A stretch of DNA of 64,000 nucleotides from assembly GCF_036588685.1 (NCBI RefSeq), contig NC_086379.1, positions 80,166,001 through 80,230,000 on the forward strand, in the 5' to 3' direction. Both the position numbers and the translations under genes were made by a program. The notes beneath the pieces were generated by a model, which saw only the letters and a list, made by a program, of their open reading frames with translations, had not been told where the DNA came from and did not search any database. Source of the DNA: Mytilus trossulus (Eukaryota). Below are positions 1 through 64,000 of the stretch, in pieces. Each line of letters opens with the position of its first letter. The first letter of the stretch is position 1.

Positions 1-3000
1 CTGTCTAGACCGCAAGCATAATTGGATTGACGATAATGATGTAGTTAACGTTAATTAATACGTCTATTCTAAAAGATGGACAATCGTTTTAAATGCAACA
101 TATCTTAATCTTCAATTGCCTTCTGAAAGATTGTCAGAGGTTTTTTAATTGCAGTACTCTTTTTTTTTTTACATTATCGATATATAACATGTATAAAAAA
201 TAAAATCACAAAAATTCTGAGAAAATTCATGGTCGACTGTTAGAGAAAACGTTAAATCAAACTCGGTTTTACGATTTTGTTTTGCAATTTTAGTTTAATA
301 CTCTGCATTAATGCATTCCATATTAATAGCAGACCTACGTACAATAACTCTATATATTTTTCCCCATTACAAATGAACCATCGAATAGAGCTTACAACAC
401 TTTTTTGACGAGAAAGCCCATATAAGTTATACTAAACTCACTTACAGCTGATATTAACCCGAAACCAATGACGAACCAGTCCTATACCCTATATACTCCT
501 GATTTCGTATGCTGATATTAAAATGAAAAACAAGTGTCCACAGATAGGTCTAATGATAGTTAAAGGTATGCTGAGTGTCGATTAACCTAAATGCATAAGC
601 GTCTTAATGATACACATTAGAGTCAATAAAAAGTTACATAACGTATCACCCTGTTTATCATGAATTATGAAAGTAAATCATAGACAGGAAAACTGTTTGA
701 AAAAAACCCTTGTAGTATTTATAAATTCAGAAGAAATTGGTCAGACCAGTTTCAATAAACATGCATCTTTAATAGATATAAAGCAGAAAATTACAAGGAC
801 AAATGGCGACAAGACACGAATAGCTATGGAATCTCTGAGAATTCTGTCGGTGTTTCATCAATTAGTGTTGTCTTTCATACTCTAAATATGACATGTTGCA
901 TACTGATTTCATGACAGAATTGAACACAATTGACTAAGTCTGCAATGAGAGTGTCTGGTAGTTATTTTGCCAATATACGTTCTAGTCACGCACAAAGACT
1001 ATACAATTAGAAGGCAAGCGTTACAAAGAATATCTAGTTATTGAATCAGGTATCGATATTACGTTAAACAAATGGTTATCGTATATATTTTGTACAAGGG
1101 AACGGAAGATTTATGAATTTATGCATTGAAATATCTTAAGATTTCGTATGTCAAATACTGACTGAAAAATTGGTATAAGAATATTAATACAGAATGTATT
1201 GCCATGTTGATTACTATGAGAACTATTCATCAGGTTTAAATCTTTTCTCTTAGCACTGAGCCAACAGAAAGACATCTGTCATTGAACGGTCTTGATACAA
1301 GTTTATGTTTTTGATAAGAGCAAACAAAAAACAGCTTTTAACATTTTCGTACAATTATGCAAAATTTCAAGAATATTCAGCAAGTTCATTCTTATAATTC
1401 ATCGGTACCAACACAAATTTCCCCTTTACAAAACTCGTTGTATCTTTTGTATCATTATAAAAACATGTGTCGCAAAATTGACTGAGTTAATGTTCGAAAT
1501 ACGAAAAAAGTCAAAATCACATATATCCGCATCGTGCCCCTCGACAAAGTTCGATTTGATGTCCTTTTTGGTAATATCAATATAAATAACGTTTTCAACT
1601 TTTATTACTGAGACGGAGTCATTACAAAAGTGGTTTACAAACTGAAATGACCAGTTCGCAAATAGATTTTTTTCTTAATCAATTGAGAATAGCTAATCTT
1701 TAAAAACATTTTCATAAACATGTTTTGGAAATGTAAAAACTTGGTTCTTCATCGACAATTTACCTGAAACAAAACTTATTATTTAAAAACAAGAAGAATT
1801 GGTATGAATACGAATGAGACAATTTTTATCGGAGACTAAGATGACGTAGGAGTAAGCATTATAGGTCACCGTACGGCCTTAAAAATTACACAAAGCCACG
1901 TCACAGCAATCTACAAAAGACACATATTACCTAATTATACATCTTAGATTTTATAATAATACGTGGTATTATAAAAAATCAAAGCCGGTTTACTCCTAAT
2001 AGTTCATTAGTTTGAAATTTGGAACACTGATTCAATTGAAAAAAAAAAATTATAATGTATTTCGTTTCGGCTGGCAAAGTGAAAATCATATCATGAAAGG
2101 CTTAAATGTATTTTTAACATTTTCAGAATGAACAGATTAGTTGATTTCATAAAAAGAGTCTTTCTTACATCACATATAAATTAAGAGAAACGGCAATTTT
2201 TGAAAACTTCCTTTTGAAAAGGCATGTTACAATAATCATATTAATTCTTTCAATCTTCACATGTTAACAAGAGATAGTATTCAGAATTATATCATTTTAA
2301 TTTCATCGATGAAGTCAAGGATATGCGGGTTTTTCTCACGTTTTATGTCATCTGTTGTTTTATTTTATAACTGCACGTTCTAGCTGCACTGGTTAGATGT
2401 ATGCCTCACATAACTTGATCAATCTTGGAAGTGATTGCTATTACGAGAACATTGCAAATGTAATATTGGATTGACACAGCTGTCAAATGTTTCCATAAGT
2501 CAATTTAAGGCTTGTAGTTACGCAGTGAAATCTCGTTATTACAGACATATAACGGGTTTATGGCTCCTATAAAATGTTTGGCATACATGAGTGGAAGCTG
2601 ATATCAATTTACACGGAATCAGAAAAGTAGGACATACTTTGACTTCAGGTATCTTGACAAGTCGGTTTATGCTGATTGCATGCTTAATGAAATTAACATT
2701 AGAAGTTTATTTAATTTCGTTAAAAAGGAAACATTTTTGATTTTTATTAACCTTTAAAAACTGTGAAATACGATACAATTAACATAGTCATGGCCGGCCA
2801 TCTTTATAGGGCACATGTACGTTTAAGGATCTGCACTTATAAGAATTAAAACTGACTGTTTGTTTAACTTTCGTTTACAATTTCATTCCAAACCTACATT
2901 GTGGGTAAATATGTATTCTCCACTTCAGCGTACAGTTGGGAATATCAGGGTTGTGTATTTTACCATTTCTGATCATTGTCTGACATATTGATATTTTGCT

Positions 3001-5334
3001 CGCTTCCGCTGATAACTGAGAAGATAATTGAAAATACTTCTTGTCAATATTTAAACATAAATAGTATTATCTTGTATTATATTTCAAGTAATCGTGCAAT
3101 CTTCGTAATAATTTCATGTAATGCAATTTTGCTAATGTATTTTAATTTTTTAAAGGAAGCAGGGAATCACCGTATTTTATCCACTGTTAACATTTAAATT
3201 TGCGTTTTCTTTAGCAAGGAGTGATTTTCTATATATTATGATAAATGTTTTCCCAAAATTTGATACATGAGGAATTTACAAAATACAGAAACTTAAAAAT
3301 ATAAAATTTATAAAAAAACATGAAAGTAATAAAATACACTTACGTTTTTTCCCCTAGAAAAATGTTATAGTGTGCATAAAAAACAGAAAAGGCTAACATA
3401 TTCCATAGCTCTTTGAAAAATGTCTAAATATCTCCAATTTTGCAGGTCGTCCGTCAATACTTTATCCATAACCAGTAAAATAAATGTGATTTGAACTTGA
3501 TGGAAGTTTATATATTCGTAAAGACACACTGGCTATTAAAATCATGTTCACCGATTTTATCAAATTCTCATATTTGATTTACATTTATCTAACCTATTTT
3601 AAGTCTAAAATAAACAATATACAGAGCACGGGCATGAAAATACGTAGCTTCATGTGTATTTTACTCTAGACGCAATCTAATTAATTATCGAGTTGACCTC
3701 TAAAGTCATCCGATGACAATATAATCTATGTAAACATAAACATAGATATAAATAGATGAAGAAAACTCGTGCTGTCGGATTATTCTAGATGAAACATAAA
3801 TGTTTATCATCATTTTTACCTGTATAGAATTGATTTTTTATAGATCAAATCAGTCAATCAAATGATTTAACTTTGTGTCACTTTCAATGTTGACATTCAT
3901 TTCCTTTAAATAACTTTACACATACAATTCATGTGGTATTCATCTCAAGTTAAGGGGTTAAATTGAGGTTCAGTTGAATACGGATTTAAGAAGGTCGAAT
4001 TATTCACTTACAAGGGAATAATTCATTATCAATGTTTTTTAAGCTTGTTTTGAGAAAATTGAAGCATACTGGATGCTAAAATCGAATTATTATTTCAGTA
4101 TTAATTTTATTAATAATTGAGCAAAAAAAAAAAAAACAACATTTGCTTTTTTTGTATTTCGCAGCTTATGCCCCTTTAAACACTATATTGGTCCAAGGAC
4201 ACAGTTATCGTCCTTTGGTTTTCGTTGTCTACGAATATAGTCCCTAGTGTAAACAGTCTATAACTTGCATGTTTTATTTGATACACTTTCCCAAGTTATT
4301 TCTTGATATTAAATGCATGAAATATTAAGTAGGGGGATGTAATTAAATGTTTAAAAAATTTGGGTGCTGAATCTTTATGTTAAGTAGTGATTTGGTCCAG
4401 TTCCAAAAGGTAAAATTTTATCACGTCTGAAGCTGTCAATCTGAATTTTACACCCCCTTAACACAGAATTGTCAATATTTTGAGTTAGAACTGGGAGAAG
4501 TTTCTATAGTTTTGATATTATTTGTCTCACTAGTAGTACACTACACTGTAAAAATCTTTTCGAGAAAGAGCAGGTGCGATTTTTTTTAATTTGAATTTAT
4601 TGTCTTAAAGAAATGCACAAGTGCACTACGAAATATTTGTGTTCTCGGGCCTTATATCGTGTATTTTAAATCAAAGTTTCTGAATATATTTTGAAAGCTT
4701 ACACCCCATTTCCTTTCTCAATTTTAAATAAGAAGATGATATATGATTTCCAATGACACAACTCTCGAACTGAGACCAAGTGACATATAATCTAAATATC
4801 ACCGTTTGCCCTTCAAAAATGAACAATTCTTTACCGCGTATTCAGCTATAAAACGAACCGTTACGACAATTGTAAAACAATTGAAGCGAGAAATGGCCTG
4901 ATAAATGTACAAAATAATGAACTTAAACAAATATGACTACATTACGCACCAACGAATAACAGGCTCCTATATTAGGGCATGCACATACAGAACATGTCGA
5001 CATATGAATAACTTATAGGGTTCGTGTTGTTTATTCTTTGGTTTTCTATGTTGTGTCATGAGTACTATTGTTTGTCTATTTGTCTTTTTCATTTTTAGCC
5101 ATGGCGTTGTCAGTTTGTTTTAGATTATGAGTTTGACTGCATTTTGGTATCTTTCGTCCCTCTTTTATAAAAAGCAGATGAAAAGCGCTTAACTCATCAG
5201 ATCAGTACACAGTTATTTCAAAGCCAACAACTACTATTAACAAATCATGTATCTAAGACTATAATATCAAATACATTCAAAATCCAATGTAATTTCATTC
5301 AATTACATAAGTAGCAGATGATGTTTTTTTTTAC

Positions 5335-5363
5335 AAAAAAAAAAAAAAAAAAAAAAAAAAAAA
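5335..5363. repeat. Poly(A) run of about 29 nt
   Basis: Read directly from the sequence. Confidence 0.9.
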
Positions 5364-5985
5364 CAGCACCGAAGTTTGTAGCAGCTGTTTACATTGCATA
5401 TATTTGTTATCGTAGATGTGGGTATCTTTACATATAAGTTATTGGAAATACAACGACCTCTTGTCGACTTCTATATCTTAACTAATTTAGTTCATCTAGA
5501 AAGTGGTTTATAATTTCGTTCTCCTATTTCCAAGCAGTGACGTGTAGATCTATGATTAGTTTTTAATAATACTTTAAGATCTATAGTGTGTTGAACTATA
5601 ATGCTGTTCGGTTCCCTTTCAAGAGAATTGTTATTGTGAAATAAAATTCCATGAGTAACTATCAAGCATCACGGAAAAGGACAATCAGTGCGATTCTTAC
5701 ATGTACGAAAATATATGTCATTAAAAAGAAATATCACAAAAATACTGAAGTCCGAGTAAAATTCAAAACGGGAAGTCCATATTTAAACGACAAAATCAAA
5801 AGCTGAAACACATCAGACGAATGGATAACAACTGTCATATTCCTGACTTGGTACAGACATTTTCAAATGTAGAAAATGGTGGATTGAACCTTCGAGCAGC
5901 GGTATACTATTGTTGCCTTTATTTGATTTTGATTAGATATATGACAAATTGTTTATTTCCCCTCCTTATCATTGTATTAACTTAC

Positions 5986-6156
5986 TTCGGTAACCTCTTT
6001 TTCCAAATCTCGCCATACAACAAGTCTTTCATTACTTTCACCATCAAAATCTTTGAGTTGATAAAGTGCGTGACCAATCACATTATGCCGTTTATGACGA
6101 TCAACGTCGTATACTGTAAATTTTAATACTCTATCCTGAAGTGTTCTGTGGGAAAC
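5986..6156 (-). CDS. SYT15: Synaptotagmin-15-like, C2A exon 3 (VSHRTLQDRVLKFTVYDVDRHKRHNVIGHALYQLKDFDGESNERLVVWRDLEKEVTE)
   Basis: Acceptor tttatttgtag|GTT and donor GAA|gtaagt; 171 nt, phase 0 to 0. RVLKFxVYxVDR and WRDL close the C2A domain. Translated by hand. Confidence 0.95.
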
Positions 6157-6250
6157 CTACAAATAAAACGTTTCACAGATGAAAATCTTTTATGGCTTTT
6201 TCTTACTAATTGTTTTCAAGTATGTGTTACTAAATCACATGCATAATTCA

Positions 6251-6427
<177 letters not shown>

Positions 6428-7156
6428 TTAGTAGCCATTGCACTTTACAGACAAAATACATTATAAATTCAAAATTTTGATTGTTTAAATAAATGTGGCA
6501 GCTTTACCCCTCATATATTTAAGTTTACAAAATATTTCATATTATGTACGCTGATCAAGCGGAGCCAGAATAGATTGTTTTACGTCATTTGTGATGAACT
6601 GTAGAAAACCCCTCATAGATGCAGTATGCTGTGGTTGAAATTTAATCAAGTAAACATTATTGTGTACGTGAACATTATAGGCATATTGTTTAGATATCTG
6701 TTATTGTTGAATTCCTTGAAGACTTAGGGTAATCTAGATCTTAGATTATATACGTCTATCCTATTATTTGTTCTGTTCAAATTCTATGTAGAAAAAGAAA
6801 GAAGACCCGCCAGAACCAAGTGCATATTTAAACATACGTAACCTCGTTAGTGATTGTTTATTGTTATATCTTATTGATTTCTTACTTTAGGGAAATTTGT
6901 GTTGATATATGTTTTGGTAAATAGGTTCTAGTACAACATCTTTTATCATTAACTAAGAAAATTCAAATAACGAGAAAACTGCAAGCTTGATTTGTTGAAA
7001 TGGCAGATTTACTTGTTATTCATTTCACCAGGTTTAAGCATTAACGGTAAGTAATAAACAAGAACAGAACATACACAACTGGAAAAGCAGAGTTTATCAA
7101 ATAAGAAAACCAAATAAATCCTCAGTTTGTCGTTGAGTGTTCATTTTATATGAAGT

Positions 7157-7328
7157 AAATAGTTATCAAAGGTACCAGAATTATAATTTAGTACGCCAGA
7201 CGCGCGTTTCGTCTTCATAAGACTCATTAGTGACACTCATATTAAAATCTTTTTAAAAGCCAAACATGTACGAAGTTGAAGAGCATTGAGGATGCAAAAT
7301 TTCAAAAAGTTGTGCCAAATACAGCTAA
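7157..7328 (-). mobile_element. Retrozyme fragment (subfamily 2); hammerhead at 7193-7236 with core G5-to-A change
   Basis: Minus strand GUGUCA CUAAUGA GUCU-uauga-AGAC GAAA CGCGCG UC UGGCGU; terminus AATAGTTATCAAAGGTACC on the plus strand. Confidence 0.8.
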
Positions 7329-9003
7329 ATGAGAATATACGTAGTAAAATGGTTCAAAAGGTTATATTGCAGGAAAGAAAGATGCGACTTTCCAGACAAA
7401 GAAAATCGATTACTCAACACTAAAAGGGATAGCATCTGCAGAATTCAAGATGAGGAGGTGTCGATTGGTGATGAAATTACAGTTACTAATTTAATACTAT
7501 TGCAACAACATATCAATTGAAAAATAGTTTGCAGCTCAAACTGAGAAAAAAGTATATCAGAAACAAGATTTACATTTCATGTTTGTTTCAAATATATTAT
7601 GTTCAAAAGCCAAAATTAAAACAGACAACATGTTTTAAAATAATAAAAAAAGATACAAAAATAAAAAGTCCATCCGAAATTCGGAACTTGAATATACCAG
7701 ACATGACAATGACATATAACTTGTATGTATTTTTCAAAACAATATAAAATTCCCTTTAACGTTTGCAAATTGAATCAGAAAGAAGATTTACTGAATTCAA
7801 GCTATTTTTTCTTACATCAAATGGATTTGTATTTCTATAGTAAGTATGATTGCATAATAACTGATACGATAATTTGAATCAATTGGATAACTTGTTTTAA
7901 TTTGGAATTCAGATATAATAATATCAATAAAAGTTCATCAACCCATCTTTTCTTTCATCGACATGAAACGCAAAATAGTATAACAAGTAAAACTGCCGTT
8001 TCCACAAATCAAACTTGCAGTCAGAAAATTAATTTCTTGGTTTGAAGAGAGAACATTTTACTACTGATTACATACACTTGTAAACTGTGGATTTATAGAG
8101 AGAGAGTTATCGTAACTTTTGATCGAATGACATAACAGATAAAAATATGACTGACATTTTAATTGAAACGTAGTAATTTCCCGATGGAAATTCATAAATC
8201 AACAATAATATGTTTGCTAGAATATTGATGAGAGAAGATAACGGATATTTGAATATTCATTTAAGACATATTATTTTTATAAGGGACTTTCCATTTTTAA
8301 TTTTTTTCCTTGGAATTTGGTATTTTTGTTATTTTACATTTTAATGAATTTGGAGAAAAACATATAACCATGTATAAAGGCAACAATAGTAAACCGCTGT
8401 TAAAAAGACAAACAGCGGTTGAAAGAAAACAAATCTGGGTAACGAACTGAAACCGAGGGTACACATCAAATATAAGAGAATTACAATGAAGTGCAAGAAA
8501 AACAGACGCGATTATACAAAGAAACGGATTATTTGAAAACAACTGCATAACAGTAGAGAATAAAAACAAAGACTTGTTGTAGAATTACAATTCTATGTCT
8601 GATCCTGGCGTTTGTCATATAATGATTTTGATTGTCATGGGTGTCCTGTTACTTTTTTACACATTAAGGAAATTATACAACCGATGTATTTTTCATAAGT
8701 AAATCGAGTTATTTTATCGATTTTCACCTTGGCCGGATATAACCTGTTTTAAAATTATTCTTATCAGTCCGACGCATTTCATATTATTTCCATTTTTTTT
8801 TTAACTATATGATATCTAGCAAGTTTGTATTTGATTCCTGCCAGTAGTTACGCATTTAAGCGAATTTAACCACTATACTAGAGAAGCCGTCAGGTACTGC
8901 ATGTATAGCAAGACACAGCAGGAGCACTTGCTATCATGTGCGTTTGTGATGTTAGTTCTACGTAAAGAAAAGTATAGAAAATATCCAACTCAAAGGTTAA
9001 TGT

Positions 9004-9282
9004 GAGGTGTTACATAACACTACAGGGGGATAACTCTGTAAAAATCAGATGAATGTTTAAATCATGTCCGTTTTATAAGGAGATAGTAAGCTTCTCAAAG
9101 ATCAAAATTAGTGTTTGTCAAACTGCTATCTATCCATTTAAATGTTTACGATAAAGTATGTGGTTCAAGATTTTTGAAACTTGTATATGTTGGTCAAAGG
9201 GTTAAAGTAAATATCTTTCGTAATTGTATAAAAATTAAACAAAGCCAAATTAATCTTAGTCAAGGTGTTTGGGACTACCATA
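9004..9282. mobile_element. Decayed non-autonomous DNA element with short imperfect TIRs
   Basis: AGGTGTTACATAACAC on the left versus the reverse complement TGGTAGTCCCAAACAC on the right; termini are degenerate and there is only one copy in the window. Confidence 0.35.
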
Positions 9283-11302
9283 AAGACGGGCAAGTCCACA
9301 TAAACTGACAACAGCAAATGTGATCAATCAACGGAACGTGAGAAAAAAAACAATTGTTAAATTCCTGACAGATATTTCTCTAGCAAAATTATGGTTTCAA
9401 CCTAGTTTTTATATCCAGCCAAACCTCCCACTTGATAGGAAGACAAGCACATCTTAATTGTTATTACAAGAAATAAAGATGTGACTCTCAACATGAAGAA
9501 TCGATAACCGGACACTATTAGCAAAAACTTCCGCAGAAGAAAAGGCGAAGAGGCGTAAAGAAACGCTACAGTTACAGTAATCATTCAAAAAAATGTGTAC
9601 GCAATAGTTTAGGATTCTTTTGATGTAATAATTAATGGTAAATGAAATACATTTTAAACGACCATCTGCAAACCTGCATTTATTAAAAAAATCTTTTCGA
9701 GTAGCTTTGGTTTATTACTTAAAGATGCAGTGCTAAGTAAGAAGCACTCTTCCGAAAAACTTATATTTATGAAATATAAGTATAAATATTCTTTTTTTTT
9801 TTTAAATCCCTCATTTTTTTTTAAAATTTTTTAACCGCTTATATTTTAAAATATTGCGTTCCTCCTACTTGATCGAACTTTGAAGTTTAATTTTGTGGTT
9901 ATTATTTACTTTTGCGAAAGAAAAGAATCTATTTTTATAATTTAACGAAATTTTAGATATAATAACACATAGAAGCAAATCTAACTTTGTCAGAAAACCA
10001 TTTTGAAACAATAAGAATAAATGAAAAAAAATATTTTACAAAAAAAAAGTGAATAATTTACAGTACAAGTTTATTATTTTACCAACTGAAATACCAATAT
10101 CCATCATTTATCTTTACATCGCATTTAATTAAAAGAATATATAAAACTAATGGAACTGAAGATTTTGTTTCATAGCTTCAGTTGAAATTTAAAACTGAAA
10201 AATAATTATCCGTAGGTTTGTCATCGACATTTTACTAATAATTACTTTACTATTGAGACACACTGAACATATGTATGGCTTTTCTCTAACGATATTTTCA
10301 GGCTTTAAAGCAAGATTTCAGCATCATAAATACTTTGGACTCGAATCAGTTCAAACATTGACATTTAAATTTGAAACATGACTAAACTTTCATTTCTGTT
10401 TTTAATTCTGTAGACAAATTGACATTTGTTTGAGATTTTGTAAAAGTGTTTTGTGCACTCAACAGTGTTGCTGTATAAAATCTGCTTCGAAATTTAAAGA
10501 TAATAAAAATAGCGTGAAAACACAAGTGCTGTATCCAAATTTAAAAAGAGAGGAACAAGATACCAAAGGGATATTCACACACATGTTTTAAACAACGACC
10601 GAAAGAAAAAAAAGAGTCAACAAATAACAACATAGAACACCTAAGCTGCGCAAAATGGACACATAAAAACCACGATGTTTTAAGTAACTGAATAGTCTAT
10701 TTGAACGTGTTTTTGCATTGTAATTGCGAGGATAACATGTTGTCTGTGTAATGTTTTGATGTCTTTTTTTATTGTATTTCTCTTTTTGCACTTTTGTGTT
10801 AAACTGTCTATGACATATGTTTTTTGTATGATTTGAAATCTTCACATCTATTTATTTTTATATTATGCACAATCGGTTCTAATTATTGTCCTGAGTATTC
10901 ATGAAATATTTATCATTTGATTTTGAGTGACGAAAAAATATCATAAAAAAAGGCATCAAAGTAAAGATACTGCATGTTTTAATTTAAAAAAAAATGTCAT
11001 AAAGCGGGAGGTTTGGCATGCCAATCAACCCGGTTCAACCCTCTATGTCAAGAATATGGTAGTTGTTATCAAATAGTTTGTTACTTTTTGTGTTGGAGTT
11101 TTTTTTGTTGCAATTCGGTGTTCCTCTCGTTTCTTTGAATTCTTCTTATAGTTGATGCCTTCCCCTCGGTTTTGGTTTGTAATCCGAATTTATTTTTCTC
11201 AATCTATTTATAACTTTTGAACATTGTTATACTACTGTTGCTTTTAGTGACAATCCTAGCTTTGGTTGATAAAGAACATAAATTTTGCAACACAAGACTT
11301 AC

Positions 11303-11513
11303 CTGACAAATGGATCACAGCTACTATTGTTTCCATATTGACGAGTTGGTAAATTTTTGGATTTTATTAAAGTCACTAGTAATTTTTCTGTCTCTCTTTC
11401 ATATTCAACAGCAAACCACAAACGGCCTATATGATCTATGGGTATTTCATAAGTGTCATCCTCATCAACAATTTTATACAAACTTGGGTCTATTGATCCT
11501 AAGGCATATGCAC
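11303..11513 (-). CDS. SYT15: Synaptotagmin-15-like, C2A exon 1 (GAYALGSIDPSLYKIVDEDDTYEIPIDHIGRLWFAVEYERETEKLLVTLIKSKNLPTRQYGNNSSCDPFV)
   Basis: Acceptor tttattttag|GT and donor AG|gtaagt; 211 nt, phase 1 to 2. Carries the GxIxPxLY and GRLWFxVEY motifs typical of SYT15 C2A. Confidence 0.95.
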
Positions 11514-14500
11514 CTAAAATAAAGTAAAAAGGGGATGTCAGTTGCATGGAACCTTTAATTCTGCTGACCTCTTTAATAAATATTTTGAAAACTCTAATCC
11601 TAAATTACATGATTTATAGTAGCCTGTTTTTCTTTCAAACTCCTTTGCCCATATCTATATAATGTCTAGTTTCGCACAAATAGTTTCTGGAAGTTCAGGT
11701 TGAAAAGTTTCTTAGTTTCTAGTGTTTATAAATGAAAATAAAAAAAGGAAAGCCATAAGTGTGAGCATGCGACATTTTTAACATCTGTTATCATGTTATT
11801 TATATAACTATGTGTTTTTAACTTATTTTTTGTTCCAGTTATTTTTCAGGTGTTGTTGTTTTAAGCATAGGTTATCTTGTAGAATAAGTAAAGTTATGTT
11901 TGATATAGATTAACATGATAAGTGACACGGCCTTTGTAACTTACAGAAGCATGTCTACTCCAAACTGTTTGCATGTACAAGTCCTTTAGTGTGGGTGATG
12001 TTTGCAAACATTCATACTTGTTTGCAAAGTAATAGTTATTTCATTGTTCGAACATTCAACCTGGAATTGAAAGCGTATGTGGTAATTTTAAATTGTACAC
12101 TCCAAGAGAACGTGAGTTGAAAGGGTTGACAACAGGTCATTTTTACCGATCTAATTGAAATGGATAAATCATTAAAAAGATTTATCATGCCTGCTTTTAT
12201 CTTTATATGTTCTTTTATGGCGCTGATAACGACTACCTTGTGGTCATCTGTCAATGCCATATTAATAATAAACATATATTCGAACTTATTAGCTCATTTT
12301 TCTTCTGATCAAATATTCTATGATAAATGATCAAACAAGTTTAAATATGAAATGAATGTCTTATCTTTATCATTGCTGTACGTTAATGGTACTTCAGGAT
12401 GATAGCTGCTGAGTTATAAATCGAATACATCATTGTCTTTAGCGTTGTTTGACTTTTATTTTCATAATGACCTCTAGAGACTAGTCTAATAACGCTCAAA
12501 GTGAAAGTAAACTTTAAATCTTTATTTTTATCCATTATCAATGTGTAGTCCGTTGTTCACTTTTTTGGCTTTAGAAGTCACAACCTTCAAAGATGTGCAG
12601 CCAAACTGAGAAACGGAAGGTCAGGCATTTTTACAAGAAATAAAATACAATCGTGAGTGTCAAACACAAGTGGGCCTTACCATAAAACTAAAATATCAGA
12701 ACACAACTTTTCCTAAGACATTTGCAAACTTAGTCTCACCCTAAATTTAAAATGACGTAAATTCTTAACTAAGAATTTACGGTCAGAATGTATATTTTTG
12801 TTCATGCTCATAGACTGACGTGGTTAATGATCTCGGATGCATTGTCTTTCTGCAGCAGTACTGACATAGTCGAAATGATAGTGATGTGTCATGTCCAAAA
12901 TGAAGACAACCAGTGACAACACAGTTCAAACAGGCAATCAGTCAAATCCAAACCCCAATATTCTTTATAATAATTACATTCGCTACCAATCAGTTATGTG
13001 TTATTTTCAAAGAAGAAGTTAATGAAAAGTAAAATCACAAATATACTGAACTCCGAGAAAAATTCAAAACGGAAAGTCCCTTATCAAATTGCAAAATCAA
13101 ATGATAAAATACATATAACGAACGGACAACAACTGTCTAATGTGTCTATATGTGCATTTAGTATTTATTCAAAATATGAAAAATCAGATTTCTCATATGA
13201 AACAAATATTGATTGTATTTTTTTAATAAACTGACTGGCTAGAAAGTAGAGATATGACAGATCACCACATGATTTTCAAAATTGAGCATATGTATGTGCA
13301 GTATGCAAAATATTATACCAGGCACATAGGTAGTACTTTTTACAAAAGTATCTTGTTGTAATGAACATGTCTGTTTGATTATTATTTTTCTAATTAAACT
13401 CATTGGTCTCGTACAAAATAATCCATTAAGGACCCCTGACTAATAACATTTTTCTTCCAGTGATGGTACGAGAATTGTCTCGACAGGTTAAAAGCTTTAT
13501 TTTGAAATTTGATAAATCTTAAAAAAATATTATTTGAAAAAAAAATGAAAAAAGTTACTCTTCATTGGATTCGTAAAATTGTTTTTCATATATTTCTTGA
13601 ACTTCACTTTCCATTAATTGGTTGTTAACTATCCTACTGTAGATCAATATAGGTATTTTGTCTTGCCGAAGTACACTTCAGTATAATTGAAAAAGTCTAT
13701 ACACTACCAGTGTCCTTGATCAACACTACAGTGGCTTCAAAACAGAATTACAAATAGAATTTTAGACACAAATGAATTCTTTTTGTATGATTTCCTATTT
13801 AATTTTAGTTCACTTAGAAGGTTGAAATTTAGTATGACGTCCATTTTCATTAAACTAGTCTCTTTTTTTTTTTTATTAAAGTGCCGGCTAAGGTTTTATC
13901 GCTGTGTTGAAGACCAATTGGTGGCTTTCGGCTGTTATCTGCTCTTTGGCCGGGTTGTTGTCTCATTGACGTATTCCCCATTCTCTATTTTATCTTTTTG
14001 AAAATGAAACTGAAAAGTTTTTATCAAAACACAATGCCGTTTAGCTGGTGAATAGAACACATATTCTGCCGACATTAGCCATGTACGTCAAATTTATAAG
14101 GACGTCAACTCCTGTTTTACTTGAATCTTTTTCTTCTCTTTACGAAAATTCTACAGTAACAGATAAACAGATATGAGTTATTTAACAACATTGAATATCT
14201 TGTTCGTGTAATTTTCTCTGAACGGATGATAATTGGTTATACATTTAAAAGCCAAATTAGTTTATCTTATTCATGTTCCCAAATGCTTCGATACTAGTAT
14301 ATAATGAACAAAATAAATAAAAAAACTCAAGTCACTTTTTTAAATTCTGTAATAAATGCACAATAAAAATACTTTAAACAAGAAACAAGTATTTCTTAAA
14401 GACTGCATCACAGTTTGTCCCTCTTGTTGCAGATTAAACAATGAAGTTAAGAGAACTAGTAACTAGATAATCGATTTATCGTTTTATTCCCGAGTCTATT

Positions 14501-15341
14501 TGTCTTACAATATAATGCATCCCTGATTTGAAACATTACCATATGAAAAGATAACCATTCCAGATTATTATGTAGATTAAAGTTACAAGCAGGGTATTAT
14601 TAGATGTTAAAACTAGTATGTCCTTAGTGCAATATAAAAAACAAATAAGAACGCATGATCTTTGAAAAGATACACAGTTTTACTAGTGGTATCCTCCTGT
14701 TACCCAAAAAGAGTAAATATTATGTGACTAGTCGCAGAAAGTGATATCACTATTGAGGAAGGAGGACATGATTGTTGCTACGACATTAAGTTGAACTTGG
14801 TAATATGTGAAACAGATATTTAATAACTGTCAACAAAATTATGATTGCGTACATATAACCTTCAAAGGGATGATAAAATGTTCGCCATTTAAACCCTTGG
14901 TATAATTTTTCAATGTTAGTGAAAACCGTCCATGATAAGAAACGCATATTTCAAATATAGCATTGAGTGGGCCATGCAAACTCCATATGCCGGCGTCACT
15001 GACATGTTTTCTCATAAAAACTCTTTCTTGATGACAATGCAAAATTGTAATCTTATGTCCTAAAATATATTTCTTAACAGAACCTATTAACAATTTCTTG
15101 ATATGAATCAAGATACCTACCATAAAATCTGTACATTTTTACTCACAGTTGAACGGAAAAGATGCAACCTACAGAGTTAAAACCAAATATTTATATTTAT
15201 TCAATGACAGGACAAGGTTTCAAGTCCGTCGGCAAATTTGGCCTTAGATTAATTTGGATATATTCAGGTTCTTTTTGTTCATTTAACTCTTCAACTGTTT
15301 AAGTTATCATACATTATTTGCTTTTAAATATTGCGCTTTGG

Positions 15342-15383
15342 ACGTTCCTGTTGAAGGTACATCCAGAAACGCGCTTCGAACGC
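15342..15383 (+). ncRNA. Variant hammerhead-like motif (second family), decayed
   Basis: ACGUUC CUGUUGA A-GG-uacau-CC-A GAAA CGCGCU UC GAACGC; a homologous copy lies on the minus strand at 41655-41694. Confidence 0.5.
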
Positions 15384-15576
15384 AAGCAATTTATAACGTT
15401 GTTTTCATATTCTTTAATTCGGAAAGTTGCTGGCAGCCTATTTTTATTTTTTACTTTACCAGTTGGATTTAACCTCGTGGATTTGAAATAAAGGATGAAA
15501 CAAATACAATTCGTTCTTCTACGTATCTTGAATTACACTTTGAATTGACAGCAAAGGTAGGTTCAAATCTCAGAAA

Positions 15577-15656
15577 GTAAACGACCACACATAACGGTAA
15601 ACGACCACACATAACGGTAAACGACCACACATAACGGTAAACGACCACACATAACG
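15577..15656. repeat. Minisatellite, 4 perfect copies of 20-bp GTAAACGACCACACATAACG
   Basis: Read directly from the sequence. Confidence 0.97.
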
Positions 15657-18126
15657 TCAATTTTCCATTGTACACTTACTAAAGCTCACTATTTAACTAT
15701 TTTTATACGATATGCAACAGATAACGTTTCTTTTTAGTATAACACGGTCACTGTTCACAATAAAGCTATTTAACTTAACGATTCTTGATTGGAATATTGC
15801 AGACATCTTTTCAAAAGTTTGACAGACATAATCATGGCTTTATTGTAGTCATCTTCTATTTGTCACTCGTCCATAAAAAAAAACCTGTACCAAGACAGGA
15901 TTTGACAGTTGTTATCCAATCGATTGATGTGTTTGAGCTTTTGATTTTGTCATTTGATTAGGGACTTTACTTTTTTTGCATTTTCCTCAGAGTTCAGTAT
16001 TTTTGTGATACTACCTTTCCCATTACCTTCTTTGATTACTAGTAAGTCAAATGGTTTTGTACGATTTGAACACACGAATGACGCTACTTTTTAAACAGAA
16101 AGTGTTTACCCTTCAAGAACATATTCATCTTCAGTTTAAATGATGTTTGTATCCCTTTTTTTTTTTGTGCTATTTTGTATACCATAAGTATGTGTTTTGT
16201 TATGTGTGTCGTTTACCTTAGTATGATCGGATGATGTCTACTGTTAGAAAACCAGAAGTACAAAGTAGGCTTGTTGAATCTTCAGTAAAAAATTCTTGAA
16301 AATGTTGACCTTCTTTAAGCGAGCCCTGCTAGAAAGTACTTGATGTAAGGTGGACTATTGTATCAGGAAATATATTGATTATTCTTGAACAACTTAACCT
16401 GTGTAAAACGATCAACTATCTAATCCTAAGAGGATCTCAAGTTCCAAAGTAATTTGGTTTGAAGGTATCATTTGACTTTTGTAATAGTTAAATCTTTTCA
16501 TCGTTATAAAGTTTTTAGGTAAAATTATTATGTAACATCACTAATATTTTGTTTAATGTCAAAATATGCTCCAACTGCAGTTTGGGGTGTTTAAAATGTG
16601 TGTCTTGTAATTCAATTAAAAAAGGGGCATATTACAACAACAACAACAACAATTTTTATTTGTCAATCAAGACGCCCCGAGGAGCAGTACAATTACAGTT
16701 TAAATTAAAGTGTACAAATAATATAATTCAGCGGTTGTCGTTTGTTCCAGTATATTATAATTGTATTTCGCTCATTGTTTTTTTTTTTAAATCAAGCCGT
16801 TGATTTTTCTCGTTTAAAGTGTTTTACATTTGTCATTTCGGGTCCTTTTATAACTGACTATGCAGTATGGGTTAACGGTAATCATGGCTGTTAACTTCTA
16901 TTTCCTTTGGCCTATGTTGGAGGTTGGTAGCATGGCAATCATAACACTTATGTCCATCTTTGTAGAATATATTAAAATTGTATGACGCATACGTATTACA
17001 TAAACACATGTTAAAAATTTGTTTACCCGGTTTCCTCTCTTATTCTTGATGTGTTTCTTTCAGTTTTGTAACTCGGATTTGTTTTCTCTCAATCGATGTA
17101 TGATTTTTGAACACCAGTATACTACTGTTGCCTTTTTTTTTTTATCGAAAAGTATGAATCATTAAAATAGTTATTATCAAATATCCAAATTATTGTCACT
17201 ATGACATAATTGATTGTTGGTTGCTTAACGTCCATTTGGCGAACATATTATGCACTTTCCGAATACGTAATATGAAGCCGATAATCTGATTTTTTAGTCC
17301 ATCCGACACATTATGATAATAATTCCCATCTCTGCAACAATATATATAACCATATCATGTATTTGATCAGCAATATATGACATGTCAAGCTTCGACTTTT
17401 TTTATGATGATTTGATGTCGGTGTGATATTCATAATGTCCAGGGAGTACAAAAAAAGTGATATCACAAAAATACCAAACGATGAGAAAAATTCAAAACGA
17501 GAAGTCTACAACCAAATGGCAAAATGAAAAGCTCAAATACACCAAACGAAAGGATAACAACTGCCATATCCCTGACTTGGTATAGACATTTTCTTATGTA
17601 GAAAAGGAGGATTAAGCATGTTTAAACAAAAGTAAGATATTAACAAACGAACTATTTTTAATTCTTATATTATCGTCTAAAGAAAAGTCAATGAATCATT
17701 TCCAAATTTTGAAATGAAATTTCGATTATTCGTATTACATTCCGCTTTTACTTTTTTATTTTTGATGTAAGGCTTGTATCGTTGGTGAGTCTGATATATA
17801 TTTTTACATATGTTTTACTATCTTAAATATCGCCTCATATATATTCACATTAAGCTATTGACATATTATCATATGTGTAACGCATTTTACTTACCGATTG
17901 TCTTAATATAGTGAGTTTGGACATTATTAGTGTAAATCCTGATTGCACAAGTTAAACACAACATTTGATAGACATTCAAATATTTAATGAGCCATTTTTT
18001 TATTATCTAAAAGCATGCACAAATATATTTATAATAGAAACAAAGAATGTTGGTATCTATTTATGAAACAAAATTAATACACGAACAGCTGTTTGGCTCT
18101 TTGCAAATTCGAGGTGGTCGAATGTG

Positions 18127-18390
18127 AATAAACTCATCATAGATACCAAGATTAAATTTTGTATTTACGCCAGAGGCACGTTTCGTCTACAAAAGACTCA
18201 TCAGTGACGCTCGATTAAAAAAAAAACAAAAACAAAAAGGACAAAAAAAGTACGAAGTTGAAGAGCAAGTTTTGCCAAATAGAGCTAAGGTTATCTATTC
18301 TTGAGGTAAAAAAGCCTTAGTATTTCAGAAATTTAAACGTTTTGTAAACAGTTAATTTATAAATATGATCATATCAATGAAAATTCATTT
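18127..18390 (-). mobile_element. Retrozyme fragment; hammerhead at 18167-18210 with disrupted stem III
   Basis: Matches the 365-bp unit. Minus strand CUGAUGA GUCU..AGAC GAAA CGUGCC UC, with a C-C mismatch at 15.2/16.2. Confidence 0.8.
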
Positions 18391-19117
18391 CAGATCATTT
18401 ATTTAATATATCAACATTAAGAGAGTTAAACGTCTAAATACAAAGCATTTTAAAAAATCCTGGTTAATAGCGTACCATTTTCCTCATTAATCAATTGTGC
18501 TTTACATTTTAGGGGCATAAGCGTGAGTTCGTTTCTGTGTGTGTTATATTTTAACGGTGTGCGTTTGTTTCCTCTTATAATTGAGTGTGAATTCACATTA
18601 TTATGAGCCGTGTCACGGTACTTTTATATCCAAAATTCATGTATTTAGTTTTTATGTTATATTTGTTATCCTCATCGGATATTTTCTAATGCTTAGTTCG
18701 TTTTTGTGTGTGCTACATTTTAATGTTGTTTCGTTGTTCTCTTATATTTAATGCGTTTCCTTCAGTTTTAGTTTGTAAACAAGATTTGGTTTTGTTTCTA
18801 TCCATTTTTGAGTTTTGAACAGCGGTATACTACATTTGCCTTTATTTAAGCGTTGTCAGTTTATTTTTGATTTATGAGTCTCTGGTATCTTTCGTCCCTC
18901 TTCTTTAATAGACAAAATACATACAATTTTAAAATAAAGTAGATTCACCACTGAAAAAATATTATCCACGCGAAATATGCATGTTTACTTCATCCGATCA
19001 AATTCGTTTTGAAAAACAATGGAAAAAAAGCTTGAACCAGGCATTCTGTAATTATGAAAATCTCTGTTCTTTGGTAATTTGGCTTAGGAATAGTGGTATC
19101 AATATCAACTCCTACAT

Positions 19118-19253
19118 CATTGGCGGATCCAGGGTTGGAACCCCCCTTTTTTTGGCCGATCAATGCATTTGTATGGGGACATACAGTTGGAACCCCTCCC
19201 CCTTTTGTCCTGGGTTGGGAACCCCCTTTTTAAAATGGCTGGATCTGCCCCTG
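19118..19253. mobile_element. 136-bp MITE with CA(TT/GG)GGCRGATCCAG termini (hAT-like)
   Basis: CATTGGCGGATCCAG ... CTGGATCTGCCCCTG inverted termini, with three internal GGAACCCC repeats. No clear TSD. Confidence 0.7.
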
Positions 19254-19576
19254 TACCTTTTTTTTTTTAATATATTTAATTTCATTTTGCATATAAATAC
19301 ATGCATGGGCAATACCTTTCAAATTACTATTTATGCGTTGCGTCTTAATTAAAATTGTAACACTTTATATTGACTGAAAAGGGTAGAAAAAATTAAAAAT
19401 CATCAGATGAGAAAATGCTGAAGACACCTGGAAACAGCACCATATATACATTGCATCTCATAAAAAGAAACTGAGTCTGAGATTTGGATAGTTCCACTTC
19501 AAGGTAAAAATATTTATCTCTTGTGAAATGAAAAAAAAATTAACACTGTAGTTAATTAATAAAGATACTACCACGT

Positions 19577-19690
19577 GTATTTCTGTATTGGCCTTGTTAT
19601 TGGTCCTCGGCCAGCCTGTATTGGCCTGAGGCTTCGCCTCAGGCCAATACAACAAGCCTCGGACCAATAACAAGGCCAATACAGAAATAC
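19577..19690. repeat. 114-bp foldback palindrome, probably a non-autonomous DNA element core
   Basis: Perfect 30-bp outer arms (19577-19606 and 19661-19690) and perfect 16-bp inner arms (19617-19632 and 19636-19651) around a TTC loop. Confidence 0.9.
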
Positions 19691-21130
19691 TAACGTAATA
19701 ATATCATAATATTGTTGCAAAATGACGATACTCTAGGAAGACAAATATCACATACACTTAAAACTGAGATATGTGGACCTGAATTCATATAAATCGTTGC
19801 ATTGTTGATGACAATGGTAAGGAACAATTTTCGAATGTTCTGTGTGTTATATGTGTTAAATGAATTGCGGGAACTTCATATTTTCTAAACATACAACAAA
19901 AGTGCGTGTTTTATATAAAGTTTACAATATAGTCCTCGTAATTTATGAGTTTAATGGATTTAAGCAATCTGAAAGCGACATATTATTTGATGCAAACATT
20001 AAAGATCGTTTGATAATTGAAAACAAATTATGATTGTAAATAAAATGTCATTGAATTACAAAACTCAAAATGGAGCACAAATAATAATTACGTCTTAAAT
20101 GATTCATATTCACGTATAAAAAATGATCAAGCACTTATTTTACAGAAATTGCATTTGATATATTAAGTAATGTCAATTCACGTCTTAAATATTTTCCAAT
20201 TTGAGAAAGAATTAATTGTAATTTCATGCTAAATAAACACGAATATATTTTGAAACGGGATGAAGCCGTCTACATAAAATGCATATTTCACATTTTAATA
20301 TCAGACCTTTCAATCAATGCTACAAACATAAAGCATAACCCTGCTTATGTGATGGCTTCTGGGATATCAAAACTCGATGTTAATTGACGATTGTACGACA
20401 ACATTACGATTTATATTTAAAAGATGTTTTTCGTTTTATTCGGCTTTAATAAGATTTAATATGGTAAAATGAGACAGGTTCTTTTAGCTTCACCCTTATA
20501 ATTTCTGGTTATTTCTTCTTAAACCTTTCATTTGTAATGAAATATATCGATATTTTGTAAACAGTTTACCAGACTGGAAGACAGGTTTTAAGTTATCAAG
20601 CATGCAAGCAATGTCAGACTGATAAATTGTCCGACTTCCAGAAAAACGTAAAAATACAAAGTACATGCATATTGGGCGAGTGTAACAAATCTTAAATGAC
20701 CCTTTGAAAGATTCATGATCTGCCCAACCGACAATATAATCAATTTTATTTTTGTGTGATAAGCATATTTGAGACCAGTACTTTTGCAGGCCGAAATATA
20801 TGCGTTGGAGAACAAAAACCAAAAGCAAACAAAAGGTCTATGTGTATCCAATTAACTAAAATGCTTTAAGAATTCTTTAAAAAAATATATATAGACACTA
20901 TATATTTTAAGACGAAACAGACGAGCGTGGAGCAAAACATAACTTTAATGTAATAAGACTTCTGTTAAGAATAGGGCACTATCTATTTTACAACGAAAAA
21001 GACAATCGTGGATTAATACATTACTCATACAAAGTGTTATGAGGTTTTAATCATATCTGTTGCATCTAGTATAAAAATTGAATTACTTTAAATAAACTCA
21101 TCATAAATACCAGGACGAAATTTTGCATAT

Positions 21131-21174
21131 ACGCCAGACGCGCGTTTCGTCTACAAAAGACTCGTCAGTGACGC
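21131..21174 (-). ncRNA. Type I hammerhead ribozyme with intact core; predicted cleavage GUC^ between 21137 and 21136
   Basis: Minus strand reads GCGUCA CUGACGA GUCU-uuugu-AGAC GAAA C-GCGC-G UC^ UGGCGU. All core nucleotides are present, with a 6-bp stem I, 4-bp stem II and short palindromic stem III. Lies in the retrozyme fragment 21091-21260. Confidence 0.88.
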
Positions 21175-21784
21175 TCGAATCTAAAAAAAGTTAAAAAGGC
21201 CAAAATAAAGTACGAAGTTGAAGAGCACTGAAAATCAAAATTCCTAAAAGTTCTGCCAGATGCATTCAGTTTAAGAACACTACCAACATTTTTTAAGGAA
21301 AATCATTTTGAAAATGCCTTAAATACTACCCACAATACACACAATACATAAAATTCCCCAGTTAACCAGGTAGGTTTCTTTGGTTTCATCTGATGAACAT
21401 TGCATAATCGTATTTTACCACTACATGAATAAAGGATTAAAGACAATGGCATATCAACTAGCATTAAAACAGACGTCTATAACAGAAAATAAACCAGGGA
21501 TAGTTAGGAGAAATCAACTTGACAATGTCATGTTGTTTTTTATTTTCAAAAGATGTTATAGATGATGTTGCTAGTATTAAGAAGGCATATGACAACCGCC
21601 TTAAAAAGCTCAATGAGTTATTGAGCTTATGTAATTTTATTTATTCTTTTCTTTAAGTTTTGCAAATTTATTTTGTCTTTTGTGCTTCTTTGTTACATAT
21701 TTAATTGTTCTTGTAGTTACTAAGACAATGTTGACATTTTTATCTATAATGTATGTTTGTTTTGTTCACACATCGTTGACAATT

Positions 21785-22000
21785 TAATAGAATATGATGC
21801 AACTGTCATACAAGTGAGACATTTAGCTAGCTATACACCAATGTTTAATCCATCATTTTCTTCTTTAAATAATTCCTGTTTCAAGTCAGGAATATGACAT
21901 TTGTTATTCATTCGTTTGATTTGTTTGAGCTTTTGATTTTTGCCATTTGATAAGGGACTATCCGTTTTGAATTTTCCTCGGAGATCAGTATTTTTGTGAA
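21785..22000 (-). repeat. Dispersed repeat family A copy
   Basis: Reverse complement of 33057-33270. Confidence 0.85.
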
Positions 22001-25000
22001 TTTAATTTTTGCACCATATCAAGACACCATTCAGGAATGCAAAACAGAAAAATTGAAACAACTACCGTTTAAATTATTTTCAGAAGTATTTTTTTGTTAT
22101 ACAAAAGCTTGACATAAGTTTAAGGTTTGGCAAAATACGGATAGTGTAACCAACTCTTTCGGTCAAAATCCACAGTATTTAAAAAAAGTAAGAGTTTTGT
22201 AAAAAGTTAATATATGATTATGATAATATTATTGATAAATCACGCCAACACTGACTACTGTTCTGTTGATAAAATCAGTGAGATAACCACCACCAGCAGT
22301 GGCATCTAATAAGCGATACCTTTTAACCTCATATGGAGAAGGGAAAAAAATTGGAGAGTAATATCTATTTTTCATGCAATTACAAGCATTCTTCCAAAAT
22401 ATATTTATATAAAAAGACATCAGCACTTTAATTTATTTTTTAATTTGAATTTCCTAGTTAATTCCCTAACTGAGCAGAACAAGAGAGTGAGGCAGGTATT
22501 AACATTGTTGTCGAAGAGGTGCATAACAATATATAACGATAAACCTTTATCTTGTTTAAAACATGCCTGATGAGGTTTTAAATCGGTCAATAATGTTATC
22601 ATTACTACTGTAGAACCAGAAAAAATTGACCCAAAATTAAATTGACTAATTATATGACTCTGACTATTTATATCCAACAAATTCGTCCATAAACATCATG
22701 ACGCACATTTGCAATAAAGATAGGAAAATCAAAGCAAATGAAAGCAATTATTACCTCCGCTATATGGAATAACAACCGAGTTTTGTGTTAACACTGGTTA
22801 ATAGTCCCATTGTGACCCTCTATGACAGTTTTGTTGAGTACAAAGAACTGTCGTTGAAAATCATGGAAAACAATTATTAGCTTTGCCTGCAAATTATCAT
22901 CATTATGACAAATTGGTGTAGCAACTTCATATACAATTCTAGATAATATTAAGTTATTAAATAATTTTAATTGTTTTTTTACATGCATAATAGCAGAGAC
23001 TTCCCACTCACGTACCTTACCTTCTTTCAACTGTAGTTCGTGCGACGTTACCTGTGTTTGTTGCAATCCTAGATTTTATGGGCATGTGCCTTTGTGTTCT
23101 ATTATAGATATAGGAAGATGGGGTGTTAGTGCTGATGAGACAACTCTTCATTCAAATTACAATTTACAAAAGTAAACCATTATAGGTCAACGTACGGCCT
23201 TCAACACGGAGCCTTGGCTCACACCGAACAACAAGCTATAAAGGACCCCAAATTACTAGTGTAAAACCATTCAAACGGGAAAACCAACGGTCTAGTCTAT
23301 ATCGTATATTTTTGGAGTTTTTGAAATTCTCTCAGTTTTCGTTCGTTACATTGATTTGGCTCATCTTATTCGCGAATGGATGTTTGATAACCTTGTTTCA
23401 AAACAGCAAGCTGCATAATGAGGATAACCACAATTTTGAATCTAATTTCGAAAGAAATATGATGCATGGACAACACATTTGTTTTGACATAACATAAAAT
23501 AAATCGAACTTGACCCATCGGACAAAATGCCGTTGTACACATAAAACAGATCTTCCTTCTTCAAAATTGAAGAATTCTTATAATGCTTATAAAATTACTT
23601 ATATGAATATGAAATATTCACATTTAAAGTTTCTGATGTATGGTTGTTTATTTATCAACATTTATAAATTCAGGACCATAAAAAATGAACGATATTGTGT
23701 TAAGTTGCATAACAAACAGAAAGCCTTACTAAAAGATATAACTAATAACTAGTTCAGGACTAAAGTGTAAAATTTTATTAGTATGAACGAATAATGTTTT
23801 GTTTTACAATGAAAGAAACGCTATCGTTTTATTTTGCTTTTATATCAAATTACAATTTCTTGTAAGGCATTGATACGTATAGCTTTCTAATGATTTGATT
23901 TATTTCGAAATCATTGTTTTGAAAGGAGAAACATAAAGCTGCATTGATTTCTTTACTTAAAGGATACAAAGCACGTTTATTTTGAAAACTTAACATCCTG
24001 TTTAATAGACAGCAAATGGAATTCTAATTGAAAGAGACTAAAAAAGAAATGAAAATAAAGAAATAATGTTCAAATTCCGAATTTTAAAATACATTTTGAG
24101 AAAAGATTGTTTGCTGTTTTGAATAATACATCCTCAGTTCTTTTGAACATTCATCCAGCCTATATGTGAAAGATTATGTGAACTTGAAAAGCATCTCATT
24201 TTAGTAGTTCGACTATACAATGTATAGCATGTAATTAAAGTTGTTGTAAGAATGCGGAATTAATAGTTTGCATTAGCTTAAATGGGATGGCTTCTACCCG
24301 GAAAGAAAGAACATTAACCTCCTACGTAAAAATGAAGTAGCGGTTTGCTTTAGATATAAATTATTAATGAAAATGGTTTTTTTTTTAATTTTTAGGCAAA
24401 TAAAACAACCAACAATGGCAATCTCAATATAAGTCCTCATCGAACAAAGTAACAGATTTTCTTGTTGTAAAAAATTGCAACAAATAACAATAATGATTTT
24501 TTGTATGTGCATCCTTTCTAGATCGTGTATAATATTTCAAGGCAAAAACATAAAGCTGTCCTCTTAAACATATACCCTGTACAACAAAAACCTATTGTCT
24601 AAATTTTGCTGAATACGAATGTGTCAAAGACGTGACGTGTAGGATGTCACATTGTTTGTCAATCGGTAAATAAACATAACCTCTTTAAGGGGATATTTAT
24701 GCATTAAATAAAACTTCAGGATATGTAAACAAAAATGGGGAGAGACTACTAAATTTCCGGTTTGAATTTTCCTAGGCGTTCCGTTTTTTGTTGTTGTTTT
24801 ACCTTTTTAGTAAGAACTGCTAAATGTACAGAAACTCACGTAAAAGATGCGTTACAGTGATGTACATTCGAAAGCGATGTTGATTAAAACAAAACTTTAT
24901 AAATGTCGATCGTTCGTACCGGTTTTTTTTTTTAGGTATGCCTACATCAAGCACGCTGGTACTTACAAAATCTGAAAGCCGAGGATATTTATATATATAT

Positions 25001-26539
25001 ATAGAGAAAGATACTGAAAAACTTCGGGAGGTTAAAGACCACATGGGGTCTACAGAGATATATCCTCTGATGGTAATTTTTCCTGAGGGAGTCAAAACCT
25101 TAATATCTTAGTCATTTTTAAATCATGAACAGAAAATTTAAGAAATATTTGTTATAAATCGTGTCAGTACCAAAGCACTAACTTCACAGTTAATGATTCC
25201 CTGGGGATAAGCAATCCGTCAGCAATTGTATCGAATAATGATTACAAAATGAAAATCACTTTATCTATCACCGAAGAATCTAAACGCATTTTACGTTTTT
25301 GTTGATCAGCAAAACAGTGGCGCAATAAGCAAAGAAAACATTTATTTTCTATTTAAAGTTAGGAAATATAATGAATGTATCACTGGAAACTTCTTCAACA
25401 AATCAATTAACTGAAAGGTTCCTCGAACAAATGATACTTATCAAATGGGGTTACAGCGAGGGTCAAGTACTTACCATTATAGTCGATAGGAAGACAACTT
25501 TGTGTTTTTTGAAAATATTTTGCATAGAAAATGTTTTATCGAATTGCTTAACCAAATAAAATAATATTAATATACCTTTTACGCTCAAAGTAGATGGAGG
25601 TTTTAATAAATTGTCAAAATGTAGTTTATATGATTGTTTTTTTTTTAAAGATAATAAAAAGTATGAGTCAGTGTTTTTTTTTCACTCTACAGATTGTGTA
25701 AAATTATCAGATTAACCCAACGGTAACGTTCACAACGTTATACAAGCTTTTGTCAAGGCAAACGCTGTATGTATACTTAGAAATAATAAATTAATAAACG
25801 TCCAAGATATTATGTATATTATGTATATTACATTAATATATATCATTATTAACATCAATAATATATCATAAGAACAAGAGAGTATCTTATAACGTCCTTA
25901 GTTCATATGTCTATACACAAATTATATTAACGAATTTTCTTATAAGAGCATTGAACTTTGATCTGTAGAGTTCTTTGATCTTTATAGTTTCCATTTTTAA
26001 AATATATCCTCAATGTTGAAGTGGGTTCTAAATGTTTGTTGTTCTCAATTAATTAAGTTTTAAATTGATTTTTTTTCTAAAAAGCAAATTCAATTGTTTG
26101 TATAAAAATGTGTCTTCAATTAATTTTAAACGCCTGCAGCCATATGTTGATACTTAGACATTTCTCTTTCAGTCCGATTTGGGTATTATTAATTAAAGAT
26201 CTTATGGATTTCAGAACATTGAGTATTCTATTCTCTAATATCGTCATAAATATGATTTTCCTTTACCTGCGAAGTTAAGGAAAACAGGCGATTACAGTCA
26301 TTCACGTTCGATAAAAGTAAAATAACAAAAATACCGAACTGCAAGGTACATTCAAAACAGACAGTCCTTTTTAGTGTGGCAAAATTAAAAGCTAAATACA
26401 TCTAACGAATGGAAAACAACTGTCTTATTATGGACTTCTTGCAGACATTGCCTGATGTAGAAAGTGATCTATTAAACCTTATTTTCTAGCTCTGTATACC
26501 TCTCACATTATGTAGTATTTTTCAGCAAAAGATTACTCT

Positions 26540-26840
26540 TAAAAGAGGGGCGAAAGATACCAGAGGGACATTCAAACTGATAAATCGAAAACAAATTGAA
26601 AACGCTATGCAAAAATAAAGACAAAAAGACAAACAATAGTTTACAAAATACAACTTAGCAATTTAGCAACACGAACCCCATCAAAACCGGGGGTAATGTC
26701 AGAAGCTCTAAATAGGTAGGTAGATCCTACTACACATGTGGCACCCATCGTGTTGTTCATATTAATACGAACCCGTTAACAAGTCTAGTTAGATAGGTCA
26801 CATTTATGCATTCATGAAAAAAGGGACGGGATTGTAGTAA
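26540..26840 (+). repeat. Dispersed repeat family F (head AAAAGAGGGRCGAAAGATACCARAGGGAC)
   Basis: Homologous copies at approximately 5017-5166(-), 10544-10640(+), 18851-18906(-), 31140-31305(-) and 41850-41888(-). Confidence 0.82.
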
Positions 26841-27616
26841 CGACTTTAGGAACATATCCGCTAAGATAAACTGCACGGTAATACAAGCACAATGCCATTT
26901 TACATACGTTATTTTGTTACTAACTATCTTAATTAAGCCGATGAGAAACCCCATTACCTGACTAACGAAAGACAAATCACATTTTACTTGAGTGCCACTG
27001 AGGATATGATTTTTAAAATACATAGACATCTTTTACAATATCTTTACATAAAGAGTTTTCAGATTCACAAGCGGTATACCCTTTCCTTGGCACCATACAT
27101 AATGTGATACAACTTTATAAATTACTAGAATATGAGAACTACATTACACAGTCAGTTGGCACATAGGCTGGTAAGATGATGTCTTCATTGATGATTAGAC
27201 ATCTTAGAGAAAAATATTAATTTGCAACTGAAAAATGCAGTCACTTGTACGTCCCGATCCTCCTTTTCCATTTTGAAAAGATTGACTTTTGAATGATGGA
27301 CTAAATCGGAAAGGGACATTCTTCTCTGTTACTGTGATACATGGTGTAGATCTGTACTTGTATTTGAAATTTGTATAAACAAAGAGTTGCATGTGGTCCA
27401 AATGTTTCGACATATTTGACATGTCTTTGATAGTCAAAATAAAAATCAGGTGATAAAAGCTTTGAAAATCTGCAAAGATTTCGAATTACCTCAAGCGTTT
27501 TGTCAACTTATTTAATTGTAAGTTATTGAAATTGTCATTATATTATTATTTATGAAAGCATGTATAATAAATATATCAGGAACAGTTAAAAAATATAAGA
27601 AAGCGAAAGTCATTAC

Positions 27617-27762
27617 CTGGAATTTCTACAGATGGTCTTTTTACACAAGGCGATGTCGGTTCCGATAATCCTCCTGAAGGTTGATATTCCTCGGACGATC
27701 CTCTGGCCAGTCGACGTACATCCACACTTTGATTTGGAACAGTGAAAGGTATTTGTCGCATG
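27617..27762 (-). CDS. SYT15: Synaptotagmin-15-like, linker exon (MRQIPFTVPNQSVDVRRLARGSSEEYQPSGGLSEPTSPCVKRPSVEIP)
   Basis: Acceptor cttttgccttgcag|C and donor CAG|gtaatg; 146 nt, phase 2 to 1, fitting both neighbours. IPFTVP matches the PFVVP linker motif of SYT15. Confidence 0.88.
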
Positions 27763-29237
27763 CTGCAAGGCAAAAGAATTAATGAATGGTAACGACGGAG
27801 CATCGTTTAATGTCAACCTGTCATTTCGTAAGGTTGTGGATATCAACAAGATGTTCCATTGATTTTTCTATCAAAGAAAAGTAAATCTGAAATTCCAAAG
27901 ACTTAAACGATTAGTTTCTTATATTCTGTGAAGAAGTGATTTGAAGAATGAATGAAAAGTCTCGATTCTTCTCCCATTAAGATTTCTATCGGAAATACAA
28001 CAATTCTTTATGTTACATCATGCAATACAATTGCCAGGAAAATCTGGTTCCATCAAAGTTCCAATATCAACGTGTTACTTGTCAATCTGTATTATTTAAC
28101 TATCCATTTAGAGCTCTGTTCAACAGAGTAAAATATGTACGTGTTAACATGCTATCAACCTCTAATAAAAATATAATATCTGAAGTGAGCCAGGAGAAAA
28201 ATTGGCCGTAGATAAAGTTATAAACGGGAATGGAATAATTACTGAGACTGGTTGCTTATAAAGACATAGGCGGACAATCAATTTACTTTAAATCATTCTT
28301 TATGGATATCATATTCATTCTTTAATCTAACTATCTGAGATGAGACATTTTGTATAGTCGTAAAGCGAATGATGTAAATAAATGCATGTGTTTAGGTGTG
28401 TAATAAACAAAATCAATGTAATTGACAAAGAAGAAAAGCAGATGAGACTTAATCCCACAGTTGCCACCAATTTTACAGTTATTGGACAAATTCATGATCT
28501 GTATGTCAATAATATATGTAAAAATATATAGCTATTCCATAACACTGACGTCTTATCTCATAAAGAGAAAGATGGAAAATGACAAAACATTGTAAATGTA
28601 AAAATCGCTCTCTGATTTGATTTGTTAAGACTTCAGTGAGGGAGAAAATAACTCTACGAATTGGCACAGATCTGATAGATTCATTTCATTGCTGCATGCA
28701 CGACAGCACTTACATCCAAGATAGAATGAGCATCCAATTTTACGAGACTATAGGAGTTTAAAACCAATTTCAGAAGACACACTGACAATTTTCTCTGAAG
28801 GAGTCAACCTTCACTTGTAATATAGAAAGATTATTTTCCATAACTAATATAGGAAAATTGTCCATAAAAGGTTTACGGTATGAAGATTCGTTTAAATTAC
28901 TCTACTCAGTAATAATAAAATAGAATAGCTGGCTAGAATATAAATGCAAAGAAGACATCCAACATAAAAAACAAACTTCCATTGCAAAGCAAAACTATCT
29001 CTCTAGCTTTCCAATACAAAGTGCTTTAAGCAGGAAGCGTTTCTAACCGGAGCACCCAAACTAAGCATATAATGGGTTTTGGTGTTTTGGTTTTGCTACT
29101 GGTTCAATAAATCATCATAGGTGGGTATCAAATGTCTTTGAACAGCGGTATACTATTGTTGTCTTTACTTAAAGTTTGCGCTAAGACATACTTAACTTTG
29201 TGTTATTTTGTTTATATTAGTAATGCCCCTTGTTGAT

Positions 29238-29505
29238 ATAAAAAAGAAGATGTGGTATGATTGCCAATGAGACATCTTTCCACAAAAGACCAAAATGACA
29301 CAGAAATTAACAACTATAGGTCACCGTACGGCCTTCAACAATGAGCAAAGACCATACCACATAGTCAGCTATTAAAGGCCCCGATATGACAATGTAAAAC
29401 AAATCAAACGAGAAAACTAACGTCCTTATTTGTATGAAAAAATTAACGAAAAACAAATATGTAACACATAAACAAACGACAACCACTGAATTACAGGCTC
29501 CTGAT
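29238..29505 (+). repeat. Dispersed repeat family B copy
   Basis: Collinear with 41917-42176 and with the reverse complement of 57800-58072. Confidence 0.9.
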
Positions 29506-31688
29506 CTTTTAGGACGGGAACAGTCAATGAAAGTATTATATATATCAAAGCTTCTCCTCGAGGATATACATGTTAAACGCAAAACATAAATATAAAAGAG
29601 GTAACATTATTTCAAAAAATTATCATTGAAGGGCGACATTCTCCATTAAATACACATAGTTATTCCTAGTTATTTGTCATATTCAATTAAATAGTGCCAG
29701 TCTCGATCCAACTTTCATTTCAAACAGGTTATCAGAAGGACATGTTATATGATTATTATTTTTTTTTATGTGATCATGATACTTATCCTCACAGTGGGCA
29801 AATAAGATATGACTTGGATGATATACTTTAAACCAAAAAAGTATGACAGATCACGCGTTATAAGATCACGGGATGGTATCCATTCAAACTTACGGTTTCC
29901 TGTAAAAGTGGGTTAGATATATAGCAGGTAAGTCATAGAACTAACAACAATAAACTCGGATCAATTAATCAATTAAAAAAATCAACAAAAGTGTCTTTAA
30001 TTATTAACGAGGAAGAAAGATAAATTGTACTGAGATGATACCTCATTAATAATGGAAATGAGAACAGTAAGACATCGATACTTTCGACGATATTTCGTGA
30101 TGTTCAAAGATAACATGAAGGTCAAGAACATAATTCTTTTACATTCGTGCTTAATTAATGTCGTCAATTCTCTTTTGTTTTGATGTTTTGAACACTTGAT
30201 ATAAAGGAGGCGTATGTGCCTTGAGCTCCGTTGATAAAACGAATGCCAACATAGAGAGGAAAAGTACATACTGATTGTGCAGGAGAGAAAAAATCTATCG
30301 ATGTAATAAATACAATGTGGGGTCACTTAATTCAAGGTCAAATTAGTAGTCGAGAAGCAAAATGAGAGTTCCGATGTATTCAATTAACACAAAACTAATA
30401 AAAATCATTTTATTATTCTTTCCAGTCATAAATGTTTGAAACAGAAATTTTCCAAATGGATTTATACTTTCTGTCAATATGTTTTGATCAATTATTATAA
30501 AAGAAATCTTGCTTTAATTTTATTGTCATTACAAGTAATGACTACACTGATTTTCTTATCTTCCCAAGGTCAAGTTAGTGACCGGTGATAAACAAGAGAC
30601 AGTCCAATATCCAATTTATATAGAAACAATAAATGACATGTTTTAATGTTGTCAGTGGTTATTAAAGGTGGCAAATGTACTCTTTTTCGCAATGTTGTCA
30701 CTATTAACATATAACTATTATAATTTCTAAGCTTAATCATAAAAAGTTTATTGTATTAACAGACGTTTGTAAAATACAAGGAGATATTGAAACTTCGTCT
30801 TAAAAATTATAGATTTGTGTGATATTCATATAAAACAATAGAGTCAATATTTACTTCTTTTAAACAAAGAAAATACATTGATGTTCTTATGTATTCTCAG
30901 ACATTGAAGGGACCTCGGATAGTATTTTTTCTACTTTTGATGGTTTTTTTTATACTTCCTTAATGTATTTTGTTTTCACTATACGATGATAGATACCAAA
31001 AAAACACAAACACTTCGAATACATTTAAAAAGAAACACATTGGCTAAAACATTGATAATTTCTTTTAATTCTTAATTTTAAGAATAGACGAGGGATTCTT
31101 CTATAGTAATATAACTAACTTATCACTGAGTTTTGTCTTATATGAGCAAACAGGTTTTTGTAGGATTTGTGTCACTCAATCTTTGGTGTTCTATGTAGCG
31201 TTTAGAAGAACGATGTTGGTCTCTTAATGCTTTATAATGTTTTGCAATAGTATTGTCAATTTATTTTCGACAAATGAGTTTAAATGTCCCTTTTTGGTAT
31301 TTTTCAAAACACTTTTACTGATTTTTTTGTATAGAAAAAGAAGATCTGGTATGATTGCCAATGAGACAACTATTCACAAGAGACCAAAGGACACAAAACT
31401 CAACAACTATAGGTGACTGTATGGTCTTCACCAATGATTAAAGCCAACACCACCACATAGTTTACAGCATATTTTTATTGATGTAGTTTGTAGTTATCTG
31501 TAACTATATCTGTTGAAGACAAATACATAAGATTTTCTGCATGTCCTTGCAAAATTTAAATGTCAGTTTTATATCACCATGAATGTGTTATATTAAATTG
31601 TGTCTTAATAGTAAAAATATGAATTGCCAAAGACAAAATTTAAATATAACTAATGTTAGAAAGGCAAATGAATGCAGTTATATATATA

Positions 31689-32869
31689 CTGAGTGCCAAT
31701 GAAAACGCAATACTTTTGTTTTTCCAAAAATCTTATAATTTTATTTTATTTATATTAAAACTTTGTATAGTTGGTCTAAAATGACTTTTAAGACCATTGA
31801 CGACAATTTTACGGTTTAGTGATTTTTGGAACAAATGCGAAGTAAGGGTTATTTTGAACGGACATAATCCGAGTTCACCGCTTTTCAACATACGCACCAT
31901 TTTTACGATTTTGTCATTTAAAGCTTGACTAATGTCATGAATTTTCCCGCCCTTATTGTAAGGAAACTGCAATAAACATCCGAGTAAATGCCAGGACTTT
32001 CTGACAACCAGCGACATGCAGTTTTGAGCATGATCCAATGAAGCCTTTCGCTGCATACAATTACGAGAAGACTGAAGTTGTAGCCTCTACAATAACCCAA
32101 ATCATCCACAAATTCAACCAAAATGGATCATTTAATGTTAAGCGACATCCCGGGGTACAAAACGCAAGAAACCTCAGCCAGACCGATACGTTTGGTCTTG
32201 AACATATTCGATATTGATTCTGATGGGTGTACAAAAGTCAATGGTGGTCACGGTAGATCCTTTGGAGCAATTTTAGTAAAGCACCATTTGCGCAGAAATT
32301 GTTATGGAGCACCAAAGTCTTTCCTCAGTGACATCTAAATGGCCGTAAGGCGTACATATTGAATTCTGTAGACCAAAAATCATTCAATGTTACCCAAACC
32401 CGTCAGTAATGATTACATAGACATTTGGCACCCATACTGGCCAAAAGTTATGTGTTTCGCCCGATTTTGGTCCGATCGAGCAAATTTTGCATCAGATTAA
32501 AGATGGTTTAGACGATGAAAACCACCATCAATATCATAAAGTCAGCTTGAGTTTGATATGCGGGACAAGTGGAACAACATTCCTCGAGATCACATTAAAC
32601 GTCTGGGATGATCAATTCCACGGCGCTGTCGAGATTGCGCTGCACAACGGGGTTGTAACATGTTTTGTTAAGACTGTGAGTTGATGATTCGACATTGAAT
32701 GTTTGGTTTACCTATAGCGTCTGAAAGATGACAATGAAACATTTTTGTTTGATATCGATCTTTTGTTAGAATTGTTAATTTTCAAGAACAATTTATTTTG
32801 AAAGATTATCATTTCTAATATAAATTTTATTTTGGAAAAACCAAGTGTTGCGTTTTTATTGGCACTCAG
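31689..32869 (+). mobile_element. Tc1/mariner DNA transposon, internally deleted, 1181 bp
   Basis: Imperfect TIRs of about 40 bp (CTGAGTGCCAATGAAAACGCAATACTTTTGTTTTTCCAAAA versus the reverse complement of TTTTGGAAAAACCAAGTGTTGCGTTTTTATTGGCACTCAG), with TA runs on both sides and a transposase relic inside. Confidence 0.9.
31988..32671 (+). pseudogene. Tc1-family transposase relic with stops, frameshifts and most of the catalytic core deleted
   Basis: Hand-translated segments: MPGLSDNQRHAVLSMIQ*SLSLHTITRRL (HTH start), SPDFGPIEQIL (SPDLNPIE motif) and WNNIPRDHIKRLG*SIPRRCRDCAAQRG (Tc1 C-terminal motif). Confidence 0.85.
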
Positions 32870-33056
32870 TATATATATCTAATTATTTACAAAACCAATA
32901 GTCGAACGATATATCCGAGAAGGGTTTCCCAATGGAAATACATTCCTTTGTATATCAGTGGGTCAATACTGCTGCTTGTGGACTTGCAAGAACCGAAAGG
33001 TATGCATAATATATCAATGGGGGAAAACAAACGACAACTTGAGGTAATACATGCAT

Positions 33057-33270
33057 AAAAAGTAAAATTACAAAAATACTGAACTCCGAGGAAATTTCGA
33101 AACAGAAAGTCCATAATCAAATGGCAAAATCAAAAGCTAAAACACATCAAACGAATGGTATAACAACTGTCATATTCCTGAGATGGTACAGATATTTTCG
33201 TATGTAGAAATGGAAGATTGACCTGGTTTTATAGCTAGTTTAACCTCTTACTTGTATGACAGTTGCATTA
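33057..33270 (+). repeat. Dispersed repeat family A (head AAAAGTAAAATCACAAAAATACTGAACTCCGAGG)
   Basis: Homologous copies at approximately 5723-5891(+), 13025-13137(+), 15884-16008(-), 17452-17620(+), 21785-22000(-), 26313-26510(+), 37269-37345(+) and 58243-58490(+). Confidence 0.88.
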
Positions 33271-36200
33271 AATAATTATAACAAATTGATTGGAAAAACC
33301 TTGTTGTCAATGTTCCACAATGATAAATTATCAAGAAGAACAAAACTCGAGGATCAAAAAGGCATTTTGAAGACGGAGGTGTATACACATATTTACAGAT
33401 ATATAAACGAAAGCTGAATGTTGAATTGATCGGCATAATAAAGACTTCGTCTATCAAAAATGTTAATCATGTTTGATATATGTAAAAAACGAAAAAGAGA
33501 AGTTACTATAAATAGTAAGTGGGTCAATATATAGCAAGTAATTACGTATTTCTTCCTAAAATCCAATACTTTGCCTTGTGTTGGTTATATCCCTTTGTCT
33601 GTAACTTAATACTGTCCTATGTATGACTTCATACAGCTCAAAGAAACAAGTAATTATACAACCAATTTTAGAAGAAAATTGCTTTTGAATTGGCTAATTA
33701 TTAGAGAATCCTTATGACCGGCTAATTTCCTGAAACAATAATAGCGATACGAAGTTAGGATAAACCGCGTACGTTTGATCTCTTCTATATCAGAAGTCAA
33801 ACTGTTCTGTAGATACATAAAGGTCATATATTCTATATAAGTAAAATAAGTTCGTGTTTCTTTTGTAGCTGACACTGATTCATGGAGACTAAGTTCTAGT
33901 ATTTTTGTAAAATGCTTTATGATTGGCTAATTTTGTAAAAATGTGACGAGCTAAGGATTCCTTTTGCTTAGATTTTTTTTAAATTCTACCAAAGAAAGTA
34001 AAGAAGTAACTACGAATTTAAAAAATGAAATGTATTTTTTTCAAGATTATAGTCCATTTTGTATATAAATAAGAATGAACCAATCATTAGTATCCATTTT
34101 AACGTTCTTTTCACGATCATTTATTTTTCATCGACAAATATAATTTTAAATCCCACCCATATTCATAAACCCTTGAATGCGCAAACGGACAAAGTTTTAT
34201 TGAGTTAAAAAACGTGTTATAAAGGTACTCCATTTGTATCATGTGAATATTCAGTCAATCACTTTCATGACTTTAGAGACACGGTTATATAAATGGAATT
34301 TTGCGTGTTCATATTCATAGCTGAAATAAAATTGTAATTCAAAACATAATAAAAGAGCTTAAAATGTAGATTGTATAGGGGAAGAACACACTTTAAACGA
34401 ATGTGGTCAGCTAGTCATTTAAATAAAGGCTATACAGGGAATAAAATATAGAAAATAGCTATTATTTGAAAGTATAATACATGTAATAACATTAGAACTA
34501 TTTCTACAATTAATGCAAAGAAGTTAATATACTTCGCATCTTACAGCTTTCCCTCAGCGGAATGAATCACGGAATGACAATTATTCTCTTTTTTAATGGC
34601 ATGATCGGTTTTAACTTCATGATTTCACTATTTTTTTATGAAGTTTATACATTAAATCTTAGTTAGTTGATTACAGAAAGTGCACTGACATATAATGTTT
34701 GAATTGACCAATAAAGAAGAAGACTTAAATCCAGATATAACTGGAAGATTGTACTTATACTCTTTCTTTTTTGTTAACAACAAATTGTATGTTGAATTGT
34801 TCAAAAGCAATTATCCTCCACGCATGCCATGTCCAACATCGATGCTTGTTTCTTTTACAGAATCTATTCACTCAATCCAACATATTAATGCCGATAGGGA
34901 TACAAACTACAATATAAAGACGTTCTACAATGGAGATGGGTAAATCAAGAAGAATTCACTTTGACATCTGTGATTCATAGGATCTTATTTATTCCTGACA
35001 ACAAGCATTGATCTCAAGCCCTCCAGAGATCTCTTAAAAGATAGTTTATGTTGTCAAGTTTGAAAGATCTCCAGCCAATTTAGTTTTTTTACGTAAGAAA
35101 TTCTGAAGCGAATAGACATTCGATGTCCAAATTCTGATCAACATACAACTTGTATTATGTAGAGAAAATCATTCAGCTTTTATGATATATATAATGTTCT
35201 TTATTCACGACAATCGCAAATACTTGGGTCTGGTCTTAACTTTTCCCCTAGGTTAAAACGGCTTATGGTTATTCGAACTAAAATTGATGGAAATATTGAA
35301 AATATAATTACTAAAGACGAACCATCATGTTTGGTTAAAGGGAGACTATGCAAACTCCACAATATGTATAAAGTAGTTAGGATACTTCTTCATAATTAAC
35401 AAAATAGCATGTTGACATGGTGAAATATATGATATAACTTACAATGTTAACGCCAAATTGCTGCGCCATAAAAAAAACCCAACCTTATTTGAATATTTCG
35501 TCATCATACGCATGACGAATTTGAATACGGTAACTACACAATTCCAATTGTCAATAATATTTATGAATAGAACATTTTCATATAAAAACAAGAATATTTT
35601 AGTAGTTTTGATTTTACCAAAGATATCCAACAAGGCAAAATTGTCTATTTTTCTCAATAGTAATGCTAGTTGAGTCATCCAAATCATGATATCCAGCGAC
35701 AAATTTGTAGTTTTATCAATGAACCCATTTAAATTTTCGTTAAAAAAAATAGTATATTTTAACGTTATGATGAATGATAATTATTCCAAAGAATTCGCAC
35801 GAACGTGTTTCACACTGCTTACAGGAATATTTTGAAATCAGAATACATTTTTTTCAAATGTTTATTACTGATTTTGCCAAACAATTTATGATATGGTTTT
35901 ACAGCAACCACTTTCAAGAGGATTCCATCATCCCACAAGTTAAGCTATTATTGCAACTTTATAAGCAAGATATAACAGACAAGTTTTTATGAGAAGGTTC
36001 AGTATTTTCCCACTACACTTATAATCAATAAATCATTTCCACGCATACTAATGCTGATGTCTTTTCTTACAACACTCGCTTATGATAAAAAGTTTTCTAT
36101 TTTCATTCGCCGTCAAAAATTGAATTGTACTCGTTCTCATTAGAGTTGGCTTACAACTTTTACAAATGATCGAAATTTGACCATGAAATTTTGTCCAACT

Positions 36201-39200
36201 AAAATTAATCTACTCATATTGCAACGGTGTTTGACAAGTTCTACTAAATTATGATTCACAGCGTTATCTCAACAGTAAACGGGTAAGTAACTACACTTCA
36301 ATTTAAGAAACTAAGTTAAAATATAACAATAGTTTGATGGTATTCAAAGGAAATAATTACAAATAGAAACAGGAAAAGATGATTTATTCTAGCCATTCAT
36401 TGAACTGTTTATTTCAGAATATAGAGAAATAGAAAATCTCTCAACTGCATTTGGTGGAAAAAGAGTAATATTCGAATCAATGTTTTCACTTTGTTTTACA
36501 TGAGTTCAATTTAAAATATCGGTATTGCGATTAAATGCTACATGTTATTGCTTCGAAATTTTAAGCATCACGCTTCAACTGATCTATAATGATCCACAAA
36601 GCATATACACTTGAATTTTGATTTATGCAGACATTTTTGGATTCTCCGGCAGTAGTAGAATGTTACATGTAAATTTTAGTTGATAATTATCTAATAATTA
36701 TGACATCTATATGGTTTATATTTGTTAGTGAATGATTTCCATATTTGTCAAAGTGTTAGTCATTTTACATAAAAGCTTTGGCCCATAAATGAGCGTTAAA
36801 TAGTAATAACATTTGTATCCAGACATAAATAAGCACTTTTGTGCACATAATTACTGTAACAAATATTTGATATAACGTATGCTATCAAATGTCATTGATG
36901 TAATTGATAGTCATAAAATATATCTGTAAATAACAATTATTCAATAAAGTAATTAGATTGGCTTCCAAACATTATATTGGCTTGTAGTTGTACATTCTGA
37001 AATTAACTGCAACATTATACGGTGCAAGTGAATTATGATTCATGTCTTGCTCGCCAAGGAGATTGTTGAAAATAGTCTTTTACTAAGACCGTTGTTTGGA
37101 TTTGCTGCCATTGCTTTTATACAGCTCATTTTTTTTTCTAGAGTATACAGGGATTTCGAATGGCAAGTAGTGATGCCAAAATGCTGTATAATATTTTTTT
37201 GTCACCCACATTTAAGAAGAACAGTCATTGTCATTTCATCGAAAGTTATTATTGACATCTTATTAAATAAAAAGTAAAATCACAAAAATACTGAACTCCG
37301 AGGAAAATTTTAAACAGAAAGTCCCTAATAAAACGGCAAAAATAAAACCGTGCGCAAATTTTTCAAAATGTACTTCGGTCAACGCTTTTACACCCAATGG
37401 AGTTACAAAAAGAAGCTTTCAACTCTCAAATAAATGATAAAAAGGAGAGCTTATTTTCCAGCAAGATGTAAGATTGCGTAACCCCGCATCACGCGCCACA
37501 CATTGCACGATACACAAACTGTGTTGGTGTAATAGAAAAGAATGGAAATAGTGAAAACACCTACTCATCGTAGATTTTGGAAATTGATCAGTAGAGTTAA
37601 TGAGGAAATTGAAACCTTTCTGGTTTTTTTTCTCAACGAAATACAAGTTTACAATGTGCATTAATGATTATAAAATTTCAACATCATTAAAACAACGAAG
37701 TAAAGTCACAAATGAAATAATACCCTCAGTACATTCAGATTGATGTCAAACCAGTGTTCCCCTTCAGGAAATGCAACGGCTTAATAAGTACTTGTGTAAT
37801 AGATCTGAACAAATCGTTGGTCGTAGTTATGTTTTCAAGTTTATTTTCATAAAAACATTAAAGTAAAACTCGAAAATGAAAAATTAATAATGCGCATAAC
37901 CTCAATGGTTCATCTTCTGTATCATTGTCATCTTATTTGTCATAAGAGTTTATTTTAGGAAGTTGCATGTATTTTCTTATCTTAAATCACAGTGGCATAA
38001 TAATAAAGCTTTCATCGAAAAAAAGTATTATTCCCGGTTTTCCCAACTGAGCTACTTATAAGTTAACGAAACATTTTCATGTCAACAGCAAGTCGTGAAA
38101 AAAGTTTTGTAATGACATTTGCGCAAAATATTACTCAAAACAAAGAAAAAATATGTTAAAAACTATGTCAATAATATCAGTTTACTTATATATTTTGAAT
38201 TTCAATTAATTTTTATTGAGCGCAGCTCTTCAAATTCAAAAAATATAATTCATTAAAAAAAGACAAATCTCGAAAGTATGATTAAGTAAGAAGAAAAATC
38301 TCGAAAATGGAAGTCTTAATATGGTCTTTATTCATCTTAGTGCTTGAAATAAAAGGAAATATTGCTCTGTAATAAGAAGTAATGACTTGTAATAAAGACC
38401 CAGTGATATTGTTATACAAATTAATGGCAGCAGATGGAAGGTTTTTATCATTAAATAAAACATGGTGAGAGACTATTGATTCTCTCAATGTTTGTAATTT
38501 AAATTAGAATTTTTAACTAAAATAAATATGTTCATCACTTATAGTTGTTCGTTTGATGTGTCAATGTTTGCGGAATAATTTCAGAGTTCAGCTTCCTATC
38601 AAGAAAATATCAATATGCCTAATGCGGAAATCTTACGCGGCTATACGGAGCTAAAGTTTAAATAGAATTTCTTCAATAACTGCAATGTGTCGATTAATTT
38701 TACTTAAGTCTAGAAGAAAATAAAAATATTCTTAATTTTGATGTTTAGAGCTTTGAGTAAAAAATAATGACAATTTTACGATGCAGGGGCGGAAAAATTT
38801 GACAAGAGTATCTTCACGCCCCTGCTGTCCATCAATTACAATCCCTTAACTGTACTGTAAATGTTTTGTGTCATGATTTATAATAATTTTTACGCGGTCC
38901 GCGCATGCTAATATTGGAATAGATATGCACATAGAGGCTGTTTAAATGGTCCTCGAAGAAGATGGCTTAGGAAATTTGATTTACTGTAGGTTGGTAGAGC
39001 CAAATACTAGATTTGAATCGAAAGGAATATTTATTCATTTCAAAGAGCTAGCTCAAGCTATGAATACTCTTTAAAGAGGGGGCCTATTTAAAGACATGAC
39101 GTGAGTTTAGATGACGACGTCTTTAATGTTGTAATGAATATCATAAATGCATTATTTGTCGCTTGGTCTTTGCGAAAATCATAAGCCTAATCCTTTAATA

Positions 39201-39365
39201 TAAATGTGACTAAAACATGTATAATTGTAACCTTTCTTGGCTCAAAAAAGTCTAAAATAACAAATTTAAACAACAATTGAAACTCGAATATTATGGGTAT
39301 AGTATCATGAACATATGGGGAAATAATTGTTAAACTCCTTTAACGAAATATCACTAGGTGTAAAT

Positions 39366-39641
39366 AAATAAAGAAAACAGTAGTATACCGCTGTTCAGAA
39401 CTCATAAATCCATGGACAAAAAACAAAATCGGGGCAACAAACCAAAACCGAAGGAAACGCATTAAATATAAGAGGAGAACAACGACACAACATTAAAATG
39501 TAACACACACAGAAACGGACTAAGCATTAATCAAAATCCTATGAGAATAATAAATATAACATCAAAACAAAATACATGGATTTTGAATAGATAAGTACCG
39601 TGACACCTCTTATAAGTTATAGTAATGTGAATTCACACTCA
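39366..39641 (+). repeat. Dispersed repeat family E (head AATAAAGGCAACAGTAGTATACCGCTGTTC)
   Basis: Homologous copies at approximately 8374-8547(+), 11005-11245(-), 17027-17135(-) and 18520-18847(-); short stubs at 5894-5922, 29140-29166 and 48215-48257. Confidence 0.85.
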
Positions 39642-39794
39642 TAACATTTGGAATTTAATCCTGTGACTGAGTTCGTTGCCACGAATTAAGAATATAGTCC
39701 TGCACTGTTTAATAATATAATTCCTGCCAAAAACTAGAATCCCTACAATGCATTTTTCATAATCATTTTTTCTAAGATAATAAGTTAAACTCAC

Positions 39795-39880
39795 AAGTCT
39801 TCTGTTTGAATCGCCCTGGGATCTAACACAAGTCCTAGTCGCACCCGTGGCGAGTACGCTGCTACCACGAGACCACCGAA
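39795..39880 (-). mobile_element. tRNA-derived SINE head remnant
   Basis: Minus strand TGGTCTCGTGG (A-box-like) and GTGTTAGATCCC (B-box-like) at tRNA-like spacing, followed by TCAAACAGAAGACT. A related TGGTCTCGTGGTA occurs on the minus strand at ~54946-54958. Confidence 0.5.
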
Positions 39881-41654
39881 GTGTTTTTGTTTTATTTAGT
39901 AATAACTGTGTTCATACATATCTCTATTAACCTTTCATCATAAATAATGAATTTTTATGAATTAAATCTATTTTTTACAAGAAATTGTATGGGCTTAAAT
40001 GGGAATTTTTTTCAACATTTCACTTAAATTGAGAATGGAATTGGGGAATATGACAAAGAGTAAACAAACCGACCAACGAGTAGATAGCAGGCAAAGATAA
40101 CAGCCAAAATAAGACTAATTTAAATAAAGATAAAAGGTCAGTACCAGAGAGATGCAATCATAAGCATCAACACATCCTGCCAGAATACTTCTCTTCACTA
40201 TTTTAAAAATCATTAAAATTTTATATAAGGTCATCTAGTCGAAAGAATGTCCTCATGACTATAGGCTTTCTCTCGCATATCTTTACCTAAAAGTACTAAA
40301 ATGTATTTAATTCATTACATAAAAACACCACATAAACATGAACATCAACACTCCATATCCAAAATTTAGGAATTGTTATAGAAAATATGACATTCTAAGG
40401 ATGAATACTCACTAGGTAGGAATATTAATTATGATATCTCGAAAAGAGTAGAAATGAGGAAATTAGGAAATCAAGACAAGTTAAAATCCTGAGAAAGAAG
40501 AGAATATATTTTCCCGACATTTTTATCGATAATTAAAAGAATAGAATAGACACAATTAAATAAAGAGATGGTCATGTATTCCATACAATTTTGTCTGTTG
40601 CAATAAGCATCTTCAATGAACAGTCAATTAGCATAAGATATTGTCTTGCGATGTAAAGAAAATACAGCCTTTGAAATGACAACCTTCTTACTTTGATTCG
40701 AGAGAGACACAGGAAACAAGAAGCATACAACACTTTGGAATGATTTCTGAGAATATTCATAACGACTGGAATTATTAAACTGACATCGTGTAATCTTATG
40801 TCAAAGGTCTGTCTGCTTAATTTGTAGCTATTTATTAGTATGTTTTAAAGGAAATGTAGATATCTTTGAGCTAAAAAATCTCATCAAAATCAATATTAGA
40901 GAATAAATCTCGGTATGGTTAAGGGCTGATTACGGAACAGGAACTGTACTTTAGTATTATGCGACACCGAATTAATTGCTATTGCATATCTATTTACCTC
41001 TATCATTAGCAATCTTGTTTCAATGGACTATTTATGGGATTTGTCATGGAATCCAAATCAAAATAATTATCATTTACTGTTTATGAGTTATACGACACTG
41101 GTGCCTCAAGCCAATAAAAAGGTTTGTAAATGCGACTTGATATTAAAACAGACATTTGATATTTGTTTATGATGCAGCAACCCACAGACATGAAAAACCA
41201 AAGACACAAAGTAGTTAACATTAGTCTTACTTATAAAATAAAAATATTCTACGTTGTGTCTAATTATTAGAATTTTTCTATTCTTCTGCCGCAAACATGT
41301 GAAGTTTTCCATTATTTATTGTATTGTACCTATCCTCTATCGTAAAGTGTCAGTATTTACATCTGTTAAATATACTTTTCCAATTTAACGTTCATCATTT
41401 GTTAAGGTTATTGAGTTTTTCACACTAAATTTCAGCGTTGACAAGAAACATATGAATAAGTTGTTGAACATGAACAAATTTTCAGTTCCGTCAGTTTAAG
41501 TTGACTGTTTTGACTGTTGTATTTATGCTTTATTGTTTTAACACTCCAAACGTTTTAGCTAAATAGTTTAATGTTGATAGAGTGTAACTGATGTACGTTA
41601 TAGCAGAACAAGAATTTAAATCTCAAAAATGAAAGAAACACTTCTCAACATCAT

Positions 41655-41694
41655 GCGTCCGAAGTGCTTTTCTGGATTTACCTTCATCAAAGAC
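41655..41694 (-). ncRNA. Variant hammerhead-like motif (second family), decayed
   Basis: Minus strand UUGAUGA A-GG-uaaau-CC-A GAAA A-GCAC-U UC GGACGC. Confidence 0.5.
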
Positions 41695-41762
41695 AAATCA
41701 TTAAAAGTCAAGGATGTATTAGAACCGAAACAGTGTTTGGCTTTATAAATATTTTGATATGA

Positions 41763-41806
41763 GCTTCACTGATGAGTCTTATGTAGACGAAACGCTAGTC
41801 TGGTGT
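41763..41806 (+). ncRNA. Type I hammerhead ribozyme, core intact, one stem I mismatch (retrozyme subfamily 2)
   Basis: GCUUCA CUGAUGA GUCU-uaugu-AGAC GAAA C-GCUA-G UC^ UGGUGU; predicted cleavage at 41800/41801. The fragment ends at TTTGATAACTATT (~41841). Confidence 0.8.
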
Positions 41807-41916
41807 ACTAAATTATAATCCTGGTACCTTTGATAACTATTGAACAGGTATAAGTTTGACAGTCCCTCTAATATCTTTCGCCTCTCTTGTATAAATATAT
41901 TCCAAAACAAAAACTA

Positions 41917-42176
41917 TAAAAAAGAAGATGTGGTAAGATTGCCAGTGAGACAACTATCCACAAAAGACCAAAAATGACACAAGCATTAACAACTATAGGT
42001 CACAGTACGGCCTTCAACAATGAACAAAGCCCATACCGCATAGTCAGCTATAAAAGGTCCCGATCAAACAATGTAAATCAATTTAAACGAGAAAACTAAG
42101 GCCTTATATATGTAAAACAAAATGAACGAAAAACAAATATGTAACACTTAAACAAACGACAACTACTGAATTACAG
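41917..42176 (+). repeat. Dispersed repeat family B copy
   Basis: Collinear with 29238-29505. Confidence 0.9.
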
Positions 42177-43412
42177 TACATTTACTAAACCCTATAAGAT
42201 TGGAAAATATTCCAATTAATAAAGATGTGAAAAGAAACACTGCATCCGAAAAAATAGGTTTTGGGTATACGTTAACGGAAAAGTAACCCAATGGAACAAA
42301 ATTATAAAACACATCCAAATGTCAACATAAGGGTTTCAACGATAGACACGTGTCACTACAATATATCAAGCCCTATATAACTGTTATATGTAGTAAATAA
42401 ATATAACGAAAATTATCAAAGATCTACCATCAACACCACATTCGTTTAGTACAAAATAGCTGAGATAACCCAGGAAATCCCTCTTGGGACATGCTAATTC
42501 GATTGGACAAATACAGACACCCCCCCCCCCGTATAACCAGAGGTTGTATGTATTAATGAGACATTTGATATTCCCTAAGGTACCATCAAACAACTTTACA
42601 CAGTCTACATTGTAGATTTACTCGAAAATACAATGACGATATCGTATGTCGTCCACCTAACATACTTCCCTAACGCTATGTAATCGATAAATATATATAT
42701 ATAGGCTTTTACATTTTATCGTATGCATAAAAAAATATTGGTGCCACTGAACAAATTCTGTTCATAACTGTGCATGTATCCGACAAGGTATATATGTACT
42801 CTTGTTTAATATGCTGTATGTACATGTTCTGGTGGAATTAAGCGTTCATCTGACAATATATCTAAACCATGTTTAGGACATACGTTTGTGGTGTACATAC
42901 CAATAAATGAAGATGTGAAACACTTCAATTTATCATCATTCAAAGACACACAAAAACAACCTAATAAAAGTATTACAGTCTTTACTATATGTGTCAATAT
43001 GACCCAGAACCCTGTTATTTACTTGAACGACATACTAAACAAACAGATTTTTACATCTAAGATCTAAGAAATTACTAATCTGCATGAAGGAATACCAGTG
43101 CTACATACACATTACTCTTACTCTGAATCTACCAGACTTTGCTTTGATACCTCTACGGGCCGCGACTGTCGAAAAATAAAAATTACTCATTGAAAAGCAT
43201 GGCATATGAGCTCGTAGTAAAAACGTACACTCGATTTACATTCTAGACATTCTTTTAAAAAAGTTGAATTTGCTTAAACTTTCCACTTCCTTTTCTTTAA
43301 CAAAATATTATGGTAAAATTATAGCATTTGTTATACTAGTAATAACGAACATATATGAAAACGGTAAATATAAAGATGTTAATTAAAGTAAGTAAATCAG
43401 ACCCAAACTTAC

Positions 43413-43555
43413 CGCTCCATATTAAAAACTCCTTGAATTATACCACACACTATCGATGTTTACAGCTAAATAATGAGCAGCCTTGTCCCTGTGTTGCTAA
43501 TAAGCGAATTATATAGAAACAAATTAAGTTCGATACGAGCAGCAACGACTTGTGT
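43413..43555 (-). CDS. SYT15: Candidate alternative first exon of the SYT15-like gene (coding part ATG GAG CG, 43413-43420)
   Basis: aatATGG Kozak context, then GAG CG|gtaagt, a consensus donor in phase 2 that matches the acceptor at 27762. No upstream ATG between the TATA box and this ATG. The 5' boundary is estimated from TATA spacing. Confidence 0.55.
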
Positions 43556-43579
43556 TATGTAAATAATCTCTGGGTTTTA

Positions 43580-43588
43580 CTTTATATA
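43580..43588 (-). promoter_or_regulatory. Candidate TATA box (TATATAAAG) of an internal promoter
   Basis: Matches TATAWAWR about 160 nt upstream of the ATG at 43420. E-box-like (CACATG/CATGTG) and forkhead-like (TGTAAACA) words lie just upstream at 43610-43650. Confidence 0.4.
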
Positions 43589-44477
43589 TGGTAACAGGAA
43601 ATCTTTATGCACATGCCACGGTGCTCATGTGGTCTTGAAATGTAAACAAAGAACTCGATGAATTTTATGAATCGTAATGAGATTGTCAAGTATTGAAATC
43701 ACACTTCCTTAATGGGTTTCCTTTCCAATATACATAACTTGTCTGAAAGCTTCAAAACCATTAAATCATATTAAATCACAATTTCTAGAAGTTGTGTAGA
43801 TTATGCTGTTTTTAGTTTCTGTATCAACATTCCATTTGTCACCGGATAGACACATAGGCCGTATATAAATAAATCGAATATGAATATACAAAACCTATAT
43901 TTCTTATTCAATAAGTATCCCAGTAACAATAGTATCGTAAAGAATATTAGACACTCTAATGTAATTTTCCCTCCGTCATGAAAACTATATGAATATAATA
44001 TAGAACTAGAAAACGTCCTATGGTTTAACGTCAAACCGTTTTCCGGAGCCAAAGCCTCTCCCATTATGCAGAACAGAAAAATATGATATGTGAGGATGTT
44101 TATTATTCAGAAAAGCTAAGGCAATTAAATCTATGAGCTAGAATGATCCCTTGTCAATAATGCTCTAAACTAATAGCATTTTGAACGCAATGGGACATAT
44201 ATATACATTTTTTTTTCAATTTCAGTCTAATAAAATGTTCTGAAAAATACATATTTCCAGACGATTCCGTATTATGGTTCTATTTGATTCATGTCTTGTC
44301 ATTTGAATTAAGTATAAATGTACCGAAATGATGACAAATTCTCTAAAATGGTTTTTTTTCTAGTTTATATTTAAAAATTGGACACATATATATTCTTAAT
44401 AGAATGATAGAATCATTTGCAACACGACATACTCAGGGAAAGATATTCATATTTGACACACGTTTGGGGTGTTTGGC

Positions 44478-44605
44478 TTTTAATCCTCCTCAACTTTGCA
44501 TTGCTTTGGCCTTCAAACTATTGATTTGACAGACACTTATGAGTCATAAGGACGAAACGCGTGTCTGACGACATGAATTGTAAGCAAGGTATCTTTGGTA
44601 AGTTT
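44478..44605 (+). mobile_element. Old retrozyme fragment; hammerhead remnant at 44531-44570
   Basis: CUUAUGA GUC-auaag-GAC GAAA CGCGUG UC UGACG; core G5 is lost. Confidence 0.6.
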
Positions 44606-46583
44606 GAAGCCCTTGACTGTTGTTAGCTGATTAACACAATAAATAGATAAACATTGCTAATAGCAGTAAAGCGTAGGAGAATACGGCTAGACAAGAGACT
44701 ATCAAAGGTGTATCTGACCTTACAGGCGAAATAAAAAATCTAAACGCCGAGGACATCTAGCCAATTATAGATGTGTAGGTTGAAGGCGCAAAAAAAAATG
44801 TCATCAACTAGTTTTTCTAATCATGCATTTAAACAAAATATGTCTATTTTCCCATTAAACAATGTCAATCAGTAACCATAAATCACACCAGCCAGGTTGT
44901 TAAGTATTTTTTGTTATATTCCATTTTTCCACGTGCCCCTCAATACCATCGAAGTGACCGATATGGTTATGGATCAACGCAGCACTGAAGGAAAAGTTGT
45001 TGTGAACAGTTCGACCAATTCCTCAAAATTAAGCCATTTGGTATAAATGAGGAGTCGAAGGCAAACAGATTTTGACATTTGTTTTTTAAAGATATGGTAC
45101 TGACTCTGATAGCTTCAGTTATTGGCCAAATGTTATGTCCTAGCCCTATAACCCTGTGTTATAGGCAATGAGAATAGTATTTTGAGAGCTTGCATTGAAC
45201 TTTCTGTTCACATAAAGAACCACGCACTTTTTTTGTTGAAATGAATGTTATATCTGTAACTTTAATCGTTTGATTTTCAATTTTTCGTGTAGTCAAAATG
45301 TTAATGTAAAATATATTGCTTTTTAAAGCAATGCTTGTTGCGCCACATAACAATAGAACCCACCAAATAAGGTAATATTGTGCATGGCTTATAGCTGAGA
45401 AAAATGTACGTCGCAGTTTACTGATTAGTATTTATAGAACACGTGAGTTATATGGATTTTTAAATTGTGTGACTTGTATTTTTACCAAATGTTCTTAAAA
45501 TTCTAAACAAGATACGCAAAATAATGACCAAGCTGGCACCATATTCATTAATATCGGTGAAAGTAAGAAACTGTTAATGAATAGCTAACTTCAAGTGACA
45601 GGATACGGGAAAGCTGAATGTCAATTAAAATGGTGATTTATTTACACAAGAGAGTAAAGGATCTTCATGGCATCAGAAAATTGTCAGGAATTCTACAGCT
45701 AAGATGAACAACACTCATTTATTAAAACAGAAATATCAAAACAACGCGAGGACTTGTTAACCATCTGAAAATCAATTGAGTACACCTTTCTTAATGCTTA
45801 ATTTATAGATTTGGTAATTTGAATGTCCTAATACATGTACTTTGGTGTGTATTTATTTATTAATGTTATGCTTCAAATACTGCTGAAAAAACTTCATACA
45901 ACCATTTTTTTGTGTAAGGAATTTCTTAAGAATTATTCCCTGTTTTAATGGAAACAAAGCCTGTTTGATCCTTCAGAATATTTTTACAATGAAAATGTAC
46001 GTATTTGGACATTTCCATAATGCGTTTCTTGATTATACGATTTTTTTGCATTTCATGGAAACTCTCGCTTGTATAGAAAAAAAAATCAGTAGTAATGATG
46101 CATTAATGTTGTTGCTCGATGGCTTTAAATGGATTCCTTAATCATGACAAATGGCTTTAAGCCACTGGAGTCCGTGTATGAGGTAGAATAGTGTTCCTTT
46201 ATTATATAACCTTTTATTCCATGTTATAAATTCTTAAGCAATCGTTCTGAAAAACAATACAATTATTCTCTCTGAAATGACAAAAGAGAACCCATTACTT
46301 CGTCATATTAAAAAGAAATGAATTTCAAATCAATTTAAAATGGTTAATGTTAAATAAATCGGAACACGAATTCAAATGTATGACATGAAATGTGTGCATA
46401 TACATTACTTTAACTTTATATGTATATATATATATATTGAAGTATATTTTTTTACTTAGAAACTATTCTTCGGGGTTTTGTTTTTTAAACAAACTAGATC
46501 ATGGACGACTCATCCTATATATTAATTATTTACGCAGTTGTTTATTTTAATTTAAACACAATTTGATGTAAAATACTATCAAA

Positions 46584-46759
46584 CAATAGTAATCAAAGGT
46601 ACTAGGTTTATACGTTGATACTCCAGACACGCGTTTCGTCTACATAAGACTCACCAGTGACACTCAGATGAAGATAGTTATGAAACAAAACAAGTAAAAC
46701 GTTGAAGAGCATTAGGGACCTAAAATTCCAAAAAGTTGTGCCAAATACGGCTAAGGTAA
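46584..46759 (-). mobile_element. Retrozyme fragment (subfamily 2); hammerhead at 46620-46663 with core A6-to-G change
   Basis: Minus strand CUGGUGA GUCU-uaugu-AGAC GAAA CGCGUG UC; collinear with 7157-7328. Confidence 0.78.
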
Positions 46760-46929
46760 ACAAACATGTTACTGCGATAACTTTTTGAAAAATAGTTTTA
46801 TATGAAATTCATCTCAAATTTATAGTGCAAAGACAAGAGTAGGGATTCCTTTGTTCATGCACTTAAATCGCGTTGTTTACGGTTCTTATGTTATTTTATG
46901 ACTTTCACATTCGATTTTGTTTGTTATCA

Positions 46930-47350
46930 TTTGTAGATGAAATGCGCGTCTGGCGCAAATACAACATTTCAATCATGGTGTCTTTGATGAGTGTTTTTAC
47001 AATCACTGGGAAATGCAACTGCTGGTGTAGTTTTTATTCCCCGAGGGTATCACCAGCTCAGTAGTCAGCACTTCTGTGTTGATATGGTCATTAAAATGAA
47101 TCAACTGTCCACAAAATAAAAAGTTTAAATACCCAGGCTTTTCTACCTAAGGAATATAATACCTTAGCAGTATTTGGCAAAACGTTTAGGAATTTTTGGT
47201 GCTCAATGCTTTCTTACTTCTTTATTTATTTAGTCTTTTTGATTTCTTTTAATTCGAGCGTCACATCTGAGTCTTTTGTAGACGGAATAAGAAACACGCG
47301 TCCGTAGCAAATACAAAATTTTAATCCTGGTAGCTAAGATGAGTTTATTT
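46930..47350 (+). mobile_element. Decayed retrozyme, ~1.2 units, with hammerhead remnants at ~46931-46956 and ~47257-47308
   Basis: Reverse complement of the 365-bp unit; ends at GATGAGTTTATTT like the other subfamily 1 copies. Confidence 0.75.
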
Positions 47351-49551
47351 GTGTATATTTGTCATTTGATAAATTTTGATATAGTGTAAACAATATTTTA
47401 TTATGAAAAATACATGGATAAATTATAAACACATTCACAATAAGGATCAAGAAAAAACAAACAACAGTTGCTTATATTAATCTGTCTCCTTAAATTTTGA
47501 TTTAATGGCAGATCTTTTATGATATTGTATGGCCGATGTGTTGAAAAACTTTTATTTCGTGTTGAACAAAATATGGTGTCAATTAGTTTTGGTCGAGCGT
47601 TTGGATTTGTCAGGTTTTAAGTTCGGGGATTTTACCTTGGGGTTTGGTATTTTCTTGAATACTTTATTTACAAATATATCGTGTTATAAAACCTTATGTT
47701 AGAATCCTGGATTTTAATTTGTTGATAGCTAGTGTGTTTTTCACCAATTTACTGTAATCAAATGAATATCGTTCATTTTTTTAACGCCGCCGGGTTTTTT
47801 GCCAATAGGAAATACCTTTATTTGCCAACAAATACTCTATCCGACTGGACGCTTTTAACGTCACGATCGTCAATGCGTTTTTTAACATAAACATTCGGTG
47901 TAATTATACAGATACATCATGTTCTTGAGAAGTATTTGCGAAAAAATCTAGTCTTGAGAATGAATTTCCCTCGTCTTACGGCTCGCGAAATTTACCATTC
48001 TCTCGACTGGTATTTTTCGCAAATACCACTCCTTAACATGATATATCTGTTTATAATAACATTTTCTAAATTCAAACGAAAATTGCATATGGGTCACTAC
48101 AAAGGAAAAAGAAAATGAACAAATAGAAAAGAATAGGTCGTCCAAATACTTAAGTTGATATATGCATTTTTGTAAGTAGTATTTTCATAAGTCAAAATCG
48201 ATCTAACTTATGATACTTTTAAGTTCGAACAGCGGTATACGTATGTTGCCTTTATTTAAAACATCTCAATTTACGTATGGTTATACTATTGTAATATCAA
48301 TTATTTATGATCTATATTATTTGTGTAAGAACAAAGCGATGCTGGTTGCAATATCTACTATATTGAATTCCTTTTTACAAACAATTCGAAGAATCGTTTT
48401 TTATAAAAGCGTAAGCAGGACGGCTTAAACCACCGCCGTATCAATATATATTTGTTTTAAAACCATTAAACAAAGCAGTTTTGTCAGATCATAGATCAAA
48501 TCGTATCCCCATGTAATCATTACCTCATAATACTAATATATCACGAATTATAGACAAATGTATATGAACATCTTAATCCCAAATGAGCAGCTTACATCGC
48601 AATTATTTATTTATTCCTTATGGGGCATACATAACAATCCATAAACATTATTTGTCTTGTTTGTGTAAAGGTTAATCGTTCAAATACCAATTGACAACAT
48701 ATTGTTTAAAAGGGACATCTGTCAAAGTCATTACAACCCAATTAACCCTTTAATTTGATTTGTTACACACTAAAATATTTACCAGAATTACGAAAATTCC
48801 AATAGAAACATGAGACAATGCAAAAACTAGTAATAAGGTATCAGCGTTTTGAGCTTATTTTAGACGAAGACGCCCTGTATTTAACTATTTAAATTAACTT
48901 CGGAGACTGTTGGTGGTTATTGGACCGATTTAAACATGAATATAAATAATTGTACCGGCAATTACTTTAGTTTGCCAACTCAACCATATATAGAACAATT
49001 ATTTAAAGTTAGTTCAAGGTGAAAAAGTTCGCGAATAGAATAAGCTGCTACAAAGTTATTTTGGGAGCCTTTCGAAATAATAATATTGAACTAATACGTA
49101 AGGTCTGCAAGACTAAAATTTTAAACACGAACAAACTGTTTGAACCTAGTCTTATATAGGATAAATCCCATTTGCAAATGTGTTTATGTAGATCTTACGA
49201 GTCCGTTTAACACTTCCTACTTGGGTGTTCTGAATATTCTTCTATGCAAAATAAATACTTTCATACCTTAGTTTTACCTTTCCTGTCCAGATTTTTGTCC
49301 TATTATAAAACACAAGTACTGGTAGGTGATTATTTTTATCAGGTTCATTGTATATGCTGTAAAACGGATTTGTGGAGCAGAAGACGGCCAAAGGCCACCT
49401 ATGAGTTTTTAAAGCAGGAAGAAAAGTTCGCATCTGGAGGCGAGCTTTAGTTGTCCCTTGAACAATAATGTTAACTCCTTTTACAATTTTTGGTCCTCAA
49501 TGCTCTTCAACTTCGTACTTTATTCGGCCTTTTTAACTTTTTGGGATTCGA

Positions 49552-49595
49552 GCATCACTGATGAATCTTTTGAAGACGAAACGCGCGTCTGGCGT
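49552..49595 (+). ncRNA. Type I hammerhead motif with G10.1-to-A change (retrozyme fragment 49485-49636)
   Basis: GCAUCA CUGAUGA AUCU-uuuga-AGAC GAAA CGCGCG UC UGGCGU; the first pair of stem II is an A-C mismatch. Confidence 0.7.
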
Positions 49596-51668
49596 ATATA
49601 CAAAATTTAGTACTGGTATCTATGATGAGTTTATTTGCCATTTACAAGGTGAAAGAATGGAAACTGTTCCGACAAATGATGTATATGTCCGGTTACATAT
49701 TTAACTAAGGCTAATACCACTGTCAGTAGATTAAATTTAGAATGGAAATGGGTTATGTGTCAAGAAGACAACAATCCGACCAAAGAGCTGAAAACAGACG
49801 AAGGCCACCTATGGCTCCTCAGCACAACATGATAATTCCGTACCCGGAGTTTTGCTTCAGCTTACCCTCTGTTTATTTGTCTAGAAGTATCACGGGAATG
49901 TTTTGACAGACCTTGAATAGCAATAAAAGCGCATTGTACAAATCACAAATGTTATTAGTTAATTACAAACAAAGAAAGAATTAAAGAGATTTGTAAATAA
50001 TATGTCGTTAATGAAATAGAATGTACAAGTTGTCACGGACGGACGTTGACTAGACTGTGACTTGTAAAATCAATCTTATCACGAAAAGAAACAAATAACT
50101 TGGGATGTATTTAGAACAATTAGGTAATTTTAATGTAAAAAAGTGTTCTTAAAAATTATCTTGGGTTGATAATATATCCGTTTTTTTCGTTTTGCATAAA
50201 GTAATTGTATCATATCCGAAAAGTGGCTATACATCACTGTGTAAATGGAAGCAAACCCTGTCATACCAAAACCATTTAGTGGTTGTTATTTGTAATAGAT
50301 GCATATACCCATTAGGGAAATCAAATAATCATTAACATCTATAAATTATGGCTAAATCATAAAGTCATCATCATTATTTTTTTCTTTTCCTTTAAAGACT
50401 ACCATTTATCATAAATATAACCCGAAATGTTCAATTGGAATGACATCTATAACAAGGGAACGATTTCTGTCAACCGTCAGCGTTATTGATGAAGTGGCCA
50501 TTTATGATTTTCTGGTATTGATTAACTAGAGATAATGGCTATTTTAACAGTAAACTTCCAACTTCATGGAAGACCACTCTTTTTCTTGATTCTTTAAAGA
50601 ATATTTTCTTTTCAACTTTTCGTTTGAGTACATAAAAAGATGTAATACAGCAAACAGTTTTTTTTCAAAATCCAAATTCACTTGTTTTTTTTTTTTAGGT
50701 TTTGCAAACTGCAATTATGTCACTATCTTTCCGATATTTCAGTATTTCCTATATATATACCATATAATTTCAAAGCAATAATGTCTACAAATTCATAATG
50801 ATCCATGTCCTGGCCATGCACGGTGTAGTGTAAAACTAACCGGTGCCTATTGAATGATGACCATTGAACAAAATGTTCAAACTTTTATTAATACAGTGAC
50901 ATATTTTTCTAATAACTACTGTATACTTACCAATGACATTTTTGTATCTATATTGGAATAGGGTAATGTGTAGATTTCATAAGTCGAAAAATTAACAGTC
51001 TACGTTGGGTTTAAAAACAAGAATATTCACATTGATCGAAACTCTGAGAATTGCATGTTGAAGTTTAAACCTTTTTAATGAAACAAGTGTACTATTAGTT
51101 CTATGTTATTTTCGATGTCTATCGAAGCAACATAACATTATCCTTTCACTATAAAAGTACATTAAATGCATAGATGAAAATTAAATCGGTTTGCTTGTGT
51201 TTAAATGATTATATATTCCCAAAATGATCCCTGATTGATGTCAATGCAAACGTCTATAGTCAAGTAATTTAAAAAGGAAACACTGAATAATGAACTGTTT
51301 AAACTGACGCCAGTTTGTAGTTCAGAAAATTTATTCTAAAAGATTTCACAATTAAACAAAAACAGCTTTAATGAATTAAATCTGCCGTCAAAGTTGTACG
51401 AGCTGTCAATACTATTGATGGTTGTTCACGTTAAAAAAGCATCTGTTAGTTTACTATAACCCAAATATGTTTTGGTAAATATACAAGAAAGTAATAAAAA
51501 GTATTACTCAGAGTTCAAATGAAGTCGATATAAGCAATTAAAGACCTCCCCACATCTAGTACAACTCTATAGCATTACCTGCATTAGGAGTTTAAGATAT
51601 GAAGAGAGACTAATTGTATCTGTCGTGACATGATTCGTGTGAATCTGAACGAGTATATGTAACCAACT

Positions 51669-52986
51669 AAATAAACTCATCATAGATACCAGGATTAAAT
51701 ACAAAATTTACGCAATACACGTGTTTTGTTTACACAAGACTCATCAGTGACTCTCGAATACAAAAAAAAGTTAAAAAGGTCATCTAAATTACGAATTTGA
51801 AGAGCATTGAGGATCAAAATTCCTCAAAGTTTTGCCGAATACAGCTATGGTTATCTACTCATGAGGTAGAACAGACTTAGTATTTCAAAATCAAAAAATT
51901 TTGTAAACAGTTAATTTATAAATATGACAATATCAATGATAATTCATGTCAGCATAAAAATGGTGACTACTGGGCTGGTGATACCCTAGGGGAATTAAAA
52001 CTCCATCAGTAGTGGCATCGACCCAGTGGTTGTAGATAAACTCATCATAAATACCCGGATTAAATTTTGTATTTACGCCATACGCGCGTTTTGTCTACAA
52101 AAGACTCACTAGTGACGCTCGAATACAAACAAGGTAAAAAGGCCAAATAAAGTACGAAATTGGAGAGCATTGAGGACCAAAATCCATAAAAATTTGCAAA
52201 ATACAGCGAAAGTAATCTATTCATGAGGTAGAAAAGGCTTATTATTCAAAAATTCAAAAGTTTTGTAAACAGTTCATTTATAAATATGACAATATCAATG
52301 ATAATTCATGTTAGCAAAAAAGTGCTGAAACCTTGTCTGGTCATACCCATGGGGAATCAAAACTCCACCAGGAGTGGCATCGACCCAGTAAGTGTAGATA
52401 AACTCATCATAGATACTAGTATTAAATTTTAAATTTTGTATTTAATCTATACGATGTTTTGTCTACAAAAGACTCACCCGTGACGCTAGAATCCAAAACG
52501 GTTAAAATGGCCAAATAAATTACGAAGTTGTAAAGCATTGAGGACAGAATTTCATTAAAGTTTTGCCAAATAGAGCTAAGGTAATATATTTTTGAGGTTA
52601 AAAATCTGTTGTATTTCAAAATTCAAAAGTGTTTAAAACAGTTAATTTATAAATATGACAATATCAATGATAATTCATGTTTGCATAGAAGGGTGACTAC
52701 TGGGCTGGTGATACCCTCGGGAAATGAAAACTCCACCAGCAGTGGCATCGATCCAGTGGTTGTAGATAAACTCATAATAGATACCAGGCCTCACGGTCAT
52801 AAAACTTTCAAGCATGATTTTTGCACTCAGACTCGAAAATCAACCAATCAAATTGCTGGATTTCATGTTTTGAGCATGATTTTTGTGCTCCAAGCACTGA
52901 GCAAAGTTTTATGCCTTCAAGGCCAGGATTAAATTTGTATTTACGTCAGACGCGCGTTTCGTCTACAAAAAAATCTTCAGTGACGC
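51669..52986 (-). mobile_element. Non-LTR retrozyme-type tandem array, ~3.2 units of ~365 bp, each with a mostly decayed type I hammerhead motif
   Basis: ATAAACTCAT unit starts at 51671, 52036, 52398 and 52766 (periods 365, 362, 368). The minus strand of each unit has a variant of gcgtca-CTGATGA-GTCT-tttgt-AGAC-GAAA-CGCGCG-TC-tggcgt. Confidence 0.85.
52788..52923. mobile_element. 136-bp MITE inserted into the 4th retrozyme unit, TSD CAG (or CCAGG); PIF/Harbinger-like
   Basis: The empty site in sister copies reads ATACCAGGATTAAAT; here it is ATAC-CAG-[GCCTCACGGTCATAAAACTTT...AAAGTTTTATGCCTTCAAGGC]-CAG-GATTAAAT. Confidence 0.85.
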
Positions 52987-55900
52987 AACTGATTGTTGAA
53001 CAAAAATTAGTAATATGTCTGATTCTTCTTGAAAAGTATAATGAGCAGTTTTTGTCATATGAAGAGACAAACACAACGCAAATGGTCAATCTTTCCAAAG
53101 CTATTTAAATGAGCAGTGAGTTAAAAAAGAGAACCGCTTATAACTAAGGTTGAAAAAATCCATTAGTAACATTGTTATTCAGAAATATAAGTACCATTTT
53201 TACACTCTCTTGGCAATAATAGTGTACGGTATCAAAACAGATCAGTATTTCCTAATAAGATTTGAATGGCCACTTCAACACTTCATGTTATAGAACTAAC
53301 TATGTTTTACTTTTATTTTCTACGATAATTACTGTCATAATGATATTAAATCGATAAATGAACCCAATCTGAATATTGAATGTGCAATAGCTACATCAAA
53401 CATAGACGGATTGGCTAAGATTCAACAGCAAAGGCTATATACTTAGCAAAGTATTTTTGCAAGTCCGTACGACCAGTGAAGATTTGAAATCCAATGTAGG
53501 AAAGTTTATGAGAGCTTACTTCAAAAAAATAAGATACTCAAATTCGGTAGACGGAGTTATCTTGATAAATGTGTATATATGTCATCGAAGATTTTTTGAA
53601 AATATACTACATGAATAACCAATACCGTACAAAAGGATAAATCCGATGGAAAGCATTTAAACTTCAACTGTATTAAAGCATGCATTTACAGTACAATTTT
53701 CACATTCAATTACTGCTTGATAAATACATGTACCAGGCTAATTTGAGGTTTATTTCCTTATTTATAAAACTGCATAATACCGTGCATCAAATAAATTTAT
53801 CTTCCCGAACTAGATGCATACATTGAAAAAAACTGAAATAAGAATTTATAGATCAAATTAAAATTGCAAATGGATACATTTCTTTATTTTATGTTCCGTT
53901 TCAGTGGATATCAATAACCAAGCTAACATCATCGTATAACGTTTTTGTTGTCGTTGCATAAGGTACAAACAATATAATATAAGGTTATACCTATCTTGAA
54001 TACAATACGTATGCGACAAAATGCAGTGTAATTTATTCAATCATTACTACGGTAGTGAATAGGTATTTTTGGATAGTTGTTATCCTCTCATTCCAATTTA
54101 TGTTATGTCCTTGGAATAATGAAGAAACACATCTAATCTTGGAAACTGTACATTTCAAGCACTTTGGACGTTATTATTTTCGGTAGCTATTCAATGAGCG
54201 ATTCTAGTCGGAAATGTCTGCGTTTATCAATTTTATAATCCTCGTCCATGTTTTTAAGCAAAAACCATTTAACTAAGCTGCCAGACTATGCATATTTAAC
54301 AAATTAAACTGAAGAATTTTTATTTTAGATAAAATGACATTTTAAGTGGCAAGTTGACGTTAAAAAAATAATCGCTTGTCTTGCAACTGTGATTTCAAGC
54401 TGTTCTGCTGCTGTTTTCAAAAAGTCTGTATACAAGAACTATTTTGAAAGTTCCAAATATGTGTTAGGCAATTGCTTCATTCAAACATTTGTCTGCTTGA
54501 CCCTTCACCAGACACACTTAGACCTATATATGTTTAACCTATATGTACTGAAGTAGTCTATGCTTACAAAATGGATAATGAGGAGTGATTAATAATAATC
54601 GGCACGATTTACATATCAGTATGATATGAATATGCAAGATGTTATATATACACTTGATCAACATAACGCGCACGGTTACCTATAGTATTACCCTAATCTG
54701 CTTCATTTGGACTTGTTGGTTTGTTGGCTTGTTCAATTGTTTCAATGTCAATTATACCACATTTCCTTATCTTATACCATTGATTCGGATTCATAAAGTT
54801 ACAGTACAGGCAGGCATGTCACTCTACAACGACATACTTTTCCGACTCCTATACGAATGTCGTAATCATAGGGGATAATTAACAAATACATCAATTTCAA
54901 TTCTTTATGAATCTCCAAAACATATTGCACTCGGAGCGGCAACGTTACCACGAGACCATGGCGTTGGATGAATGAAATAAAGTAGAAATAGTATTGCTAT
55001 ACAGTAATCAATTGACTATATGGAACTGTAAAGCAAGTTCATGATGTCATTCCGATATTGTACTAGAAAGAACCACAAGTCTCCAAATGATTGTCGTAAT
55101 AATTTAATGACATTTACAACGTAATTGGAAATTCAGCGATGTTACTTAATGACTAAGCCATCAAGTTATACTTTATGGCGTAAACTGAATTCATATTTGA
55201 CTAATAAAGAAGTAAACCCTTATCATATGGTGTTATGTCTAGGGACGCACCATAATTGCGATTGCTATTTATAACAAAAGTTTTGCAGTGCAATATGAGA
55301 TACATTATAGTTTTGAAGGTAGAATTCATCACTCCCTAGAGTGTGTTGTTTATTTTTCGTATATTGTAAAATACATATTGCAAGCGATTTCATTTTGATG
55401 TCATTAAATTAAGATAAACAAAAGGAACTTAGGCATCGTGTCAAGGTTTGTGGAATACGGGTTATGGAAAGCAAAACAAACATAAAATATAAAAACAATA
55501 TTGCAAAATTTGATTACTTTACAATGCTTGAATAACAAAATATTGTTATTGCTATTGTATTTTTTTTTATTCAATGGGTTAAAAGGGTTATTGAATTATG
55601 GCCACATTAACCTTTTTGTCCTGGATTAAAAGCTTAGCGAAAGGGATGTCCGTTTTTCTTTTCAGTGTACCACGAATATCATTCGAACAGCTAGCTTTTA
55701 TTTTTGATAAACGCAAATTTTTCAATGTCTTAAGATTCTTTCGTTGGTTTTCCGCAAGTAAACTTTATTTTCATATTGATATATTAATATGGAGTACTAA
55801 TTTATAAGCGATGAAGATAGATGATATAATGGTACTTTAGTTTTAGTCACATTGATGGCTTCAACGCGGAGCAAACACTCACGCTTCATAACAAATTAAA

Positions 55901-57033
55901 TTCAAGACGATTACTATTCTGGGTTAGAGCTAAATCATTTTATTTTAGATTGCGATAGCGCTACATTTGTGTATCGAATAAACCAACAGTTTGTTGATAA
56001 CAATAAATTACACGACTATACTGGGAACGAAATATAACAGCCATGTCTGTAGGATTAAACAATTTCGGAGTTCAAGTATGAGGTCTATTATCACTGAACT
56101 GGTATGCATATTTGTTTAGGGACCAGCTGAAGGACGCCTCCGGGTGCGGGAGTTTCTCGCTGCATTGAAGACCTATTTAGGGGTCAGCTTAAGGACACCT
56201 CCAGACGTGGGAATTTCTGCATTGAAGACCTAATGGTGACCTTCTGTAGTTGTCTGTTATATGGTCGGGTTGTTGTCCCTTTGACACAATTTTATTTAAA
56301 GTAGAATACAATGTGTCTTCGTAGAAGGTTGTAATTATAATGCATAGTCTGTGAATAGGGAAACAGCAGCATAAATTAAACGTGAACCATCTGACGTTCG
56401 TTCTTTGCAGATAGAACATATTGCCTTCCTTCGTGATCATATAAAAGCGATACTTTTGGATAGTTTTTATTGAGTGTTAAGAAGCAGTTTCCAATATTGA
56501 CATTTATATTACGTTTATATTGGTTACACAAACGTCGGAAGCAGTAAATTCTCAGTTTTATACGCACTAATTGTCTATCGATATACTTTATATTACAGCC
56601 TTTATTTATGACCGGACATAACAACCCAATTAAGTGAGGTTACAGTGTTCCTGGTCATACGATTCTATGTTAGACTTTCTCATGAGCAAATATGATACAG
56701 GAGATTGACTGAATGTTTACATTGTCAATACTCATGACGAAATGTTGTTCAGTCGAAAATAAAAAATAAATAAACTCATAGTCAAAGATCTAGAGCATAC
56801 ATCAATGAAGCAAAAAAGACCAGCCCAAAACAAACAATTTATTGACACACTTATGCCATTGGTTGTCAAGATTGACGATTATTTGATCAGTTTTACAAAC
56901 AACTTGGACACTGTTAGTCTAAGGTATCAAAATATCCACCGGCTTCACGTTTTAACTTTAAGTTTTAATCGTTTCAGGAAATACGAGTCATGGACAAATA
57001 CTTAATGAACAAATGCAGCACTTTCAATCTTAG

Positions 57034-57205
57034 AAAAAGAAAGATGTAGTATAGTATTGCCAATGAGACAACTATTCACAAGAGACCAAATGACACAGGA
57101 ATTAACAACTATAGGTCACCATACGGCCTTCAACAGTGAACAAAGGCATACCAAATAGTCAGATATAAAAGTTCTAGAAAATACAAATGTAAAAAACTAA
57201 CGGTT
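57034..57205 (+). repeat. Dispersed repeat family B copy, inverted relative to 57589-58072
   Basis: TTGCCAATGAGACAACTATTCACAAGAGACCAAATGACAC...AACAACTATAGGTCACCATACGGCCTTCAAC. Confidence 0.88.
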
Positions 57206-57354
57206 TAATTTTTAAAAACTTGTTCATCCCAACAATAAAAAGACAATAAAAAAGCTTTGTTGTATATAACAAAACATAAACCTGATATTTCTCTTCATTG
57301 TTCGTAAAATTTATAAATGAATCAGTATTACAAAACGTCAAATAAATCACATAC

Positions 57355-57544
57355 CTGACCGATGAAGACATGGGAACATGATGTCCATTCTCAACTTGTA
57401 TTCTAGCTTTATGATCGGAAACTATTTTCTCGTAAGTTGAGTTTTTCCTGCGTCTAGTTACACATCTTCTCCAGACAACAAATGCTATAACAGCTCCAAG
57501 TAAGGTACCACATATAGCTCCAGCAATTGGAATTACCAAAGGCA
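57355..57544 (-). CDS. SYT15: Synaptotagmin-15-like, transmembrane-domain exon (xPLVIPIAGAICGTLLGAVIAFVVWRRCVTRRRKNSTYEKIVSDHKARIQVENGHHVPMSSSV)
   Basis: Acceptor tttttgtag|TG and donor AG|gtatgt; 190 nt, phase 1 in and phase 2 out. Encodes a hydrophobic helix followed by WRRC, a basic patch and TYEKI, resembling the SYT15 N-terminus (WRRFC..TYEEL, from recall). Phase matches the exon at 27762. Confidence 0.88.
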
Positions 57545-57588
57545 CTACAAAAAAATAAAGAACAACACTTTAATAATGATATCTAATC

Positions 57589-58072
57589 CTAGTGTCTTTT
57601 TGTTGTCGGGATGTACAAGTTCCCAGCCACGTCCACTTATATTTTTGTCCATCTGATGAGTTAAGCCCTTTTTAACTGATTTTTCTAGTTCATTCTTATG
57701 TTTTACTGTTATACCACTGTCCCAGGCTAGAGGGAGGGTTGGGATCGCGGCGCTAACATGTTTAACTCTGCCACATTATTTATATATGCCTGTCCCATGT
57801 CAGGAGCCTGTAATTCAGTGGTTGTCGTTTGTTTAAGTGTTATATATTTGTTTTTCGTTCATTTTTTAATTTAAATAAGGCCGTAAGTTTTCTCGTTTTC
57901 TCGTTTGAACTGTTTTACATTGTCTATCCGGGCCTTTTATACCTGACTATGCGGTATGGACTTTGTTCATTGTTGAAGGCCGTACGGTGACCTATAGTTG
58001 TTAATGTCTGTGTCATTTTGGTCTCTTGTGGACAGTTGTCTCATTGACAATCATACCACATCTTCTTTTTTA
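57589..58072 (-). repeat. Dispersed repeat family B (head AAAAAGAAGATGTGGTATGATTGCCAATGAGACAAC), longest copy
   Basis: Homologous copies at approximately 1790-1920(+), 4730-4990(+), 16727-16945(-), 23107-23300(+), 29238-29505(+), 31334-31460(+), 41917-42176(+) and 57034-57205(+). Confidence 0.9.
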
Positions 58073-59602
58073 TATGTAGTAAAAACAAGATTGTTTATTT
58101 CGAAGGTTGTTCAAAGAAACCGGAATCTAATTTAAAAATACTAGCATATAAAAATCAGCCATAAAATAGACAGACTTGGGTGTACACAAGGAATTCTGTT
58201 GAAGTGGCTACAAAAAAATTAAACTGATCGGAAATTCAAGGAAAAGTAAACTCACTAAATTACGGAACTCTGAGGAAATTTCAAAACGGAAAGTCCCTAA
58301 TCAAATGGCAAAATCAGAAGCTTAAACAAATCAAATGAATGGACAACACATGTCATACTCCTGACATAATACAGTCATTCTCTTATGTAGAAATGTTTTT
58401 AAAGGTAGCTAAACCTCTCACTTGTAGGACAGTGATGTGTGAACAAAACAAACAGACTTAAATCAATAGGTACAAATGTCAAGAATAGGGGTGCAGGAGT
58501 CAAAATTATGCTTAATACAGCTTTTTTCAGCTACATCTCGAATTCCAATATAAATTCAATAAAACACAGAAAGGGTATATAGATAGCATAAATATGTCTT
58601 ATTTTTTCAAAGCTCTATTATTGAGATTTGATTGCAGCTTGTAGGTATGTAATAATACGTTGGTATTTCACATCCATCTATGTACTTTAAATATATTATG
58701 TTTGCTTATTAGACCGACGTTGTTCAATCACCGTGTCTGGTATTTCCGAGAGTTGTACGGCTATTCTTGGCGTTGTATAAGCTAGTGTATTTCTGTTCTG
58801 TTTTAAAGTTATCGGATGAAATATCATTATAAGTACAGCAACCGATAATGAGGGAAGGACTGCATAATTTGATTTCAGCATGTTAACTACTCCTTTAAGC
58901 TAAAGTTGCTCTCAGTTAGTCTTTGATACGGATGATACTATTATTTTTAGTTTATTAAACAGAAAAATGAACAACAGCAAATATCTACAGAACAAAACCT
59001 TTGCAAACTTATTAAGTCAAACTGTGTAAAATAATAAGCTTCCAGAATGAGTGATAGATCATATTCCTGTAACGTCAATACATTGATGTCACACTGTTCT
59101 AAGAAGTTGAGAAACTGATGTTTTAAATTGTAAGTTTTATGGATAATGTTTTGTTTTATAATATTTAAGATATTTCATATCGTTCTATATTAGTTCTATA
59201 TTGGTGTTTTTTTTTATATTTCAGGCAATATGGTTGTGACAATTCAATTTAATTTTCTTCTTTAAATTAGACATACGCAATACTTTTGTTCTTATTTCTT
59301 TATTAAAATAACAACAATTTATTCAAAGTTGAGATGATGTTTTATTTCAGAAGCATGAATTGATTACAAAATATAAACAAATAGTCAAAGATTTAATACG
59401 TCACCTACATTACATCAAAATCATTCCAATTAGTGTTTGAATATTTCGTTATCAATATCTAGCGGATCACGAGTATATATACTATTGTTTGTGAGGAGAC
59501 GAGCAGTTTTATGTATTCAATAAATGGGCAAATGTTGACCCTGCATACAATCATTGACGCACATTCAAGAAGGACTCACTATAAAATCGCCACATAATAG
59601 AT

Positions 59603-59743
59603 AAAATTGAGAATGGAAATGGGGAATGTATCAAAGAAACAACAACCCGGCCATAGAAAAAACAACAGCAGAAGGTCACCAACAGGTCTTCAATGTAACG
59701 AGAAATTCCCGCACCCGGAGGCGTCCTTCAGCTGGACCCTAAA
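59603..59743 (+). repeat. Dispersed repeat family D (head AAATTGAGAATGGAAATGGGGAATG)
   Basis: Homologous copies at approximately 13826-13990(-), 40026-40100(+), 49375-49465(+), 49733-49870(+) and 56075-56290(-, with an internal ~58-bp duplication). Confidence 0.85.
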
Positions 59744-62056
59744 CTCATAGAGTTTTCAGGGAAACGTAGGATTTGACTTTCCTAATCAATTCCCTACCGG
59801 ATGATTATCAGACAAGCGTCAAAGTTTTTTTGTTTTTGTTAAACAATTTCTTGGTACCTTGTATGATCATTAAAGTATTGCGTTTCCGATAATGTGTTGA
59901 TGAACAATATACTTTCCCTTCAGTCAACCTATGGCATATAATCCGTCAGACACCCCTTCGAACTTTTCATTTTTAATATCTGCAAGTGGTGGCATATTAA
60001 TTTGTCATATGATTTGGTTATAAGACGTCGACTTGTATTTTTTACAGGATGTTATATATAAAAAAAACCAATCCTAAATCAAATTTAAAGGGACACAAGA
60101 AATCGTGAATAGTTACATTAAAAATACTTAAATTATTCACATACACACTGAAAATGAAATATTACGAGAAAAAAAGAAGATATCTATATCATTTCAAATG
60201 ACTTTATTGTGAAGAAAATTTGGTGTGACATCACTTTGATATGTCTCTGTAGAATGATATTGAACTTAGTTTGAATTTTCTATGATTAGGCTAGCATAGA
60301 ACTTGTTTATTAGAACACCATTTAATATGAGAGTTCAAGCGATGTTCTCGCGTGTAATACTGGCATTTCAAAGAACTGGTTCGTGCATTATTGTTTTAAA
60401 ACCTTACTTATAAGTATGTACCAATAGTATAATGGTAATGATGGTTAGTTGGCTTTCATGGTAGTACATTATGTACCAGAAAAGGACAATAAAAGAAGGA
60501 TAACTCAAATTTATAAAACAGCATTTAGCATGTGATCAATGTTCAATAATGTTTCATCAATATCAATCACATTTGCTGGTCTGATATTTGATCGTACGTT
60601 AACATAGAATAAAATATAAAATACTACTAGTATTAAGAATGGTCAAAGATAGTGCTACTTAGTATACTGACAGATATTTTTTGACAAGCAAATATTTGTT
60701 TTGCATTGACACTATTATTTTTCTTCTTTTTTATATATCCTTCCGGAATTGTTGTTAACATACTCTCTGATAATCACCACCAACTTTAGAGTCTAAATTA
60801 TATAACATACAAGCGTATGGTCATCAGATAAAACTGGTTTCAACTCCAAATTACCAGCAAATAAAAAAAACCCAACTATTACGAACATTTGACGTCCGAA
60901 AATGTGACATTCTATACTACCCAATTGACCAATAGCCTGAGCAAAAAGTTTTTATTCTCACTAATTCAAAGTGTTATTCAATCGATACAGAACAACGCAT
61001 TTAGGAGGTCCAACATTACACAACAAACTCAAATATGAGCATAGCGTATGCAGAATTTTTTTAGAAAAGAGGTTCCTATAATGTTGGTTTACTAGAAATA
61101 CTATTTATCTCAATATAAAACTAGGTACAAACTCGTCATTTGCAAAAACAAAATCAATAAGTAAGAATACATGACAGGCTAGGTGCCATCGGAGAATGAC
61201 AGTTCAACAACCCATTCGTCCTAATTACCATAAGAAGGCCACACACAAAAGTTTTAAACGTCCATAAGATAGCTCAGAATGCACAAGGTCTCGTTTTCGT
61301 CTTGAACTATTCAAAGAGTAAAAAGTTCTCATGTCAACAGTTATTATACACCGAGCGGTTTGTTTCGTCATTGTCTAACAAGAGTTTTCAATGCTTTATC
61401 ACTCATGTCTTCATTGGTCCATCTTGCTTAAGTAATGGAATATATTTTAAAGCAATATTGTTTTACTTCTTGTTATCTATGCAAATCGAGTTACGTCCCT
61501 TACTATACAAAATACTATAATCGGTGTCTGAGAAAAGAAGAGAATAAGTTACTCAATGCAGGCAAAAGAATATATTGTATTCCACGCATTAACAAAAATT
61601 TTATACTTACTTTGAAGGTTACAAGTTATAAATATTACGTTATTATTTTGAGTCGTGATATACAACAAATGACTATATATCTGAGAACAATTATCACTTT
61701 TGCACCTCTGGGTTATTGTAAATGCTAATTCGTTTGTAATTTTAATACAAAAGACGTACTGTTTACTTATTTGATTATATTTACCACAAAATCATGACAA
61801 GAAATTTTGTAAAATATGTATGCTGCAAAGCTTAAGGCATTCAACTTTTAGTTTGTTATTCTGTATGGAAATGTAGAAAATCAAAATAAATATCGGATGG
61901 TTATAATTTGAACTTAAAATTCGTCTACCCGTTAAATTATTGTGTGTATCGATATGTTGTATAATACACTATTAGTATAATGTTAAATAAAGAAATAACA
62001 AACGAATTTACATAAGACGCGCAATGGGTTTGTTTTTCTCGATAATCACACAGTAG

Positions 62057-62277
62057 CAATAGGACTATTCACGGTTAGTTCGGCCATATTGGATAGGGGG
62101 CAGATTTTTTTGAAAGAGGTAGAAATAGTATGAAAGTGGGGGAAATCCTATGCATGTTTCTAAGCAACTGCTCTGTTTTAATGATGTGTTCCCGTATTTT
62201 TCACACCATTTCTACCTCCATTATGAAAATCTGTCCCCTATCCAACATGGCCGAACTAACCGTGAAGAGCCATATTG
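62057..62277. mobile_element. ~220-bp MITE with long (~80 bp) imperfect TIRs
   Basis: TTCACGGTTAGTTCGGCCATATTGGATAGGGGGCAGATTTT..GAGGTAGAAAT is mirrored by ATTTCTACCTC..AAAATCTGTCCCCTATCCAACATGGCCGAACTAACCGTGAA; flanked by CAAT and ATTG. Confidence 0.85.
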
Positions 62278-63738
62278 ACCAGCTCTCCTACTTGCAAGAC
62301 ATACTAAACTATCGATTCACTTTTATAACTAGCCTCAAATTGGTGAGGTATTAATGAAAATATTTAATTAAAATTTATTTGAGGATTCGTTATTCTTTTT
62401 ATAAGAAATTTTACTTTACATCAGAAATAAAACTGTGATACAGATTTTAGTACGCCTAACCGAGCTTGAAGGAATGCCAAAACATGTATGTTTAAATATG
62501 AAGTAAAGACAATGTGAAGTAAACGCCAATGGAACAGCGACCCACCAAAAGAAATATTCTAAAAAAAGAAATATTGAAGTTATACGGAAAATGAGGGTAT
62601 ATTGGATAGGGACAGACATTTTGTCTCGCAACAAGCCACCTTCGGATCTCAAAGAGATGTTACAAGGATTCCTAATGTATATAGAGCATACCACACTCTT
62701 TGCATGATGCATGATACATCGAATTTAACACCTCTATGCTGACGTGGCTACGTACTTAAACATCCCGCACAGAAAAAAAGGACGTCACACTTTGGTGAGA
62801 GTTTTACTACCAATTAAAGTAGCCCCAGTTTTATTCCCCAGCTGCCTTTGTGGTTTATGGATATAATTGTTTAATGCACCAAAACTGATTGAATATTTTT
62901 ATTTCAATTGATTACTTAACAACCATATTGTTTTCTCTATACCTTGTATTATCTAAGTTTTGTCATGCATTATACTGTTTGTATTTATATTTAGATATCA
63001 AAATGAATACATCAATTGTTCATATTTCATATTTTGATTTTTAGTCAGATTGATTTAAATATTAATGTTATTGTGAGATGTACTGTAAAAATAAACACAA
63101 CAAAAATTGAAGATAATTCAAAATTAAATTAATTATAAATGTTTTTAAATATTGAATACACATTAAATTTTTTCACATCAGTTGATAAACATATCAATAT
63201 TAACTGCTTTTGTTTTATCAGTTCCAATGATCACCGTACTGTATAAACTATATCGACCTACCAATAGTTTACAATAAAGGTGTCAAATTGTAATTTATGG
63301 ATAATAAAAAAGAATTATAAATCTAATAAAACAAATTGATTTCTCAACAATGTTAATTCAGATCTAGCCACTCGACCCAAATAAAGAAATGTGAATACAG
63401 TCCTTTTCACTCTTTTATTTTTTCAAATGTATAAAGGATCGTTTGCTATCTGAACGGAAAAATCATTAGCGATAGATACTTAAAATAAATGTGAAGATGA
63501 AGAAAAAAAATTGCGAAATACGTGTATAGATGTGTGTAATACGTTTATTATGAAGCTAAGTATGACATAGTAGTTTTACCTTTGGAAGTTACTTTCTGCC
63601 GAACGATGGTTCATTTTTATACCAAACATTTGAAAGAACCATCAATGCTTATTATTACATTGTATGGTGATATGGGGATTTGTTTTCTTCTTTCAAAAGA
63701 GCATTTCAAATTAACAAACTTGTATAGCTACAATTAGC

Positions 63739-64000
63739 TATGTGGGAAATCTGTCTGTCTGATTTGACCCAGTTATGTGGGAAATCTGTCTGTCTGATTT
63801 GACCTCATTCTGTGGGAAATCTGTCTGTCTGACTTGACCCAGTTATGTGGGAAATCTGTCTGTCTGATTTGACCCAGTTATGTGGGAAATCTGTCTGTCT
63901 GATTTGACCTCATTCTGTGGGAAATCTGTCTGTCTGACTTGACCTCATTCTGTAGGAAGTCTGTCAGTCTGATTTGACCCTATTCTGTGGTAAATTTGTC
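63739..64000. repeat. Minisatellite with 35-bp unit TMTGTGGGAAATCTGTCTGTCTGAYTTGACCYMRT, about 7.5 copies, running off the window
   Basis: Read directly from the sequence. Confidence 0.97.

What the first reader, a model, noticed from the sequence alone, without database searches (positions are those of the whole stretch)
21131..21174. Fully intact hammerhead ribozyme on the same strand as the SYT15 pre-mRNA
Seen: this is the only copy in the window with every core base and all three stems intact (CUGACGA / GAAA / GUC). It sits in the 16.1-kb intron between the linker and C2A exons, in sense orientation. Inference: it could cut the nascent intron and affect splicing or transcript output. Its minimal stem III is palindromic, so it may need a partner to form a dimeric hammerhead. 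Other sense copies (7193, 18167, 46620, 52943) lie in the same pre-mRNA, and abundant retrozyme RNA could act in trans.
Basis: partly seen in the sequence, partly recalled or inferred. Interest (0 to 1): 0.7.

Follow-up and report, generated by a model that had tools for sequence, protein, structure and literature searches.

The report
Mussel retrozyme fragment in SYT15 intron
A self-cutting RNA motif (hammerhead) does lie on the transcribed strand of a mussel synaptotagmin-15 intron, but it is one of about 18,000 equally intact motifs carried by a small jumping repeat and is likely a passenger with little effect on the gene; where the repeat's copies end points to a Naiad retrotransposon as the enzyme that likely spreads them.

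Summary
Observation confirmed: type I hammerhead (RF00163) at 21131-21174 (-), cut 21137/21136, sense in the 16,103-nt SYT15 intron, the only strictly intact copy of 13 in the window. It is not exceptional. It ends a 175-nt 5'-truncated fragment of a 354-365-nt repeat matching the published Mytilus non-LTR retrozyme. The genome holds 17,973 exact intact cores (0.89 expected per 64 kb). The motif is not significantly better conserved than its flanks (1/44 vs 11/129 changes, p=0.30), no sense-strand depletion was seen (low power), and the locus is CpG-rich and also collects ribozyme-free Naiad fragments. A cloned family monomer was reported to cut slowly (about 0.1/min), so a partner is not obligatory; slow intronic hammerhead cuts reportedly spare splicing. 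A regulatory role is unsupported but untested in RNA. More interesting is the family: 90 of 128 copies, this one included, end 33-48 nt past the cut, just before a stem-loop shared, with paired changes, with the start of a Naiad Penelope-like element whose copies end at the same point (47 of 59). This likely names the mobilising enzyme. I found it independently; the scan had noted it before on other DNA of this genome.

The parts
21131..21174 (-). Type I hammerhead ribozyme motif; cut predicted between 21137 and 21136
   Evidence: RF00163 34.5 bits; sequence
21090..21264 (-). 5'-truncated retrozyme fragment (last about 175 nt of a 365-nt subfamily-B unit); 3' end 47 nt past the cut, at the family's fixed end point; lacks the Naiad-like stem-loop and a second hammerhead
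   Evidence: 5' boundary approximate
11514..27616 (-). SYT15 intron (16,103 nt, GT-AG, phase 1) holding the fragment
27617..27764 (-). SYT15 linker exon (upstream of the intron; 5' edge approximate)
   Evidence: tblastn 100% to P0001 aa 69-118
11302..11513 (-). SYT15 first C2A exon (downstream of the intron)
57357..57548 (-). SYT15 transmembrane exon (edges approximate)
   Evidence: tblastn 95% to P0001 aa 5-68
18127..18388 (-). Sense retrozyme fragment in the same intron; stem III mismatch, but enzyme half intact (possible dimer partner)
7192..7329 (-). Sense retrozyme fragment, G5 to A core change
46618..46759 (-). Sense retrozyme fragment, A6 to G core change
51668..52788 (-). Three-unit tandem retrozyme array (period 362), all hammerheads broken; units carry the Naiad-like stem-loop (e.g. 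52672-52768)
52923..52986 (-). Sense retrozyme fragment, stem II broken
41736..41834 (+). Antisense retrozyme fragment with complete core, one stem I mismatch
21731..22010 (+). Ribozyme-free Naiad 3'-end fragment next to the finding; one of 11 in the window, all ending just before the shared stem-loop

Best explanation
The motif is the hammerhead of a 5'-truncated copy of a high-copy 354-365-nt repeat, likely the published Mytilus non-LTR retrozyme, sitting in a SYT15 intron as a likely neutral passenger that would cut at most a minority of nascent transcripts, slowly. How it got there (inferred): a Naiad Penelope-like reverse transcriptase/endonuclease likely binds a stem-loop that the retrozyme shares with the Naiad 5' region, nicks AT-rich DNA, starts copying about 5 nt upstream of that stem (47 nt past the hammerhead cut), reads back through the cut site on a circular or uncut multimeric RNA, and here stopped after about 175 nt. 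Shown: the motif, copy number, fixed 3' ends, shared stem-loop, truncation. Inferred: the enzyme, the template form, the slow rate in vivo and the lack of effect on SYT15. The fragment has one hammerhead and no stem-loop, so it cannot release a circle or be copied again. It likely stayed intact because the insertion is moderately young (about 7-8% from its relatives) and the locus is CpG-rich, so probably unmethylated.
For: 17,973 exact intact cores genome-wide, 0.89 expected per window; 3 exact cores in 270 kb of fixed-coordinate control regions. Nearest paralogues 89-92% identical (40 of 5017 candidates scored); 17 of 28 nearest relatives are also fully intact (chosen by similarity, so biased upward). 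Changes from the relatives' majority: 1 of 44 in the motif, 11 of 129 outside, Fisher p=0.30. The window is a sink for both retrozyme insertions (156/Mb vs 44/Mb in controls) and ribozyme-free Naiad fragments (172 vs 22/Mb), with sense:antisense 6:4 and 7:4. CpG o/e 0.76-0.93 along the window against 0.44 near WD40/kinase exons. Published mussel retrozyme: 350-390-bp repeats, lacks most loop1-loop2 tertiary nucleotides, kobs about 0.1/min (PMC7229834). 42-44% of Xenopus retrozyme copies are intronic and 8 of 9 predicted dimers did not cleave in vitro (bioRxiv 10.64898/2026.07.22.740005). Mechanism: 90 of 128 ending retrozyme copies and 47 of 59 ending Naiad copies stop within 4 nt of the shared motif; cut-to-motif distance differs by subfamily (33, 42, 48 nt), so the motif, not the cut, sets the end; motif similarity to the Naiad unit beats 300 of 300 shuffles while the rest of the retrozyme does not; 3 of 7 outer-helix pairs change on both sides between the two elements.
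Against: The motif has fewer changes than its flanks (2% vs 8.5%), not significant but in the direction of constraint; the chance of no hit in 20-30 critical sites is only 0.07-0.17 per copy. The insertion's 5' junction is bridged in 3 of 4 other DNA runs from two studies, so it is not a private new insertion. Its distance to the next exon (9.6 kb) is close to that of the functional CPEB3 ribozyme (9,931 nt, half-life 2-3 min; PMC10274809). Intact cores are rarer near conserved WD40/kinase exons (1 in 1.196 Mb vs 3 in 0.27 Mb, p=0.02), though on both strands, which fits CpG decay better than cleavage. The orientation test had only 16 retrozyme insertions in gene-centred regions, whose flanks were assumed, not shown, to be intronic. 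Identity with the published family rests on length, motif and genus, not on a sequence comparison (supplement unreadable). The paired changes between retrozyme and Naiad are one divergence event, not independent ones.
Confidence: 0.8

Rival explanations
1. Co-opted regulator: the hammerhead cuts a large share of nascent SYT15 transcripts before the next exon is made and so tunes mRNA output, like the CPEB3 intronic ribozyme.
For: Sense strand, strictly intact, 9,623 nt from the acceptor, similar to CPEB3's 9,931 nt; only 1 change in 44 nt, at the neutral N7 position; insertion shared with other individuals; family half-life in vitro about 7 min, of the same order as the transit time (elongation rate of 1-3 kb/min is recalled).
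Against: Expected by chance; conservation not significant (p=0.30); the family lacks the tertiary contacts, which hammerheads need for speed at low Mg2+ (established knowledge, recalled); the measured rate is for 37 C transcription buffer, not mussel temperature; splicing reportedly survives a slow hammerhead cut.
Confidence: 0.06
2. Unselected but real leak: the copy cuts a measurable fraction of transcripts, alone or as a dimeric hammerhead with the 18167 copy or abundant retrozyme RNA, mildly lowering SYT15 output without being selected.
For: The palindromic stem III allows an 8-pair intermolecular helix (-21.4 kcal/mol for the half-structure with an identical partner, -13.7 with the 18167 copy); retrozyme circles are reported as abundant; Xenopus retrozymes are modestly depleted from introns.
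Against: The predicted minimum-energy dimers are not double hammerheads except one half-formed case; the partner lies 3 kb away; no strand-specific depletion compared with Naiad fragments (6:10 vs 7:17, Fisher p=0.73, low power).
Confidence: 0.1
3. Dead in practice: the copy looks intact but misfolds and never cuts.
For: The minimum-energy fold of the 44-mer pairs the core GACG with the cleavage-site CGUC; the hammerhead fold lies 9.6 kcal/mol above the ensemble versus a median 7.8 for 71 U7 copies. 8 of 9 predicted Xenopus dimers did not cleave.
Against: With 90 nt upstream and 42 nt downstream the penalty (9.7) is no worse than the family median (10.2); the model does not score the core's non-canonical contacts; a family member does cleave. 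This reading is a limiting case of the best explanation rather than an opposite.
Confidence: 0.25
4. The shared stem-loop is only a relic of common ancestry, and the retrozyme is now spread by another enzyme (a hammerhead-bearing Penelope/Neptune element or a LINE) or by DNA-level duplication.
For: Xenopus retrozymes relate to pLTRs of other PLE clades; this genome also holds C-terminal GIY-YIG PLEs, some with their own minimal hammerheads.
Against: The motif matched none of the C-terminal GIY-YIG loci above shuffles except one marginal hit outside the ORF that looks like a decayed retrozyme piece; the structure is kept by paired changes; both elements end at the same point.
Confidence: 0.15

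Closest known systems
Mytilus galloprovincialis non-LTR retrozyme (Cervera and de la Pena 2020, PMC7229834; read parts 2-4 of 6, supplement unreadable)
   Same: Type I hammerhead in 354-365-nt AT-rich tandem and dispersed repeats of a Mytilus genome; no ORF; thousands of copies.
   Different: This copy is a 175-nt single-hammerhead fragment that cannot make a circle; the count here (17,973 exact cores) exceeds the published 5,000; the paper names PLEs only as candidate helpers and, in the parts read, reports no fixed end or helper motif.
Naiad Penelope-like elements (Craig et al. 2021, PMC8557442; passages read)
   Same: The element in L121 has N-terminal GIY-YIG (aa 183-273), CxC, DKA and YIDD, a 4,280-nt tandem unit, and no hammerhead found; it shares the 85-nt stem-loop module and the 3' end point with the retrozyme.
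   Different: The retrozyme has a hammerhead and no ORF, and lacks the Naiad's 24-nt side hairpin; the rest of its unit is unrelated to the Naiad.
Anolis Poseidon PLE internal initiation (Frangieh et al. 2024, PMC11167929; read parts 1-2 of 4)
   Same: Reverse transcription starts inside the RNA, downstream of the hammerhead cut, at an AC-rich stem-loop near the ORF start, and genomic copy ends match the start sites; cleavage is not needed.
   Different: That is an autonomous C-terminal-endonuclease element tested in vitro, with two start sites; here one dominant end, a non-autonomous element, and no biochemical test.
Intronic ribozymes of vertebrates: CPEB3 HDV-like (PMC10274809, passages) and amniote intronic hammerheads (PMC6765202, passages)
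   Same: Sense-strand self-cleaving motif in a large intron, about 10 kb from the next exon.
   Different: Those are single-copy and conserved across species; this is one of about 18,000 near-identical repeat-borne motifs with no shown conservation.

Membership tests
Type I hammerhead ribozyme | Core CUGANGA / GAAA / NUH with three stems, stem I open | tested here: met
   RF00163 over gathering score, positions 1-45 of 45; sequence
Type I hammerhead ribozyme | Self-cleavage after the NUH triplet | not testable with these tools
   No RNA holder listed; a family member cleaves at about 0.1/min
Type I hammerhead ribozyme | Loop1-loop2 tertiary contact for fast cleavage | not tested
   Not modelled here; the paper says mussel motifs lack most of these nucleotides
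Metazoan non-LTR retrozyme | Type I hammerhead inside a 150-450-bp repeat unit occurring in tandem | tested here: met
   Units of 354 and 365 nt, arrays in the genome and window; this copy is a truncated monomer
Metazoan non-LTR retrozyme | No ORF, low GC, no LTR/PBS/PPT | tested here: inconclusive
   No ORF of 55 aa or more over the fragment and AT-rich units; PBS/PPT not searched
Metazoan non-LTR retrozyme | Expressed as linear and circular monomers | not testable with these tools
   No RNA run held the stretch; a single-hammerhead fragment cannot release a monomer
Metazoan non-LTR retrozyme | Sequence identity with the published mussel clones | not tested
   Supplement unreadable
Co-opted intronic regulatory ribozyme | Single-copy motif conserved beyond its flanks and across species | tested here: not met
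   17,973 exact cores; 1/44 vs 11/129, p=0.30; cross-species state of the core unresolved
Co-opted intronic regulatory ribozyme | Effect on host mRNA when inactivated | not testable with these tools
   Needs experiment
Naiad PLE (the proposed helper, L121) | GIY-YIG endonuclease N-terminal to the RT | tested here: met
   PF01541 at aa 183-273 of 1056; YIDD at 901; Pfam RVT_1 itself was not detected at E 0.01
Naiad PLE (the proposed helper, L121) | CxC linker motif and DKA motif | tested here: met
   CDC at 488, DKA at 615; diagnostic per PMC8557442
Naiad PLE (the proposed helper, L121) | No canonical hammerhead; tandem or partial-tandem copies | tested here: met
   None found by my descriptor in L121, L124, L126, L129, L130; 4,280-nt tandem unit

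The most novel reading that the evidence does not exclude
The mussel retrozyme is a hammerhead parasite of the hammerhead-free Naiad clade: it carries the Naiad's own RT-recruiting stem-loop, which fixes where copying starts (about 5 nt upstream of the stem, 33-48 nt past the ribozyme cut). Because every copy reads through the cut site, the template must be the ligated circle or an uncut multimer. This names the helper enzyme and its RNA signal for an animal retrozyme, and gives the first candidate recognition element for any Naiad.
Probability: 0.7. Interest if true: 0.6.

Novelty: new member of a known kind. Interest (0 to 1): 0.35.

Why it matters
The intronic copy itself matters little: thousands like it are expected on the sense strand of mussel introns, so it is a caution against reading intact intronic hammerheads as regulators in retrozyme-rich genomes. 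If it did tune SYT15 it would be an invertebrate counterpart of the CPEB3 ribozyme (about 6% likely). The family-level result matters more: which enzyme spreads animal retrozymes has been left open (PLEs proposed in 2020; homology to PLE pLTRs shown for Xenopus in a 2026 preprint), and the shared stem-loop with a matching end point makes that directly testable with one protein and one RNA.

Tried and rejected
RNA evidence: no RNA holder listed among 20 runs; this is no evidence either way. Exact-match lay of four DNA runs to see the core allele in other animals: uninformative, swamped by paralogues. No empty-site joint among the 15 joints listed (614 more not shown), so presence/absence polymorphism is undecided; 3' junction contigs enter the element by only 26-27 nt, under the 31-nt bridging rule. 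Orientation test around 120 WD40/kinase exon hits (1.196 Mb): too few copies (14 spanning the hammerhead, 2 fully intact, 1 sense and 1 antisense) to decide; control set only 27 regions (270 kb). Misfolding by the C7 variant: seen in the bare 44-mer, not in context, so not used as a main argument. Target-site duplication: none evident by eye at this insertion; not tested across copies. An ORF starting at the AUG inside the core: closed by an immediate stop. Pfam found nothing for the first C2A exon and the linker exon; homologue search was used instead. A 29-nt match of the retrozyme tail in some Naiad 3' UTRs was first taken as a shared end and then read as a short retrozyme insertion. PMC2755206 and PMC2933863 are not held, so Fong 2009, Dye 2006 and the amniote intronic hammerheads are cited second-hand from PMC2995048 and PMC6765202. 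Not-in-print claim for the Naiad link rests on searches, 75 of an open-access library; unread supplements (PMC7229834, PMC8557442 files, the 2026 preprint tables) or Repbase entries could hold it.

Full report
1. Observation. The Rfam scan of the 64-kb window returns one match above a gathering score, Hammerhead_1 at 21131-21174 on the minus strand (34.5 bits, E 7.6e-5). The sequence has stem I of six pairs (two wobbles), core CUGACGA, a 3-4-pair stem II, GAAA, a two-pair stem III whose strand is an 8-nt palindrome, and GUC, placing the cut between 21137 and 21136. The host gene is confirmed: the C2A exon is 97% identical to a protein named SYT15 from Mytilus coruscus, tblastn maps its exons to the minus strand, and the gene is single and complete in the genome. 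The intron is 27616-11514, 16,103 nt; the cut lies 9,623 nt before the acceptor. Thirteen family copies lie in the window, 8 sense and 5 antisense. This is the only one with every core base and all stems; the antisense copy at 41763-41806 misses by one stem I mismatch.

2. What it belongs to. The motif is the 3' part of a fragment at about 21090-21264 of a repeat with units of 354 nt (subfamily A) and 365 nt (subfamily B, this copy). The genome is 1.30 Gb, and an exact 34-position pattern for the intact core matches 17,973 times, against 0 for the reversed control. That is 0.89 per 64 kb. Many matches are in tandem arrays, so dispersed copies are rarer, but 27 fixed-coordinate control regions (270 kb) still held 3 exact cores. 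Length, motif and genus fit the Mytilus galloprovincialis non-LTR retrozyme (PMC7229834, parts 2-4 of 6 read): 350-390-bp repeats, abundant circular RNA, hammerheads lacking most tertiary-contact nucleotides, and a cloned genomic repeat cleaving at about 0.1/min. The supplement could not be read, so identity is not confirmed by sequence.

3. Is this copy under selection? Against the per-column majority of its 28 nearest relatives it differs at 12 of 173 columns: 1 of 44 in the hammerhead (the neutral N7) and 11 of 129 outside, Fisher p=0.30; 17 of the 28 relatives are also fully intact, though they were chosen by similarity. At 8.5% divergence the chance of sparing 20-30 critical sites is 0.07-0.17 per copy, unremarkable for the best of 13 copies but in the direction of constraint. 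The motif holds 7 CpGs. The window has CpG o/e 0.76-0.93, against 0.67 in controls and 0.44 around WD40/kinase exons; low methylation is my inference for why it survives. Across 147 regions, motif hits rise with CpG o/e (rho 0.25, p=0.002). The window also collects insertions generally: retrozyme 156/Mb and ribozyme-free Naiad fragments 172/Mb, against 44 and 22/Mb in controls. Strand counts were 6 sense to 4 antisense (retrozyme insertions) and 7 to 4 (Naiad) in the window, and 6:10 and 7:17 in 120 gene-centred regions (Fisher p=0.73). Intact cores are scarce near conserved exons (1 in 1.196 Mb; p=0.02 against controls) but on both strands. These tests are low-powered and the gene-centred flanks were assumed intronic. 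Contigs of other animals bridge the 5' junction in 3 of 4 runs from two studies, so the insertion is shared; the state of the core there could not be seen.

4. Would it cut, and would it matter? ViennaRNA's best fold of the 44-mer pairs the core with the cleavage site; the hammerhead fold costs 9.6 kcal/mol over the ensemble against a median 7.8 for 71 U7 copies, but in context the copy (9.7) is no worse than the family (10.2) (79 distinct contexts). So it is an ordinary member. The published monomer rate gives a half-life near 7 min in transcription buffer at 37 C; colder water and lower Mg2+ would likely slow it (inference). Transit over 9.6 kb takes several minutes (recalled rate). A minority of transcripts would be cut, and passages in PMC2995048 report that splicing proceeds after a slow intronic hammerhead cut but not after a fast HDV cut. 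In a 2026 preprint (10.64898/2026.07.22.740005, parts 1-3 of 5 read), 42-44% of Xenopus retrozyme copies are intronic with modest depletion, and only 1 of 9 predicted dimers cleaved. Against my reading, the spacing resembles CPEB3 (9,931 nt; half-life 2-3 min; PMC10274809 passages). I put co-option at about 6%.

5. How it got there. Copies do not end at the ribozyme cut. In a non-overlapping set of loci (dropped: L026, L031, L055, L061-L089, L096, L102, L108, L120 as duplicates or array overlaps; hits near locus edges or starting under 50 nt upstream), 90 of 128 ending retrozyme copies stop within 4 nt of one point and 35 more run on into the next unit; in loci not chosen by retrozyme searches the figure is 32 of 51. 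That point is 42, 48 and 33 nt past the cut in three subfamilies, always just before an AC-rich leader and stem-loop; this copy ends at +47. A GIY-YIG search and 15 fetched loci showed the same module at the start of a 1,056-aa ORF in L121, a Naiad by domain order and CxC/DKA motifs (criteria from PMC8557442 passages), with no hammerhead found. The module matched 4 of the 15 loci clearly, all of this family; one more was marginal and looks like a decayed retrozyme piece; ten did not, including one 5'-truncated Naiad. Against one 4,280-nt Naiad unit it beats 300 of 300 shuffles, while the hammerhead part and the remainder do not (96 and 40 of 100 shuffles score as high). Naiad copies end at the same point (47 of 59; all 11 fragments in this window). 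On 9 retrozyme and 4 Naiad sequences, RNAalifold predicts a 21-pair structure in which 3 of 7 outer-helix pairs change on both sides and two more pairs change on one side between the two elements, 96% of cells paired; this is one divergence event. The first in-frame ATG of the Naiad ORF follows at +95. This parallels the Anolis Poseidon element, where reverse transcription starts internally at an AC-rich stem-loop near the ORF start and sets genomic ends (PMC11167929, parts 1-2 of 4 read). Inference: Naiad RT/endonuclease binds the module on a circle or uncut multimer, starts just upstream, and copies back through the cut site; here it stopped after about 175 nt, leaving a dead-end fragment.

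6. Novelty. The element is a known kind and the intronic placement is ordinary. The general PLE-retrozyme link is in print as a hypothesis and as pLTR homology in Xenopus. The specific Naiad helper, shared stem-loop and fixed start were not found in searches. I reached this before consulting earlier notes; the scan had already recorded it on other DNA of this genome, and had judged several other sense-intronic copies to be passengers. Those notes are unchecked and are not counted as support.

7. Verdict. Observation confirmed; regulatory reading unsupported (about 6%), passenger reading about 80%. Interest of the intronic claim alone about 0.15; with the family mechanism that this copy's 3' end exemplifies, 0.35.

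Noticed in passing
window 5723-5891, 8285-8342, 13025-13137, 15872-16018, 17452-17613, 21731-22010, 24754-24807, 26313-26511, 33057-33273, 37269-37347, 58242-58510: Eleven Naiad 3'-end fragments in the SYT15 introns, all ending within 1 nt of the base before the shared stem-loop.
   Followed up: yes
L099, L100, L104 at 550-578; L124 at 248-276: A 29-30-nt retrozyme tail appears inserted and fixed in one 3' UTR repeat of a Naiad subfamily; sister repeats show the empty site.
   Followed up: partly
L236:6143-6540, L243, L271, L128, L134: A third retrozyme subfamily with a different hammerhead (core CUGAAGA, other stems) and a 33-nt tail that also ends before the shared stem-loop.
   Followed up: partly
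L131 near 4326 and L133: C-terminal GIY-YIG PLEs with their own minimal hammerhead just downstream of the ORF, unrelated to the retrozyme motif.
   Followed up: no
G000:C1:26001466-26027886, C3:16309078-16365028, C4:20128862-20149986: Long tandem arrays of near-identical single-exon kinase-domain units with periods of about 1.7-1.9 kb.
   Followed up: no
window 31733-32684: GC-richer stretch with several overlapping ORFs inside a SYT15 intron, possibly a decayed mobile element.
   Followed up: no
window 20896-21025: 49-nt imperfect inverted repeat just downstream of the fragment.
   Followed up: no
window 63739-64000 and 15577-15656: 35-nt and 20-nt minisatellites.
   Followed up: no
G000:C1:113381-118369 and 269294-284874: Large homogeneous retrozyme arrays (15 and over 40 units) near the start of C1, likely sources of circular RNA.
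   Followed up: no
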